The notes: a model not told the origin generated them from the letters alone. A stretch of DNA of 64,000 bases from Myxococcota bacterium (GCA_039030295.1 JBCCEK010000001.1:7633-71632); one strand, 5' to 3'; positions 1 through 64,000 are shown, counted from the first letter of the stretch. Program-made: numbers and translations.

Positions 1-448
1 CGATGGCAGTTAGCGCCGCATCCCGTCCTTTGTTTCCGTGGTCGCCTCCTGCGCGTGCGGTCGCCTGGGCCTCGTCGTCTGTCGTCAGCACCCCGAACGC
101 GACGGGCACCCCAGTGTCCAGCATGACGCGCATCAAACCTCGTGTGGCGCCGTCACAGACATAGTCGAAGTGCGGCGTGCCTCCGCGGATGACTGCGCCG
201 AGCGCGATGATCGCGTCGTAGCGTCCCGTCTTGGCGAGCTTGAGAGCCACGTGGGAAAGCTCCCAGGCCCCCGGTACTTGGTGGACGTCGACCGTCCCAG
301 CATCGATGCCGTGGTCGGAGAGGCACGTTGTGGCACCGTCGACCAGCGCCTGCACGATCGGTCGGTTGAACCGCGACCAAACGATGGCGAATCGCGCGTC
401 CGCGGGCGCGACGACCGGCAACGAGGGGGCGTTTGGGTCTTGGCTCAT
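1..448 (-). CDS. ribH: 6,7-dimethyl-8-ribityllumazine synthase (3' end cut by window edge)
   Basis: My own minus-strand translation from the ATG at 446-448 gives [39 protein letters not shown]...ALGAVIRGGTPHFDYVCD...GVLTTDDEAQA. The frame stays open to position 1, so it is absent from the ORF track. Its start overlaps the ribBA stop (ATGA). It lies last in the rib operon. Confidence 0.85.
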   Translation of the reverse strand, partial: MSQDPNAPSLPVVAPADARFAIVWSRFNRPIVQALVDGATTCLSDHGIDAGTVDVHQVPGAWELSHVALKLAKTGRYDAIIALGAVIRGGTPHFDYVCDGATRGLMRVMLDTGVPVAFGVLTTDDEAQATARAGGDHGNKGRDAALTAI

Positions 449-1611
449 GGGCTCTTCTGCGGAACGGGACCGGCGGGTTCGAGTTCGCCTCCAGGCATCA
501 CGCGAAGCTGTTCGACGACGTTGAGCCCGTAGGCGTCCAGGCTCGGAATGCGGCGGGGGCGATTCGTGAGGATTCGAAGCTGCTTCATCCCGAGGTCAGC
601 CAGCACCTGGGCACCAAACCCGTACTCCCGGAGCACCACGCCGGGCTCCTCGGGCGGTCGCTTGATCGGCTCGTCCAGGTAGAATGCCAAGTCGGTATCC
701 GGGTCCGGGTGACCCGGCAAGAACAGGATGACGCCCTCGCCCTCGCGCTCGATGGCGTCGACGACGTCCGCGATGTGAACACGCTCCCGCATGCGCACAT
801 GGAAGGCGTCGCCGAGCACGCTACCGCGATGCACCCGAACCAGCGTAGGTCCGTCGGTGATGTTTCCGAAGCTCAGAGCCATGAACTGCTGATCCCGACC
901 GACTTGAACTTCGTATGCCGATGCGGTCCATGTCTTGCCCGTCGGCATCTCCACCGGCGTCTGGCGAATCAGACTCACGAGCCGTTCGCGCGCGAGCCGA
1001 TACTCGATCAGATCTGCGATGGTGATGAGACGCAGGTCGTGCTCCTTCGAGAACTCGACGAGGTCCGGGTAGCGAGCCATCGTGCCATCGTCTTTCATGA
1101 TCTCGCAGATGACACCGGCGGGCTTGAGCCCCGCGAGCCGCGCGAGGTCGACCGATCCCTCGGTGTGGCCGGTGCGCTGAAGGACGCCGCCTGGAACGGC
1201 CTTGAGAGGAAACACGTGCCCTGGACTGACGAGATCCGCAGGCCCTGCTTCGTCGGCCACCGCCGTCAAGATCGTGTGGGCGCGATCGGCGGCGCTGATG
1301 CCTGTGGTCACGCCGTGGCGTGCTTCCACCGATACGGTGAAAGCCGTCGCTCGGGAGGAACGATTCTCATCCACCATCATCGGCAGGTCGAGACGCTGAA
1401 TGCACTCCTCCGTGAGGCTCAGACAGATGAGGCCGCGGGCATGACGAGCCATGAAATTGATGGTGTCGGCGTCGGCCTTCTCAGCGGCCATGCAGACATC
1501 GCCCTCGTTTTCGCGGTCTTCGTCGTCGACGACGATGACCATTTTCCCTTGGCGGATGTCATCGAGTGCCGCGACGACCCGCTCGATTGCGCTCGTCATG
1601 CGCCCGACCAT
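445..1611 (-). CDS. ribBA: bifunctional 3,4-dihydroxy-2-butanone-4-phosphate synthase / GTP cyclohydrolase II
   Basis: 388-aa ORF containing [17 protein letters not shown], the [15 protein letters not shown]-synthase motifs and a C-terminal GTP cyclohydrolase II half. Rib operon context. Confidence 0.95.
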
Positions 1612-1653
1612 GACGCGAAACGGGGTCGGGTTCCAGCGGAGCGCTGCAGATGT

Positions 1654-2268
1654 TCAGCCCCTGTCGGCGGGGGCGCCGTCCACGCCGGGCTTCCCCATGA
1701 GACTGGCCACGTACTTCGCGAGAACATCGACTTCCAGATTGATCCGACAGTCCGACGCCATCGCGCCAAAGGTGGTTTCGTCGAGCGTGTAAGGCACCAA
1801 CATCACGTCGAAGCGAGCGCCGTTCACACCGTTGACGGTGAGGCTCACACCGTTGACCGTGATCGAACCCTTTGGAGCCAGGAAGGGCGCTAGACGGGCC
1901 GGCGCCTCGAAGGTAGCTCGGACGTACTCACCCGACGGAGTCTTGTCGACGAGTTTTCCCACACCGTCGACGTGACCCGTGACCAAGTGGCCGCCGAGCT
2001 TGTCACCGAGGGAGAGCGCGCGTTCGAGATGAACTCGGTCTCCGAGAGCTCGGTCCCCGAGGTTGCTCTTGTCCAGGGTTTCGTTGGACGCGTCTGCATC
2101 GAAGCTCGCTTCCGTGTTGGCCTTGACCGTGAGGCAGATTCCGTCGACGGCGATCGACTCACCGAGCTCGAACGGATGTAGTCCGCAGTCGATCCGTAGG
2201 GACATGCCGTCGTCTCTTCGATTGAGGTGCGCGATGGTGCCGACCTCTTGGACTAGCCCTGTGAACAT
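1654..2268 (-). CDS. ribE: riboflavin synthase alpha chain
   Basis: 204 aa beginning MFTGLVQEVGTI. The internal duplicated lumazine-binding repeat (GDRVHLERAL...GHLVTGHVDG) is typical of the family. Confidence 0.93.
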   Translation of the reverse strand: MFTGLVQEVGTIAHLNRRDDGMSLRIDCGLHPFELGESIAVDGICLTVKANTEASFDADASNETLDKSNLGDRALGDRVHLERALSLGDKLGGHLVTGHVDGVGKLVDKTPSGEYVRATFEAPARLAPFLAPKGSITVNGVSLTVNGVNGARFDVMLVPYTLDETTFGAMASDCRINLEVDVLAKYVASLMGKPGVDGAPADRG

Positions 2269-3371
2269 GCTGTGTTCCTTTCGAAGTCTCCGGTCACGAG
2301 CCAGTCATCGCCCAAGGCCCGGAACTCAGTGTGAATGAGTCGACTCGACTCGCTGACGGATTGGAGCACCCCGCCCCTCGCCAAAGAGACGGCCTCGTCG
2401 TCTCCCATGATGCGGGGGGCAATGAAGAGCGCCGCGCGATCGGCAAGGTCGGCACTGAGAAACGAACCGTGTACTTGCGCGCCCCCTTCGACCATCAGAC
2501 GTACGATGTCTCGGTCACCGAGGGTCCGCAAAACGGATTCGAGTGAGACACCGTGAGGGGAACGCGGAATGGCGATCAGGGTCGCCCCCGCCGCCTCGAG
2601 GGTTCGAACCCGCTGTGCCGGGGCGTCGTCCGCATGGAATAGCCAGGTCGGGGCCGCGGAGGTCGTCGTGAGCTGGAGGATCTTAGCGTCCGGTGGCGTT
2701 CGTAGGTTGGCGTCGAGCACGACTCGCGCGGGGTCGGGTCCGTCGACGTGGCGCACGTCGAGTTGGGGGTTGTCGGCCAGCACGGTGCCGACGCCAACGA
2801 GAATGGCGTCGGTGGCAGCCCGCATGCGATGGGTCTCGGTTCGCGCCTCGATGCCGGTAATCCACTTCGAGTCGCCCGTGCGACTGGCCAGCTTGCCGTC
2901 CAGGGTGATCGCAGCCTTCAGTGTGACGAACGGCGTTCCGGTGCGGTGGTGCTTTCGGAAGTCGGCTACGAGGCGGGTCGCATCCATCTCGCACACACCC
3001 ACCAAGACCTCGATGCCGGCTGCGCGCAGCCGTTCGACGCCGCTCGGCCCGTGGTCGGCCGGGTCGCGACACCCGATCACAACCCGGACGACGCCAGCGT
3101 CGATGATCGCCTCGGTACAAGGGCCAGTTCGTCCGTGGTGATTGCAGGGCTCGAGCGTGACGTACATCGTTGCGCCCCCCACAGGTTGGCCCGCGTTCGC
3201 AAGTGCCGCGACCTCTGCGTGCGCTTGTCCAGCCTCGGCGTGGTGGCCCCGTCCAAGGATGTCGCCTTCTCGAACGATCACGCAGCCGACGCGCGGGTTC
3301 GGACTCGGGTTGCCGCGGCGAGCCTCTTCGAGCGCAAGCTCCATGAACCGGACGTCATCGCCCGTCGCCAT
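2253..3371 (-). CDS. ribD: bifunctional diaminohydroxyphosphoribosylaminopyrimidine deaminase / 5-amino-6-(5-phosphoribosylamino)uracil reductase
   Basis: 372 aa with the deaminase zinc motif HAEVAAL...TLEPCNHHGRTGPC, followed by a reductase domain. Overlaps ribE by 16 nt. Confidence 0.93.
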   Translation of the reverse strand: MATGDDVRFMELALEEARRGNPSPNPRVGCVIVREGDILGRGHHAEAGQAHAEVAALANAGQPVGGATMYVTLEPCNHHGRTGPCTEAIIDAGVVRVVIGCRDPADHGPSGVERLRAAGIEVLVGVCEMDATRLVADFRKHHRTGTPFVTLKAAITLDGKLASRTGDSKWITGIEARTETHRMRAATDAILVGVGTVLADNPQLDVRHVDGPDPARVVLDANLRTPPDAKILQLTTTSAAPTWLFHADDAPAQRVRTLEAAGATLIAIPRSPHGVSLESVLRTLGDRDIVRLMVEGGAQVHGSFLSADLADRAALFIAPRIMGDDEAVSLARGGVLQSVSESSRLIHTEFRALGDDWLVTGDFERNTACSQG

Positions 3372-3822
3372 CTCGACCCTTCAACTTGGTCAGCTCTTCG
3401 AGGAACTGGCTCACGTCCTGGAAGTCTCGGTAGACGCTTGCGAATCGAACGTACGCGACCTGATCGAGGTCGCGGAGCTCAACCAACACTTGGTCCCCGA
3501 GCTGTGTCGCCGAAACCTCTTGTTCACCCGTGTCGGCCATCCAGCGTTCAACCTGGCTGAGGAGCCGCTCGAGGGCTTCAGCGGAGATCGGGCGCTTCAC
3601 GCAGGCGCGGCGAAGACCCGCGAGAAGCTTGTTGCGGTCATAGGGCTGGCGTCGTCCGTCATTCTTGATCACCAACGGGAGCATCTGCTCGACGCGCTCG
3701 TAGGTCGTGTAACGGCGCCCGCACTTCTCGCACTCGCGCCGCCGCCGCGTCACTTCTCCGGCCTGCGACAGCCGCGAGTCGATCACGCGATTGTCGAGGG
3801 TTCCGCAATAGGGGCAGCGCAT
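3355..3822 (-). CDS. nrdR: transcriptional repressor NrdR
   Basis: Internal start of the 520-aa ORF at the ATG at 3820-3822: MRCPYCGTLDNRVIDSRL...CEKCGRRYTTYERV (zinc ribbon) plus an ATP-cone; 155 aa. The upstream 365 codons are Arg/Gly-rich, which looks like GC-driven read-through. Confidence 0.93.
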   Translation of the reverse strand: MRCPYCGTLDNRVIDSRLSQAGEVTRRRRECEKCGRRYTTYERVEQMLPLVIKNDGRRQPYDRNKLLAGLRRACVKRPISAEALERLLSQVERWMADTGEQEVSATQLGDQVLVELRDLDQVAYVRFASVYRDFQDVSQFLEELTKLKGRDGDGR

Positions 3823-3878
3823 CGGCTGGAACGCTAGCGCCCCCACTGAACCAGAGCAATGAGAGGCCTCGCGAGACC

Positions 3879-5126
3879 TCAGCGCACCAAACGAACGACG
3901 CTCTCGAGGTGAGCGGTCTGCGGGAACATGTCGAAGGCGACCGCTTCGTCGACCGCGAAGCCCTCGTCGCAGGCGAGCCGCAGGTCTCGCGCGAGCGTAG
4001 CGGTGTCGCACGACACGTAGACGATCCTCTTCGCAGAGGCCCAGACGCCGCGCTGCTCGAAAAGCTCTTTGGCGCCTTGCCTCGGTGGATCGAGGACCAC
4101 CACGTCGTAGCGACCTTTCGGAGGACTCGATGCGTCGCCCTCCACGATGTTCGCGCTGAGCCCGCGCTGGTCGACGTTGCGTCGACAGGCCTCGGTGGCT
4201 GCTCGGTCCCGCTCGACGGCGACCAACTTGGCCGCGCCATCGGCAAGTCCAACGGTGAAGTTTCCGATGCCACAGTGCAGCTCGAGGACCCGCATTCCTT
4301 CTGGTGCAGCGAGGCGAATCACCTCTTCCACGAGACGCTGATTGACCCGGTCGTTCGCCTGCGAGAAGCCTCCGAGCGGCGCGTGGAGCGGGCGGCCGTC
4401 CGGAGCGGGGACCTCGATGTCGATCCGTCCCCAAGTCGCCGGCGCACCCGCCCCGATCCCGCAGGCCACGCCCGCGATCACGGGATGTGCAGAGAGCGCC
4501 TCGCAGGCTTCGAAGAGCTCCGGTGACTGCGTGTCGTTCGACACCATCTCGACGACCACGCCTCCCGTGGTCCGCGAGAGCTGAACTTCCCCCTCCCCCT
4601 CCAGCAGGTTGGCGAGATGATCTCGCGCTGCAGTCCAGGCCACGTCGAGCTCGGGCTCGAGCACCAGGCAGGTCTCGACGTCGACGACCCGGTGGCTGCT
4701 TCGGCGTCGGTACCCGAGTGTCCCCCGCCGCCAGGCGAGGCGTGCGCGTCGTCGGTAGTGTTCCTGTCGCTCCGATCCGACCCATCGCAAGGTGACGTTC
4801 TCGGCACCCGGTAGCCCTTGGTAGGCGTCGACCAGGAAGCCCTCCTTGACGCGCCGCTGAAGACTCGGCGAGGCGATCATCAGGGGGCACCCACCGCATC
4901 GGTCCGCAATGTCGCATGGAGGGTGGCGCCGTTCGGACGATGGCTCCAGCACCTTCGCCAGGGCTCCTCGCTTGGCGCCGCGACGCGAACCGGTGCGCTC
5001 GACCTCGACACGTTCGTCTGGCAGCGCGCCGTGCGCGAACACGATCCCGTCGGCGGTCTGGACAATCGAGTCTCCACCTCGTCCAATCGCGCGGACTCGC
5101 CCTTCAATCCGGCCGCCCTTGGCCAT
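3879..5126 (-). CDS. RumA/RlmD-family RNA (uracil-5-)-methyltransferase
   Basis: 415 aa with a TRAM-like N-terminus, the Fe-S Cys cluster CDIADRCGGCPL, the SAM motif VLELHCGIGNFT and DPPRQG. The specific substrate cannot be assigned. Confidence 0.8.
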   Translation of the reverse strand: MAKGGRIEGRVRAIGRGGDSIVQTADGIVFAHGALPDERVEVERTGSRRGAKRGALAKVLEPSSERRHPPCDIADRCGGCPLMIASPSLQRRVKEGFLVDAYQGLPGAENVTLRWVGSERQEHYRRRARLAWRRGTLGYRRRSSHRVVDVETCLVLEPELDVAWTAARDHLANLLEGEGEVQLSRTTGGVVVEMVSNDTQSPELFEACEALSAHPVIAGVACGIGAGAPATWGRIDIEVPAPDGRPLHAPLGGFSQANDRVNQRLVEEVIRLAAPEGMRVLELHCGIGNFTVGLADGAAKLVAVERDRAATEACRRNVDQRGLSANIVEGDASSPPKGRYDVVVLDPPRQGAKELFEQRGVWASAKRIVYVSCDTATLARDLRLACDEGFAVDEAVAFDMFPQTAHLESVVRLVR

Positions 5127-5725
5127 CAGAAGGAGAAGTTCTGCGCAGGCCGGCCGCGTTGATAGAGGAAGGTGAAGTCGCCGCTCAACACCGCTCGGCG
5201 ATTCTCCGGGTCGTCGGTATCGACGAACAGAACGTCTGTGAAAACCGCCGTCGTGATGCGATTGTCATTGGAAATCCACGGAACGAAGAGCTCGTCGAAC
5301 TGGATCGTGCCGGAGATCGAACGGTAGACCACCGGAATGTCGGTGGGACAGGTCGAGTTCAAGTAGACCGTCATCTCGACCGCCGGATCGAATCTCTCGA
5401 GCGGGATCTCGATGCCAAGCATCTCGTCTTTGACCATCTCAGGCTCTGCGATGAAGACGGAGAGGCCATTGCTCAGATTCGGGATGTCGCTGCCCCGCTG
5501 AATGCGAATGTCGATGATCTCGACGGTCGTGCTTGGTTGCATCGCGAAGAAGTTGGGATCGAGCGAGAACGGTTCGCCATCCAATCCGCACTCGGGCGCC
5601 CACACCTGCCCCGTTGCCGTTCCCTCTCCGCGGCCCGTACTGCATCCGGACGCCTGGAGCGCCCCCATCACCAAGAACCCCAGCAGGACCCCGCCGGCTA
5701 CAACGGTTCGCGGCAGGCTACGCAA
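5126..5725 (-). CDS. lipoprotein of unknown function
   Basis: 199 aa with a signal peptide and lipobox (VMGALQASGC). Its stop shares 1 nt with the start of the downstream methyltransferase, and it overlaps mnmA by 8 nt. Confidence 0.6.
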   Translation of the reverse strand: MRSLPRTVVAGGVLLGFLVMGALQASGCSTGRGEGTATGQVWAPECGLDGEPFSLDPNFFAMQPSTTVEIIDIRIQRGSDIPNLSNGLSVFIAEPEMVKDEMLGIEIPLERFDPAVEMTVYLNSTCPTDIPVVYRSISGTIQFDELFVPWISNDNRITTAVFTDVLFVDTDDPENRRAVLSGDFTFLYQRGRPAQNFSF

Positions 5726-6779
5726 TGAAACCCCCGCCGATCACTTCGTCGCCCCGATAGACGACCGCCGCCTGGCCCGGAGTAATGGCTCGTTGGGGTT
5801 CGCCGAACTCGACGACGAAGCCCTGCGCGGCCGGTGTGATCACCCCCTGTGCGCCGCGGTGTCGGTAGCGGATACGCACCTCGCCTTCGAAAGCGTCGGA
5901 GGGTTCGCCGCAGAGCCAATGCGCGTCTCGGGCGACCAACCGCCGTGTGTAGAGGTCGCGTTCCTCGCCGACGACGACTTCGTCTCGTTCGGGAACGATG
6001 CGGAGCACATAGCGAGCGCCGCCACCGCCGATCCCGAGGCCCCTTCGCTGACCGCGCGTGAAGTTCGCGATCCCTTCGTGTTCGCCGAGGACCTTGCCGT
6101 CGGGGTCGACGATGTGCCCGCGACGAGTGGGCCGGCCCTGCCCTTGGATGAACCGGCCGACGCCGCCATCGGGGACGAAGCAGAGCTCTTGAGAGTCCGG
6201 TTTGTCCGCATTGGGGACTCCCAGGCGTCGCCCTGCCTCGCGAACTTCGGTCTTGGTGAGGTTGCCGAGGGGAAGGACCAGCCGCCGGAGCGTGCGTTGT
6301 GGGAGCCCAAAGAGAAAGTAACTCTGGTCCTTGTCGCTATCTCGGCCCCTCAGGAGCCTGTGGGCTCCGTCATCGGTCGCTTCGATTCGTGCGTAGTGCC
6401 CGGTCGCGATGTGAGTCGCCCCGAGTCGGTCTGCCACGTCGGTCAGGTAGGTGAGCTTCACCGTGCGGTTGCAGTTGACGCATGGGATGGGGGTCTCCCC
6501 TCGTAGGTAGTCGGCGATGAAAGGCTCGACCACCTCGTTTCGGAACGCCTCGCGTTCGTCGAGCACGTAGTGCGGCACCCCGAGCGCCTCACACGTTCGC
6601 CGCGCGTCGTCCCGGTCTTCGGGTGCGCAGCAGCGCCCGACCTTGGAACCCCCTTCCGCGTCCCATAGGTGAAGGGTGACCCCCAGGACATCGTGGCCCT
6701 GTTCGCGCAGCAGCGCGGCCGCAACCGACGAGTCAACGCCGCCGCTCATCGCGACCAGGATTCTTGGGGAGGTGGACAT
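5718..6779 (-). CDS. mnmA: tRNA 2-thiouridine(34) synthase
   Basis: 353 aa. PP-loop ILVAMSGGVDSSVAAALL and catalytic-cysteine context CVNCN; typical length. Confidence 0.95.
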   Translation of the reverse strand: MSTSPRILVAMSGGVDSSVAAALLREQGHDVLGVTLHLWDAEGGSKVGRCCAPEDRDDARRTCEALGVPHYVLDEREAFRNEVVEPFIADYLRGETPIPCVNCNRTVKLTYLTDVADRLGATHIATGHYARIEATDDGAHRLLRGRDSDKDQSYFLFGLPQRTLRRLVLPLGNLTKTEVREAGRRLGVPNADKPDSQELCFVPDGGVGRFIQGQGRPTRRGHIVDPDGKVLGEHEGIANFTRGQRRGLGIGGGGARYVLRIVPERDEVVVGEERDLYTRRLVARDAHWLCGEPSDAFEGEVRIRYRHRGAQGVITPAAQGFVVEFGEPQRAITPGQAAVVYRGDEVIGGGFIA

Positions 6780-6950
6780 TGTCGGACTACTGAACAGACA
6801 TACCGGCTTCTATTACACTTAATGGAAACGTATATTGTCTAAATTACCAAAGTCAATTAACCAATAAAATCAGTTATTTATAGCACTAATCTAAAACGAG
6901 TCCTGGCTTTGTTTTCGCTGACCTCGAATTTGGTTGAGATTTGAAGTCGT
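6780..6950. other. AT-rich island (about 36% GC overall; core about 26% GC) between the cysteine desulfurase and mnmA
   Basis: Hand base counting per 10-mer gives about 23 G+C in a 90-nt core (about 6811-6900), against roughly two-thirds G+C elsewhere. The last ~20 codons of the desulfurase ORF (..STTSNLNQIRGQRKQSQDSF) are read from this island. Confidence 0.8.
6830..6858 (-). promoter_or_regulatory. candidate sigma-70-type promoter for mnmA inside the AT-rich island
   Basis: The minus strand reads TTGACT-N16-TATACG about 50 nt upstream of the mnmA ATG. Coordinates are +/-1 nt. Pattern match only. Confidence 0.3.
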
Positions 6951-8051
6951 ACTTCGGGCGAGCACCACCCCAAACGCCTCACGGGCCCGAGCGATCTCAT
7001 CGTCGCGGGTCTCGATACCTAGACTGATTCGAACCGCCGATCCAGCGCGCCACTGCTCATCCGGATACATGGCGAGCAGCACCTCCGAAGGGGCCTGCAC
7101 CCCGGACGAACAAGCCGCCCCGGTCGACACGCAGACCCCCTCGAGGTCGAGCGCGGCGACGAGCACCGCGCCGTCCCAGCCTTCGAAGCTCACATTGGAG
7201 GCGGTCGAAGTTCGTGGAGATACGCCGTTGACGACACCGCCCAGGCTGACGAGGTGTCGCTCGATCGCATCGCGGAGGCCCGCGAGTCGAGGCTGTTGGT
7301 CGAGGCGCGAAGGCAACAGGGTCGCTGCCGCGCCGAAGCCCACCATCGACAGCGTGTCGGCGGTTCCAGGTCGTCGTCCTCGCTCCTGAGACCCGCCAGC
7401 CAGCGGTGAGTCGATATCCACGCCGCGCCGCACCCAGCAAGCCCCCGCGCCGGCGGGGGCGCCGATCTTCTGACCCGCGAACGCGACGGCGTCGGCCCCG
7501 AGGGCGGCGACGTCCACCGCGACCTTGCCGAGTGCCTGGGTGCCATCGATGAAGAGCCGCGCGCCCGCGTCGCGACACACCTCGGCATAGTCGCGGACCG
7601 GAAAGATGGTGCCCGTCTCGTGATTCACCCACTGGAGGGCAACCAGGGAGTCCGATGTGATGACGTTGGCAAGCTCGGAGCGCGATGGAGGCTCGCCACC
7701 GGGAACCGGAAGCTCCATCACCTCGACGCCCGCCTCGGCCAGCCGGGCCACGCTTGCGGAAACCGCCGGGTGCTCGACCGCGGTCGTGATCACTCTCCGA
7801 CGGCCGGCAGCGAGACCGCGAACGCCCAGGTTGCAAGCCTCGGTGCCCCCTCCCGTAAGCACGACATCGGCGGGCTCGGCGCCTATGGCGCCGGCGATCT
7901 TGGCGCGGGCGTCTTCGAGTGCCTGTTTCGCGGCTCGCCCAGCCGCGTGTGTGCTCGAAGGATTCGCCCATCCAACGGACTCGGCGTCTCGCATGGCCGC
8001 CCGCACCCCCGGGGGGACGGGCGTTGCGGCGTGGTGGTCGAGGTAGATCAC
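6891..8051 (-). CDS. cysteine desulfurase (class V aminotransferase, NifS/IscS-like)
   Basis: 386 aa with TGGGTEACNL, FAGQKIGAPAGAG (PLP-lysine context) and the active-site loop STGAACSSG. The GTG start overlaps the kinase stop (GTGA). Confidence 0.85.
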   Translation of the reverse strand: MIYLDHHAATPVPPGVRAAMRDAESVGWANPSSTHAAGRAAKQALEDARAKIAGAIGAEPADVVLTGGGTEACNLGVRGLAAGRRRVITTAVEHPAVSASVARLAEAGVEVMELPVPGGEPPSRSELANVITSDSLVALQWVNHETGTIFPVRDYAEVCRDAGARLFIDGTQALGKVAVDVAALGADAVAFAGQKIGAPAGAGACWVRRGVDIDSPLAGGSQERGRRPGTADTLSMVGFGAAATLLPSRLDQQPRLAGLRDAIERHLVSLGGVVNGVSPRTSTASNVSFEGWDGAVLVAALDLEGVCVSTGAACSSGVQAPSEVLLAMYPDEQWRAGSAVRISLGIETRDDEIARAREAFGVVLARSTTSNLNQIRGQRKQSQDSF

Positions 8052-9265
8052 GAGCTGACCGTCTCGAGCCGCTCCGGGGCGCGGTCGACCCGAAGCTCGA
8101 CCAACGTGCCGGAGAGCTGACGGTCGGCGACGCCCCCGGCGGGTGGGCTCGAAATCTCGATGCCTCCTCCGAGCGCCTCGGTCACGCGACGAGCGAATGC
8201 GAGCCCAAGACCGACTCCACCTTGCTCGCGAGTCACCGACCCGTCGACTTGGTAGAAGGGCTCCATGATTCGCGCGATGTGCTCCGGTCGGACTCCCGGG
8301 CCACTGTCCGCGACCCCGAACAGCAGGTGTTGAGGCCCCTCGGTACGAACCTCGACCGCGACCTCCCCGCCGATCGGTGTGAACTTGGAGGCGTTGTCGA
8401 GCACGTGAACCATCGCGCGCATGAGCTTGTCGGGGTCACCCTGCGCCGGGAGGGGTTCCTTTGGGATCCGTTCGACGAGGGTCACGTCGCGCTCGGAGAG
8501 CTTCTCGCGCATCTGCCTCAGCGCGCCCTCGGCGACCTCGCGGAAGTCGTAGGGCCGCGCGTAGTAGTGCATGCGGCCCGTCTCGAGGGAGCTGACATCC
8601 AGGAGCGTGTCGACGACAGCGCGCAGGCGTTGGGTGGAGGTCTCGATGGAGCCGAGGCATTTCTTCTGCAGATCGGTGAGCGGACCGAGTTCCTCGTTCA
8701 ACAGCAAGCGGAGGTAACCCACGACTGGGGTCATCGGCGTCGCGAGCTCGTGGCTTACGTTTTGCAGAAACTCGCGCCGGAGCCGGGCGACGTCTTCGAG
8801 TCGTTTGTTGGTTTCCGACAGCTCGACGATCTTCTTTTCGAGGTGCTCGACGATCTTCTGCGTGCGTTCGCGAAGGAGCACCTCACTTGCGTCATCCGCC
8901 CACTCACGGTGGCCCTCGAGGAACTGATCGATCGACTGCGCGAAATGGGAAGCATCGATCGGCTTCGAGATGAACCCGTCGCACCCGACCGCCAGGGTCG
9001 AATCGCGGTCGCCCTCGGCGGTGATGGCGACGATCGGCACGTCCTTGAGCGCGGGAATCCCCCTCAGCCGGAGCGTCACCTCGTATCCGTCGAGGTCGGG
9101 AATGTTGATGTCGACGAGGACCAGATCGGGCAGCGACTCGCGCGCCATTCGGATTCCCTCGACTCCCCCTTCCGCCTCGATCACCTCGTGTCCGGCGGCC
9201 CCGAGCAGCTTCTGGACCAGGCGACGATTGTTGGGGTCGTCCTCGATCTGCAGGACCCGAGCCAT
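8048..9265 (-). CDS. hybrid response-regulator receiver / histidine kinase (REC-HisKA-HATPase_c, soluble)
   Basis: 405 aa. N-terminal REC (LVLVDINIPDLDGYEV..FISKP), H-box FLQNVSHELATPMTPV, N-box VLDNASKF, and G-boxes DSGPGV and GGVGLGLA. I saw no TM segment. Confidence 0.85.
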   Translation of the reverse strand: MARVLQIEDDPNNRRLVQKLLGAAGHEVIEAEGGVEGIRMARESLPDLVLVDINIPDLDGYEVTLRLRGIPALKDVPIVAITAEGDRDSTLAVGCDGFISKPIDASHFAQSIDQFLEGHREWADDASEVLLRERTQKIVEHLEKKIVELSETNKRLEDVARLRREFLQNVSHELATPMTPVVGYLRLLLNEELGPLTDLQKKCLGSIETSTQRLRAVVDTLLDVSSLETGRMHYYARPYDFREVAEGALRQMREKLSERDVTLVERIPKEPLPAQGDPDKLMRAMVHVLDNASKFTPIGGEVAVEVRTEGPQHLLFGVADSGPGVRPEHIARIMEPFYQVDGSVTREQGGVGLGLAFARRVTEALGGGIEISSPPAGGVADRQLSGTLVELRVDRAPERLETVSS

Positions 9266-9332
9266 CGAGAAACGATGCTATCAGCGTATCGTGCTTGCCG
9301 CACGCGGGCGGCCTGGCTAGGCATTAGTAGAG

Positions 9333-10526
9333 ATGGCGAGCGCTTGGGTCGGACAGTTGGTCGAGGCGGGTCTGGTGACCGAGGCGCAGGTGCGCGAGAG
9401 CGGCGCTCGCGACGCCGACAAGGCGCCGGTCGAGGTGATGCGGGGCCTGTTGTCCCAGGGGCTCGACGAGCGTGCCTTGGCAGGGTTCTTCGTGTCTCTT
9501 GGTTTCGGTCCGGTGCTCCGGGCCCGCGAGCTCGCGCGTGCCGACAGCGAACTGGTTCGTCGGCTCGCCGGCAAGGACGCGCATGACCTGTGCGCGGTGC
9601 CTCTTCGGCCGAGCCCAGCCGGGGCCGTGGTCGCGATGGCAGACCCGACCGACGCCGGGGCGATCGATCGACTAGCCGAGGCGTTGGGTGGCCCGATCCT
9701 TCCCACGGTCGCAAGGCTCAGCGACTTGCTGGATGCGCTCGACCAGCTGTATCCGGGCGACCGACCCACGGTCGTGAGCGATCCCATGAGCGCAGCGCGG
9801 AGCAAACGTCCGAGCGGCGTGGTGCCACTCATCCAAGACAAGCCCGAGCCGGTTGCGCACACGCGGGACGGCACGCAGCCTTCGCTCGACCCGAAGCTCG
9901 CGGGCCTGGCGCATACGGCGAGTTCCGTCTGGGACCGCGCGTGGGATCGCAACACCGGCGTGGAAAGCGCCCCGCCCAACGACGATGCGCAGGACGAACC
10001 GCAGGCTCACGACAAGCCCATGGTCGAGGCCGTCCAAACGTCGACCACGCCCGAGGCGCCCAACTTGTCGGAGCTCGGCCGGGCGTCCACTAGGGATGAG
10101 GTGGTCCGGGTCGCGTGCGAAGCGTGTCTGGCCCACGCGAGCGGTGCGGCCTTCCTCGCGCTCCGCAAAGGTGTCTTCCGAGGATGGGGCGGCGCGGGGC
10201 CCCATGTCACCAGCGCCAGTATCCGAAGCCTCTGGGTTCCTGCGAGCAATCCATCCGTCCTCAGTGATGTGGTCCATCGCGGGACTTCTTTTCGCGGGCC
10301 CCATGGGCAAACGGCCGCAGACCACCTGCTTCGGGCCGCAATCGGGAGCCAAGGGCGCGACATCTTCGTCACCCCGGTTCGCATCGGGGAACGCACATGT
10401 GGGTTGTTGTGTGCTTCTGATCCGGTCGCCGACGCGCGAGCGATCGAGGAGGTCGCGTCGGCGATGGGTCGGGCGCTTCAGCGCCTGATCGTCTCCCACA
10501 AGTCCGAAGGGTCGTTGCCGCCCTAG
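9333..10526 (+). CDS. T2SSE_N (GspE/MshE N-terminal)-like domain protein with an uncharacterised C-terminal domain
   Basis: 397 aa. The N-terminus WVGQLVEAGLVTEAQVRE...AHDLCAVPLRPSPAGAVVAMADPTD...ILPTVARLSDLLDALDQLY resembles the T2SS protein E N-domain. No ATPase domain follows. Confidence 0.5.
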   Translation: MASAWVGQLVEAGLVTEAQVRESGARDADKAPVEVMRGLLSQGLDERALAGFFVSLGFGPVLRARELARADSELVRRLAGKDAHDLCAVPLRPSPAGAVVAMADPTDAGAIDRLAEALGGPILPTVARLSDLLDALDQLYPGDRPTVVSDPMSAARSKRPSGVVPLIQDKPEPVAHTRDGTQPSLDPKLAGLAHTASSVWDRAWDRNTGVESAPPNDDAQDEPQAHDKPMVEAVQTSTTPEAPNLSELGRASTRDEVVRVACEACLAHASGAAFLALRKGVFRGWGGAGPHVTSASIRSLWVPASNPSVLSDVVHRGTSFRGPHGQTAADHLLRAAIGSQGRDIFVTPVRIGERTCGLLCASDPVADARAIEEVASAMGRALQRLIVSHKSEGSLPP

Positions 10527-10694
10527 CGGTCTAGACCGCTCTCACCCGAAACTGATCGGCTGCGACTTGTCCTCGAAGCCGCTCGCGGCGTTGCTCACCG
10601 CTTGAAATAGCGATGCTATTCCTGCGGATTCCCGTCTTGCGAGCGACTCCGAGTCCTGCGTCTCGCTCGCTCACTCTCAGGTGAGAGCGGTCTA
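10525..10694. repeat. 16-bp perfect palindrome plus a 15-bp inverted repeat pair bracketing the convergent intergenic region
   Basis: AGCGGTCTAGACCGCT (10525-10540) is self-complementary and includes the TAG stop of the + gene. TAGACCGCTCTCACC (10532-10546) is the exact reverse complement of GGTGAGAGCGGTCTA (10680-10694), which includes the stop of the minus-strand gene. Confidence 0.7.
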
Positions 10695-11393
10695 CTTCCG
10701 GAATACGGCTTCCTGCGCCGGGTCTGCTTGCTTGGCGAGTCGGAGCAAGCGTCGACGCTCACTCAGCACACCGGCGCTGTACCCGTTCTTGGCGCAGTGG
10801 CCTGAGTTGTACCAGGCCAGTCCCTGTTGGACGTCGCCCCCACAACGGGCCGTCGCCCATTGAAGCAAGCCGAGGCCTGCCTCGATCACTTCGCGTTGGC
10901 ATGCCCCGGGGCGCCGGCTGCACTCCTCACGGTAACGCGCGTTGTAGATGAACGGCACCGTCTTGCCGCGGTACTTCGGGTTGAGCTGGACGACTCCTCG
11001 CGCACCGACTGGACTCACCGCGAGCGGGTTGAGGCCGGACTCACGCATGGCGATCGCTGCCGTCAAGAAGGGGTCGACGCCTGCACGATTGCTGGCTTCG
11101 GTGATGACACGAGACAGCTTCGCAATCCTTGCGCGGCATCCGCCCTCTGTGACACGGCAGTGCTGCACGTGGATCGGTTCGCCTGCGCGACTCTCGCGGA
11201 CGATCAGTCTCGCGTCGATCGCGCGCGCGAGTGCGAGCGATGTCGGGTGATCGCCGACTACGGATCGGTAGTCGATTCCCTCGATGGGATGATCCGCCGC
11301 ATGGACGGGTGCGCTCCAGGTGGGACCCCCGCCGGTCGGCGAGCTCCCAACGCTGAAAAGCACAACGCCGAGCACGAGCAACAAGATCCGCAT
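10692..11393 (-). CDS. secreted lytic transglycosylase (SLT domain)
   Basis: 233 aa with a signal peptide (MRILLLVLGVVLFSV) and the SLT catalytic motif AAIAMRESGLNP...GARGVVQL. Confidence 0.8.
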   Translation of the reverse strand: MRILLLVLGVVLFSVGSSPTGGGPTWSAPVHAADHPIEGIDYRSVVGDHPTSLALARAIDARLIVRESRAGEPIHVQHCRVTEGGCRARIAKLSRVITEASNRAGVDPFLTAAIAMRESGLNPLAVSPVGARGVVQLNPKYRGKTVPFIYNARYREECSRRPGACQREVIEAGLGLLQWATARCGGDVQQGLAWYNSGHCAKNGYSAGVLSERRRLLRLAKQADPAQEAVFRK

Positions 11394-11483
11394 GAGGGGC
11401 TCCTGATAACCATCAAGAGCCGGGACGCTAGGGCATCGGGCCTGACAGCGCCACCCGCGCTCCGCGAGCGCGTATCAAACGGG

Positions 11484-13181
11484 TCACACCTGTTCGAGTT
11501 CAACCGGGGCGTCAGCGGGCCCGTCCGCCGCCAATTTCTCTTTGTCTTCAGAGGGTTCCGGACCCGCGTCGATCGCTGGCGGCTCGCTTTCCGATTCGCT
11601 GCTGGGCGCGTCTTCGTCGGTTTTGGCAGCCTGCGGCTCCTGCTCGCTCTGGTCCTCGGTCTCTGCGTCGGACCCTCCCCGCCGTCGGCCCCGGCGTCGG
11701 CTCCGGCGCCGCTTGTTGCCGTTGCCTTCGGACTCATCGTCCGACTGTGCCGTTCCCCGCGATGCGCCTCCCAGCGCTTCGAGCAACTCAACGTCCATCA
11801 CCGATAGAGGGAGTGCTGCACGCTGGATGCCGACGCCGACGTCTTCCATCGATTGAGCCAGCGCGTCGCCATCGAACACTGCACAAGGGGCCGCGCCTTC
11901 GGCAGAGGCTTCGTCACGGATGTCGTCCTTCACCGGACCGAGTGCGATCAACCAACCGATTCGCGCATGGTCGAACTGGTGGAGCGCGCCGCGCAGTGCG
12001 ACGACCGCGTCTTTCGTCACGGGACCGCGCCCCCGATAGATCGTGATCGCCAGTGGGGTTTCTTCGGGCCCCCGCCGCAGCACGCCTGCCAAGCTGAAGT
12101 CCCCCGCGTCTGCTCGGACGGCGCGGATCGACTGCACGCCGACGGCGTTGAGCCAAGTCGCCAATAGTTCGAGCATCGCTCCGTCCGGCAAGTCTCGAAG
12201 ACGCTTGATGAACGCGCGCCGAACGCTTTCTTGTTGGCGCTCGGCGGCGCGCACCGCGTCTTGCTCGGCTCGGACCGCCTCGAGTGGGTGGTCCCATTCG
12301 AGGAGCCCGACCGCGCCATGGCTCAGACGAAACCGCGGGCGCTCTCCGCTTGCTTGACGACGCGCGATGTCTCCGCGCACTGCCGCCGCCAGGGTCGGTG
12401 CAAGATCCGCGGGGGCCCCGGAGAGGCGTCCGCTGTTGATCAGGCTCTCGGCGACCTGCGTAAGAGGTTTCGCATGGCGTCCTCGCCCCCGGACGGCCTG
12501 CTCGACGGCGTCCGCCAGGTCCCGGCCCACGGCTTCTCCGGCCGCAGCGGCTCTGCGCGCTGGGGCCGCGGGCTCGCGCCTCGGCTCTCGGGCCGCGCGA
12601 CCGCCGCCGCTCGCACGAGACTCGCTGCCATTCCTCGAATCGGAGCCACCTCGCGCGTCGTCCCGCTCTCGGCGCCTTCTGGGACGCCTCTTTCTTGTGC
12701 GCCGAGGTTCTTTCGCCTCGTCGTCGAGGTTTGCCAGAATCAACTCGTCATCGTCTTCTTCTTCCGGGAAAACCTCAGCTCCAGGAAGTTCTTGAGATGC
12801 GAAACTCGGTTCCTCCTCAGGTTCCGAGGAGGCCGGCGCGTCGTTGGCGGCGTCGTCGGTCGTTTCCTCGCTCGAGGCCGCGGACTCCTCTTGGCTCGCC
12901 TCGGGCTCTTCCGTCTCGGGCGCCTCGGGCGCCGGGCTCTCTTCGAGCTCCTCCTCGGGCTGGTCGCGCAACGCGAACACGCCTGGCTTCACCTTGATGA
13001 TCGGCGCATCCCCGCGGTCCTTCTTGACCATGGTCGCGAGCCTCGAGCTCATCGTGGTTTCTGGGGTCTTACCGACGTGGGAGAGAAGGTTCTTCTCGAT
13101 CGCGATCTCGGTGATCTTCTTGTAGTGGAGGGGCTTTCCTGTAAGGCGAAGCACCTCCACGGCGGCTTCCGTGAATGTCAT
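11484..13181 (-). CDS. HARE-HTH domain / Mrr-like restriction-endonuclease-fold protein with long acidic and basic low-complexity linkers
   Basis: Start chosen at the ATG at 13179-13181 (MTFTEAAVEVLRLTGKPLHYKKITEIAIEKNLL..GKTPETTMSSRLATMVK, HARE-HTH-like). An acidic run and an RRR-rich run follow, then an Mrr_cat-like core (LELLATWLNAVGVQSIRAVRAD..DFSLAGVLRRG...AITIYRGRGPV) and a charged tail. Confidence 0.6.
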   Translation of the reverse strand: MTFTEAAVEVLRLTGKPLHYKKITEIAIEKNLLSHVGKTPETTMSSRLATMVKKDRGDAPIIKVKPGVFALRDQPEEELEESPAPEAPETEEPEASQEESAASSEETTDDAANDAPASSEPEEEPSFASQELPGAEVFPEEEDDDELILANLDDEAKEPRRTRKRRPRRRRERDDARGGSDSRNGSESRASGGGRAAREPRREPAAPARRAAAAGEAVGRDLADAVEQAVRGRGRHAKPLTQVAESLINSGRLSGAPADLAPTLAAAVRGDIARRQASGERPRFRLSHGAVGLLEWDHPLEAVRAEQDAVRAAERQQESVRRAFIKRLRDLPDGAMLELLATWLNAVGVQSIRAVRADAGDFSLAGVLRRGPEETPLAITIYRGRGPVTKDAVVALRGALHQFDHARIGWLIALGPVKDDIRDEASAEGAAPCAVFDGDALAQSMEDVGVGIQRAALPLSVMDVELLEALGGASRGTAQSDDESEGNGNKRRRSRRRGRRRGGSDAETEDQSEQEPQAAKTDEDAPSSESESEPPAIDAGPEPSEDKEKLAADGPADAPVELEQV

Positions 13182-13714
13182 GGTTGTTGTCGTTCCTGCC
13201 AACCCGGCTTGTGAGGACTGTCGGCGATGCGAGCGCCAGAGCGGGGAGCGAAGAATCGCTCCACCCGCGCACCAGCGCACCTTCCCGAGGCTTCGGGACT
13301 GCCATTGGGCCCTCAATCATGCTTGCGCACGTTCTGACCGGACAAAAGCGGTTGATGGATGAGTTGTAGGGTCCGAAAAGACCCCCTCCTTCTTTCCGGT
13401 TACCATCCAGGAAGGGGCAAGGCAACGAAACGGCCTCCCGAGGTGCGAAAAACCGAAGCCGAGCCCCAGCGGGTCGAGTTGACTTGTCCCGAGGGCGGGC
13501 CCATACGGGGCGCCTGCGGATAATTGGCTCTGGCCGATCCCCGCTGTTAACCCCTCAAGAGTGTGTTGTGGTCTGTGTCAGGACGAGGTCGTGGTCGCGG
13601 CACGTCGGACACACGGTCGGCCGATTGGCCGCCCGATGGCACGCGTTGGGGAGTTGGCCCGTTTCTCGCATTGAGTGACTTCGATAGGTGGGACAGCGGG
13701 ATGAGGAGACTGCG

Positions 13715-14707
13715 ATGAAGAACAAAGTGATCGGGATCTTGCTTGGCGGGGTGAGCGCGGAACGTGAGATTTCCATCAAGACGGGGGAGGCCATCTACGA
13801 GGCACTCTCGATGCGCGGGTACGATGTGCACAAAGTCTTCGTCGATGCCGATATCGATCGCGTGCTTCGCCAGACACCGATCGACCTCGCGGTCATCGCG
13901 CTTCACGGTACTTACGGCGAGGATGGCTGCATTCAGGGCATGCTCGAAACGATGGGGATCCCGTACACCGGCTCGGGCGTCCTCGCGAGTGCGCTGGCCA
14001 TGGACAAGCTCAAGTCCAAGGAGCTCTTCCGGCTCTACAACGTCCCAACGCCCTCTTACTACGTCGTTCAGCGAGACGATCTCGACCGCCTCGAGGAGAT
14101 CCATAGCTCCTTCGGCTTTCCGAGCTTCGTCAAGCCGCGTTCGGGGGGATCGAGCGTCGGAGCAGGCTCGGCACACAACCTCTCGGAGCTTCACGCGCGT
14201 GCGCAAGACGCGGCTCGCTTCGACGAGTGGATCCTCGTCGAGCGGTTGATCCGTGGCCGAGAGGTTGCCGTTGGGCTGCTCGACGGAAACGCCCTTGGTG
14301 CCATCGAGATCGAGCCGAAGGCCGGGTTCTACGACTACAAGTCGAAGTACCAGCCGGGCGGGAGCGAGTATCACTTCCCGGCTCGGCTTTCCCCGACTCG
14401 CTATCAAGGCGTACTCAACCTGGCGGAGCGCGCGGTCCACTGCGTTGGCGCCACCGGAGCGACGCGGGTCGACCTGCTGGTGACGGCTGATGAGAACGAG
14501 TACGTGCTCGAGGTCAACACCCTTCCCGGCCTCACCCGCACCTCGCTCTTGCCCAAGATCGCCGCGGGCGCGGGCTACGACTTCGGCGACCTTTGCGAAG
14601 CCATCGTGGCGCGCGCGAGGCGCCACATCGGCGAGGGCCTCAGCCACCTCCCCGATGGGGATGCGGCGGCCCATTCGGATTCAGTCGCCCCTTTGCCAGC
14701 CGAATAG
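13715..14707 (+). CDS. ddl: D-alanine--D-alanine ligase
   Basis: MKNKVIGILLGGVSAEREISIKTGEAI..., an ATP-grasp body and a C-terminal EVNTLPGLT motif. Start taken at the second ATG of the 339-aa ORF; 13688 is also possible. Confidence 0.92.
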   Translation: MKNKVIGILLGGVSAEREISIKTGEAIYEALSMRGYDVHKVFVDADIDRVLRQTPIDLAVIALHGTYGEDGCIQGMLETMGIPYTGSGVLASALAMDKLKSKELFRLYNVPTPSYYVVQRDDLDRLEEIHSSFGFPSFVKPRSGGSSVGAGSAHNLSELHARAQDAARFDEWILVERLIRGREVAVGLLDGNALGAIEIEPKAGFYDYKSKYQPGGSEYHFPARLSPTRYQGVLNLAERAVHCVGATGATRVDLLVTADENEYVLEVNTLPGLTRTSLLPKIAAGAGYDFGDLCEAIVARARRHIGEGLSHLPDGDAAAHSDSVAPLPAE

Positions 14708-14752
14708 GATATTCTTGACAATTCCGATGCGGGAAACCATAGATCCCGTGCC

Positions 14753-15207
<455 letters not shown>

Positions 15208-15208
<1 letters not shown>

Positions 15209-16134
15209 TGACCGCACCCGTCGTTGAAAGCGTCCTCGATCTCGTCGGTGACACGCCGGTTGTCCGCCTGCGTCGACTCTCGCCCGAAGGTGGCGCGACC
15301 GTCTGGGGAAAGTGCGAGCACCTCAATCCGGGCGGCTCGGTCAAAGATCGAATCTGCGTGGCCATGATCGAAGCCGCGGAGCGCGAAGGTCGCTTGCAGC
15401 GCGGGGACACCATCGTCGAACCGACGAGCGGCAACACAGGCATTGGGTTGGCGCTGACCTGCGCACGCAAGGGGTACAAGCTCGTGTTGACGATGCCCGC
15501 AAGCATGTCGCTCGAACGCCGTGCGCTGCTCGAAGCTTACGGGGTCGAAATCGTCCTCACCGAACCGGATCGGGTGATGGAGGGTGCCATCGAAGCCGCG
15601 CGGCGCATCGTCGAAGAGCGTGGGGCGTTCATGCCCGAGCAGTTCTCGAATCCGGCCAATCCCGAAGTCCACGCGTCGGGCACTGGGCCGGAGCTTCTCC
15701 GGGCCTTCGAGGGAGTTTCGATCGACGCGTTCGTCGCGGCAGTCGGGACCGGCGGAACGGTTAGCGGCGTCGGCAGGGCCCTCAAGGCGCACGATGACAA
15801 GACGCGGATCGTGGCCGTGGAACCCGCGGCCAGCCCCGTCCTGCTAGGCGGAAAGCCAGGCCCCACCAAGATCCAAGGGCTCAACGCGGGATTCGTTCCG
15901 AAGAACTACGACGACGCGTTCGTCGACGAAGTTCTCGGGGTGTCGGATCAGGACGCCTGGGATACCAAGGTCGCCCTAGCCACGCGTGAAGGGCTTCTGG
16001 TTGGCATCAGCGCGGGTGCGAATGTGTGGGCCGCGGTTCGAGTCGCCCAGGAGCTCGGGCCGGATCAGCACGTCGTGACGATTCTTTGCGACACCGGCGA
16101 GCGTTACTTCAGCCTGGCCGAGTATTTCGCATGA
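15208..16134 (+). CDS. cysK: cysteine synthase A (O-acetylserine sulfhydrylase)
   Basis: 308 aa with GDTPVVRL, the PLP-lysine motif NPGGSVKDR, the TSGNTG loop and GTGGT. Confidence 0.9.
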
Positions 16135-16838
16135 CCGGATCCGCATCCTTGTTGGTGATCGGCGTCGGCGGTCTCGGATCCCCGGTCATCGATCTTCTTG
16201 CGGCAAGCGGCGTTCGCCGCGTCACCGTCGTCGATGATGATCGGGTCGAAGAGAGCAACCTTCATCGTCAGACCGCGTTTACCGAGCGGGACATCGGTCG
16301 GGAGAAGGTCGCGTGTGCGATCGAAAGACTCGCCATCGTTGCGCCCGAGATCGAAGTCGAAGGTCTGTTGACTCGATTTCTGCCGTCGAACGCGTTGTCG
16401 CTTCTCGACGGGCATTCGGTCGTGATTGAAGGCGCCGACAACCTGGCCACCAAGTTTCTCGCCGCCGACGCGTCGCGCTTGGCCGGGCTTCCGGTGATCC
16501 AGGCGGGAGCGGTGCGATGGAGCGGTTGGGCAATGGGGACGACCCCCGAGTCGGCATGCCTGCGCTGTCTGTTCGAGGACATTCCCGCCGACCGCGTCGA
16601 GACCTGCGCCGAGGCAGGCGTGGTCGGGCCTGTCGTGGGGGTCCTGGGCGGCCTCCAAGCGGCTCTCCTGGCGCGAATTGTCCGCGGTGAGGCCGTCGGC
16701 GGGGAGCTCTGGCACTACGAGGCGCTCGACGGCGGACTGCGGCAAACCATGGTCCGGAGACGGCGCGACTGCCCGCTTTGTGCCGGTGAGATCCGCGATC
16801 TGCGCCCCGACCGATACAGCGCGGCTTGCGCAGCATGA
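16131..16838 (+). CDS. ThiF/MoeB-family E1-like adenylyltransferase (short form, no rhodanese domain)
   Basis: The ATG at 16131 overlaps the cysK stop (ATGA). Contains VIGVGGLGSPV (nucleotide loop), DDDRVEESNLHRQ, and the CxxC pairs CLRC and CPLC. The N-terminal RYxRQ helix usual in this family is missing. Confidence 0.8.
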   Translation: MTGSASLLVIGVGGLGSPVIDLLAASGVRRVTVVDDDRVEESNLHRQTAFTERDIGREKVACAIERLAIVAPEIEVEGLLTRFLPSNALSLLDGHSVVIEGADNLATKFLAADASRLAGLPVIQAGAVRWSGWAMGTTPESACLRCLFEDIPADRVETCAEAGVVGPVVGVLGGLQAALLARIVRGEAVGGELWHYEALDGGLRQTMVRRRRDCPLCAGEIRDLRPDRYSAACAA

Positions 16839-16876
16839 TTTCGACTCGCATTTCTCAGGCTTAGAAAGGAACCAAC

Positions 16877-17149
16877 ATGGCTGTTACCGTAAGAATCCCA
16901 ACTCCTCTTCGAACGTTGACCGGTGGGCAAGAAGAAGTCCCTGCTGATGGTGGAACGGTCGCCGAAGTGATCGAGAACCTCGAGGCCAATCATCCGGGCA
17001 TGAAAGATCGCCTTTGCGACGACAAAGGGGTGCGTCGCTTCGTCAACATCTATCACAACGACGAGGACATTCGCTTTCTCGACAATCTTCAAACCGAGCT
17101 CAAAGAAGGCGATACCTTGAGCATCGTCCCAGCGATCGCCGGAGGGTGA
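16877..17149 (+). CDS. cysO: MoaD/ThiS-family sulfur carrier protein (CysO-like)
   Basis: 90 aa ending ...SIVPAIAGG (C-terminal Gly-Gly). Located between an E1 and cysM/mec. Confidence 0.75.
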   Translation: MAVTVRIPTPLRTLTGGQEEVPADGGTVAEVIENLEANHPGMKDRLCDDKGVRRFVNIYHNDEDIRFLDNLQTELKEGDTLSIVPAIAGG

Positions 17150-17517
17150 CCTCGGTGGTCGCAGCCAGTACCGCCAAGCGTCGTTACCTTCGGCAGCTTC
17201 TGCTGTCGGAGATCGGTGAGTCAGGTCAGGCACGTCTTGTCGCCGAGCGCTTCAAGGCAGGGGCGACCTGCGACCCAGGCGCGTACACCGTCACGGCCGA
17301 CTATCTTCGGCGTGCGGGCTGCGATGAAGACGAGGTTCGAGGCACGCCGATCACCGGCCCAACGCGGGACGAAGTGATCCGGTTCGCAGGGAGCGAGGCG
17401 TTGGTGCCACACGCGGCTGCGATCCTTGGCGCCATGTCCGCGGTCGCACGCATCAAGGAGGCGACCGGTGCGGGGCGCCTCGTCAACAAGGCAGTCCCAC
17501 CCCTTTCGAGGTCTTGA
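17146..17517 (+). CDS. small protein resembling the N- and C-terminal ends of a ThiF/MoeB E1, without the Rossmann core
   Basis: The GTG at 17146 overlaps the cysO stop (GTGA). Contains KRRYLRQLLLSEIGESGQARL (RYxRQ-type E1 N-terminal motif) and AILGAMSAVARIKEATGAG (like the late E1 helix). About 123 aa; coding status is uncertain. Confidence 0.35.
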   Translation: MTSVVAASTAKRRYLRQLLLSEIGESGQARLVAERFKAGATCDPGAYTVTADYLRRAGCDEDEVRGTPITGPTRDEVIRFAGSEALVPHAAAILGAMSAVARIKEATGAGRLVNKAVPPLSRS

Positions 17518-17523
17518 CTCAAG

Positions 17524-18447
17524 ATGCGATTTCGAAGGATGGAGTCGGTCGTCGAAGCGGTGGGGAACACGCCGCTGGTTCGCCTGCGCGCGATCGAGAA
17601 AGACACCCCCGGGGTGAAGCTCTACCTCAAGCTCGAGTACGCGAACCCGGGAGGCTCCGTCAAAGACCGCCCCGCGCGGCAGATGATGCTCGACGCGATC
17701 GAGGACGGACGGCTCGCGACGGACAAGACTCTGATCGACGCGACCAGTGGCAACACCGGGGTCGCCTACAGTCTGTTTGGCGCGGCGATGGGCTATCGGA
17801 TCGCGCTCGTGATGCCCTCGAATGTGTCGAAAGCGCGCAAGGACATCACGCAAGCCTTCGGGACGGAGATCATCTACAGCGATCCCATGGAGGGGTCCGA
17901 CGGCGCCATTCGTCAGGTTCGAAGGATCGTCGAGGAGCAGCCCGACCGGTACTTCTATCCCGACCAGTACTCGAACCCATCGAACCCTCGTGCTCACTAC
18001 CTGGGGACCGGACAAGAGATCCTCGACCAAGTCGGAGACGAGATCACGCATTTCGTTGCGGGCTTGGGTACCAGCGGCACCTGCATGGGCACGACGCGTC
18101 GACTACGGGAACACCCGCGAAAGATCGAGTGCATCGCGGTCGAGCCGGCCGAAGCCCTGCACGGCCTTGAAGGCTTGAAGCACATGGAGAGCTCGATCGT
18201 CCCGGAGATCTTTGATCGCAACGTGCCGGACGAGATCCTTCCCGTAGGAACCGATGCGGGTTGGGACATGTCGGATCGTCTTGCCGCCGAAGAAGGCCTG
18301 CACGTGGGCCACTCCACGGGTGCCAACGTGGCGGGCGCGGTCGAGGTGGCCAAGCGCGTCGACGAAGGCTGCATCGTCGCGATCGCCTGTGACCGCGGGG
18401 ATCGTTACTTCGCGCCAATGAAATGGGAGAAGCACTATGAGTGGTGA
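17524..18447 (+). CDS. cysM: cysteine synthase B-type PLP enzyme (CysM; likely the CysO-thiocarboxylate-dependent type)
   Basis: 307 aa with GNTPLVRL, NPGGSVKDRPA, TSGNTG and GTSGT. Synteny with cysO and mec. Confidence 0.85.
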   Translation: MRFRRMESVVEAVGNTPLVRLRAIEKDTPGVKLYLKLEYANPGGSVKDRPARQMMLDAIEDGRLATDKTLIDATSGNTGVAYSLFGAAMGYRIALVMPSNVSKARKDITQAFGTEIIYSDPMEGSDGAIRQVRRIVEEQPDRYFYPDQYSNPSNPRAHYLGTGQEILDQVGDEITHFVAGLGTSGTCMGTTRRLREHPRKIECIAVEPAEALHGLEGLKHMESSIVPEIFDRNVPDEILPVGTDAGWDMSDRLAAEEGLHVGHSTGANVAGAVEVAKRVDEGCIVAIACDRGDRYFAPMKWEKHYEW

Positions 18448-18940
18448 CGAGCGTCCTTGGATCTCAGGCGACCTCGAGATCGACAAGGGCGTGTTGGACG
18501 AGATCGAAGCCCATGCGCTCGAGTGCTATCCGAGCGAGAGCTGCGGGTTCGTCTTTGGCCCTGCGGGCGACGCGCGGCACCTCGATGCGATGCAGCGTGA
18601 GGAGAACGAGGCGGACAAGTATCACAAGCTCGATCCTGAAACGTTCCCGCGTACTTCGAAGATGTACTTCAAGATCAACGAGCTCCGTGCCGCGCGGACG
18701 TTTGAAGAGGGTGCGGGTGCCGGGCGCCCGGTGAAAGTGATCTACCACTCGCACTGTGATGCTGCCGCGTACTTCTCCGAGGAAGACGCAGCGACCTTTG
18801 CACGGGACGGACAGCTGATGTGGCCGTGCGCCTACATCGTCGTCAGCGTCATGCACGGAGAGGTCGCCGAGCGGCGGCTCTGGGTCCACGTGCCCGGAAC
18901 CAACGAGTTCGAGGAATCGACGTTGACGATCCGCGACTGA
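18437..18940 (+). CDS. mec: JAMM/MPN+ metalloprotease (Mec-like, CysO-cysteine hydrolase)
   Basis: 167 aa. Exact JAMM motif HSHCDAAAYFSEED (HxHx7Sx2D) plus the upstream E (ECYPSESCGF). Overlaps cysM by 11 nt. Confidence 0.8.
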   Translation: MSGDERPWISGDLEIDKGVLDEIEAHALECYPSESCGFVFGPAGDARHLDAMQREENEADKYHKLDPETFPRTSKMYFKINELRAARTFEEGAGAGRPVKVIYHSHCDAAAYFSEEDAATFARDGQLMWPCAYIVVSVMHGEVAERRLWVHVPGTNEFEESTLTIRD

Positions 18941-18945
18941 GGCCT

Positions 18946-19311
18946 TCAGTCGTTCGTGGAGCGCTGCCGCTCGCGAAGGCGAGCCTTCTTGCCGCGCAGG
19001 CCGCGGAGGTAGTAGAGCCGGGACCGACGGACATGGCCACGTGCGGTCACTTCGATCTTCTCGATGCGAGGCGAGTGGAGCGGGAAGATTCGCTCGACGC
19101 CCACGCCCGACGACACCTTGCGGACCGTGAAGGTGGCGCCAGCCCCCCCGCCGGCCTTGCGGATCACCACGCCCTTGAAGACCTGGATACGCTCCTTCTC
19201 GCCCTCCCGGATTCGGAAGTGCACGTTGACCGTGTCACCGACCCGAAACGGGGTAAGTTTGCGCATCTGGGACCGCTCGATCGCGTCGATTTCTGGAACG
19301 CTGCCACTCAT
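18946..19311 (-). CDS. rplS: 50S ribosomal protein L19
   Basis: Internal ATG: [50 protein letters not shown]... Confidence 0.95.
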
Positions 19312-19389
19312 CGCTAAGCCTTCTACCAAAACGGAGCCGGGAGGTAGCACGGCCCCAAAAGGGGGTCAAATCACTTCCGCGCCTGGATT

Positions 19390-19947
19390 TCAGGTGCCAA
19401 GGAGCCGATCGAGCGTGATCGCCGCGGCCGCGCGCACCGAGAGGTGATTGTAGCCAGCGGGCCCCGTGATCGGCTCCAGAACGGTGTCCGCACGGCCCAT
19501 GAGCCCCTGGCTCAGGCCATGGCCGGTTCCGAAGAGGATTAACGTCGGTGGCCCTTCCCCGGCGAGCCGAGCCCCCTCGTCTGCGAAAGAGGTCCTCTCG
19601 GGGCCCGAACGCGCCGACGTGACGACGAGTCTCGGCGTCCGCCCCTCCCGTTGCTCGATCGTCGAGATCGCCGATTCCACAGAGTCGGCGATCTCGACGA
19701 TCGAGAGCGCCTCTGCGCGCTCGGGGAATCGGGCCTTGCCCTTGCCATCACACCAGTGGTCGAGGATGCGCTGGACCACGGGGTGCTGCGCGTCGATCGG
19801 GCTGACGACGAAGTAGCCTCGAAGTCCGTACGTGCGCGCGCTTCGAGCGATGTCGTGGACGTCGAGGTTCGTGACCGAGGTGGCGACCTCCGCTCCCGCT
19901 CGGTCGAGAACGGGATAGTGCACCAATGCGCAGTACACCGCACTCAT
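19390..19947 (-). CDS. SPOUT-like RNA methyltransferase (Methyltrn_RNA_4-like) inside the trmD operon
   Basis: 185 aa: ALVHYPVLDRAGAEVATSVTNLDVHDIARSARTYGL..YFVVSP. Family recalled from pattern, not searched. A 4-nt overlap with trmD. Confidence 0.55.
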   Translation of the reverse strand: MSAVYCALVHYPVLDRAGAEVATSVTNLDVHDIARSARTYGLRGYFVVSPIDAQHPVVQRILDHWCDGKGKARFPERAEALSIVEIADSVESAISTIEQREGRTPRLVVTSARSGPERTSFADEGARLAGEGPPTLILFGTGHGLSQGLMGRADTVLEPITGPAGYNHLSVRAAAAITLDRLLGT

Positions 19948-20675
19948 GGTTCGCTCTCGATGTCGCGGAGCAGCGCCTGGTCCTCGGCCGAGAGATCAGC
20001 CGAGTGCAGCAAGTCCGGACGCCGGTCGCGGGTGCGCCGCAGCGATTCTTTGCGACGCCAGCGCGCAATCGCGCCGTGGTTTCCGGAACGAAGCACCTCG
20101 GGGACCGAGACTTCCCGAAACACCTCCGGGCGCGTGTAGTGCGGGTACTCGAGCAGGCCTTCGCTATGTGACTCCTCGCGTGCGGAAACCTCGTTGCCGA
20201 GGACGCCTGGCAGGAGGCGGGCGGTTGCTTCGACGATGGCGACGGCGGCGGACTCGCCTCCAAGAAGCACGAAGTCCCCAAGCGAAACCTCTTCGTCAAC
20301 GAAACCTCGGATCCGTTCGTCGAACCCTTCATAGCGGCCGCAGACGAAGGTGATCGCCTCGAGTTTGGAAAACCGCTCGGCATGCCGCTGAGAGAAAGGC
20401 GCTCCCTGCGGGGTGAGCAGAACGCGGTGAGTCACCACCCCTTCGCGTCGCTCGTCAAGAGCTTCGAGCGCGTCGACGATCGGTCCAGGCATCAACACCA
20501 TGCCGCTCCCGCCGCCGTAGGGGGAGTCGTCGACTGTCCTGTGGTTGTCGTGTGTGAACTCGCGGGGACTCAGTGCGTCGATGTGGATGGCTCCGGACGC
20601 TCGTGCCTTCCCAACGAGGCCCAGGTTCAGGACGTCGAAATACTCGGGGAAGAGGGTGATGATCTCGAAACGCAT
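19944..20675 (-). CDS. trmD: tRNA (guanine37-N1)-methyltransferase
   Basis: Internal ATG at 20673-20675: MRFEIITLFPEYF...DDSPYGGGSGMVLMPGP...CGRYEGFDERI...; 243 aa. Confidence 0.95.
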   Translation of the reverse strand: MRFEIITLFPEYFDVLNLGLVGKARASGAIHIDALSPREFTHDNHRTVDDSPYGGGSGMVLMPGPIVDALEALDERREGVVTHRVLLTPQGAPFSQRHAERFSKLEAITFVCGRYEGFDERIRGFVDEEVSLGDFVLLGGESAAVAIVEATARLLPGVLGNEVSAREESHSEGLLEYPHYTRPEVFREVSVPEVLRSGNHGAIARWRRKESLRRTRDRRPDLLHSADLSAEDQALLRDIESEP

Positions 20676-20688
20676 CGCGGGTGGGTTC

Positions 20689-21228
20689 CTAGCGTCCCTT
20701 CTGCAACGGGACGTCCTCGAGTTCGTGAAGGTGCACGCGACCGCCTTCGACGTCGACACGATCGAGCCAACGAGGCAGCATGGGCACTTCGAAGAAGCCG
20801 CCTGCGGCTTGGATGCGAAGGCAATCGACGCTCGGGTAATCGAGCACCTCGACCACGGGCCCGATGGTCTGCGAGCCCACGACTGCCACCATCCCAACGA
20901 GATCGGCGTGGTAATACTGGCCTTCTTCGAGCTCCGGCAGGGCCTCGCGGGGGACTGCGAGGACCGCACCGCGAAGCGCGTCGGCGTCCTCACGAGACGC
21001 CACTCCCCGGAGGCGCATCAGCAAGGTCTTCGGCCCCCTCCGGGTCGACTCGACTTCAACGAGGGCGGGATCTTCGTCCGGCTCGCCAAGGACGAACACT
21101 TCGGCGAGCTCCTCCAAGAGGGTCGACTCTGGGTTGTAGACGTGGACGCGTAGCTCGCCCCCGACACCATGCGGCCGGGCGACGACGCCCAACTCGACCC
21201 ACGAGACTCCGATGTCGGCTTCACTCAC
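20689..21228 (-). CDS. rimM: 16S rRNA processing protein RimM
   Basis: VELGVVARPHGVGGELRVHVYNPES... plus a PRC-barrel C-terminus. The start is uncertain (GTG at 21226-21228 chosen; the ORF extends to 21276). Confidence 0.85.
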   Translation of the reverse strand: MSEADIGVSWVELGVVARPHGVGGELRVHVYNPESTLLEELAEVFVLGEPDEDPALVEVESTRRGPKTLLMRLRGVASREDADALRGAVLAVPREALPELEEGQYYHADLVGMVAVVGSQTIGPVVEVLDYPSVDCLRIQAAGGFFEVPMLPRWLDRVDVEGGRVHLHELEDVPLQKGR

Positions 21229-21330
21229 GACGGCCCTTCGTCCTGTTCGCGTACACCCGGAAGGTCCGGATAGCATACACCGGTACGACGTTGAACGCGG
21301 CCTGGCGCAGTGGATGTAAGCCTCGATGGA

Positions 21331-21576
21331 CTACTCGAGGATGTCGAGAATGGCGCGCTTCTCGAGGCGCGCGGACGTGGCCGCGAGCAGCGTGCGCATC
21401 GCTCGCGCCGTGCGGCCCTCTTTTCCGATCACCTTGCCGAGATCGTCAGGGGCGACCGTCAGCTCGAGCACCACTGCACGGTCTTCTTCGACCACGGCCA
21501 CTTCGACTGCGTCCGGGTCGTCGACGAGCGAGCTCGCGATGTAGGCGATCAGGTCCTGAAGTCTGTCTCCGGCCAT
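21331..21576 (-). CDS. KH-domain RNA-binding protein (YlqC/UPF0109-like)
   Basis: 81 aa with the motif GKVIGKEGRTARAMRTLL. Sits between rpsP and rimM, the conserved position. Confidence 0.85.
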   Translation of the reverse strand: MAGDRLQDLIAYIASSLVDDPDAVEVAVVEEDRAVVLELTVAPDDLGKVIGKEGRTARAMRTLLAATSARLEKRAILDILE

Positions 21577-21586
21577 GTCGGTTCGC

Positions 21587-21847
21587 TCAGGCTTCCGCGG
21601 CCGCGGCGGCCGCCTTCTTGTGTTCTTTCACCACGTCGCGCACACGGTCGCTGACCTGAGCGCCGACGCCGACCCAGTAGTCGAGCCGCGGAAAGTCGAC
21701 CCGAGCCTCGGTGATGGGGCGGCTCGGGTCGTAGGTGCCGATCTGCTCGATGAAGCGCCCGTCGCGGGGCTTCTCTTTGTCGGTCACAACGATGTGATAG
21801 TAGGGACGCTTCTTCGCGCCGGCGCGTGCCAGTCGAACCTTGACCAT
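21587..21847 (-). CDS. rpsP: 30S ribosomal protein S16
   Basis: [23 protein letters not shown]...IGTYDP. Confidence 0.95.
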
Positions 21848-21892
21848 GGAATCCTCGTCAAAAGGGCGGAAGTACCCGCCAAAAGGGTCCGG

Positions 21893-21921
21893 AAGCTAGT
21901 CAGCCCGTGCCGGTCAGTCAA
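21893..21921 (-). promoter_or_regulatory. candidate sigma-70-type promoter of the rpsP operon
   Basis: The minus strand reads TTGACT (21921-21916), a 17-nt spacer, then TAGCTT (21898-21893), about 45 nt upstream of the rpsP ATG. Confidence 0.35.
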
Positions 21922-21979
21922 GCCGCCGCGGGAGGCCCCGTTTTGGCGACTCTCGCCAACCATTGCTAGAACCCCCTGG

Positions 21980-23488
21980 ATGCGGTTTTGGCTGTTCGCG
22001 ATGGCTTGTCTGCTGGTTTGTGCCTGTACCCCGCGCACGTCGTCGCCCGACCCCGACGGGGGGGCGAACCCAGCGCTTCGGATCGCTGTCATCACGGATC
22101 TGAAGGGCTACCTCGAGCCTTGCGGGTGCACGAGCCGTCCGCTCGGCGGCATCGACCGCATGGCAGCGGAGGTGCGCTCTTTGCGCGAGAGCCGCGCGCC
22201 GGTTCTTCTCGTGATGGGAGGCGACCTCTTTTTCGACGCCGCTCCCGTGGAGCCGGCGCGTCTCGACCAAGCGAACCGAAACGCCCAGACCCTGGTTCAG
22301 ATCCTCAATGGGCTGGAGGTGAGTGCCGCCCTCCCCGGCGCCCGCGATCGCGCGCAACGCGCGGAGACCCTCGCGACCCTGCAAGCTGAGGCGTCCTTTC
22401 CTTGGTTGGCCATGTCCGGTGACGCCGAAGTCGTGCGAGTCCAGGCCGGCGGCGTGCGGGTGGCGATCGTCGGGGTGCGGCCCGGCGCGGATCCAGACGC
22501 CGTCTTGGCGGCGGTGGGCACCGCTCAGGCCGAGACCGACCTCACGATCGCGGTGGTCAGCGGCTCGCGCCGGGACGCAAACCGGGTCGCAGCGGTGTCC
22601 GGCGTGGACTTCGTGATTCAGGGAGGCCTCGATGAGGATGAGCCCGTGCCACCCCACGGGTCAGGTCAAGGCTGGGTGCTGCACGCGGGACGTCAGGGCC
22701 AAGGGCTCACCGTGGTCGACGTCTACCGGAAAGGCACCGGACCTTTCGTGGACGCGAGCGCATGGTCTCGCGGCGTTCGGGAGAAGAGCCTGGATGCGCA
22801 GATCGCAGATCTCTCGGTGAAGATCGACGCTTGGAAGAAGGAGGGTGTCGACCCTTCGGACCTCCAGGTCCAAGCCGACAGGCTTGCAGGGTTCGAGCGC
22901 GAGCGCGAAGCGCTCCAAGGTCCTGCGCCTGCCATCGAGGGCAACGCGTTTTCGGCGGAGTGGGTGGAGCTCGATCCCGACAAGGCCTCGGACCCCAAGG
23001 TGTCCGGACTGATGAAGGCGCACGACAAGGTGGTGAACGATGCCAACCGGGTTGCGTTCGCCGACCTCAAGCCTCCGCCCCTTGGGCCGGGGGATATCCC
23101 CTACGTGGGGTCGAAGGCGTGCAGCACCTGCCATGTCTCGGCGTTCGCATGGTGGCAGACCCATCCTCACGGGCGCGCCTACGAAACCCTCGAAACCCGG
23201 AACAAAGAGTTCAACCTGGACTGCGTCGGCTGCCACGTCACTGGCTACAATGAGCCCGGCGGCTCAACCGTGACTTGGAACCTCGACGGCGCACTCGAGA
23301 ACGTGGGCTGCGAGAGCTGCCACGGGCCAGGAGGCGCGCATGTGAAGGATCCCTCGAAGCAGGTCGTACGGGATCCGCCGGAGCCAGCGTGTGTGGGTTG
23401 CCACAACGAAGAGCACAGCGACCAGTTCGACTACGAGAAGTACCGACAATCGGTCATCGTGCCGGGCCACGGCGCGCCTTTGCAGTAG
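21980..23488 (+). CDS. lipoprotein with a degenerate metallophosphoesterase/5'-nucleotidase-like N-domain and a C-terminal tetraheme (cytochrome c554-type) domain
   Basis: Start at the ATG at 21980 (MRFWLFAMACLLVCACTP lipobox). The N-domain has IAVITDLKGYLEPCGC and VMGGDLFF. The C-terminus has four CXXCH motifs: CSTCH, CVGCH, CESCH, CVGCH. Confidence 0.7.
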   Translation: MRFWLFAMACLLVCACTPRTSSPDPDGGANPALRIAVITDLKGYLEPCGCTSRPLGGIDRMAAEVRSLRESRAPVLLVMGGDLFFDAAPVEPARLDQANRNAQTLVQILNGLEVSAALPGARDRAQRAETLATLQAEASFPWLAMSGDAEVVRVQAGGVRVAIVGVRPGADPDAVLAAVGTAQAETDLTIAVVSGSRRDANRVAAVSGVDFVIQGGLDEDEPVPPHGSGQGWVLHAGRQGQGLTVVDVYRKGTGPFVDASAWSRGVREKSLDAQIADLSVKIDAWKKEGVDPSDLQVQADRLAGFEREREALQGPAPAIEGNAFSAEWVELDPDKASDPKVSGLMKAHDKVVNDANRVAFADLKPPPLGPGDIPYVGSKACSTCHVSAFAWWQTHPHGRAYETLETRNKEFNLDCVGCHVTGYNEPGGSTVTWNLDGALENVGCESCHGPGGAHVKDPSKQVVRDPPEPACVGCHNEEHSDQFDYEKYRQSVIVPGHGAPLQ

Positions 23489-24248
23489 CCCGGAACCGTT
23501 GCTCTGGGCCCGCCGGCGTGTAGGTCTGGTACGCCTCGAGGCGTCGCGACCCGTCGGGTCGAAAGCCGTGCCGTGTTCCTCTCGGGACGAACACGAACAC
23601 GCCCGGCTCGATCGCCACCGTGGTGTCGCCGAGAGTCATCGTTCCCGAGCCGTCGCGGAACCATAGAATTTCGTCCGACTCTGGGTGGACGTGTTCGGGA
23701 ACCGAGAGGGTCGGTGTTCCTGACAGGGTCCCGAGACTCGAAGCGGTCCCAGTCGTGCCCTGGCCGTCCAGGTATATCCGTACCCTGAGGTTGCCCTTGG
23801 CGTGGACGTACGGGCCGGTGTCGACCGCGTCAGAGGGAACCACCCCAGCCGGCATTGGACTACACGTCGGCGCATCCGGGGCCGCACGCCAGTCGGGCAC
23901 GAGTGGATCTCCGCTGCTGTGGGTGACGGTCACGGCAAACAGCTGCGCGCCGTCCTCCGACATCGCCTGAATCACCGCAGGCGCAAAGAACCGGACCGCT
24001 TGCCCAGCTTCGAACCAGTGCATGTCGGTTCTCACGCGCCCGCGCTCGACGAAGACGAGGACCTCTTGGCACGAGCCCGCAGCGAACCGAAACGTGTCGG
24101 ACGCTCGGAGCCGGACCGCGGCCATGCTGACGTTCTGTTCGGCGCCGACGACTTCCAGCGCCTCAGTCGCGTCGACGCTCGTCCACACGGGGGCACCTCG
24201 TGTGCATGCAACGCCCACGATCGCGAGCCACAGCGCCCACGACTTCAT
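23454..24248 (-). CDS. secreted cupin-domain protein
   Basis: Start at the internal ATG ([16 protein letters not shown] signal/lipobox). The C-terminal [15 protein letters not shown]......[12 protein letters not shown] is a cupin signature. Confidence 0.5.
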
Positions 24249-24658
24249 GCGTCGAGCGAGCGAGGAGTCACGTTCGCGTGCACCCACGTGATGATCTCAT
24301 TGAGCGGCGCACCGGGCGTGAAGATCGCTCCGACACCGCGCTCCCGAAGCGCGATCGCGTCGGGCTCGGGCACGATGCCGCCGCCGAACACGACGATGTC
24401 TTTGCCTCCGTGGGCCTCAAGCGCGTCGAGGACCGCCGGAAAGAGGGTGTTGTGTGCCCCGGACATGATCGACAAGCCAACAGCGTCGACGTCCTCCTGG
24501 ACCGCGGCGACGGCGATCATGTCAGGCGTTTGGTGAAGCCCCGTGTAGACCACCTCGAACCCCGCGTCGCGAAGGGCTCGGGCGACGACCTTCGCTCCGC
24601 GGTCATGACCGTCGAGCCCGGGCTTGGCCACGAGTATTCGGATCTTGGGTGCGGGCAC
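24245..24658 (-). CDS. stand-alone cobalamin-binding domain protein (methylmalonyl-CoA mutase C-terminal domain-like)
   Basis: 137 aa: [34 protein letters not shown], the DxHxxG B12-binding motif and fold. Confidence 0.85.
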
Positions 24659-24775
24659 GCGAATAGATGTACTGCAGCCTCGGCTTGGGTGCCACCCATG
24701 GATGCGTTACGGTCGAGCGCTCTCGTGCTCTGGCCCCGCTCTCCGATGCATCGTTCAAGGTCCGTACCTCCGGCC

Positions 24776-25645
24776 ATGCTCTCGGCTGTCGAGAGCTGGG
24801 CCGTCGAGTCTGGCTTCGAGCCCCCCGACGAACGCCTGGTCGCCGATTTCTACGGTCCGATGGCTGCATGGCTCGCCGACCATGTCGTCGACCGCACGGT
24901 GGTCGCGGGTCTCTGCGGTGCCCCCGGAACGGGCAAGTCTTCATTGGCGCGTCTGATGAAGCGCATCCTCGAGCAAGGGTTCGGCTTGCAGGTCGCCCTG
25001 CTTTCCCTCGACGACCTGTACCTCGACCAGGCAACACGGTTGGGTCGCGCGGAGAGCGCTCACCCTCTGCTGGTTTCGCGCGGCGTTCCCGGTACCCACG
25101 ACGTGGAACTCGGCATTCGCGTGATCGACAGCCTTCGGCGTGGCGAAACCGTCGCTCTCCCTCGGTTCGACAAGGGGGCGGACGAGCCCCTTCCCAAGTT
25201 TCAGTGGCCGATTTGGAACGGTCGGTGTGACGTCGTCCTATTCGAAGGCTGGTGCGTCGGCGCGCGACCGCAGCGGCCTCACGAGCTCGACGAGCCGATC
25301 AACGGTCTCGAGCGTCTCGAGGATTCGACGGGCGACTGGCGATGGTACGTCAACCGTCAGCTCGGGGGCGCCTATCAACGGCTGTTCTCGGAGCTTGATC
25401 TCTTGGTGCTGCTTCGCCCTCCAGACTTCGAGCACGTGATGACGTGGCGCGAGCAGCAAGAGGCGAGGCTTCGAGAGACCGTCTCGGGCGCCGGAGTCAT
25501 GCCGCCCACGGCGGTCCGGCGCTTCGTCAAACACTTTGAACGCTTGACCCGGTTCATCTGGGAGGAGATGCCGGACCGTGCGGACGCGGTGATCGACCTC
25601 GACGGCGAGCATCGACCAATCGACGTGCGCCTGGGGGACTCGTGA
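24776..25645 (+). CDS. P-loop kinase (COG4240 / glycerate-3-kinase-Tda10-like)
   Basis: Walker A GLCGAPGTGKSSLA, then SLDDLYL and SRGVPGTHD. The start is uncertain (24698 or 24776). The 5' part of the 481-aa ORF overlaps the divergent B12 gene and was discarded. Confidence 0.55.
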   Translation: MLSAVESWAVESGFEPPDERLVADFYGPMAAWLADHVVDRTVVAGLCGAPGTGKSSLARLMKRILEQGFGLQVALLSLDDLYLDQATRLGRAESAHPLLVSRGVPGTHDVELGIRVIDSLRRGETVALPRFDKGADEPLPKFQWPIWNGRCDVVLFEGWCVGARPQRPHELDEPINGLERLEDSTGDWRWYVNRQLGGAYQRLFSELDLLVLLRPPDFEHVMTWREQQEARLRETVSGAGVMPPTAVRRFVKHFERLTRFIWEEMPDRADAVIDLDGEHRPIDVRLGDS

Positions 25646-25656
25646 GCCGCGAGGCG

Positions 25657-26328
25657 TCAGGCCGCGCCCGTCTCTTTGCGAACGTCCGCGTCGAAATCGG
25701 CTCGATCGTCGTTGTCGAGGTAGGTGGCTGAGTTGTAGCTGGCCACGAACGTCTCGAGCATCGCCTCGAGCGGTACCTCGTCAAACTCTCCCCGGAACTT
25801 GAGATACTCCATGTGCTCGCGGCCATCGAGGTCGAACGGGTGGTAGATCGAGTCCTCGCGGCCATTGAATTCGAGCGGTCGAATCCGAAAGCGCTCACAG
25901 AGCTCCACGTTGAAGGCGGGCGTGGCTTTGACCCACTCGCCGCCCAGACGAATCGCGCTGTACCCGTGCCAGTGGAACACGTCGCTCCCCATCCGGTTGC
26001 GAAGCCGCTCGGTGGTGAGGTGGTTCTTCACGTCCGCAAAGCCCACTTTCGCGGGGATGCCCACGGCGCGGCAGCTCGCCGTGAGGAGGGTCGCCTTGGA
26101 TACGCACCAGCCATAGCCGAGTTCGAGTACGCGGCTCGCGCGCATGCCCGCAGGTGTCAGGTCGAGTCGGTAAGGGTCGTACCTGAAGGAGTCACGAACC
26201 GCATAGTAGAGTTGGACCGCACGCTCGCGGTCGTCGTTGGTCCCCGCTGCATGCTTCGATGCGAACGCCTGTACAGTTGAGTGGTCCGAATCGATCATCG
26301 GGGTGGCGTTTAGGGATGATTCAACCAT
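25657..26328 (-). CDS. transglutaminase-like cysteine protease-fold protein
   Basis: Internal ATG at 26326-26328. GYGWCVSKATLLTASCRAVGIPAKV...HWHGYSAI matches the transglutaminase core Cys-His pattern. Confidence 0.7.
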   Translation of the reverse strand: MVESSLNATPMIDSDHSTVQAFASKHAAGTNDDRERAVQLYYAVRDSFRYDPYRLDLTPAGMRASRVLELGYGWCVSKATLLTASCRAVGIPAKVGFADVKNHLTTERLRNRMGSDVFHWHGYSAIRLGGEWVKATPAFNVELCERFRIRPLEFNGREDSIYHPFDLDGREHMEYLKFRGEFDEVPLEAMLETFVASYNSATYLDNDDRADFDADVRKETGAA

Positions 26329-26382
26329 TTGCTGTTTCGGATTCTGAGCTATTCTCCGCCCGTGTTCACGCGCCGCCCGACG

Positions 26383-27603
26383 ATGCCGATGTGGATAGTT
26401 GCGTTTGCGGCCATCGGTGTCGCGTGCGGCGATGGCGGAAACTCGAATGGTTTCGGTGGCACACTGGGCCTCGGCGGCACCGGCGCATCCGGGGGCGGCC
26501 CCAATGCAGAGGTGAGCTGCACAGTTCGAGAAAACGGTTGCAACGATGGCAACGAATGTACGGTCGACGGTATGTGCGAGTCGATCACGGGTCAGTGCAT
26601 CGGCCGCATGCCGGAAGCGGAGGGCACCCAATGCGGAAGCGATGCGATCTTCGTCTGTGATGGCGAGGGCACGTGCGTCGGATGCAACGCCGACTCTCAG
26701 TGTGACGCGTTCTTTCCTGCCGACGAGTGCCGGCAGTCCGCACGCTGTGTCGCGCAGGCATGTCCCGCTCCTGATGCACGCCCCGATGGTACGACGTGCA
26801 GCACCGGCACGTGTCGGGATGGTGTGTGCACGAGTCCTTGGGCCCCGAAAGAAGCCTCCGTCCCGATGTTGTGCGGCGCCGATTTCAGCATCGATGGCTC
26901 ATTCGAATCTCCTGTCTTCGAATCGTCGATGGACCTCAGGGTCGATCCAACCGAGATCGCGCCCGGCGAGACGTTCAGCGCGGCCGTGTCCTCCGCGATT
27001 CGACTCCCACGGAGCTTCCTCCAAGAGCTCGTGACCGGTCTCTTCCCGACGCCCGTCCCGGAGCTCGAACTGACTGGCGCGCGCGCCGAGGTCGAGAGCA
27101 CCGGCGTGGTGTCGGGAGGTCCCGTGGGCACGACGGTCGCGCCCCTGCCGCTGACGATTCCGATCCTTCAACGGACGAACCCCGGCAACCCTGGGGGTCA
27201 AGCATGCGATGCGGCCGAGGACTGCCCCTTCGCCGCGTTCGGTCAGCGATGCGAGACCGACGGTGTGTGCGGTTGCGCGTGTCGCGCCGGCTGTGATCCC
27301 CCTGAGTGCGCGAACATCGTGGTCGGGGACCTCGTTCTCAACATGGAGACGATTCAGGGGGCGATCTACACCGCCGCGCAAGAAGGCGAGGTTTGTTTTG
27401 ATGCCGGAGGCCTGCTGGCGATCCCCAACTTCGATGCCCCTGCGCGTACCGGGATCCGGGTTTCGGCGTTTCCGGGGCCGCTGGCGGTGGACTGCGACGG
27501 TGGGTTCTTCGACGACAACGGCACGAACAACTGGACCCACGATGATTCGGTGTCCGACAACCCCGTCGAGGAACGGCTGTGCTTCCCCATTGGGGACCCC
27601 TAA
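26383..27603 (+). CDS. secreted Cys-rich lipoprotein (myxobacterial Cys-rich repeat-like N-region plus unknown C-domain)
   Basis: MPMWIVAFAAIGVACG lipobox. Repeated CxxGxC/CxDGxC modules (CNDGNECTVDGMC, CDGEGTCVGC, CSTGTCRDGVC). Confidence 0.55.
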   Translation: MPMWIVAFAAIGVACGDGGNSNGFGGTLGLGGTGASGGGPNAEVSCTVRENGCNDGNECTVDGMCESITGQCIGRMPEAEGTQCGSDAIFVCDGEGTCVGCNADSQCDAFFPADECRQSARCVAQACPAPDARPDGTTCSTGTCRDGVCTSPWAPKEASVPMLCGADFSIDGSFESPVFESSMDLRVDPTEIAPGETFSAAVSSAIRLPRSFLQELVTGLFPTPVPELELTGARAEVESTGVVSGGPVGTTVAPLPLTIPILQRTNPGNPGGQACDAAEDCPFAAFGQRCETDGVCGCACRAGCDPPECANIVVGDLVLNMETIQGAIYTAAQEGEVCFDAGGLLAIPNFDAPARTGIRVSAFPGPLAVDCDGGFFDDNGTNNWTHDDSVSDNPVEERLCFPIGDP

Positions 27604-28670
27604 ACGGTCGTCGCACCCCCGCAGCTCGATCCGGTTCCGGCGGTGCACCCGAAGCAATGGCGATCCGTCACGATGCGACGGTTCTCGAGAGCCGCCAGAT
27701 CGAAGTCGGCGATGTGCTGCGGGGCGCCCGGAGCGAGAGGAAGCTCGAGCATCTGGTTGAAGTCGCAGTCGAACAGCCGGCCGTCCCAGCCGACCGAAAT
27801 CATGCTTCGACACATCACGCCGCGCGCGGCCTCGGGGTTGAAGGTTTGCACCAGCGTGGCCATGTACGCGTCGAGCTGGTCGCTCCCTTGAAGCCACTCC
27901 AGGTGCCGGCTGATGGGCATGTTGGTGATCGTGTAGAGTTCGGTGAACGAAATGCCGTAGCGTCGGTCTAGTTCGTATCGCCACTCGGCTTCGAGCGTGG
28001 CCTGTGGTGCAGGTAGGACCGCTCCAATGGGATTGGTGACGAGCACGAGGCGGAGGCCCGAGTTCGGATCACCGTAGCCGAGCGCGTTGAGTCGCTGGAG
28101 TGCCCGAATGCTCTTGTCGAACACCCCGTCGCCGCGTTGGGTGTCCGTGCAGGCAGACTCGTAGTGGGGCAACGAGCAGATCAACTCGACTCGGTGTTTC
28201 GCCAGGAACGCCGCGAGGTCGCGGTGTGGATTGGTCTCGAGGATCGTCAGGTTGCAACGGTCGATCGTGTGGCTTCCAAGGGCGCTGCACGATTCGACGA
28301 ACCAGCGAAAATGGGGGTTGAGCTCCGGCGCACCGCCCGTGATGTCCACCGTCGGAATGGCGTGTTCGCGGATGGCGGCGAGGCAGTGCTCGAGCGTTTC
28401 CCGGTCCATGACCTCGGTTCGGTCTGGGCCCGCATCGACGTGACAGTGGCGACAAGCCTGGTTGCAAAGCTTGCCCACGTTGACTTGCAACACGTCGATT
28501 TCGAGAGGCCGAAGCGGCGAGAGCCCCTCCGACGCGAGCCTCTCTTCGAACCCGCCCTGCATCGGTACGCCGGCCAGTGCTTCGAGCTGCGCAGACGCCG
28601 ATGCCAACGGGAGGCGTCGTACCTTGAGGGACCGGGTCCGGGGCGAGGCTGTTTCGGAAGCAATCGACAT
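27600..28670 (-). CDS. radical SAM / Cys-rich-domain protein (ArsS-like, TIGR04167-type)
   Basis: CNQACRHCHV (CX3CX2C), TVDITGGAPELNP, and a C-terminal HCFGCTAGTGSSCGG tail characteristic of this family. Start taken at MSIASET. Confidence 0.8.
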   Translation of the reverse strand: MSIASETASPRTRSLKVRRLPLASASAQLEALAGVPMQGGFEERLASEGLSPLRPLEIDVLQVNVGKLCNQACRHCHVDAGPDRTEVMDRETLEHCLAAIREHAIPTVDITGGAPELNPHFRWFVESCSALGSHTIDRCNLTILETNPHRDLAAFLAKHRVELICSLPHYESACTDTQRGDGVFDKSIRALQRLNALGYGDPNSGLRLVLVTNPIGAVLPAPQATLEAEWRYELDRRYGISFTELYTITNMPISRHLEWLQGSDQLDAYMATLVQTFNPEAARGVMCRSMISVGWDGRLFDCDFNQMLELPLAPGAPQHIADFDLAALENRRIVTDRHCFGCTAGTGSSCGGATTV

Positions 28671-28732
28671 CGGTGGATCTTGGGCTCGCCGTAGCAGTAT
28701 GCAACTGCACACCGATCGTTACCTCGCGGCGA

Positions 28733-29953
28733 TCAGAGACGCACGTACGTGCCGGCTCTGTCCATTGCGGCAAAGGGTGAGATGCAAAGAGCGGTGCCGA
28801 GGTCGGTCAGTCGACCGCCGATCCAAATCGGCTCCAGACCCTGGTGAAGCCGATCGTAGAAGGCGAGAACACTGCCGCGTCGCTCGTTGCGTTCGAGCGC
28901 AACTTGATGCCCCTCCGCATCGATGGCGACGAAGCCGTCCTTGTGTTCCGAACGGTAGGGGGCGATGAGGGCGAACGGTTCGGCCAAAGCCGGATAGGCG
29001 CCGACCGAGCGACGGTAGCCCTCGGTGAGTTGCGCGAAACTCCGTCGCGCCACTTGCGTGAGGCGATCCCAACTCGCCTTGGGGACCTCGGGGCGGACTT
29101 CGTATTGCAGGATTCGGAGGCGCTCGGGTGCAGGCCCTGGCTCACTCTCGGCGAGGCCCACGTGGATCAACCGTGGACACGGACCGAGCGACGCGGTCGC
29201 ATGGCGGGGGCGGTCTTCGCGGTAGATTGCGCCACTGTCGAGGTCGACGAGGTAGCGTCGCTCAACGGCGGCGCGTTCGTTGCCAGAGAGCCATTCGCGG
29301 CCCACCTCAACCATCGTCCGGTCTGAGAGCAGCTTGCGAGCACTCTCGCCCGCGCCCTCCGCGCCGAGCCAAGCGCGAACGCGTTCTTCGGTCTCACGTG
29401 AGATCGCGTCACCTTGGAGTGCCTGCGCGAATTGCGATGCACCCTCGAGAATGCGGGCTGCGCGGCGGGGTCGTCCTGAGAGCACCTCTTGGCGGAGCCG
29501 CCCCACGAACCGTCCGATCCCTGCTGCCATCGGGGACCCGGCCGCCTCGATGACGCGCTTGAGGGCTGCATCGACGGAGGGTGCGTAGCGGGCCTTGTCG
29601 ATGCCGACTCTCGTGATGGCCATCAGAAGCTCGTCGAGCGCCTCCGCGAGGGGGTGGTGTGGGTAGGCTTCGGGGTTCGTTCGGCGCGCGGTCCCCTCGA
29701 CACGTGGAGGCTGCGAGTCGTGGCGCCCATCGACGCCTGCGATGAACGCCAACGCGGCGCGAACGTGGGGCCCGTCGTGGTCTCCGTCCGTCGACGCGCA
29801 CTGAAGCTCGCCGTCGCGTAGGCTGAGCGTCACCATCTCGGTGCGACCCAGCGCTTCGATGTCCATCGTGATGCGGCGGACCGACCCGTCCACTTCGACA
29901 CTGTCCGCTCCCTGAAGGTAGCGCGCTACGGCCTCACGCAGCGGAGCCGACAT
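28733..29953 (-). CDS. hypothetical protein (possible degenerate SWIM-like N-terminus)
   Basis: 406 aa with no motif I can assign confidently. LQCASTDGDHDGPHVRAALAFI loosely resembles a SWIM finger that has lost its Cys ligands. A 20-nt overlap with the upstream HEAT/TPR gene. Confidence 0.45.
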   Translation of the reverse strand: MSAPLREAVARYLQGADSVEVDGSVRRITMDIEALGRTEMVTLSLRDGELQCASTDGDHDGPHVRAALAFIAGVDGRHDSQPPRVEGTARRTNPEAYPHHPLAEALDELLMAITRVGIDKARYAPSVDAALKRVIEAAGSPMAAGIGRFVGRLRQEVLSGRPRRAARILEGASQFAQALQGDAISRETEERVRAWLGAEGAGESARKLLSDRTMVEVGREWLSGNERAAVERRYLVDLDSGAIYREDRPRHATASLGPCPRLIHVGLAESEPGPAPERLRILQYEVRPEVPKASWDRLTQVARRSFAQLTEGYRRSVGAYPALAEPFALIAPYRSEHKDGFVAIDAEGHQVALERNERRGSVLAFYDRLHQGLEPIWIGGRLTDLGTALCISPFAAMDRAGTYVRL

Positions 29954-31721
29954 CGTCGTGCTCCTTTCGCAGAACGTCTTGTTTCCGTTTCAGCTCGAAG
30001 CGAACCGTGCCTGGAGCCCGTCGCAAGTCGAGCGTCAGAACTTCACCGACGAGACCGCGTGCGATGTCGCCCCGCCCTTCCCGCTCAACTTGTTCGGCGC
30101 GGTGCAAGAATGACTTTGCCATCACCCGGACCAAGACCGGGTTCCGCTCGATTCGGGGGCGGTCTAGCTCGATCGCCCGCCGAAACGCAGGCAGCGCCAT
30201 CGCGTACTGCTCTGCGCGAGCGAACGACATTCCGATTCCGATCAGTGGGGGCACCCATCCAGGGCGACGAGAGACGGCCGACTCGAACCTTGCCACCGCC
30301 CAGGCCATTCGGCCGAGCATGAGCCAGAGTCGCCCGAGCAGGTAGTCCCGCCAGCCGAGCGCAACGGTCGGGAGCCGATCCCTGGCCTCTTCGGTCGACG
30401 GCGGTTTGTGGCCGGCGTCGGACCACTCGATCGGGGCGACTTCTTCGCCACGGAGCTCCATCCTGGCGGCGATGGCGGAAAGGGCATCCTCGATCGAGGC
30501 ACGCAGTGCGGGAACCGTCGTGGCGTTGTATCGGTCCGACAGTGCGTCGAGTACGCGGCCGTCTGCAATTCGCCCGAGGGTGCGTACCGCCTGCCCCGCA
30601 ATCGCCACGTCGGGATCGTCGATGAACCGAACGATGAGGTCGCTGTTCTCGGACGAGCCGAGGCTCTCCATCGCTTCGAGCGCCTGGAGCACGGAGGAAG
30701 GCTGGGCCTCCTGTAGGACGCTGCGGACCTCCGGCAGGCCTCGGCAGTCGCCGTGCATGCCCAATGCGGCCGCGAGGGCGATTCGCTCCTCGCGAACGAC
30801 GCTCCGCTCGAACCTCTCCGCGAGGCTTGGATGCGCCCGAGGGTCATCGATGCCCCCGAGGACGCGCGCGGCTCGGTCGAGGAGCTCACCGCGCTCGGAC
30901 TCGACCACCGCGACCAGGGAAGGAACGAGTCGCGGATCTGTCGCGTATCGCAACGAGGCCAGTAGCCCGGAGCGGGAGTCTCTTGGGACGCAACCGTCGT
31001 TGCCCTCGATGATCGCGCTCAGGTGTTGCACGACCGACGTGGGCAGATCGGAGGTTCGCATCAGGAGGAGCGCTCGCTGATCCCCAGGCATTCGATGGAT
31101 CGGTTCGACGTGGGACTGGCCATCCCAGAATGCGCGAATCGATCGCTCGGTCTGCCCGACGAGACGTTTCCAGCCTTCGTTCTCCGCCCGTGCCTTGCGC
31201 CCGGGCGCACCCGGGAGTTCGGCGCGGAGCCGTGCCAGCTCGTCGCCGAGGGCGACGTCTCGAAGCTCGACGATCGTTTCGGTGGCGGTCTTGGCAGCGT
31301 CGCCGCTCATCGCCCGCCGGTCCCTCAGCCGTTCGCCCAAACGACCAAGGGCGGCTCTTCGTTGCTTGCGTGACCCAGCCCTCAGCACCGCGAGCAGGGT
31401 GGGAACGTCCTCGATCTGCTCCACCGAGAGGCCGACCGTGCCGGTCGTCGACAGTCGCCCAAGGAACGAAGGATCTCCGGCGCCCTCTGTCGGAGGTCGC
31501 ACCGAGGGATGTCGGGCCGCGTCCGGACTCAGGCTCTCGGTCCCGATCTCGGAGAGGTCTTGCTCGGTGGCTGCGCCTACCAGCGCGCGAGCGACTTCCC
31601 GGTCGTCGGCATCCGGGTTGCAGCCAAGTTCCTCTCTCGGGTCGGCGTACTCGCTTCCTGCGATTCCGTCTCGCAGGAAGTGCTCGAGCATGGTCCAGTT
31701 TCGTTCGGATTCGTGCGCCAC
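29934..31721 (-). CDS. HEAT-repeat / TPR-repeat protein
   Basis: 595 aa. Central HEAT-like repeats (RAARVLGGIDDPRAHPSL..., AVRTLGRIADGRVLDAL) and C-terminal TPR-like helices (YAMALPAFRRAIELD). Confidence 0.55.
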   Translation of the reverse strand: MAHESERNWTMLEHFLRDGIAGSEYADPREELGCNPDADDREVARALVGAATEQDLSEIGTESLSPDAARHPSVRPPTEGAGDPSFLGRLSTTGTVGLSVEQIEDVPTLLAVLRAGSRKQRRAALGRLGERLRDRRAMSGDAAKTATETIVELRDVALGDELARLRAELPGAPGRKARAENEGWKRLVGQTERSIRAFWDGQSHVEPIHRMPGDQRALLLMRTSDLPTSVVQHLSAIIEGNDGCVPRDSRSGLLASLRYATDPRLVPSLVAVVESERGELLDRAARVLGGIDDPRAHPSLAERFERSVVREERIALAAALGMHGDCRGLPEVRSVLQEAQPSSVLQALEAMESLGSSENSDLIVRFIDDPDVAIAGQAVRTLGRIADGRVLDALSDRYNATTVPALRASIEDALSAIAARMELRGEEVAPIEWSDAGHKPPSTEEARDRLPTVALGWRDYLLGRLWLMLGRMAWAVARFESAVSRRPGWVPPLIGIGMSFARAEQYAMALPAFRRAIELDRPRIERNPVLVRVMAKSFLHRAEQVEREGRGDIARGLVGEVLTLDLRRAPGTVRFELKRKQDVLRKEHDDVGSAA

Positions 31722-31817
31722 GGATGACCTGAAGAATAGTCGCGTGTCGCCTTTTTTGCTCGAAACCGTCGCATGCGACGCTCGACCAAGCGCGGGGCAT
31801 GCTCCTACAATCGCACC

Positions 31818-32240
31818 ATGACTCCGGACGAGATCATCGAAACCCTAGAGCTTGAGCCCCACCCTGAGGGCGGCCACTTCCGCGAGACCTGGCGCCACCG
31901 GGCGCCAAGTGGGCGTGGCGCTGGCACCGCGATCTATCACTTCTTGCGAGCGGGCGAGCGCTCCCACTGGCATCGGGTCGACGCCACGGAGGTTTGGCAC
32001 TTCTACGCCGGCGCACCGATCGCGCTAACCACCTATCGAGAGGGCGAGTCCGTGTCGCATCACCAACTCGGACCTGACCTCCGAGCGGGAGCCAAACCCC
32101 AGATCATCATCGCCCCCCACGTTTGGCAGGCCGCGCGCTCCCTAGGCGAGTGGACGCTGGTGGGTTGCACCGTGTCTCCAGCCTTTGAGTTCGAGCACTT
32201 CGAGCTTGCGCCACCGGGATGGCATCCGCCTGAGCGGTGA
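31818..32240 (+). CDS. DUF985-family cupin
   Basis: LELEPHPEGGHFRETWR....IYHFL..GERSHWHRV.ATEVWHFYAG matches the DUF985 pattern. Confidence 0.75.
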   Translation: MTPDEIIETLELEPHPEGGHFRETWRHRAPSGRGAGTAIYHFLRAGERSHWHRVDATEVWHFYAGAPIALTTYREGESVSHHQLGPDLRAGAKPQIIIAPHVWQAARSLGEWTLVGCTVSPAFEFEHFELAPPGWHPPER

Positions 32241-32286
32241 GGTCGCCCTGTTGCGTGACGGTCACCCCATCTGCGAGACTCGGCGA

Positions 32287-32610
32287 ATGAGGGTTTTCGC
32301 GACGACCGCCATTCTCGCATTCGGCATAGCGCTGATCGGCACCGTGACCGGCGGCGAAGCAACCTCGACCCGTGCCGCGTCGTGTTACGAGATCTACGGA
32401 CAGGTACGAGACGTTGGCCCAGGATGGGCCCACATCGTCGTCGTCGAGAACGACTGCGACTACTGGCTTCAGTGTTCGGTTTGGACGGACGTCACCCCTC
32501 AGCCGCCGGCGATGATCACAGTCGGCCCCGGCATGAGCGAGAAGACTCAAATGATCGCCAACTCCGATCAAAAAGAGTTCAAGAGCTACGGCCTATGCCG
32601 GCGCAAATAG
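32287..32610 (+). CDS. small secreted protein, unknown function
   Basis: MRVFATTAILAFGIALIGTV signal-like N-terminus; 107 aa with 4 Cys. Confidence 0.4.
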   Translation: MRVFATTAILAFGIALIGTVTGGEATSTRAASCYEIYGQVRDVGPGWAHIVVVENDCDYWLQCSVWTDVTPQPPAMITVGPGMSEKTQMIANSDQKEFKSYGLCRRK

Positions 32611-32640
32611 GCGGACGACGCGGCGGACCTTGTTCGGCCC

Positions 32641-33474
32641 CTAGCGCGCGGGAACGTCGCGCCCGAGTCGGCGCAACACCGCCTTGAGGTCCTCCCAGAC
32701 GGGCTTCTTGAACTGCGGGCTTCTGAGCAAGAACGCGGGATGGTACGTGGGCATCACGGGAACACCTCTCCACTCACCCCAGATACCCCGCCACTTTCCG
32801 CTCGGGGGGACGCAACGCAAGTTCTCAGCGGCGCAGCGACCGAGTGCGACGATGACTTGGGGCGCCACGGTCTCGAGCTGAGGGACCAAGAAATGCGCGC
32901 ACGCTGTCGCCTCCGTGGGAAGCGGCGTGCGGTTGTCCGGTGGCCGACACTTGACGACGTTGCAGATGTAGACGCCATCGCGATCGTATCCCATGGCGGC
33001 GATCATCCGATCGAGAAGTTGCCCTGCACGACCGACGAATGGAAGCCCCTGCTGGTCCTCATGGTAGCCCGGTCCTTCGCCGACAAAGACCAGATCGGTG
33101 TCGGGATTGCCACGCGAGAACACCGTCTGCTTCCGCTGCCGATGAAGCTCACACCGGGTGCAAGTCGTAGCCTCGGCCGCGAGCGTGAGGAGCCTTTCTT
33201 GCCGGTCCGCGCCCGAGGGAGCCTCCCGGTCGGGCAACCCCTGTCGGGTCGCCGGCGTCATGGGCATCGCGCCCGCGCTTGCGGGCTCCGCGGCGGGAAA
33301 ACCAAAGCCGCCGACCGCCTCTTCCCAGCGAAGAAGCTCGGCTGCACCTGCCGCGATCGCGGCAAGCTCGTCTTGGGGATCCCGGCCCACGCCGGCGAGT
33401 ATATGCCGGTTTCGTTGACTTGGCGTGCGGGCGGTCGTTAAGCTCGGATCTCGGGGGGTTTCAGGGTATGTCAC
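32641..33474 (-). CDS. uracil-DNA glycosylase, family 4
   Basis: CTRCELH...[26 protein letters not shown]...[11 protein letters not shown] are hallmark family-4 UDG motifs. The long N-terminal extension means the true start may be an internal ATG (MPMTPATRQ, near 33267). Confidence 0.85.
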
Positions 33475-34244
33475 GGGCTCGCGTTCTCGCTATTGGCGAC
33501 ACCCACATCGGGATGAAGCGCACGCACAACGAGGACAGCTTCATGGTGGCGGACGAAGACAGCCTCTACGTCGTCGCCGACGGGATGGGCGGGCACGCCT
33601 CGGGCGAAGTCGCGAGCAAGATGGCTATCGAAACGCTTCGGGAGTTCTTTCGCTCGACCAGTGCAGACCCTGAAGCGACTTGGCCCTACAAGATGGACAA
33701 GTCCCGGGGCTATGAGGAGAACCGGCTGATCACCGGGATCAAGCTCGCGAATCTGCGCATCTACGAGACGGCTCAGAACGATCCCCAGATGCACAGCATG
33801 GGAACGACGGTCGCCGGGATCCTCGTAGTCGAAGAAGGCGTGCTCATCGGCCACGTCGGCGACAGCCGCGTGTATCGCATCCGCGAAGGCAAGATGGAGC
33901 AGCTCACCAGCGACCACTCGCTCCTCAACGACTATATCAAGATGAAGCGGCTCTCGGAAGAAGAGATCGAGAACTTCCCACTCAAGAACGTGATCGTTCG
34001 GGCCCTCGGCATGAAATCGACAGTCAAGGTCGACACCGTCCTCGACCGCCCCGAGATCGGCGACGTCTACGTTCTGTGTAGCGATGGCTTGTGTGGTCCA
34101 GTGAGCGACGAGGGCATCCACCGGATCGTTCAGTCGCAGCCGGACCTCCAAACCGCGGCAAACCGTTTGATCGAGGAAGCCAATAGCAATGGCGGGCCCG
34201 ACAACATCACGGTGGTTCTGGCGAAGGTCATGGGTCTCGCGTGA
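33468..34244 (+). CDS. PP2C-family Ser/Thr protein phosphatase
   Basis: NEDSFMV...VVADGMGGHASGEVAS...GTTVAG...HVGDSRVYR...LCSDGL...DNITVV. Confidence 0.9.
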   Translation: MSRARVLAIGDTHIGMKRTHNEDSFMVADEDSLYVVADGMGGHASGEVASKMAIETLREFFRSTSADPEATWPYKMDKSRGYEENRLITGIKLANLRIYETAQNDPQMHSMGTTVAGILVVEEGVLIGHVGDSRVYRIREGKMEQLTSDHSLLNDYIKMKRLSEEEIENFPLKNVIVRALGMKSTVKVDTVLDRPEIGDVYVLCSDGLCGPVSDEGIHRIVQSQPDLQTAANRLIEEANSNGGPDNITVVLAKVMGLA

Positions 34245-35160
34245 TCGCCAGCCGGTGAGTTTCGGTGATCACTGCGTCCTGAGCCGACTCTTCGATCCTT
34301 GCGTTTGGCCAAACCACACATCGGCTCAATGAGGCGCCTTGGGCAAGGGTGACCCCTTCCCCAACGACCGAACTCCGAATCTTCGTCTCATCGACGCTGA
34401 GTTCGTCGGCCAGCAAGTTTCCACCGTGGGCCACGACCCCGGGCCAGGCGCGGGAACCTGAGGCGAGTTCGAGATTGACACGGTGATAGGCCTCGAGCGT
34501 GCCAAGATCGGCCCATGGTGAATCGTCGACTAGCCCGAGAACGGGCGCTCCGGAATCGACCCAGTGCCGATACGCATGACGAACGATGCAACCGGACTCC
34601 GGCAAGAACTCGCGTGCCTCGGACGACAGGATATGGACACCGGTGAACATCAGCTCGTCGAGAATCTCTGACGAGACCGGGGCTCCGAGGAGACGCCGTA
34701 CCCAACCTTCTTGGTCGATCCCCACCGCCCCGAAACGTGACGGGTCTTGGGTCCGTCGCAGGATCATCGTGGCGATCGCACCTCGCTCGTGATGGAGGTC
34801 GATGGCACGGCGGAGGTCTGGCGCAAACAAGGTGTCGCCGTTCATGACGACCACCGACGACGAAGGTGACGCGAAGAGGGACCAGGCCCGTCGAATCCCG
34901 CCGCCAGTGCCAAGCAGGGTCGATTCCCGAGAGAACCTCAGATCGAGGCCGCTGGGCGCGTAGGCCCGAAGAATCCCCTCGACGAGCTCCGGCAGCGGGT
35001 GCGTATTGGCGACGATGGAGCGGTATCCGGAACGCCACAGGTGATCGATGGCGAATCCCGCAAGTGGTCGATTTGCCACCGGAACGACCGGCTTCGGGAG
35101 GGTCTCCGTGAGCGGGCTGAGGCGCGTCCCCAATCCAGCTGCTAAGAGCATGGCCTGCAC
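34228..35160 (-). CDS. NDP-sugar pyrophosphorylase (nucleotidyltransferase)
   Basis: MQAMLLAAGLGTRLSPLTETLPKPVVPV N-terminal signature, with a left-handed beta-helix-like C-terminus. Confidence 0.8.
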   Translation of the reverse strand: MQAMLLAAGLGTRLSPLTETLPKPVVPVANRPLAGFAIDHLWRSGYRSIVANTHPLPELVEGILRAYAPSGLDLRFSRESTLLGTGGGIRRAWSLFASPSSSVVVMNGDTLFAPDLRRAIDLHHERGAIATMILRRTQDPSRFGAVGIDQEGWVRRLLGAPVSSEILDELMFTGVHILSSEAREFLPESGCIVRHAYRHWVDSGAPVLGLVDDSPWADLGTLEAYHRVNLELASGSRAWPGVVAHGGNLLADELSVDETKIRSSVVGEGVTLAQGASLSRCVVWPNARIEESAQDAVITETHRLAITRDP

Positions 35161-35243
35161 GACGTCATCCTAAGCGCGGCTGACATTCGCTCCAAGCAAT
35201 GTGGCCCTGTAGAGTCGGCCATGGCATCCAAGTGAGTGGGGTT

Positions 35244-36224
35244 ATGAAGACCATCCTGTTGACCGGCGCGGCCGGCTTCATCGGAAGCAACACAGCCACG
35301 GCACTCCTTCGCCGGGGTGACCGCGTCGTCGGCATCGACAACCTCAACGACTACTACGATCCTGCTCGTAAAGAATCGAATCTAAAAGAGATTCGCGACG
35401 AGGCGCCCGATCCCGAGAAGTTCTCGTTCTCCCGGATCGACATTCGTGACGAGGCGGCGATCGAGGCGCTCTTCCAGGAGCACCGCTTCGATTCGATCGT
35501 CCATCTGGCGGCGATGGCGGGCGTGCGGGCATCGATCGACGACCCGAAGCTCTATCTCGACGTCAACCTCGGGGCGACGCTCAATCTGCTGCAGGCCGCC
35601 CAGCGCCACGGTCAACCCCTGTTCGTCTTCGCGTCGACCTCCTCCGCATACGGGGTGACCGAGCTAATTCCCTTCGTCGAGACCGACCACGCGGACCGCC
35701 CGCTTGCGCCCTACCCGGCCAGTAAGCGCGCGGCCGAGCTCCTCGGTCACGCGTATCATCATCTCTTCGGCCAGCACTTCACGGCGCTCCGTTTCTTCAC
35801 GGTCTACGGGCCCCGCGGCCGGCCGGACATGATGGCGTACAAGGTGCTCGACAACATTTTTCGCGGGACGCAAGTCCCTCTGTACAACGGCGGTCGGATG
35901 CACCGCGACTGGACCTATGTGGACGACATCGTCCAGGGCGTATTGGCCGCGGCCGATCGACCGCTTGGCTACGAAGTGATCAACCTTGGCCGAGGTGAGC
36001 CGATTCTTCTTTCGGACTTCGTCTCGCTGATCGAGGATCAGGCCGGGCGTGCCGCAACCCTCGACGAGCAACCCATGCTAGCGGCAGACATCGAATACAC
36101 GTTTGCCGATATCTCGAAGGCTCGAGCCTTGCTCGACTATGACCCAAAGACCAGCGTGAAGGACGGTGTCGCTCAGTTCTTTCGTTGGTACCGAGATGTC
36201 GTCCTCGAGGATGAACCGGCATGA
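35244..36224 (+). CDS. NAD-dependent nucleotide-sugar 4-epimerase (UDP-glucuronate/UDP-GlcNAcA 4-epimerase-like)
   Basis: MKTILLTGAAGFIGSN, STSSAYG and YPASKRAAE (catalytic YxxxK). Confidence 0.85.
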   Translation: MKTILLTGAAGFIGSNTATALLRRGDRVVGIDNLNDYYDPARKESNLKEIRDEAPDPEKFSFSRIDIRDEAAIEALFQEHRFDSIVHLAAMAGVRASIDDPKLYLDVNLGATLNLLQAAQRHGQPLFVFASTSSAYGVTELIPFVETDHADRPLAPYPASKRAAELLGHAYHHLFGQHFTALRFFTVYGPRGRPDMMAYKVLDNIFRGTQVPLYNGGRMHRDWTYVDDIVQGVLAAADRPLGYEVINLGRGEPILLSDFVSLIEDQAGRAATLDEQPMLAADIEYTFADISKARALLDYDPKTSVKDGVAQFFRWYRDVVLEDEPA

Positions 36225-38167
36225 ACCGTTTCCTCTCCCGCACCTCTCAGTTCGTCATCGACATCACCGTGTTGATGGTCGCCTTCTTCCTCGCGACGAT
36301 GTTGCGCTTCGATTGGAACGTCCCGCTCGACCGATGGCGGTCGCTCTTCGTGGTGATGCCGTACGTGGTTCTCCTGCAGTACACGTTTCTGTCGACGTTC
36401 GGGATCACACGCTTTTCGTGGCGCTACATCAGCCTCCGAGACGCGGTTCGCGTGTTCGTTGCGATGGCCTTCGCAACGGGCTTGCTGGTGATTCTGCGAC
36501 TTGCGAGCCCGCGACTCGCCGTGGACTTTCCCATCGCCCGCTACGGCATCGTTCCGCTCGGCGTCCTGCTTGGAGACTTCGTCCTCGCGTTCACCGGGCT
36601 CACCGGGGTGCGTGCGTTGAGGCGAATGCTCGGCGAGCGTATCGCCTCTCAAAAGCACCACGACGGTTCCGAGACGCGTGTCCCAACCCTGCTGGTCGGT
36701 GCTGGCCAGGGGGGCGTGCTGGTCGCGCAGGAGATCGCGCGGAGACCGGACCTTGGGATCGAACCTGTGGGTTTCATCGACGATGACCGCGTCAAGCAGG
36801 GCGCCGTCATCCACGGGCTGAAGGTTCTCGGCGGGACCGGCGACCTTCCCCGCCTGGCGCGCGACCACGAAGCCACGCAGGCACTCATCACCATTTCCAA
36901 CGCCCCCGGAACCGCGATCCGGCGGATCACCGAAGCGTGCACCGACGCTGGGCTGACCGCCAAAATCGTTCCGGGCACGTACCAAATCGTCGGTGGCCGG
37001 GTCAATCTCTCTCGGATTCGAGACGTCGCCATCGAAGACTTGTTGCGACGAGAACAGGTCCGGCTCGATACGGAATCGGTGGCCGAGGTGATTCGGGCGC
37101 AGCCTGTCATGGTGACCGGCGCAGGCGGGAGCATCGGCTCCGAACTCTGCCGTCAGGTGGCCGCCTACCGCCCATCCCGGTTGATCCTCGTCGAACGCTG
37201 CGAGAACAACCTCTTCGAGGTGCACAGTGAGCTTCGAGCTCGGTTTCCAGACCTCGAACTCACCCCCGCCATCGCGGATATCACCGATCGGCCTCGGATC
37301 ACCGAAGTGTTTCGGACGCACCGTCCGCTGATCGTCTTTCATGCGGCAGCCCACAAGCACGTGCCGATGATGGAGTGGAATCCCGCCGAGGCCGTCAAGA
37401 ACAACATCCTTGGCACCCAGATCGTGGCGGACCTCGCGGATAGTCTGGCGGTCGAACGCTTCGTGATGATCTCGACCGACAAAGCGGTGAATCCGACCTC
37501 GATCATGGGCGCGACCAAGCGAGCCGCGGAACGGTACATCCAAGCCGTATCGAAAGACAGCGCGACGCATTTTGCCACCGTCAGGTTTGGCAACGTGCTC
37601 GGCTCGGCAGGAAGCGTGATCCCGATCTTCCGAAAACAGATCCGCAACGGTGGCCCGATCACGGTGACCCATCCAGACATGACCCGTTACTTCATGACGA
37701 TTCCCGAGGCGGTTCAGTTGGTCACCCAGGCAGCCGCCCTGAGCCGCGGTGGCGAGATCTTCATCCTCGACATGGGGCAACCGGTGCGGATTCTCGACCT
37801 GGCGCACGACCTGATCCGCCTGAGCGGCCTCGAGCCCGACAAAGACATCGAGGTGCGCTTCACCGGGGTTCGCCCAGGCGAGAAGCTGTTCGAAGAACTC
37901 TCGACCGCGAACGAAGGCATTCAGCGCACCGAACACCCCAAGATCTTCGTGGGCACGCATGCTCCCGGGGACCCGCAAGCACTTCGACAGGCGCTGGCAG
38001 ACGTCGTCGAGAACACCGACTCGACGGCCGCCGGTATTCGAGCCGCGCTCGAGCGCGTGGTACCAGAGTTCAAGAGCACGGCCGCGACCGAGGCCGATAG
38101 CGAGCCACCGACGAGGACGAGCAGCCATGCGGAGCTTCGACCGTCGAAGCCCATGGGGTCTTTGTGA
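36221..38167 (+). CDS. membrane-anchored polysaccharide biosynthesis protein CapD/WbpM/PglF type (UDP-GlcNAc 4,6-dehydratase)
   Basis: 648 aa: N-terminal TM helices, then two Rossmann regions (LLVGAGQGG; VMVTGAGGSIGSEL) and the MISTDKAVNPTSIMGATKR motif. Confidence 0.88.
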   Translation: MNRFLSRTSQFVIDITVLMVAFFLATMLRFDWNVPLDRWRSLFVVMPYVVLLQYTFLSTFGITRFSWRYISLRDAVRVFVAMAFATGLLVILRLASPRLAVDFPIARYGIVPLGVLLGDFVLAFTGLTGVRALRRMLGERIASQKHHDGSETRVPTLLVGAGQGGVLVAQEIARRPDLGIEPVGFIDDDRVKQGAVIHGLKVLGGTGDLPRLARDHEATQALITISNAPGTAIRRITEACTDAGLTAKIVPGTYQIVGGRVNLSRIRDVAIEDLLRREQVRLDTESVAEVIRAQPVMVTGAGGSIGSELCRQVAAYRPSRLILVERCENNLFEVHSELRARFPDLELTPAIADITDRPRITEVFRTHRPLIVFHAAAHKHVPMMEWNPAEAVKNNILGTQIVADLADSLAVERFVMISTDKAVNPTSIMGATKRAAERYIQAVSKDSATHFATVRFGNVLGSAGSVIPIFRKQIRNGGPITVTHPDMTRYFMTIPEAVQLVTQAAALSRGGEIFILDMGQPVRILDLAHDLIRLSGLEPDKDIEVRFTGVRPGEKLFEELSTANEGIQRTEHPKIFVGTHAPGDPQALRQALADVVENTDSTAAGIRAALERVVPEFKSTAATEADSEPPTRTSSHAELRPSKPMGSL

Positions 38168-39108
38168 GAGTACTCGTGACAGGGGGAGCGGGCTTCATCG
38201 GAAGCCACGTGGCCGAGGCTGCAGTCGAGGCCGGCCATGAGGTCCTCATCGTCGATGACCTCAGTACCGGGCGCGCCGAAAACCTACCCAGCGGGGCAGA
38301 CTTCCAGTCTTTGGACATCCGGGCTCGCGATCGGCTGTTGGCATTGGCCTCGGAGTTCCGTCCGGACGCAATCAGCCATCACGCCGCCCAGTCGAGCGTG
38401 TCGGTGAGCGTGCGTGACCCCGAGCTCGATGCCGATGTCAATGTGCTCGGTTCGCTGAATGTGGCCGGCGCCGCGAAGGCCGCGGGGAGTCGGCTCGTCT
38501 TCGCGAGCACCGGGGGCGCGCTCTACGGCGAGGTTCGCGAGGGGACCCTCGCCGGCGAGGAGTCTGCGCCTCAGCCGCTCAGTCCGTACGCCTGCGGGAA
38601 GGCGAGTTTCGAGCACTACCTCCGGGCCTTCGGCGACGCTGATGGGCTCCGCTATACGATTCTTCGCTACGGCAACGTTTACGGACCGCGGCAGGACCCT
38701 CACGGCGAGGCTGGGGTCGTCGCCATCTTCCTGAGGCGGCTCCTTCGCCGCGAACCGATACAAGTCAATGCGCGTGAAGTTCGAGGCGATCAGGGATGCG
38801 TCCGCGACTACGTGTTCGTTCGGGACGCCGTTCGCGCCAATCTCGCCGCGTTCGAGGGAGCGCTCGACCGGCGGAAGATCAACATCGCGACCGGCGTCGG
38901 CACGTCCACACGCTCGCTCGCGGAGCGGCTCGCGGCCCTGGTCGACGAACCCGCGATCATCAACGATGGCGCCCATCGGGCCGGAGACCTCGGCCGCTCG
39001 GTGCTCGACCCGGCCGTCATGATCTCGATCCTCGGGGAGCCCACACCCCTGGCACAAGGGCTCGAGGCCACGACCGAGTGGTTCCGAACCGAAGAGGGGT
39101 TGGCATGA
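38164..39108 (+). CDS. NAD-dependent epimerase/dehydratase (GalE-like UDP-hexose 4-epimerase)
   Basis: VLVTGGAGFIGSH, STGGALYG and YACGKAS (YxxxK). A 4-nt overlap with both neighbours. Confidence 0.85.
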   Translation: MRVLVTGGAGFIGSHVAEAAVEAGHEVLIVDDLSTGRAENLPSGADFQSLDIRARDRLLALASEFRPDAISHHAAQSSVSVSVRDPELDADVNVLGSLNVAGAAKAAGSRLVFASTGGALYGEVREGTLAGEESAPQPLSPYACGKASFEHYLRAFGDADGLRYTILRYGNVYGPRQDPHGEAGVVAIFLRRLLRREPIQVNAREVRGDQGCVRDYVFVRDAVRANLAAFEGALDRRKINIATGVGTSTRSLAERLAALVDEPAIINDGAHRAGDLGRSVLDPAVMISILGEPTPLAQGLEATTEWFRTEEGLA

Positions 39109-40382
39109 CCGAGCGAGTTGCCGTCATCGGCCTTGGCTACGTGGGCCTTCCCGTCGCCCTCGCTTTTGCACGAGAGTTCGAGAACACGGTCGGGTTCGAC
39201 ATCTCGAGCGAGCGCATCGAAGCCCTTCGCGCGCATTCCGATTGGACGCGTGAGGTGAGCGCCGAGGAGCTCCAAGCGACATCGCTTCAGCTCACCAGCG
39301 ATCCGGCCGATCTGCGCGGCTGCACCTTCTTCGTCGTGGCGGTGCCGACACCCATCGACGGTGACCGTCGTCCGAACCTCGACCCGCTCGTTTCGGCGAC
39401 GAAGATCGTCGGGAGCGCGATTGCGCCGGGCGCGGTAATCGTCTTCGAGTCGACCGTGTACCCGGGTGTCACCGAGGAGCGCTGCGGGCCGATCCTGGCC
39501 GAGGCGTCCGGCCTGACGCAGTCGAAGGACTTCAAGCTCGGATACTCGCCGGAAAGAATCAATCCAGGGGACACCGAACACACCTTCGAGAAGATCACAA
39601 AGGTGGTTTCCGGCGAGGACTCAGAGACCCTCGATCGCGTTGCCGCCGCCTACGAGCGGGTGGTCGAGGTGGGGGTGCACAGAGCGTCATCGATCAAAGT
39701 CGCGGAGGCCGCCAAGGTGATCGAGAACACGCAGCGGGACCTCAACATCGCGCTGATGAACGAGCTCGCGCTGATCTTCGACCGTCTCGACATACGGACC
39801 CAGGACGTCCTCGAAGCTGCCTCCACGAAGTGGAACTTCTTGCCGTTCTCACCCGGACTAGTGGGCGGTCATTGCATTGGCGTCGACCCCTATTACCTGA
39901 CTTCCAAGGCAGAGTCGGTTGGCTACCATCCGGAAGTGATCCTCGCAGGGCGTCGCATCAACGATGACATGGGTCGATACGTCGCCAAACGGATGATCAA
40001 GCTCCTTCGGCAGCATGGCCACGCGATCAAGGACTCCCGGGTCGGCGTCTTGGGTCTCACGTTCAAAGAGAACGTGCCGGATCTTCGGAACAGCCGTGTG
40101 CCGGACATCATCGAGGAGCTTCGGGACTACGGCGTCGAACCTCTGGTCCACGACCCACTGGCCTCTCCCGAGGAGGCCGGCCGCATTTACGGGATCGACC
40201 TCCGCCCTTGGGATGCGTTGACCGACCTCGACGGCATCGTCGTGGCAGTGCCGCATCGGTACTATCTCGACCAACTCGATCGAATCGTCGGCTCGGTCCG
40301 TCGAGATGGGGTTTTCGTGGACGTGAAGTCGGTCGTCGACCGAAAGCAGCTGCGCGACGACATCCGGTACTGGAGCCTCTGA
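39105..40382 (+). CDS. UDP-N-acetyl-hexosamine 6-dehydrogenase (TviB/WbpO/CapL-type nucleotide-sugar dehydrogenase)
   Basis: ATG at 39105 (ATGA overlap). VAVIGLGYVGLPVA, VAVPTP, KVIENTQRDLNIALMNE and the catalytic GGHCIGVDPYYL. Confidence 0.88.
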   Translation: MTERVAVIGLGYVGLPVALAFAREFENTVGFDISSERIEALRAHSDWTREVSAEELQATSLQLTSDPADLRGCTFFVVAVPTPIDGDRRPNLDPLVSATKIVGSAIAPGAVIVFESTVYPGVTEERCGPILAEASGLTQSKDFKLGYSPERINPGDTEHTFEKITKVVSGEDSETLDRVAAAYERVVEVGVHRASSIKVAEAAKVIENTQRDLNIALMNELALIFDRLDIRTQDVLEAASTKWNFLPFSPGLVGGHCIGVDPYYLTSKAESVGYHPEVILAGRRINDDMGRYVAKRMIKLLRQHGHAIKDSRVGVLGLTFKENVPDLRNSRVPDIIEELRDYGVEPLVHDPLASPEEAGRIYGIDLRPWDALTDLDGIVVAVPHRYYLDQLDRIVGSVRRDGVFVDVKSVVDRKQLRDDIRYWSL

Positions 40383-40386
40383 GCGT

Positions 40387-40995
40387 TCAGAAGAGGCGCT
40401 CCGGGACGAAGATGATGTCCCCAGCCGCGACCTCGATGTCGGCCGCCTGACCCCGTGTCACGCGCTCGACCGGAACCCGGTAGCGCACCGTCTGGCCGTC
40501 GACTCGACGAGTGACGACCGTTCCATCGCGGTCGGCTAACGAGGAAAAGCCCCCGGCCATGCTGATCGCCTGAACGACCGTCATACCAGGCGCGAGTGCG
40601 AAGGCACCCGGCTCCGCCACGGCACCCACGACGCTGATGCGCTTGGACGCGTAGTTCTCGACGTACACTGAGACGTGGGGTTCTTTGAGCATGTCCCGCT
40701 CACGAAGTTCGGTCTGGAGCTTGTCTGCAACTTCGGTCGGCTCGAGACCTGCGACCTGAACCGCCCCTATCAACGGAAAGTCGATGGTGCCGTCTGCGGC
40801 GACCTGATGTTCGCCCGAAAGCGAGTCCTCGCCGAACACGCGCACCGAGAACACGTCGCCGGGCGACAGCGTCGTGTCTTCGGTGGCAGGCGGCGGGACC
40901 TCGGTCACTTGGACGTTGCGCTTCGCGCAGCCTACGGCGAATGCGCTCGATGTGGCGAGGGCGACGACTAGTAGAAGACTCGAAGACCGATCCAT
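40387..40995 (-). CDS. short outer-membrane polysaccharide export (OPX) lipoprotein, Poly_export plus a single SLBB domain
   Basis: MDRSSSLLLVVALATSSAFAVGC lipobox; LSPGDVFSVRVFGE..LSGEHQVAADGTIDFPLIGAVQVAGL (PES motif region); an SLBB-like tail ..GDIIFVPERLF. At 202 aa it is too short to carry a Wza-type C-terminal OM helix. Confidence 0.8.
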   Translation of the reverse strand: MDRSSSLLLVVALATSSAFAVGCAKRNVQVTEVPPPATEDTTLSPGDVFSVRVFGEDSLSGEHQVAADGTIDFPLIGAVQVAGLEPTEVADKLQTELRERDMLKEPHVSVYVENYASKRISVVGAVAEPGAFALAPGMTVVQAISMAGGFSSLADRDGTVVTRRVDGQTVRYRVPVERVTRGQAADIEVAAGDIIFVPERLF

Positions 40996-42281
40996 GCTTG
41001 GACTTTCTGATACTGCGCGGTCGGATCGACGAGCGGCCCGATGCCGATGAACTGGAAATTGGTGAAGTCGGCCAGGTAGGCGACCTCGGCGAACATCGAG
41101 ATCCACGAGCGGAACCGATACTCCCCCCAAAGCGCCACACGAGTACGGATCCCCTCGCGTCGCGGTTCGGTGCCGACGAACGCGCCGTCAGGGCGCAACG
41201 CAAGCCCGCTCTTGTCGAACGAGACCCACGAACGGACTCCAACCACCAGCGCTCCCGCGGCGGTGAACGTCGCGTTGAGGTGTAGACGGTTGAAGCTGAT
41301 GAAGTTTCCGATGAACGACGGCACGGTGTCGCGGGTATACCCGCCATCGAGCTTGATGGTCGGCCTGGGGGTCCAACCCAACTCGACCCGCGCCGTGACG
41401 TCGTCGAAGTCTTCGAGCGCGTCGTACAAGCCGGCCGTGTATCCGACAAACGCAGCCAGTGACAGCGTGTTGGTCAAGGCGCCGTTGTAACCGATCTGGC
41501 TCTTCACCCGATTGTTGTCCGACAGGGCGGTCGGCGACAGGAAGACGAGCTCCGGGTTGACGTAGTCTTGATGGGCATACTCAAACTCGTACACGATCGC
41601 GGAGCTAGGAAAGAACCGCCAGCTCAGTTGCGCGGGAACGCGGTGCGTGAGGTTGTCCGCGTACTGGTAGAGCTGCGAATCGAAGAACACGAACGAGTTC
41701 CTGTAGCCGACCCTTCCCTCGAGGACTTCGCTTCGGCTGCGGACGACGAAGTCGACGCCGGCGTTGTTGGTGTTCAGGCCGTAGCTGGTGGTCTCTCCGA
41801 CCAGGACGTTCGGGTCCGAGAAGGGCTGCACGGTTCGGCGGAACCGGTCGTAAAGCTGCAAGGAAAATACGCGCGACGGGTTGTACGCGAAGTGGAAATG
41901 AGCGTCTGCGGCGACGTTGTCTCGAACCCTGTCGTTGAAGTAGTGCAAGTACTGTGCGCCGAGTCCGCCTCGGAACGTGATCTTCTGAGGCTCAGGTTTG
42001 CTGTCTCCCTGAGCTTGGCGTTGCGGGCCTTCAGTTGCAAAGTCCAAGTAGCCGGTCAGGCGGAGGATGAACGAGTCCTCGGTGTTGGTGTCTTGCAGGA
42101 ACACGTTGTTGTCGTAGCCCCCCTCGATGGCGAGGCCGGGGTGGAGCACAAAGCGGCCGGCCTTGAAGCCCGGGCCTTCGTTGGCGGCGCGGTCGGTCAA
42201 CGGCTGCGCGAGCCCGGTGCCCGACAGACACAACGTGGTCGCAGCAAAAACAACGCCAAGCTTTAGGCAGCGGCCCATCAA
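40968..42281 (-). CDS. outer-membrane beta-barrel protein (candidate partner of the short OPX)
   Basis: 437 aa with a signal peptide (VVFAATTLCLSGTGLAQ), alternating hydrophobic beta-strand pattern with frequent Y/F/G/N, and a terminal ...WIGLRVFY (aromatic C-terminus). Confidence 0.6.
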   Translation of the reverse strand: MMGRCLKLGVVFAATTLCLSGTGLAQPLTDRAANEGPGFKAGRFVLHPGLAIEGGYDNNVFLQDTNTEDSFILRLTGYLDFATEGPQRQAQGDSKPEPQKITFRGGLGAQYLHYFNDRVRDNVAADAHFHFAYNPSRVFSLQLYDRFRRTVQPFSDPNVLVGETTSYGLNTNNAGVDFVVRSRSEVLEGRVGYRNSFVFFDSQLYQYADNLTHRVPAQLSWRFFPSSAIVYEFEYAHQDYVNPELVFLSPTALSDNNRVKSQIGYNGALTNTLSLAAFVGYTAGLYDALEDFDDVTARVELGWTPRPTIKLDGGYTRDTVPSFIGNFISFNRLHLNATFTAAGALVVGVRSWVSFDKSGLALRPDGAFVGTEPRREGIRTRVALWGEYRFRSWISMFAEVAYLADFTNFQFIGIGPLVDPTAQYQKVQAWIGLRVFY

Positions 42282-42318
42282 CTCAATCCCCCTCCGCGCG
42301 ACCGCATTGGGCCTGGAC

Positions 42319-42906
42319 TCAGGTCACACCGCTGACAGGCGGGGGGATGTACGGAATAGGCGGGACGACAACCGGAGGCGTCACCGCTGGGTCCGCGCTG
42401 GGTGCGAATAGATCGACCTCTTGCCTCACTTTCGTGTCTCCGGTGTCGAACAGATCTTGGCCAACGCACTGGTTGGCCGCCTGCTGGAGCATCTTGAACT
42501 TTTGGGAGAGGACGCCGATCACAGCGAACTCGTGATTGCGGCTCCCCGTGTCGTTGGCGCGGATGGCATCGTCGAGAGCCGCTTGGCGCCGCTTCATGTT
42601 CTGAAGGTTGGCGTTGCACTGCGCCAGCTTGTCGTCGAGGCAGGTGGCCCGAATGATGTCTTTTTCGCTCTTGGCGCTCTGAAGCGCTTGTCCTTGGGCG
42701 TCGCAGGTCGCCCCTGCCTGGGCGACAGCGGCTTCCGTGGCCTCTTGCTGCTGGGTTGCGGTCAGCGCCGCGGGGCCCCCCTGGGCGCTCACGGAATCGA
42801 CCCGAACGACGTCCACCGTCGCATCACCGCTTTGGGCGATCGCATAACCGAGACCACTGCTGGCCAGCAGCACCCCCAAGCTCACGCGTGCGATCCGAGT
42901 AAACAT
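42319..42906 (-). CDS. secreted protein, unknown function (occupies the GltH/NfsH position)
   Basis: Start at MFTRIARVSLGVLLASSGLGYAIAQ (signal peptide). 4 Cys and a Pro-rich tail PPVVVPPIPYIPPPVSG. Assignment by position only. Confidence 0.45.
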   Translation of the reverse strand: MFTRIARVSLGVLLASSGLGYAIAQSGDATVDVVRVDSVSAQGGPAALTATQQQEATEAAVAQAGATCDAQGQALQSAKSEKDIIRATCLDDKLAQCNANLQNMKRRQAALDDAIRANDTGSRNHEFAVIGVLSQKFKMLQQAANQCVGQDLFDTGDTKVRQEVDLFAPSADPAVTPPVVVPPIPYIPPPVSGVT

Positions 42907-42930
42907 CAACGATCCCCTCAACTTGCGCCG

Positions 42931-42958
42931 ATTATACGCTCCACCCATCTCAAGTCAA
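42931..42958 (-). promoter_or_regulatory. near-consensus sigma-70-type promoter inside the envelope gene cluster
   Basis: The minus strand reads TTGACT (42958-42953), a 16-nt spacer, then TATAAT (42936-42931). A GAGGGGA Shine-Dalgarno-like element lies about 7 nt before the ATG at 42906. Confidence 0.5.
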
Positions 42959-43007
42959 TTCAGCCAAGATACAGTTAAGCGGCAATTTTGCCCTTGCGCC
43001 ACAAAAG

Positions 43008-44474
43008 CTAGTTCTGAGGCTGGAAAACAAAAGGATAGCGGAAAGTCACGCTTCCGCCCTCGGGTCCCGGGTTGAACCGGAAGCGGCTGATGGTCCGAGT
43101 CACGCAATCTGCCACCGCGGGGCTCCCCGTAGTGTTCTCGCTGGCCTTGGCGCCGGTCACGTTGCCGCGCTCCTGAATCGTAAAGGTGACTGTGACCTTC
43201 CCGGCGAGCCCTGGGTTCTTCCGGAGCTCCGACTCATAGCAGCGCGTGATCGATTTGATGCGCTGCTTGATCTGCCGCTGCACGAGGGCCGCGTCGAAGT
43301 CGCCCGATCCGCCGACGTCTCCTCCGCTACGGAGCCCCACATTGCCCCGGACAGCCCTCTCTTTGACCGCCGAACCTTCCTTCGCCGCCTTCCCCGCACC
43401 CTTGGAGGCCTTCAGGGAACCGAGCCCAGCCTGCTGGCCACTTCCTCCTCCGGTCCGCGTCCGGAGGGTACCGGTCTGGCTCTTCGTCGCAACCCCAACG
43501 CCGGAGGCTTGCGCCAACACGTCGGCAGCGTTTCCGGTCACCGCCCCACCCGCCAGGACGTCGCTCAACGCGCCGCCATCACTGCCAAGCGCGCCGAGGA
43601 GCATCGCTTCGGCCTGTGCCGCCGCCTCCTCGGCGATGCGCGCGCGTGCTTCGGCACTCACGACTGGGCTCGGCGCCGGCCCTGGGGCTTCCTTCGGCGC
43701 CGCCTTGTCGGGAGCTCGTTTCTCAGGTTTGTCGTCCTTGGCGGGTTTCTCCGCGTCGGCTTCTTCTTCGGCGTCGCCGACCTCTTCCTCGACTTCAGGG
43801 GGTTCGACGGGGGCCTCGAAAACCAACCGTGCGAGCGTCTCCGGAACCTCCTGCGATGCCTGCTCGACCTCCCAGTCGGCGTTCTCCAGGTAGATGATCG
43901 TCCCGAAGAACATCATGTACGAGAAGATCACCCAAGTCGTGAAGGTCCAGTCGATGTTCTTGGCGAACCCTCGCTGTACTGCGGCCGGGAGCTGGGGCTT
44001 CGGCGTGATCGGCGGCGCGGTCACGAACTCAAAGAAGACCGTGAAGTCCCCGATCCGGATGTTGCCGCGCGAAGTCTCTGCGAGCTTGATTTGGGCGTGC
44101 GTGCCAGCGTCTCGGGCTGCGCCCGTCTCTCGAAGGTGCTCGAGCCGCTGCACCCCACCAGGAAGCGCCACCTTCCCGCGCATGTCGTTGGTGAAGTTGA
44201 GGATGTAGTCGTCGCCGACCAGCTGGAACAGCTCAAATCGGGATTCGAGCTTGGGCGGTAGGGTGCCGGACTTGAGGATCAGGTGGTTCTTTGCGGCGGT
44301 GCCGATCGATACGGTTTCGCGGCGCCTCACGATACGCTCTTCGACGATCTTCTTGTCGCGGAAGAGGCCGATGCGCAGCACCTTGGGGCCACTCTTGCGC
44401 CCAGGAACGGCCTGCATCGCCATCGTCATGGCGCCTGGCTTGGTCGAAGGAGGTCGGCTGCGTGGCTCGGTCAT
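43008..44474 (-). CDS. bitopic inner-membrane protein with an AgmX/PglI-type (TonB-C-like) C-terminal domain (GltG/NfsG-like)
   Basis: 488 aa. Cytoplasmic beta-rich N-domain (VLRIGLFRDKKIVEERIV..ILNFTNDMRGKVAL), one TM (IDWTFTTWVIFSYMMFFGTIIYL), a Glu/Pro/Ala/Lys linker, and a C-terminus I(K)xxxCYESELRKNPGLAGKVTVTFTI...RFRF typical of AgmX/PglI C-domains. Confidence 0.7.
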   Translation of the reverse strand: MTEPRSRPPSTKPGAMTMAMQAVPGRKSGPKVLRIGLFRDKKIVEERIVRRRETVSIGTAAKNHLILKSGTLPPKLESRFELFQLVGDDYILNFTNDMRGKVALPGGVQRLEHLRETGAARDAGTHAQIKLAETSRGNIRIGDFTVFFEFVTAPPITPKPQLPAAVQRGFAKNIDWTFTTWVIFSYMMFFGTIIYLENADWEVEQASQEVPETLARLVFEAPVEPPEVEEEVGDAEEEADAEKPAKDDKPEKRAPDKAAPKEAPGPAPSPVVSAEARARIAEEAAAQAEAMLLGALGSDGGALSDVLAGGAVTGNAADVLAQASGVGVATKSQTGTLRTRTGGGSGQQAGLGSLKASKGAGKAAKEGSAVKERAVRGNVGLRSGGDVGGSGDFDAALVQRQIKQRIKSITRCYESELRKNPGLAGKVTVTFTIQERGNVTGAKASENTTGSPAVADCVTRTISRFRFNPGPEGGSVTFRYPFVFQPQN

Positions 44475-44755
44475 TAGAAGGGTTCCTCTTGCACGCTTCG
44501 AATCACGTCGCGCAGGAAGGTCGTTCGAAGTTCGAGCACCTCGTACCCGAGGTTCGAGCGGTTGAGGATATAGAATGCGTTGGGCTTCTGGACGCGACCC
44601 TCGATGACGATTTCCTCAAGTTGAATCACGCGGGGCTGGCGCTTTTTCTGCTGAGCCTGCGCCCTTGCTCCGGTGGCGTACGCCGACAACAGGATCGACA
44701 ACACGAAGATGCCCGTGAACATCGCGCGGAGCGCTTGGCGTGCTTGCATGGTCAT
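44474..44755 (-). CDS. small single-TM protein (GltF/NfsF position)
   Basis: 93 aa with an N-terminal hydrophobic helix (AMFTGIFVLSILLSAYA). Translationally coupled on both sides. Confidence 0.45.
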   Translation of the reverse strand: MTMQARQALRAMFTGIFVLSILLSAYATGARAQAQQKKRQPRVIQLEEIVIEGRVQKPNAFYILNRSNLGYEVLELRTTFLRDVIRSVQEEPF

Positions 44756-46110
44756 GGTGTGGCGTCCTCCCGCGCGCCCCGCTCCGCTTCGCGAGCCGCC
44801 CTCTCCCTGTCGCGTTCCATCCTCCGCTTCGCACGTTGGATCATACGGTCCAGGTCACGCAAGTATTCCCCTGATGGATCGTCCCGCCCGAGCCGAGGCC
44901 CCATCTGGTTCCGGTAGGTCTGGAACTCCTTCTTGGACTTCTCGAGGGCCGGTATCTCGTCGAGACCCGGGAACTCCGCCCCTGCCGACAAGTAGAGCAG
45001 ACCGAGCCCAAAATGGGCTTCGGGGAGCTTCGACTCGAGCTCGAGCGCGCGCAGGTACGATTGCTGTGCGTCGGTCCACCGTTCGAGGGCGCGGTACGCG
45101 TCACCGAGGTTGACGTGGACGGCTGGCAAGGTCGGCACGAGTTGCTGGGCGGCCTCGAAATGCGACGCCGCGGCCTCGTAGTTGCCGCCCGCCAGGAGCT
45201 GGACGCCGAGCGCCATCCTGGCTTCCGCGTAGTCGGGGCGGAGCGCCACTGCGCGTTCGTAGGCTTCGAGCACCTCGCGGAGCTTGCCGGGCTCGTCCTT
45301 GAGCTGTTCGCCGAGGAGGTAGTGGAGTTCGGCGACGTTGGGATCAACCGCCAAGGCCTGGGCCAGGATCGAGTCGGCGAGCTCGTCCCTCCCCTGAGCG
45401 CGACTCGCCTTCTCGAGGGCGATCAAGGCCGGGACAAACCGCTCGTCGCATTTGAGGGCGCGCCTCGCCGCCAACCAGGCTTCTTCGTACCTTCGTGCCT
45501 CGACCAACACCTCGGCGTAGAGGGCTTGGATCTCCAGGTTGGTCCTGTAGTCGTTGGCGATCGGCTCGACGATGGCGACTGCACCCTTGGCGTTGCCGCG
45601 ACGAAGGTCGATGATTGTGAGCCCGCGAGCGGCCGGCTCGTAGTCTGCCAATGCCTCGAGAGCGCGCCGGTAATAGGCGAGCGCTTGCCGTTCGTCCCCG
45701 GCTCGGTCCGCGAGCACGCCGAGGTTGTACAAGGCGGGGTACGCCGCAGCGTCCTTCTTGATCGCATCTTTGAAGTATCCCTCGGCGGCGGACACGTTGC
45801 CGTTGTCGAGTTCGCGGACGCCGCGGTCGAAAGACTTGCGGGCCTTGGAGGCCATCGCCGGCCGCGCCGGACGTCGACACTGCTCGGCGCGAGTTGCGCC
45901 CCAGGGGCTCTGCGCGTCGGGTGCGTTCGATTCGGCTACGGCGTCACCGACCTGAGATCCCGGCGGCGATCCCGGGGCCGTGGTCGAAGTCGGTCCGGGG
46001 GACGACTCCCCGCCGGTCGTCTCTTCGGCGTTCGGTTCCGTCGTTTCGCCGCCTTGGCATCCAAGGGTCAACAACGAGAGTGCCGCCACGAGTCGAACGA
46101 GCCTACCCAT
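44752..46110 (-). CDS. TPR-repeat lipoprotein (GltE/AglT/NfsE-like)
   Basis: Start at the ATG at 46108-46110 (MGRLVRLVAALSLLTLGC lipobox). Multiple 34-aa TPR units (AYPALYNLGVLADRAGDERQALAYYRRALE...). 452 aa. Confidence 0.6.
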   Translation of the reverse strand: MGRLVRLVAALSLLTLGCQGGETTEPNAEETTGGESSPGPTSTTAPGSPPGSQVGDAVAESNAPDAQSPWGATRAEQCRRPARPAMASKARKSFDRGVRELDNGNVSAAEGYFKDAIKKDAAAYPALYNLGVLADRAGDERQALAYYRRALEALADYEPAARGLTIIDLRRGNAKGAVAIVEPIANDYRTNLEIQALYAEVLVEARRYEEAWLAARRALKCDERFVPALIALEKASRAQGRDELADSILAQALAVDPNVAELHYLLGEQLKDEPGKLREVLEAYERAVALRPDYAEARMALGVQLLAGGNYEAAASHFEAAQQLVPTLPAVHVNLGDAYRALERWTDAQQSYLRALELESKLPEAHFGLGLLYLSAGAEFPGLDEIPALEKSKKEFQTYRNQMGPRLGRDDPSGEYLRDLDRMIQRAKRRMERDRERAAREAERGAREDATP

Positions 46111-49100
46111 CACGGAGTCTCCTGCTTGATTGCCGGCGGAGCCACGCCGGGTCGAATCTCCATCGGCCTGCCGCGCGGGGACCTCGCGAACTCCCCTGGC
46201 GTGTACCCTTGGAAGGTTCGGTCTCGCGCCTGGGCCTCGGCGATGCACTCTGCGATGCGCTCGTCCCCGTATGCCTGTAAGCGGTCGATCGCGGTTTGGG
46301 TGTACTGGTCGTCGAAGCTTCCTGCGCGGGCGGCTCGTGCTGCCAACGCGTAGCGCGCCACGGCGAAGCACTCGATGGGCCGAACCTTCTCATCGAGCAG
46401 CTGACGCACTCGGTCTTCGACCTCGAGGCGAATGTCCTCGCGGTCATACTCGTCGAGCTTTCGAAGCTGTTTTTGCATGTCGAGCGGCATCGCGAAGGGC
46501 GCGTTCAAGACGGCCCGCGCCAGGATCTCATAGGTCCTTCCTTGCCGTACAAACGACGCGATCGTCCAGCGGGGTCTTCGGTACTCGAGGACGGGCTCGT
46601 AGCCCTCGACGATCGACTGGGCCTCGGCGCTGCCTTGGTCGATCTGCTTGGCCAAGGTGCCGGTGTAGCCCTCCATCGTTCGGGGTCGGCCGACCTTGAT
46701 CTCGTACTCCTCGAAGTCGTCGATGCGACCGTCGGCCAGAATGAAGCGCGCCTCTGCGGCGTAGCCCGCCGCAACCGAACCGGCGGGCTGGCCGGTCCGT
46801 TCGAACGCCTTGGTTACGTCCAGGAGGGCAGCCCGGTATTCACGGTTCCGACCCCGCGCCTTCTCGGATTGGGCGATGCGCCAGTACGCCTGGACCACCA
46901 ACTCTCCGGCCTGGTCGTCGTTCCCATACGCCGCGATGAAGTTGCGCATGCCTCCGATGGCCTCTGCGTAGCGCCTCTGCCGATAGGCCATCTCGCCGAT
47001 TCGGTAGAGGGCCGTACGCTTCACCTCGGGATCATCGACCGTCTCATAGACGCGTCGATAGTACTTGGTGGCCTCTTTGTACTGCTGGAGCTGCTCCAGC
47101 ATGATCGCGGAGTTCACCAAGCCGTCTGCGCGCTTCTGCTGAACGGCAGGGTCGGTCGAACTCGCGAAGCGCTGGGAGTCCGCGAGGACCCGGTAGTTCT
47201 CGACGGCCCGATCGAAATCGAAGTACCGAGCAGCGTTGTACGCGAGCTTGAAGTGCGCGTTGGCGAGGATCGCATCGAGGCTTTGTTGCTCCTCGGGATC
47301 TTCCGCCTCGCGGGGACCCACCTCGTCGATAATTCGCTGGTACAGGGTTCCTGCAGACTCGTAGCGATTGGTCGCCTCGAGCGCAAGGGCGGCGTACTCG
47401 AGTGCGATCGGGGCCTGCTTGTCGTTCGGGTTGGCATTCACGGCGCTCAGCAGCATCGTGGCGGACTGCTCGTAGAGTGCCTGCTGCTCGGCCCCGCTGG
47501 CCTGGCCCGCCTGGCGGTAGACCTCGAGCGCGTCTTGATACACGAGGGCGTTGAGGTCGGCTCCCGCCCGGCAAATCGGCTGTTCTCGGTTGGCGGCCTT
47601 GCTGCAGTCGATCGCGGCAGAACCGGCCGAGAACGTGCACCCCCGTTCCTGGATATCGGTCGCGAGGCGTCGGATCTCGGCGGAATCCTCTTCGGCGACC
47701 GCCATCGCACGTAGGTTCTCCCAGGCGACCCGGCCCGTTGCGTCAGCTTCGGGCCCTGAGCAACGCTCCTCGTAGATCCGGGTGAATCGAGACTTCGCCT
47801 GTGGCCAGTAGCCGTACCAGTAGAGAAGCAGCGCGTTGTTGTAGTCGTAGGCGGGTCGCACCCCTTCGACGTCACGCGTCGGACCGACACGGCTGAGATA
47901 GATCTCTCTCGCCCGCGCAAGGCGCTGCACCGTCGAAGGCATCGCCACCGGGGCGACCGTAGGCGGCTGTCCGACAGGCGGAGGCGCGTCTTCGCGGACG
48001 ACCAAGCGTCCCTCCTCGACGTCGCGGTCCGAGATCCGCTTGAGCGATTCGACGACCCGGCGAGCGGACTCCGACATGTACGTGTCGTCGACGTTCGAGT
48101 CTCGCACCTCGGCGTACTCGGTGGCGGCCTGCTCGTAGTCCTCGGACCAGTAGAGCGTGTCGGCGAGATTGTAGTTTAGCTCGTACCCCTGGGGGTTGTT
48201 CGGATAGCGCTCGAGGTACTCGCGATAGGCGGTCGCCGCGAGTGCGTACTCGCGTTGGGCGTCGCGGCAGAGGCGGACGTTGCGCTCTTCCACGCACTGC
48301 TGCCGGAGTCGCTGTGCGCGGGAGTGGTGATGGATGGCCGTCACGATGAGCGCGTTCTCTGCAAGCTGCTCGGCGTTCTGTTGTTCGCGGGGGTACTCCA
48401 TGTTGGCGTTCCACCACGGGCTCCCCTGGACGTACTCGGTCAACTCGCCCCGCGTCGCGATCGCTTCGTCGAACTCGTTGTGCATCTGGTGTGCCACGGC
48501 GACGTCGTTGAGCACTTCTGGCGCGCGCGGGTGGTTCGGCCACTTTCGGAGGGCGAGGCGCCACGCCGCGATCGCCTCGGGATACTTGGCTTCGTCGAAG
48601 TACACCTGGCCAAGTTGGAAATAGACCTCCGGCGTCCAAGCCCGATCTTGAGGCATCAGGCTGGCGTCCTGGATTCGTTCGATCCCGGTCGCCTGACCTT
48701 CGAGCCGGTCGGCCACCTGGTTCTCGTTCCAGTCGTCGTAGGCAAATGCAATGCCGAGATACTCGATCGCTTCGGGGCGAAGCTCAGATCCCGCCCTTCC
48801 TGTCTCTCGCTCCGCGTCATCCGACCACTGAACGAGCTTCGAGAAGTTTCGAATGGCCTCGGGATAGCGGCTTGCCCGGTAGTAGGCCCAGGCGACCTTG
48901 TAGAGGGCGAGGTTGTAGTTTCGATCTTCAGGGTCTTCGAGAATTCGGTCGTATGCGGCGATCGAAAGATCGAGTGCATTCTCGCCACCGAAGTCGTCGA
49001 AGTGGTACTCGCCGATCCGAAACCAGGTCTCGCTCACGAAACGGGCATCGGGCGACGTCGGTTCGCACCCCTCGTAGGGATCGACGAACGCGCCTCCCAC

Positions 49101-49988
49101 GTTGGCACCGAGCGGCCGTCCGTCGAGGGTGAGCGCTGGGTACTTCGCAAGCTCGGCCGAGGAAGCCCCGAGAGGCGGCGGGCGCCAATCCGGGTCGTAG
49201 TCGTACTTGTTGTCGCAGACGAGGGCGAGCCAGGCCGCGACGGCCTCCTCGGGTCGACCCGACTCGTTCAGGGTGTAGCCGATCAGATAGTAGACCCCGT
49301 CCGAACGCTCGTAGTTGGGGAAGCGGCGCGCGAGTTCCTTGTAGAGTTCGATCGTCGGGTTGAAGTCGGGGGATGCCGGTAGATTGTCCTCCGCCGTCAG
49401 GTCCCCAGCCTCGCGTGCCGCCTGCGCCTCGTCGTAGAGGTCTTGGAACTCGACGGCGCTCTCCTCGAAGTACAGCTCGCCGAGCCGGAACATCGCGTCG
49501 GGCGTGTAGCCAGGCTCGTTGGGATAGGCCTCGATGAAGCGCTCGAACGCCTCGATCGCCTCACGTCGAGCGTCGTTGAACGCTTGGTCCTCGGCCTCGA
49601 TCTGAACCCCATACCAACGGTCGCGGGCGCGTCGTTGCTGGAGGTACTCCCGGCGCACCAAGGAGGTGACCGTGTCTCGGAAAGTTCCCCCACTCTCCGA
49701 GAAGCGTCCGACCTCTTCCTCGAGCTGGCGGAGCGCATCGAGCTGCGCCGCGGTCGGCGAAGGTCGTTCGTCGACGACGCGCTTCTTCGTGTCCTGAAGA
49801 AAGGGCGGGAGGGTCGTATCGGTCGCGCCCTCCCAAGGGGTGGCGTCAACATCTTCGGTCCGAGGCGCGTCTCGATCCACGTCGGGCGCGCTCTTCTCTT
49901 CGGGCTCTTGGGCAACCGCGGTCGAGGTGCTTGCGCAGAGCGCCCCCGCAGTGAGCAGGACCAGAACCGCCGAACGTAGCCCGTTCAT
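46110..49988 (-). CDS. giant periplasmic TPR protein (GltD/AgmU/NfsD-like)
   Basis: 1292 aa with a signal peptide (VLVLLTAGALCASTSTAVAQ) and TPR-like helical repeats throughout (many ..A...Y......P.... units). Confidence 0.6.
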   Translation of the reverse strand: MNGLRSAVLVLLTAGALCASTSTAVAQEPEEKSAPDVDRDAPRTEDVDATPWEGATDTTLPPFLQDTKKRVVDERPSPTAAQLDALRQLEEEVGRFSESGGTFRDTVTSLVRREYLQQRRARDRWYGVQIEAEDQAFNDARREAIEAFERFIEAYPNEPGYTPDAMFRLGELYFEESAVEFQDLYDEAQAAREAGDLTAEDNLPASPDFNPTIELYKELARRFPNYERSDGVYYLIGYTLNESGRPEEAVAAWLALVCDNKYDYDPDWRPPPLGASSAELAKYPALTLDGRPLGANVGGAFVDPYEGCEPTSPDARFVSETWFRIGEYHFDDFGGENALDLSIAAYDRILEDPEDRNYNLALYKVAWAYYRASRYPEAIRNFSKLVQWSDDAERETGRAGSELRPEAIEYLGIAFAYDDWNENQVADRLEGQATGIERIQDASLMPQDRAWTPEVYFQLGQVYFDEAKYPEAIAAWRLALRKWPNHPRAPEVLNDVAVAHQMHNEFDEAIATRGELTEYVQGSPWWNANMEYPREQQNAEQLAENALIVTAIHHHSRAQRLRQQCVEERNVRLCRDAQREYALAATAYREYLERYPNNPQGYELNYNLADTLYWSEDYEQAATEYAEVRDSNVDDTYMSESARRVVESLKRISDRDVEEGRLVVREDAPPPVGQPPTVAPVAMPSTVQRLARAREIYLSRVGPTRDVEGVRPAYDYNNALLLYWYGYWPQAKSRFTRIYEERCSGPEADATGRVAWENLRAMAVAEEDSAEIRRLATDIQERGCTFSAGSAAIDCSKAANREQPICRAGADLNALVYQDALEVYRQAGQASGAEQQALYEQSATMLLSAVNANPNDKQAPIALEYAALALEATNRYESAGTLYQRIIDEVGPREAEDPEEQQSLDAILANAHFKLAYNAARYFDFDRAVENYRVLADSQRFASSTDPAVQQKRADGLVNSAIMLEQLQQYKEATKYYRRVYETVDDPEVKRTALYRIGEMAYRQRRYAEAIGGMRNFIAAYGNDDQAGELVVQAYWRIAQSEKARGRNREYRAALLDVTKAFERTGQPAGSVAAGYAAEARFILADGRIDDFEEYEIKVGRPRTMEGYTGTLAKQIDQGSAEAQSIVEGYEPVLEYRRPRWTIASFVRQGRTYEILARAVLNAPFAMPLDMQKQLRKLDEYDREDIRLEVEDRVRQLLDEKVRPIECFAVARYALAARAARAGSFDDQYTQTAIDRLQAYGDERIAECIAEAQARDRTFQGYTPGEFARSPRGRPMEIRPGVAPPAIKQETP

Positions 49989-52396
49989 GGTTGCCCCTCA
50001 TCGAGCTGGTCCATCACGTCGCGAAACTCGTCGTCGAGCGCTTGGATCTCACGCGCACGCTCGCGCGTCAGCGCATCGATCCGCAGGCGGCGGTCCTCTC
50101 GTTTCGCCCAGGCGACGTCGATCTTGCCCACGTCGGCACGGAGCACCAAGTCGTGAAACCGTCGGCGAATCCGTTGAAAGTTGAGATAGGTGACCGTCCC
50201 GACGACTTCCTCGGTCTCTCCTTCGAGGCCTTGGAGTGCGCGTCGGTACCGAACGAGGTTCCGGGTCTCGTCATCGACGATCAACATCATCCTCGAGACT
50301 CGTTTCTTCACCACCGCGTCGATCTCGGCATCGCGCTGGTCGAGCTTCGTCTCAATAGCGGCGATCCGTCCATGCGCGATGTCGAAGGCCGCGCCCCCGG
50401 AGCCGGTGATCTGTCGTTCTCGATCGACGATGTCGTTGAACTCCGAACGCTCGACGTCGTCCGCTTGATAGCGCTCGTCACCGACGCCGATGTGCAATCT
50501 GCCGACCTCGAGCTTTCGGCGAATCTGGACGAGTTGGTCCTCGTACTGAGCGATCTCCGCTTCGTGCTCGGCGAGTTGTGCCTCGAGCGCCGCTTGGTCG
50601 ACTTTGTTGGGGTCGACTGCGGCCATGCCGTTCTTGGACGCCACGATGCGCGCCTCGAGGCCCAAAATTTCGACGCGTAGATCCTGCAGCTGGCGCTCGA
50701 GGGCGCGAAACTTGTCGATCTCCTCGAAGTCGCGCTCGACGAATTCCTCGGTATTGACCGGCATGGCCATGACACTGGCCTGAAGCTCACGGCGTCGCGC
50801 TCGAATCCGCTCGGCTTGGGTCGTTCGTTTCGCGTCGGTCAGCGCGTTCTCCTCGCCGTCGACGTAGGCCCCTCGGAGCCGCGCGAGCCGGTTGCGGAGG
50901 GCTGTCGTCCGCTCGCGCTGTCTTCGGAGGTCGGAGAAGACCGCAAGGCCGTTCGGGGCCGCGAGGACCGCCGTGACACGAGCGGCCAGCTCATCGGTCT
51001 CCTCGACGAGTCGCTTGGCTTCGCTCAGGTCTTCGAGGACGCCGAGGGCGCGTTCGTAATCTCCCTCGACTCGCACCCAAGCTCTCGCCCGTTCGGGAAG
51101 AAACGCATCAATGTCGAAACCCTCGAGGTTTTGCCTCACAAGGTCTCGAAAGTACTGCGGCAAATCAGGGTGATCGATTTCGGTCTGATCGAGTTCTGCG
51201 CGGATCGGCCCGAACTGTTCGCGGATTTCGTCGAAAACGTCTTCGGCCTCGTTGTATCGGGCGGCGCGTGCCAGCAACTCGCCTCGGAGGACTTTGCCGT
51301 CAGCGTTGAGCGGACTTGCCGGGGCGGCGATCGACAAGACTTCGAGTGCACGCTCCGCCTGGACCGCGTCGCCCATCGCGATGTAGGTCCAAGCCAGCTC
51401 GTAGAGGGCGACGTCGAAATCCGGGGAAGTCTGCGGGACCGCCCGATACGCGTCGACTGCTTGTTCGAGCTGGCCGGTTTCGTAGTAGACCCGACCCAAG
51501 GCCAAGTAGGTAAGCTCGACCACTTCGCTTTCCGCCTCGTTGAGGGGTTCGTGCCCGAGAACCGTCCGAAACGCCGCGATGGCGTCCACGTACTCCGCGC
51601 GAAGGATGTGAATCGTCCCGACGAAGTACTTGGCGCGAAGGGAGTAACTCGTTCCGCTTGGTATGGCGAAGAAGCCCGCCCTCGCCTGCTCGAGACGGGC
51701 CATGTCGATCCCGACGATCGGTTGGTCCGTCCGCGCGTTCATCACCTGGGTGATCGGGACGGCTCGATTGTAGAGATACTTGGCCCGGTAGTAGGCCGTG
51801 GTGACCGAGAGTCCGGCTGACGGCATGGCCTCGAGCTTCGCGAAATAGGCGTCTACCCCCCGAAAGTCCTGCGTGTTGATGGAGATCTGGATCAAGCGGC
51901 TCAATGCCGGCTCGACGAACGGCGTGAAGGCCGGTTCGGCACCCCGATCGATGACCTCTTCATAGCGCCGCTTCGCGCCGAGGTTGTCGCCCGCCAAGAA
52001 GAGCGATTCGCCGAGAAGGAACAGGGCCTCAGGATAAGCGCGATGGCCAGGGTCGTGTTCGACGATGTCGGTGAAGAGAATGGCCGCCCGGAGGTAGTCC
52101 TCGAGCCGAAGGTAGAGTTCACCGTCTGTGAGGCGCTCCTCGACGAACGTATCGCTCCGAAGTGTTTCCACGCGAACGGGTTGCCGAAGGAGCCTCTCGG
52201 CATCGGACTCGACGTCGCTGAGCTGTCGACCGAGTTGATTGAGGTCCTGGGCTTGGCCTTGGACGGGGCCCCATGACAACGCGACGACGCACAAAGCCGT
52301 CGCCGTCGCACAGAGGCTCTGGTACCTCCGAGTCAAACCGCACGCCCTTCCAACTTCCGGTGAGGGCGGCGATGGAGTCGCCCCACGGCGTCGCAT
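49985..52396 (-). CDS. TPR plus long coiled-coil protein (occupies the GltC/NfsC position)
   Basis: 803 aa. N-terminal hydrophobic segment (ALCVVALSWGPVQGQAQ), TPR units in residues ~60-400, and heptad-rich Glu/Arg/Leu/Gln coiled coil in the C-terminal half. Confidence 0.5.
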   Translation of the reverse strand: MRRRGATPSPPSPEVGRACGLTRRYQSLCATATALCVVALSWGPVQGQAQDLNQLGRQLSDVESDAERLLRQPVRVETLRSDTFVEERLTDGELYLRLEDYLRAAILFTDIVEHDPGHRAYPEALFLLGESLFLAGDNLGAKRRYEEVIDRGAEPAFTPFVEPALSRLIQISINTQDFRGVDAYFAKLEAMPSAGLSVTTAYYRAKYLYNRAVPITQVMNARTDQPIVGIDMARLEQARAGFFAIPSGTSYSLRAKYFVGTIHILRAEYVDAIAAFRTVLGHEPLNEAESEVVELTYLALGRVYYETGQLEQAVDAYRAVPQTSPDFDVALYELAWTYIAMGDAVQAERALEVLSIAAPASPLNADGKVLRGELLARAARYNEAEDVFDEIREQFGPIRAELDQTEIDHPDLPQYFRDLVRQNLEGFDIDAFLPERARAWVRVEGDYERALGVLEDLSEAKRLVEETDELAARVTAVLAAPNGLAVFSDLRRQRERTTALRNRLARLRGAYVDGEENALTDAKRTTQAERIRARRRELQASVMAMPVNTEEFVERDFEEIDKFRALERQLQDLRVEILGLEARIVASKNGMAAVDPNKVDQAALEAQLAEHEAEIAQYEDQLVQIRRKLEVGRLHIGVGDERYQADDVERSEFNDIVDRERQITGSGGAAFDIAHGRIAAIETKLDQRDAEIDAVVKKRVSRMMLIVDDETRNLVRYRRALQGLEGETEEVVGTVTYLNFQRIRRRFHDLVLRADVGKIDVAWAKREDRRLRIDALTRERAREIQALDDEFRDVMDQLDEGQP

Positions 52397-53115
52397 TACC
52401 GATCGCCCTCACCCTCTGCGTCGGGGCGCGCTTGCCTCTCGATCCGCTCGATGTACCGGACCGCCGGACGCTCTTCGAGCGGTGTCGTGGGACCACCCTT
52501 TTCGTAGCCAACGACCACCACGGTGGCGACCCTTCCCTCGGGAACGGAGAAGTTGTAAGTCGACCGAACTTTGAACCGGTAGCCCTTCAGATACGAGAAC
52601 ACACCATAGCCGTGGCCGCGATACTCGAGGTTCACTGTGAGGGTGTGCTCGCCGGGGACGATGCTGCCGTTGTAGACCTCAAACTCCTTCTGTTCCCCGA
52701 GCGTTCCCTCTTCGTCGGCCTTGGTGAAGATCGGGGCGCCGTCGAGCGCGTAGGCCACCCGCACGAGCTTGAAACCGTCGGACATTCGGTTCTCATGGAT
52801 GATGACCGCTTGGCCCCCCCCAACGACGCCTTCGAGTACCGTCTCCGCCAACAACGACAGTCGCGCTTTGGATCGGAAGATCTGTTCTTTCAATTCGTTG
52901 ATGCGCTGCTCGAGGTCCCGAAGGCGGACCGCGTAGGTGCCGGCATCGATCGGTTCGGCGGCGGGCGGTGGAGACGGCTGGCTCGGCGCGGCCGAGCTGG
53001 CGCCGTCTGTGGCCTCCGGGCTCTGAACTTGCTGTTCACCGGTCTGTGCAACGCCGATAGCGGCGCTCACCGCTAGGCACGCCACAACGACAGTCAGCGC
53101 AACGATCCCGCGCAT
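52396..53115 (-). CDS. secreted protein: Pro-rich linker, short coiled coil, beta-rich C-domain; unknown function
   Basis: 239 aa with a signal peptide (IVALTVVVACLAVSAAIGVAQ), PSQPSPPPAAEP, LRDLEQRINELKEQIFRSKARL, then a beta-strand pattern (TLTVNLEYRGHGYGVFSYLKGYRFKVRSTYNFSV). First gene of the operon. Confidence 0.5.
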   Translation of the reverse strand: MRGIVALTVVVACLAVSAAIGVAQTGEQQVQSPEATDGASSAAPSQPSPPPAAEPIDAGTYAVRLRDLEQRINELKEQIFRSKARLSLLAETVLEGVVGGGQAVIIHENRMSDGFKLVRVAYALDGAPIFTKADEEGTLGEQKEFEVYNGSIVPGEHTLTVNLEYRGHGYGVFSYLKGYRFKVRSTYNFSVPEGRVATVVVVGYEKGGPTTPLEERPAVRYIERIERQARPDAEGEGDR

Positions 53116-53175
53116 CGCGATTCCCCTCTAAGTGACCACCATCTGAAGCGAAATTGCTCCGCAGTGGCTCACGCG

Positions 53176-53205
53176 CTTATACCAAAGCGCCTCCGCCCGG
53201 GTCAA
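53176..53205 (-). promoter_or_regulatory. candidate sigma-70-type promoter of the envelope operon
   Basis: The minus strand reads TTGACC (53205-53200), an 18-nt spacer, then TATAAG (53181-53176). GAGGGG lies about 8 nt before the ATG at 53115. Confidence 0.4.
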
Positions 53206-53306
53206 TGAAGGTCACCCGGATGTGTCGTGTCCGACACCCCGAGAACTCGAGCGTTGTCATCCACTTGCGGGCGAAGACCCGAAAGCGCCGAGTGCCCTCT
53301 TCAGAA

Positions 53307-54122
53307 TTAACGGGTCAGCCGGGCGAGGAGGCTCTGCCAGCGCGAACGCCGGGCAGAGGCCGGGCCTTCGGCGAGCCCTCGGGCTCGGTCGAGTGCCACG
53401 GAGAAATCACGGTGAACCTCCACCAGGTCGAGGTCGATGGCGGCTTCCCGGATCGCGGCCTGCCATCTCTCGTCGACACCAGAGAAAAGACAGACCCCGC
53501 CGAGCATCCGCACGACTTCGCCGGCAGAGGACAACGCGACCGCGCGCTCCCGACTCGCCTCGCCGAGCTGGGACACGTCCACGATGGCGATCTCGGACCC
53601 AGCCTCCAGCATCGCGCGCCCGAGGGCGTCGACTTGCTCGCGAATCACCTCCGGCTCGTGAGATCCGGTGAGAACCAGCGCGAAAACGTCTTGGTCGATC
53701 CTGATCGGACGCAAGTATCGCGTGGCCTCGAGCTCGTGCTGGAGGAGCACGCGTTCCTCTCGACCCATCACGAAGCCCTCGATCATGGCGGCGGCCGCGC
53801 GTTCCGAGAATCGCCGCGCGGGCATGGCACCGTCGTCCTCTGCCGATCGAAGCGCAAGGTGCACGATCTGCACCGCGGCGGTTGGCGTGAGGTCGAGGAG
53901 CGCCAGTCGTCGGCCGAGCAGCGTCAGGACCGTCAGGCACTCACGAAACTGGAACGACTCGTAGTCCCCTTCGGCACGCTCGCTCGCGGGCAGCTCCCGG
54001 AGCAAAGGGAGGAGCGGAGCCGTCTCCCGCACCACATCGTTAAGGTCGACTCCGCCGGTCGGCGGCTTCGTCCGTTCAAGAAGTGCGCGCAGACGTTCTT
54101 CGGGTGTTTCCGCATTCATCAC
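53307..54122 (-). CDS. STAS-domain protein (RsbR-like sensor/antagonist architecture)
   Basis: 271 aa. The C-terminal half (VFALVLTGSHEPEVIREQVDALGRAMLEAGSEIAIVDVSQLGEAS...MLGGVCLFSGVDERW) follows the STAS pattern. The N-terminal helical domain is unassigned. Confidence 0.45.
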   Translation of the reverse strand: MMNAETPEERLRALLERTKPPTGGVDLNDVVRETAPLLPLLRELPASERAEGDYESFQFRECLTVLTLLGRRLALLDLTPTAAVQIVHLALRSAEDDGAMPARRFSERAAAAMIEGFVMGREERVLLQHELEATRYLRPIRIDQDVFALVLTGSHEPEVIREQVDALGRAMLEAGSEIAIVDVSQLGEASRERAVALSSAGEVVRMLGGVCLFSGVDERWQAAIREAAIDLDLVEVHRDFSVALDRARGLAEGPASARRSRWQSLLARLTR

Positions 54123-54182
54123 GCGCGGTTGACTCTAACACTCTTTGTGGTGGGGGTTGTCCGCCGTGATATAGAACCGGAG

Positions 54183-55580
54183 ATGGCAGCCACAATCCTG
54201 GTCGTCGACGACGAGAAGAACATCCGTCGAACGCTTCGGATGGTTCTCGAGGGAGCGGGCTTCCACACGCTAGAAGCGGAATCGGCGGAGGACGGCCTCG
54301 AGACGCTGCAAAGCGGTGATGTCGACCTGGTGATCCTCGATGTTCGTCTCCCAAAGATGAACGGAATCGAGGCGCTGTCGAAGATCCGGAGCCAGCCAGA
54401 AACGCGTCGTCTGCCGGTGTTGATGGTCAGTGGGCACACGTCGCTCGCCGAGGCCGTACAGGCCGTCCAGCTCGGGGCCACCGACTTCTTCGAGAAGCCG
54501 CTCGATCGCGACCGGGTGCTGGTGAGTGTTCGCAACGCCCTCAGGACTTGGCAGCTTCAGCGCGAGGTCGAGCAGCTCCGCGCCGACGTCGAACACCGTT
54601 ACGAGATGATCGGCGAGAGCCCCGTCATGAGCAATCTCTTCGCGCAGCTCGAGAAGGTAGCACCCACGAGCGGGAGGGTCCTGATCACGGGCGAGAGCGG
54701 GACCGGGAAAGAACTGATCGCCCGCGCGATCCATCGCCTCAGTCCGCGCGCCGACAAAGCGTTCATCAAGGTCAACTGCGCGGCGATTCCCGCCGAACTG
54801 ATCGAAAGCGAACTCTTCGGCTACGAGCGCGGGGCGTTCACGGGTGCGCAAGGTCGGAAGAAGGGCATGTTCGAGCTGGCCAACGAAGGCACCCTTTTTC
54901 TCGACGAGATCGGCGACATGAGTGCCAACGCGCAAGCCAAGGTGCTCCGCGCGCTTCAGAGCGGCGAGATCTCGCGGGTCGGGAGCGAGACTGCGATTGC
55001 CGTCGACGTTCGCGTACTCGCCGCGACCAACAAGAATCTCGAGATCGAGGTGCAGGAGGGTCGGTTCCGCGAGGACCTCTTCTTCCGCCTCAACGTCGTT
55101 CCGATCGAAAGCCCGCCTTTGCGGGATCGAAAGGGGGACATCCCACTGCTCGCCAAAGGGTTCCTTCGAGAGTTCTCGCTCGCCAACGGACTTCGTGAGA
55201 AGCCGATCGACGAAGAGGTGCTCACCGTGCTCGCCGAGCGGCCCTGGCCCGGGAACGTCCGGGAGCTCCGCAACGTTGCGGAGCGAATGGCGATCCTGAG
55301 CGGTGATCGAATCACCGTGGATGATCTTCCCGCGGAGGGTGTCTTGAGTGCTGGTCGGCGACAGGAGGCGGCCAGCGTGGCGATTCCCGCGCCCCAGGAT
55401 GCCACCGGGGCGCGAATGACCCTACGGGACTATCGGAATCACGTGGAGAAGGAGTATATCCTCCAAACCCTTGATGAAGTCGGGTGGAACATCTCGAAGG
55501 CGGCCACCCTCCTCGGGGTCGAAAGGACCAATCTTCATAAGAAAATGCGGACCTATGGTATCCGTAGGGCAGAAGGATGA
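54183..55580 (+). CDS. sigma-54-dependent response regulator (NtrC family: REC-AAA+-Fis HTH)
   Basis: ATG at 54183. ILVVDDEKNIR...DLVILDVRLPKMNG, GESGTGKEL, ESELFGYERGAFTGA (GAFTGA), and a C-terminal NISKAATLLGVERTNLHKKM. Confidence 0.92.
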   Translation: MAATILVVDDEKNIRRTLRMVLEGAGFHTLEAESAEDGLETLQSGDVDLVILDVRLPKMNGIEALSKIRSQPETRRLPVLMVSGHTSLAEAVQAVQLGATDFFEKPLDRDRVLVSVRNALRTWQLQREVEQLRADVEHRYEMIGESPVMSNLFAQLEKVAPTSGRVLITGESGTGKELIARAIHRLSPRADKAFIKVNCAAIPAELIESELFGYERGAFTGAQGRKKGMFELANEGTLFLDEIGDMSANAQAKVLRALQSGEISRVGSETAIAVDVRVLAATNKNLEIEVQEGRFREDLFFRLNVVPIESPPLRDRKGDIPLLAKGFLREFSLANGLREKPIDEEVLTVLAERPWPGNVRELRNVAERMAILSGDRITVDDLPAEGVLSAGRRQEAASVAIPAPQDATGARMTLRDYRNHVEKEYILQTLDEVGWNISKAATLLGVERTNLHKKMRTYGIRRAEG

Positions 55581-55912
55581 TCCGCCGAACGATTCGACTG
55601 CTGTGGAGGGGAGCTGTCTTGGGGTTCTTGACCTACGCTTTCTTCTTCGCGCGCCTCGGCGAGCGGACCCCGTTTCAGCATGTCATGCGCATCGCTGCGA
55701 CGAGCGAGGCTCAAGAGCTCGGTCACGAAATGGGCGTGGCCACGAACCGGATCACGGAGCACATCGGCAACCAAGTGCGAGAAGCCGCTGCGCCAGCGGA
55801 CACGCCCGCGGTGCCTTCCGGCTCCGAGCAAGTCGCCGACCAGCTTCACGAGCTTCCGGGGCACTCGTACCAACGCGAGCCCCACATCGAAGCGGCACGC
55901 GCCGCCCAATGA
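55577..55912 (+). CDS. small membrane protein, unknown function
   Basis: 111 aa with one hydrophobic helix (LLWRGAVLGFLTYAFFFA). ATGA overlap with the upstream activator gene. Confidence 0.4.
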   Translation: MIRRTIRLLWRGAVLGFLTYAFFFARLGERTPFQHVMRIAATSEAQELGHEMGVATNRITEHIGNQVREAAAPADTPAVPSGSEQVADQLHELPGHSYQREPHIEAARAAQ

Positions 55913-55951
55913 GAAGTGCGCTGCCGGCCCGGCTCGCCCAAGCAGCGCGCG

Positions 55952-57295
55952 CTAGGGCCACTCGAGGTCGAGGCGTTTCATCTTTCGCCACAACGTCGTG
56001 GGGCTCAGGGCGAGCAGTTCCGCCGCCCGCTCCTTGTTGCCTGACGCCGCTCGAAGGGCGCGTACGATGGCGTCGCGCTCCGCTTCCTGAACGATGTCGG
56101 CCAGGGAGCGCTGCGTCAGGTGAGAGCTCCCGTTTCCGGAGTTCGGGACGATGTCGGTGAGTTGAATCTGGCCGTCGGGGGCGAGCGCCACGCCTTGTTC
56201 GATGAGGTTTTCGAGCTCACGTACGTTGCCTGGGAAGTCGTAACCGACCAGGTACTCGATGACGCCCGGCCCGACGGACGCGCGTCGGCCCATCTTCTTC
56301 CCGTACTTCTCGAGGAACGTCTCGACGATCGGGGCGATGTCCTCTTTGCGCTCCCGAAGCGCCGGAAGTTCGAAACGCGCGACATTGAGACGGTAGTAGA
56401 GGTCCTCGCGAAAGCGTTTCTCCTCGATGAGCCGACGAAGGTCTTGGTTGGTTGCGGCGATGATTCGCGCGTCCACCTTGATCGGTTTGTTGTCTCCGAG
56501 GCGCCGAATCTCGCCCTCCTGAATCGCACGAAGGAGCTTCGCTTGAAGCGAGGGCGGAGTCTCGGCGATCTCGTCGAAGAAAAAGGTCCCGCCGTTCGCC
56601 TCCTCGAAGAGCCCCTTCCGCGTCTGTACTGCCCCGGTGAATGCCCCACGCATGTGCCCGAAGAGCTCGCTCTCGAGCAGCGTCTCGGTCAGGGCCGCGC
56701 AGTTGATCGAGACGAACGGACGCTCAGCCCGCAGGGAGTTGGCGTGGATGGCGCGTGCGACGAGCTCTTTGCCGGTACCGCTCTCGCCGGTGATCAGAAC
56801 CGTCGCATCGGTCGGAGCGATCCGGACGATGCGTCCGAGCACGTCGCGAATCTCCGCCGACTGGCCGATGATGTTCCCGAAGTTGTAGCGCTCGCGGAAG
56901 TCGTGGCTCATCGCCCTGAGCTCACCCGCAGCCTGCCCAGCGCGTGCGGCACGCGAGACTTTCACCAGAAGCTCATCCTCGACGAACGGCTTCTGCACGA
57001 AGTCGCGGGCGCCACAACGCATCGCTTCGACGGCATCCTCGATCGTCCCGAACGCGGTCATGACGATGACGGGGGTGACGGGCGACACTTCCCGGGTTTG
57101 CTGCAAGACCTCGAGGCCCCCGACATCACCCATCCGTAGATCGGTGATCACGAGGTCGTATGAGCTCTCGCCGACCATCATGCACGCTTGCGCGCCGTCG
57201 GCGGCCTCATCGACGTTGTAGTCTTCGGCGCGCAACACCTCGGCGAGAAGCTCACGGGCGTTGTCCTGGTCGTCGACGATTAGAATCTTGGCCAT
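55952..57295 (-). CDS. sigma-54-dependent response regulator (NtrC family)
   Basis: Start at the ATG at 57293-57295 (MAKILIVDDQDN...). DLVITDLRMGDVGG, GESGTGKEL, ESELFGHMRGAFTGA, and a C-terminal HTH NKERAAELLALSPTTLWRKM. Confidence 0.92.
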   Translation of the reverse strand: MAKILIVDDQDNARELLAEVLRAEDYNVDEAADGAQACMMVGESSYDLVITDLRMGDVGGLEVLQQTREVSPVTPVIVMTAFGTIEDAVEAMRCGARDFVQKPFVEDELLVKVSRAARAGQAAGELRAMSHDFRERYNFGNIIGQSAEIRDVLGRIVRIAPTDATVLITGESGTGKELVARAIHANSLRAERPFVSINCAALTETLLESELFGHMRGAFTGAVQTRKGLFEEANGGTFFFDEIAETPPSLQAKLLRAIQEGEIRRLGDNKPIKVDARIIAATNQDLRRLIEEKRFREDLYYRLNVARFELPALRERKEDIAPIVETFLEKYGKKMGRRASVGPGVIEYLVGYDFPGNVRELENLIEQGVALAPDGQIQLTDIVPNSGNGSSHLTQRSLADIVQEAERDAIVRALRAASGNKERAAELLALSPTTLWRKMKRLDLEWP

Positions 57296-57382
57296 CGCTC
57301 CCCGCGCTGCGACTGACGGACCCCCCTCAAACCGGTCCTCCACGGGGAATCTTACCGCAAACGGGCCATCCATGCTCGGTGG

Positions 57383-58681
57383 CTACGCGAGGACCCGTTT
57401 GAGCGTGCTGAGCACGTCCTCGCGAAGCTCGGTCGGGAAGATCAGACGAGGCCGCTGAATGCGTTGGTTTCGTAGCTGACCGAGGAGGAAGGAGGCGTCG
57501 CCCAGTCGCTGGAGGGGTTGGTGACGCAGGGTGACCCAGAGCCCATCGGCGCTCGAGTCGGAAGGCTCGCGGTAAGGAACGTCCTCGGCGATGTCGAGCC
57601 ATACCGAAAGGTCCGCGCGATAGCCTCGCGCCTCGACCAACGAACTCACAGCGTCGAAGGCGCGCGTCCACAGCTCTGGCTTTCCGTCGGGAAGCGGAAC
57701 AGTCTTGGGAAGCACCCTCGATCGAAGGCGTCTGCTGAGATCGGAGAGCACGTCATCGGCGCCGTGTTCCCAATCCGCAAGACAGGTCAGCATCTCCGCG
57801 TCGTCCATGCGAAGGTGTTCGCCAAGCGACAACGGCTCGTCCAACGCGGCCGCACGAAACGCGGGTAGCAGCGGGTCTGGAGGGCTGCCGTTCGCGACGA
57901 GCTCGCTCACGCGCGTAAAGAGCGCCCTCACAAGCGCTTCGGCCGCCCGCGTGGCCTTGTGGTGATAAACCTGCTGGTACATGAAGTGCCGGCCGAGGAA
58001 GAAGCTCTCGGCGGGCGGCAGTCCCTTTCGCCCTTGGATCCCGAGGACCCAACGCCCGTCGACGCAGGCGAACGCCAGCGCCTGAAGCAGCCAGTCGAGA
58101 TCGTAGAGACCGTAGCGGACACCGGTCATGTGGCTGTCTCGAAGGAGGTAGTCAGCACGGTCGACGTCGAGCGTCCCGGCTACGCTTTCGCTCAGGTACC
58201 GAAGCCGATAGGTTCCGTCGAGGAGCTGCGCGACGCGCGTCGACATGCCCGACGAGAACCCCTCGAGTGTCTGGTTCACGTCCGTCGATGGGTCCAGGAT
58301 GATGTCTTGGGTCCACTGCTCGTGGTGACGCGCGTGGGGCAAGACTTCCTCGAACAGATGCGAGAATGGGCCGTGCCCCGCGTCGTGCAGGAGCGCTGCG
58401 GCAAGCGCTTCGGCGCGGGCTTCGTCATCGAGTCGTTGGTCGGGTGGCAGGTCGTCACTGCAGGCGTCGATTCGCTGGAGTAGCGCTTGCATGACGTACG
58501 CGGCGCCGACTGCGTGCGAGAAGCGTGTGTGTTCGGCGCCGGGAAAGACGAGTGACGCCAGGCCGAGCTGCCGGACGCGACGCAGGCGCTGGACTTCTCG
58601 TGTGTCGAGGAGCGAACGAATGACCCGTTCCGCCATCCCCTCGAAGGCGATCAATCCGTGAACCGGGTCCCTCAGGATCAC
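57383..58681 (-). CDS. HD-domain phosphohydrolase, SAMHD1-like dNTPase family
   Basis: ILRDPVHGLIAF....LLDTREVQRLRRVRQLGLASLVFPGAEHTRFSHAVGAAYV....LLHDAGHGPFSH closely follows the SAMHD1-type N-terminal and HD pattern. GTG start at 58679-58681 chosen; the ORF extends to 58744. Confidence 0.8.
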   Translation of the reverse strand: MILRDPVHGLIAFEGMAERVIRSLLDTREVQRLRRVRQLGLASLVFPGAEHTRFSHAVGAAYVMQALLQRIDACSDDLPPDQRLDDEARAEALAAALLHDAGHGPFSHLFEEVLPHARHHEQWTQDIILDPSTDVNQTLEGFSSGMSTRVAQLLDGTYRLRYLSESVAGTLDVDRADYLLRDSHMTGVRYGLYDLDWLLQALAFACVDGRWVLGIQGRKGLPPAESFFLGRHFMYQQVYHHKATRAAEALVRALFTRVSELVANGSPPDPLLPAFRAAALDEPLSLGEHLRMDDAEMLTCLADWEHGADDVLSDLSRRLRSRVLPKTVPLPDGKPELWTRAFDAVSSLVEARGYRADLSVWLDIAEDVPYREPSDSSADGLWVTLRHQPLQRLGDASFLLGQLRNQRIQRPRLIFPTELREDVLSTLKRVLA

Positions 58682-58703
58682 CCTGCACGGTACCACCCGC
58701 CCG

Positions 58704-60233
58704 TCAGAACGCCAGCGTTCCGAAGCGGCCGTCGCGCGGCACATCGAACTCGATCCCCTCCCGGATCACCGCGACGGTGTCTGGCTGCCAGAGCGGCAGA
58801 ACCGGCAGGTCGTCTCGTAGGATGGCTTGGGCTTCCGTGTACGCTTGTCGGCGCGCGTCGAGATCGGTTTCCGTGCGGCCGCGTTCGAAGAGCGCATCGA
58901 GTTCGGGTCGGCTGTAACGCCACCGATTGGCGCCCTCCCCACCCTCGCCTGGAATGCGGGACGAATCGAAGAACCAGCTGAGGACGTGGGGCTCCAAGAC
59001 CTCAGGAACTTGGAGAAGGGTGAGGTCGAACCGCCCCTTGTTCAGATCGGAGATCAGGGTTGCGGCCTCAGAGGGCCTCACGTCGACCTCGATCCCCACG
59101 TCTCGAAGCATCGCCGCGATGGCCCTTGCGATCGATTGACGTGCGCGATCAGACGTCGTTCGAAGGATGAGCCGCATCCGTGGCTCCGGGCCTGGGGGGT
59201 CCCGGTACCCAGCCTCGTCAAGAAGGCGCTTGGCGAGGGCCGGATCGAAGCCCTCGGAAACCTTCGCATCGCTGCGAGCCCAATGGTTGAAAGGGATCCA
59301 GCTATCGGTGACGCGGGCGAGCCCGTCGTACTTCGCCTTCACGAGGCCCTCGCGGTCGATGGCGGAGGCGATCGCGCGTCTGACGCGCACGTCCTCGAGG
59401 GTCGGGGTGGGCAGATGGAAGCCGAGATACATCGTCGACACCCCTGGCGCGGTCGCCGTTCGAAACTTCGGGTCGTCCTCGAACATCGGCAGGAGGAGCG
59501 GTGGAATCGAGCCCACGGCGAGGTCCCCCTGACCTGCGAGCATTCGAAGTGCGCGCGTGTTGTCGTCACGAATCACGACGAATCGCACCTTCGGTGTTCG
59601 CGGTGCGCCTCGGTGCCAATGAGGGTTTGGCTCGAGCTCGATCAGCCCGGGTCGTCGGGCGCTGAGTCTGTAGGGCCCGGCGCCCACTGGAGAAGGCTCC
59701 TCCGGCGTTACGATCCGTCGGCGCGCGTCCTGCCGGCGAACGATGGGAAGCTCGAGGTCGGTCAGGAAGGTGGCGTGGGGCTCACGGAGCACGAAGCGAA
59801 GCGTCCGCTCGTCTTCGATGACGATGTCTTTGATGTGCCGGTACGTTCGCGCGTAACGACTCCCAAGGTCCGGGTCCGTGATACCTCGAAACGTCTCGGC
59901 GACATCGGCAGCCTCGAGCGGGGTGCCGTCGCTGAAGCGAAGGCCCTCTTTGAGGACGACTTCGTACACGGTCGGGCTCGTCGCAACCACGGACTCCGCC
60001 AGGTCGGGAACGACGTCCAGCGTCCGCGGATCGATGGTCACCAAAGACCCGAACAGCAGTCGGGAGATTCGAAGGCCGTACGGGTCGCCGACAAAGCGCG
60101 GATCGAGTTGATCGGCGTCTCGAGGAATCACGACGACCATGGTGTCGTCCGACTGCGTGGCGGGCGCCGAACAGCCGATGCCAAGTACTAGGAGGGCGGC
60201 GATCACGCTGCTAGGCTTCCGCCGATGGCGCAC
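58704..60233 (-). CDS. ABC transporter substrate-binding lipoprotein, family 5 (peptide/nickel type)
   Basis: GTG start at 60231-60233 gives the lipoprotein signal RHRRKPSSVIAALLVLGIGC. Body: VVVIPRDADQLDPRF...LVTIDP...GLRFSDGTPL.. Confidence 0.85.
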   Translation of the reverse strand: MRHRRKPSSVIAALLVLGIGCSAPATQSDDTMVVVIPRDADQLDPRFVGDPYGLRISRLLFGSLVTIDPRTLDVVPDLAESVVATSPTVYEVVLKEGLRFSDGTPLEAADVAETFRGITDPDLGSRYARTYRHIKDIVIEDERTLRFVLREPHATFLTDLELPIVRRQDARRRIVTPEEPSPVGAGPYRLSARRPGLIELEPNPHWHRGAPRTPKVRFVVIRDDNTRALRMLAGQGDLAVGSIPPLLLPMFEDDPKFRTATAPGVSTMYLGFHLPTPTLEDVRVRRAIASAIDREGLVKAKYDGLARVTDSWIPFNHWARSDAKVSEGFDPALAKRLLDEAGYRDPPGPEPRMRLILRTTSDRARQSIARAIAAMLRDVGIEVDVRPSEAATLISDLNKGRFDLTLLQVPEVLEPHVLSWFFDSSRIPGEGGEGANRWRYSRPELDALFERGRTETDLDARRQAYTEAQAILRDDLPVLPLWQPDTVAVIREGIEFDVPRDGRFGTLAF

Positions 60234-61669
60234 CGAGCGCTCGTTGGCCTGACCTTCGCCCTGCTGTGGCTCACGTGCCCCACCGCGTTCGCGGACGGTT
60301 CGCCCAACCCAGTCACGGCCGAGATCGGCCGCCTGGTGGCTCAAGCGGGCCTTGGGGACGGAATCGGGATCGACGTGGTTCGGCTTCACGATGGTGCGTC
60401 ACTCTATCAAAAACACCCCACCCGTCCCCTGAATCCGGCATCGAACCAGAAGCTGCTCACCGCCGCGGCTGCCCTGTGGAGGCTGGGGCCCACCTTTCGC
60501 GCATCGACCAAAGTTGAGGGCATCGTCCGCGACGGCCAAGTCGACCGGCTTGTCGTGCGCGCGGCGGGCGATCCGAGCCTCGGTTACCGGGGCCTGTTCG
60601 CGCTCGCGCAAGCCTTGCGACTGCGCGGCGTCGATCGGGTGGAACAGATTCTCGTCGACGACGGTTACTTCGATGACCAGACGTTGCCTCCCGCATTCGA
60701 ACAACAACCCGATGAAACGGCGGCCTTTCGGGCTGCGGTCGCGGCCTTTTCGGTCGACCGCAACAGTTACACCGTTCACGTGGGGCCGGGCCGGGCTCCC
60801 GGGGAGCCGGGCCGCGTCCGGGTGCTAGCGGATGAGTACATCACTGTCGACAACAAGACGACGACCAAGGCAAGCGGCCCGCCGAAGCTCCAAATCGACC
60901 ACAAGACGCTTCCCGACGGTGGGCTCTCGGTCGTGGTTCGAGGCGAGGTGCCGAGTACCGTTCGGACGCTCTACTACCGTCGGCGCGTTCCGGACCCCAA
61001 AGCCCACGCCGCGAGCCTTTGGGTACGCGCGATGCGTCAGGCGGGGATCGAAGGCACCATGTCGGTCCGATACGGGCCGGTGGTGGAGCGCCTTCCCGTC
61101 CTTGCCGACATGCCGTCGGCCGAGCTCAGCACCCTGCTCCACTCCGTTGGGAAGTGGAGCGACAACTTTGCCGCAGAGATGCTCCTCAAGATCATGGGGG
61201 CGGAAGCCGTGACGCCTGGGACTTCCCAAAAAGGAACCGAGGTCGTCATCGCCGAACTCGCCGAGCGCGGGGTCGACGTGGAGGGCTTGGTCATGGTCAA
61301 CGGATCGGGCCTCTTCGATGGCAACCGGGTTGCCCCACGACACATCACCCAGACGCTACGCGCAGCCTATCGGGATCCGGCGATCGCACCGGAGTACATC
61401 TCGCAGCTCGCCGTGGGCGGCGCCGACGGTACGTTGCAGTCGCGCCTGAAGAACTTACCGAAGCCACGAATGGTTCGAGCGAAGACGGGCACCCTTCGCG
61501 ACGTCATCGCGCTCTCGGGATATGTCCTCGGTACGCCCGAACATTCGGTGGCGTTCAGCATGCTGGCCAACGGAATCGCGGGGAAACAGGCGCAGGCACG
61601 CGACCTCTTCGATTCGATCGTCCGTGTGCTCGCCCGCTACGCGACGGCGCCTTCGGATGGTGCGGCGAA

Positions 61670-61673
<4 letters not shown>
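60225..61673 (+). CDS. dacB: D-alanyl-D-alanine carboxypeptidase/endopeptidase (PBP4 family)
   Basis: 482 aa with a signal peptide, PASNQKLLTAAAAL (SxxK), VNGSGL (SxN) and AKTGTL (KTG). Confidence 0.88.
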
Positions 61674-63823
<2,150 letters not shown>

Positions 63824-63846
63824 CCAGGTCGAGGTGACTGCCCCAT

Positions 63847-64000
63847 ATGCCCGATATGGTCGGCAGCAAGAAGGCCCCGGCACTCGCTGGGGTGCTGATC
63901 GTCAACTTCATCGGGACGATGGGGTTCACCATCGTGATCCCCTTTCTCGTATTTCTCGTCACGCGTTTCGGGGGCAATGCGCTGATTTACGGGCTCGTGG
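63847..64000 (+). CDS. MFS-type transporter, N-terminal fragment (runs off the window)
   Basis: My own translation from the ATG at 63847: MPDMVGSKKAPALAGVLIVNFIGTMGFTIVIPFLVFLVTRFGGNALIYGLV, which is the TM1 and loop pattern of TetA-like MFS proteins. Confidence 0.55.
   Translation, partial: MPDMVGSKKAPALAGVLIVNFIGTMGFTIVIPFLVFLVTRFGGNALIYGLV

Follow-up and report, generated by a model that had tools for sequence, protein, structure and literature searches.

The nine genes at positions 40387–53115 of the window, the whole 64-kb stretch of Myxococcota DNA analysed here, are shown by protein similarity and gene order to be the Polyangiales counterpart of the M. xanthus nine-gene envelope cassette MXAN_1924–1915. 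The genes, g1 to g9, all lie on the minus strand. From their coordinates, the ORFs within g1–g6 overlap by 1 nt at 52396, 46110 and 44474, and by 4 nt at 49985–49988 and 44752–44755; g8 and g9 overlap by 28 nt. An earlier note on this DNA had listed nine minus-strand ORFs with these sizes and start/stop overlaps, and the coordinates agree. The longest ORF for g7 is 209 aa; since a conserved leader fixes the start, position 42906 was taken, giving 195 aa.

MXAN_1923–1915 are collinear with g2–g9 on one strand, in the order C, D, E, F, G, MXAN_1917-like protein, barrel and OPX protein, and each of g2–g9 is best matched, in order, by a protein of the M. xanthus locus (blastp; hhalign for the barrel). 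From C to OPX the M. xanthus proteins have 809/1111/495/91/447/203/421/204 aa, and g2–g9 encode 803/1292/452/93/488/195/437/202 aa. MXAN_1919–1923 form the "G4" Glt paralogue cluster, which has no assigned function in Luciano 2011; the locus tags and protein lengths are consistent with supplementary file 5 of that paper. The G4 proteins of M. xanthus give a sub-threshold NCBIfam pattern matching that of the window proteins, with MXAN_1919 covering positions 224–649 of the 650 in the GltG model. The two cassettes share a G protein of 440–500 aa without the FHA region of GltG as well as 4-nt overlaps, in M. xanthus between C and D and between D and E, and neither locus has motor or assembly genes. 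They differ in that Cystobacterineae carry an additional 148-aa cNMP-binding gene between the G and MXAN_1917 genes and have the cluster directly after mglBA. Neither the cNMP-binding gene nor the upstream mglBA occurs in the window or in any Polyangiales or third-clade locus, and both look like lineage-specific rather than defining features. The window in turn has a divergent sigma54 activator upstream and convergent sugar-nucleotide genes downstream, identities to the M. xanthus proteins are low (24–53%), and g9 lacks the twin-Arg motif of WzaB. The earlier note had suggested that the locus could be an undescribed machine. Since the same set exists in M. xanthus, the arrangement is neither new nor peculiar to this lineage, and the proper comparison is with G4 plus WzpB/WzaB rather than with Nfs plus Exo. 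The pairing of G4 and exporter is already known piecemeal. WzaB, WzpB and WzcB constitute a trans-envelope biosurfactant-polysaccharide (BPS) secretion complex (PMC12819527), and no paper connecting G4 to the OPX translocon was found in the searchable literature.

The first gene, g1 (52396–53115, 239 aa), encodes a signal peptide, a Pro/Ser-rich linker, a single long helix and a beta-rich domain, with no match in Pfam or NCBIfam and a poor single-sequence AF2 model. Across distant clades no other protein of the cassette is conserved as well, identity being 48–56% in a third Myxococcota clade that has diverged far more. Its counterpart was taken from an Archangiaceae MAG, where the gene lies between mglA-like and C-like genes (54% identity, E 5e-46). 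The GltC-type TPR and coiled-coil protein g2 (49985–52396) is the counterpart of MXAN_1923. It matches the NCBIfam GltC model at 4e-16 and 59 bits (cut-off 450), blastp aligns its C-terminal part only (8e-15; 36% identity to the end of MXAN_1923), and it is homologous to its counterpart in locus L083. The secreted TPR giant g3 (46110–49988) aligns with MXAN_1922 at 26% identity over 1152 aa (blastp E 2e-87), and both proteins match YbgF/BamD-type TPR models only. Its likeness to GltD proper is traced through the intermediate MXAN_1922, which is named as the G4 paralogue of gltD (PMC3169522). The GltE-type TPR lipoprotein g4 (44752–46110), with the lipobox LTLGC, matches the NCBIfam GltE model at 1.2e-26 and 94 bits (cut-off 225) and its counterpart MXAN_1921 at E 1e-32 by blastp. 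The small envelope protein g5 (44474–44755) is of the GltF/CglF type (NCBIfam 1e-5, 25 bits, cut-off 90) and is 53% identical to MXAN_1920 over 57 aa (blastp E 9e-18).

The last gene of this group, g6 (43008–44474), encodes a bitopic GltG-type transducer, the counterpart of MXAN_1919 (35% identity over 463 aa, blastp E 2e-57). It consists of a cytoplasmic N-domain, one TM helix (WTFTTWVIFSYMMFFGTIIYL), a linker rich in Pro, Ala and Gly and, in the periplasm, a TonB_C-like C-domain of the AgmX/PglI type, and thus has the layout of a TonB/TolA-like transducer, with an N-terminal membrane anchor, an extended Pro-rich linker and TonB_C. The NCBIfam GltG model is matched at 2.6e-46 and 158 bits (cut-off 650) over positions 197–647 of 650, the myxo_SS_tail model at 1.7e-27, which exceeds its cut-off, and Pfam TonB_C at 33.4 bits (cut-off 24.6). 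GltG-family membrane-proximal motifs are kept, and the C-domain is of the AgmX/PglI subtype with two conserved Cys. No FHA match was obtained in Pfam, and the N-terminal ~200 residues of GltG, its FHA region, are missing. The best 150 of 17,551 library relatives of g6 are all 440–500 aa long and none is a 640-aa GltG-type protein; the M. xanthus G4-type representative stands at about the 52nd of the 17,551 matches in this similarity ranking. The Glt/Nfs-type assignment made earlier for g2–g6 is thus supported through the GltC, GltE, CglF/GltF and GltG models, with all scores below the equivalog cut-offs. The earlier domain calls are also borne out, namely TPR in g2, g3 and g4, lipoboxes in g4 and g9, TonB_C with the AgmX/PglI C-terminal domain in g6, a WzpB-homologous beta-barrel in g8, and Poly_export with one SLBB in g9.

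The exporter unit begins with g7 (42319–42906), a secreted protein and the counterpart of MXAN_1917 (blastp E 8e-14). It is predicted to be helical, contains four Cys, ends in a proline-rich tail, is not barrel-like in appearance, and has no family match in Pfam or NCBIfam. Its designation as GltH/NfsH-like had been drawn from position alone and is not upheld; MXAN_1917 is absent from the Glt homologues listed by Luciano 2011. The outer-membrane beta-barrel g8 (40968–42281) is of the WzpB (MXAN_1916) type: with 30 orthologues it matches WzpB in hhalign (probability 99.5%, E 4.6e-23, 349 columns), pairwise blastp giving 9e-4 only, and it has weak EpsL/BBP2_2 matches. The ~200-aa g9 (40387–40995) is a Class-3 OPX lipoprotein of the WzaB (MXAN_1915) type, with Poly_export (PES), a single SLBB and no C-terminal outer-membrane (Wza_C) helix. 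It aligns end to end with PDB 9n9a, a WzaB crystal-structure chain (E 2e-37), and is 44% identical to M. xanthus WzaB (blastp E 8e-46). Its lipobox is FAVGC, and the lipidation Cys (Cys19 in WzaB) is kept in all 44 aligned sequences sampled. At the site of the WzpB-binding Phe203-Phe204 of WzaB the terminal Phe is kept, and in Polyangiales it is preceded by Leu, Val, Met or Ile (..ERLF). The Arg106-Arg107 by which WzaB binds the PCP protein WzcB is Lys-Glu in g9, and is Arg followed by Asn, Ala or Asp in most Polyangiales. The pair of beta-barrel and short OPX protein proposed earlier is therefore of the WzpB/WzaB kind (ExoB/ExoA-like).

Two putative sigma70-type promoters lie within the cassette region on the minus strand. 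The one preceding g1 (53176–53205) consists of a -35 TTGACC (53205–53200), an 18-nt spacer and a -10 TATAAG (53181–53176), and is followed by a conserved 60-nt leader (53116–53175) that contains a 4-codon mini-ORF, ATG GTG GTC ACT TAG (53142–53128), and the Shine-Dalgarno sequence AGGGGA, with no match in Rfam. The site and leader are kept in ~33 close-clade loci. The second (42931–42958), preceding g7, consists of TTGACT, 16 nt and TATAAT, fits 11 of 12 consensus positions, and is kept with its leader in ~30 of 31 close-clade loci. An analogous TTGACA-N17-TATACT precedes g7 in 58 of 60 loci of the third clade, often with a terminator-like hairpin ahead of it, 3′ of g6. The conserved promoters at g1 and g7 and the hairpins 3′ of g6 in relatives indicate that the cassette probably comprises two adjacent, co-oriented transcription units, g1–g6 and g7–g9, rather than the one operon described before. 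Adjacency therefore does not equal co-transcription here.

The nine-gene order recurs more than chance would allow. In a neighbourhood survey across Myxococcota, g7–g9 come after g6 in 40 of 41 Polyangiales loci and in 33/33 loci of the third clade, and the full order, which the earlier note proposed to look for elsewhere, is found in 37 of the 38 complete Polyangiales loci and in all 17 complete third-clade loci. Identity of g3 falls to only ~27% in the third clade, where unrelated housekeeping genes flank the cassette downstream. The flanks outside the nine genes differ between loci, and the genes abutting g9 change with the lineage: sugar-nucleotide genes in the window, a Wzx-type flippase in locus L050, and GT4 initiating transferases in L058 and L068. 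The sugar-nucleotide genes of the window (34228–40382, Pfam scan) are convergent on g9, as had been noted before, and accompany the cassette in the closest clade only (loci L001–L041). They encode an NDP-sugar pyrophosphorylase (minus strand), two SDR epimerases/dehydratases, a PglF/WbpM-type 4,6-dehydratase and a TviB-like UDP-GlcNAc 6-dehydrogenase. Pfam scans of ~45 ORFs of the 64-kb window detected no MotA/ExbB, ExbD, Wzx, Wzy, PCP or PHPT, in agreement with the earlier reading that motor, Wzx/Wzy, PCP and initiating transferase are lacking there; the 10 kb around the M. xanthus locus are also free of motor genes. With motor and assembly genes missing from the window, the description of the locus as a self-contained machine is not sustained.

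On balance we favour, as the best explanation of the whole, an MXAN_1924–1915-type cassette in which a G4-type module works with the g8/g9 exporter. The first unit, g1–g6, is a G4-type Glt/Nfs trans-envelope paralogue with the cassette-specific secreted protein g1, and the second, g7–g9, provides the MXAN_1917-like secreted protein, the WzpB-type porin and the WzaB-type Class-3 OPX lipoprotein. The M. xanthus porin and OPX protein are the outer part of the Wzx/Wzy-dependent BPS exporter. How the two units are coupled we infer as follows. Here g8 and g9 may export an anionic amino-uronic-acid polysaccharide. Wzx, Wzy and PCP proteins with genes elsewhere would assemble it, and the neighbouring TviB/PglF-type enzymes would make part of its precursors. 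The transducer g6 would draw energy from a TolQR/AglRQS-type proton channel that is also encoded elsewhere; AglR interacts with GltG (PMC3169522). The periplasmic TPR scaffold of g2–g4 may then relay this energy either to the translocon in the outer membrane or to the polymer as it emerges, in a manner that would parallel the Agl–Nfs handling of the Exo-secreted spore-coat polymer. Coupling is favoured because g7–g9 stay after g6 while the proteins and flanks diverge, and because the polysaccharide genes next to g9 change from lineage to lineage.

Several observations argue against such coupling. The units have separate conserved promoters, often with a terminator-like hairpin between them, and g9 carries Lys-Glu where WzaB binds WzcB via Arg106-Arg107. 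BPS-minus mutants show reduced swarm spreading. In contrast, a polar insertion in the G4 gene MXAN_1922 leaves gliding normal, its authors reporting no appreciable motility change (PMC3169522). WzaB, WzpB and WzcB also bind each other directly without G4 proteins (PMC12819527). The promoters and hairpins, the mutant and the complex equally suit the idea that the units are adjacent by history alone, g7–g9 being an ordinary Class-3 OPX exporter and g1–g6 having an unrelated envelope role, such as Tol-Pal/TonB-like outer-membrane tethering, cell-envelope integrity or transport of other cargo. The YbgF/BamD-type TPR matches of g3 and MXAN_1922 and the distance of 1 Mb to the BPS assembly genes of M. 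xanthus point the same way. We nevertheless consider this idea unlikely, though it deserves real weight: the units stay adjacent in 73 of 74 testable loci, with proteins at 22–35% identity and everything outside the nine genes changing, and adjacency so deeply kept without co-transcription is usually functional. Moreover, g7/MXAN_1917 and g1/MXAN_1924 are found only with the cassette.

Alternatively, g2–g4 could serve as a passive periplasmic scaffold with no motor, supplying in trans the TPR chaperone that the synthase-dependent porins PgaA, BcsC and AlgK-AlgE carry in cis; it would guide the polymer from PCP/OPX to the PgaA-like WzpB barrel, g6 being merely an inner-membrane anchor. WzpB-type barrels are indeed PgaA-barrel homologues without a TPR domain (PMC9603273), g4 has weak TPR-level matches to BcsC and PgaA models, and motor genes are missing near both loci. 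However, the TPR matches are generic, Glt and Nfs likewise use a motor from a separate locus, and g6 retains a TonB_C/AgmX-PglI domain and the motifs of a family whose prototype binds AglR (PMC3169522), which makes the passive scaffold improbable. Homology to GltC, GltE, GltF and GltG might also suggest the Agl-Glt gliding machinery of a Polyangiales organism. Many Polyangiales do glide. This reading has very little chance of being right, given scores far below the NCBIfam equivalog cut-offs, a g6 without the FHA-containing N-terminus of GltG, a cluster without counterparts of GltA, GltB, GltK, GltH, GltI or GltJ, and its G4 type, the M. xanthus G4 mutant gliding normally (PMC3169522).

The preferred reading, a G4 module working with the exporter, can be carried further, and we do so tentatively, thinking it somewhat more apt to fail than to hold: G4 may be a dedicated proton-motive-force-driven partner of WzpB/WzaB, with g1/MXAN_1924 and g7/MXAN_1917 as adaptors, and the nine-gene cassette may be an ancestral Myxococcota device of which Nfs/Exo is a later, split derivative. 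If true, G4 would represent a third functional class among Agl/Glt-like machines, serving to power or direct how a biosurfactant-type polysaccharide is secreted or spread over the surface. The very deep conservation of the G4–exporter pairing suggests this candidate role for G4, and since no paper in the searchable literature links G4 to the OPX translocon, the link is a worthwhile and testable hypothesis.

Among known systems, Agl-Nfs with Exo shares with the window a Glt-type C-D-E-F-G module in a single gene row, and likewise combines a Glt-like machine with a Class-3 OPX/beta-barrel translocon (ExoA/WzaS, ExoB/WzpS; PMC3858216, PMC9603273). In Nfs/Exo that pairing is functional, Agl-Nfs moving the spore-coat polymer (PMC3858216); for the window a functional pairing is proposed. 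The nfs and exo genes occupy separate loci, the nfs locus encodes NfsH and the NfsA/B barrels, and the window cluster probably belongs to the G4 lineage, not Nfs. We know of no link between window-type clusters and sporulation. Agl-Glt has a homologous TPR scaffold and TonB-like transducer and a motor encoded elsewhere, the window also being without one; unlike Agl-Glt, the cluster contains no GltA, GltB, GltK, GltH, GltI or GltJ, and its GltC, GltE, CglF and GltG matches miss the equivalog cut-offs. In Tol-Pal/TonB-ExbBD a bitopic protein of the inner membrane carries a TonB_C-type domain, as g6 does, and Tol-Pal has YbgF/CpoB-like TPR units, as in g3. The window differs from these systems in having no TolQR/ExbBD, TolB or Pal nearby, in its much larger TPR proteins, and in the two-Cys AgmX/PglI subtype of the g6 C-domain. 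Finally, the Class-3 OPX/barrel translocons (EpsY/EpsX, ExoA/ExoB, WzaB/WzpB and PEP-CTERM EpsE/EpsL) resemble g8/g9 in that a short OPX lipoprotein adjoins a ~430-aa barrel, yet g8/g9 and WzaB/WzpB sit inside a Glt-like cassette and not in a Wzx/Wzy/PCP cluster.

Re-reading of the open reading frames recovered nine minus-strand genes, g1 to g9 (53115 down to 40387), at the coordinates and lengths given in the earlier note, and GC3-based gene picking backs their frames. The chaining described for g1–g6 was likewise confirmed, with 1-nt overlaps at 52396, 46110 and 44474 and 4-nt overlaps at 49985–49988 and 44752–44755; g8 and g9 overlap by 28 nt. Read from its sequence, g7 is in its true form a 195-aa protein: a leader and a Shine-Dalgarno sequence, both conserved, run right up to the ATG at 42906, which marks this ATG as the start. 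The claim that g2–g6 are Glt/Nfs-type proteins also stands. TPR repeats occur in g2, g3 and g4 (Pfam and NCBIfam), and sub-threshold matches to NCBIfam models link g2 to GltC (4e-16), g4 to GltE (1.2e-26), g5 to CglF/GltF (1e-5) and g6 to GltG (2.6e-46, model positions 197–647 of 650). An AgmX/PglI C-terminal domain exceeding its cut-off (1.7e-27) and a TonB_C match are also present in g6, and g3 matches solely YbgF/BamD-type TPR models in Pfam and NCBIfam. All Glt-model matches fall far under the equivalog cut-offs, and the proteins are therefore Glt-type, not Glt. No Pfam or NCBIfam match was obtained for g1 or g7. A g1 profile searched against PDB sequences gave nothing beyond coiled-coil noise, and the single-sequence structure model of g1 is poor (pLDDT 50), below use for a fold search. 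Poly_export and one SLBB domain are found in g9, which matches the short OPX models EpsE and EpsY; g8 gives weak EpsL/BBP2_2 matches (Pfam/NCBIfam) and no match to PDB sequences.

A PDB sequence search with g9 found chain 9n9a (E 2e-37), consistent with the crystal structure described for M. xanthus WzaB (MXAN_1915) (PMC12819527). The WzaB sequence was rebuilt from the 9n9a alignment, a 100% identical M. xanthus protein was found, and its locus was taken. On the same strand upstream of wzaB lie genes of 809, 1111, 495, 91, 447, 148, 203 and 421 aa, where the 148-aa gene is cNMP-binding and the 421-aa gene is WzpB (MXAN_1916). By its place in the row as counted from wzaB, the 1111-aa gene is MXAN_1922, reported as the homologue of gltD in an uncharacterised cluster, "G4" (Luciano et al. 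2011; PMC3169522), whose Glt homologues are MXAN_1919 (447 aa), 1920 (91), 1921 (490), 1922 (1111) and 1923 (809) (PMC3169522). By blastp, each window protein pairs with its positional counterpart: g3 with the GltD-type D (MXAN_1922; 26% identity over 1152 aa, E 2e-87), g4 with E (MXAN_1921; E 1e-32), g5 with F (MXAN_1920; 53% identity, E 9e-18), g6 with G (MXAN_1919; 35% identity over 463 aa, E 2e-57), g7 with the MXAN_1917-like protein (E 8e-14) and g9 with WzaB (44% identity, E 8e-46). The blastp match of g8 to WzpB is weak (E 9e-4); a profile of 30 g8 orthologues aligns with WzpB at a probability of 99.5% over 349 columns (hhalign), which together with the g9–WzaB match bears out the proposed pair of barrel and short OPX protein. 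The M. xanthus G4 proteins repeat the sub-threshold NCBIfam pattern of the window proteins. An exhaustive search gave, as the best 150 of 17,551 relatives of g6, proteins of 440–500 aa throughout; among them is a representative 65% identical to the M. xanthus G4 G protein, and none of the 150 is of the 640-aa GltG type. The "fusion" is therefore present in the model organism too, and a lineage-specific fusion was rejected.

The arrangement extends well beyond these two loci. Scanning GTDB species genomes with the g3 alignment gave 80 Polyangiales/Sandaracinaceae-type MAG loci. By tblastn, all nine genes are present in 38 of the 80 and collinear in 37 of the 38, and g6 is followed by g7–g9 in 40 of 41 loci with enough sequence. 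The sole exceptions to the conserved order are locus L044, where g7–g9 are absent after g6, and locus L047, where the g7 homologue is placed after g9. A metagenome scan seeded from six far more diverged G-protein sequences gave 80 further loci, a third clade with one representative labelled as a Polyangiaceae MAG. All 17 complete third-clade loci keep the nine genes collinear, and g7–g9 come after g6 in 33 of 33; identity to the window is ~27% for g3 and ~27% for g8, and the downstream flanks are unrelated housekeeping genes. Between distant clades g1 is the best-conserved component (48–56% identity). As judged by gene order and sequence, G4, MXAN_1917, wzpB and wzaB are one deeply conserved cassette, found in the window and ~75 related loci of Myxococcota.

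The single nine-gene operon of the earlier note is probably not right. Conserved, near-consensus sigma70-type promoter-like sites lie on the minus strand upstream of g1 (53205–53176; TTGACC, 18 nt, TATAAG) and in the g6–g7 gap (42958–42931; TTGACT, 16 nt, TATAAT), so that the best reading of the cassette is a pair of predicted adjacent units, g1–g6 and g7–g9. The site in the gap reads TTGACA-N17-TATACT in distant Polyangiales as well as in 58 of the 60 third-clade loci, and a terminator-like hairpin with a T-run often precedes it. The 60-nt g1 leader (53116–53175, minus strand) is nearly invariant in ~33 related loci. It contains a 4-codon mini-ORF (53128–53142, minus strand; ATG GTG GTC ACT TAG, encoding MVVT and a stop) that stops 12 nt ahead of the g1 start and may act as a regulatory leader peptide or as an RNA element. 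The leader has no Rfam match, and Rfam and tRNA scans of the whole window gave no matches. Two NtrC-type sigma54 activators adjoin the cassette, at 53154–55580 (plus strand) and 55952–57373 (minus strand). The divergent activator has an N-terminal region of ~345 aa without an assigned family and is usually kept beside g1 in Polyangiales; its true start probably lies further downstream than the mechanically called ORF, since the predicted g1 promoter falls inside this ORF. No sigma54 promoter (TGGCAC-N5-TTGC, at most 1 mismatch) was found near g1 or g7, with the match count at chance level, and control of the cassette by the divergent activator is therefore unsupported.

The trans-envelope secretion complex for biosurfactant polysaccharide (BPS) consists of WzaB, WzpB and WzcB (PMC12819527), and BPS is rich in ManNAcA (PMC9603273). 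The Exo-secreted spore-coat polymer is moved by Agl-Nfs (PMC3858216), and AglR is bound by GltG (PMC3169522). In the mechanism proposed here, g8 and g9 would export an anionic amino-uronic polysaccharide, the G4-type module would act together with this translocon, and energy would enter via g6 from a proton channel encoded elsewhere. Coupling of the module to the translocon stands at roughly even odds. Against it, g1–g6 and g7–g9 have their own promoter-like sites, WzaB, WzpB and WzcB interact directly in the absence of G4 proteins (PMC12819527), and a polar MXAN_1922 mutant had no reported motility defect (PMC3169522); the Arg-Arg motif of WzaB is also absent from g9. Alternatively, the two gene groups may be adjacent by history alone, which we regard as possible but rather unlikely. 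That the TPR proteins form a passive scaffold is improbable. A gliding machinery is very hard to credit and was rejected on the low Glt-model scores and the same MXAN_1922 mutant.

Under the coupling reading, several parts would come from other loci. As the earlier note had stated, no motor, Wzx, Wzy, PCP or PHPT gene was found in the 64-kb window; similarly, none occurs within 10 kb of the M. xanthus locus. In other lineages g9 adjoins either GT4 initiating transferases or a Wzx-type flippase. This fits the literature, where homologues of WzcB, WzyB and WzxB are noted next to the WzaB orthologue of S. amylolyticus. In the window, genes for a TviB-like UDP-GlcNAc 6-dehydrogenase, a PglF/WbpM-type 4,6-dehydratase, two SDR epimerases and one sugar-1-phosphate nucleotidyltransferase are convergent on g9; outside the closest clade, these sugar-nucleotide genes are not linked to the cassette. 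At 38164–40382 (plus strand) the called 528-aa dehydrogenase ORF overlaps the preceding epimerase by ~300 nt; its real start is probably near 39105–39115, because the TviB match begins at residue 107. The stops of g9 (40387–40389) and the dehydrogenase (40380–40382) are 4 nt apart (window 40380–40389), leaving no space for an intergenic terminator. Several distant Polyangiales have an NTP_transf_5 gene and a small MshEN-domain protein after g9 (locus L075, 20787–22151; locus L066, 19570–20925), and a 401-aa MshEN-domain protein is encoded at 9321–10523 of the window, ~30 kb from the cassette. MshEN is a c-di-GMP-binding domain, and second-messenger-binding genes thus recur near the cassette. 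Unrelated to it are a radical-SAM/DUF3641 protein (27603–28718, minus strand), a multihaem cytochrome with c554/c7-type motifs (21560–23485, plus strand) and a hybrid response-regulator histidine kinase (8051–9277, minus strand).

G4 was described in 2011 with no function assigned (Luciano 2011; PMC3169522). wzaB and wzpB were characterised in 2020–2026, and the distance of 1 Mb between wzaB and the BPS assembly genes has earned it the label "orphan-like". The literature searched contained no mention of MXAN_1917–1921 or MXAN_1923, and the BPS literature examined does not mention the Glt-like neighbours; to that extent the cassette-level link between G4 and the exporter is an unreported, testable idea. 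Two lines of M. xanthus research, on Glt/Nfs motors (G4) and on polysaccharide export (wzaB), have been kept apart. The conserved cassette points to a specific candidate role for G4 that can be tested, and hints that Class-3 OPX translocons may work with an energised or scaffolded partner. Should the link be real, "surface directional motors acting on polysaccharides" would be a notion that reaches past sporulation. Should it be false, the window locus would amount to a plain orthologue of known genes.

Viewing the genes upstream of the C-like gene in an Archangiaceae MAG revealed a g1 homologue (54% identity) between MglB/MglA-like genes and the C-like gene, a position that fits the numbering of M. 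xanthus mglA (MXAN_1925) and mglB (MXAN_1926). The cassette of Cystobacterineae, the M. xanthus-type form, differs in that one additional gene, cNMP-binding and 148 aa long, separates the G gene from the MXAN_1917-like gene (locus L082, 7503–7949; locus L083, 19948–20394), and the polarity genes mglB/mglA (MXAN_1926/1925; L083, 7279–8362) are immediately upstream of the cassette.
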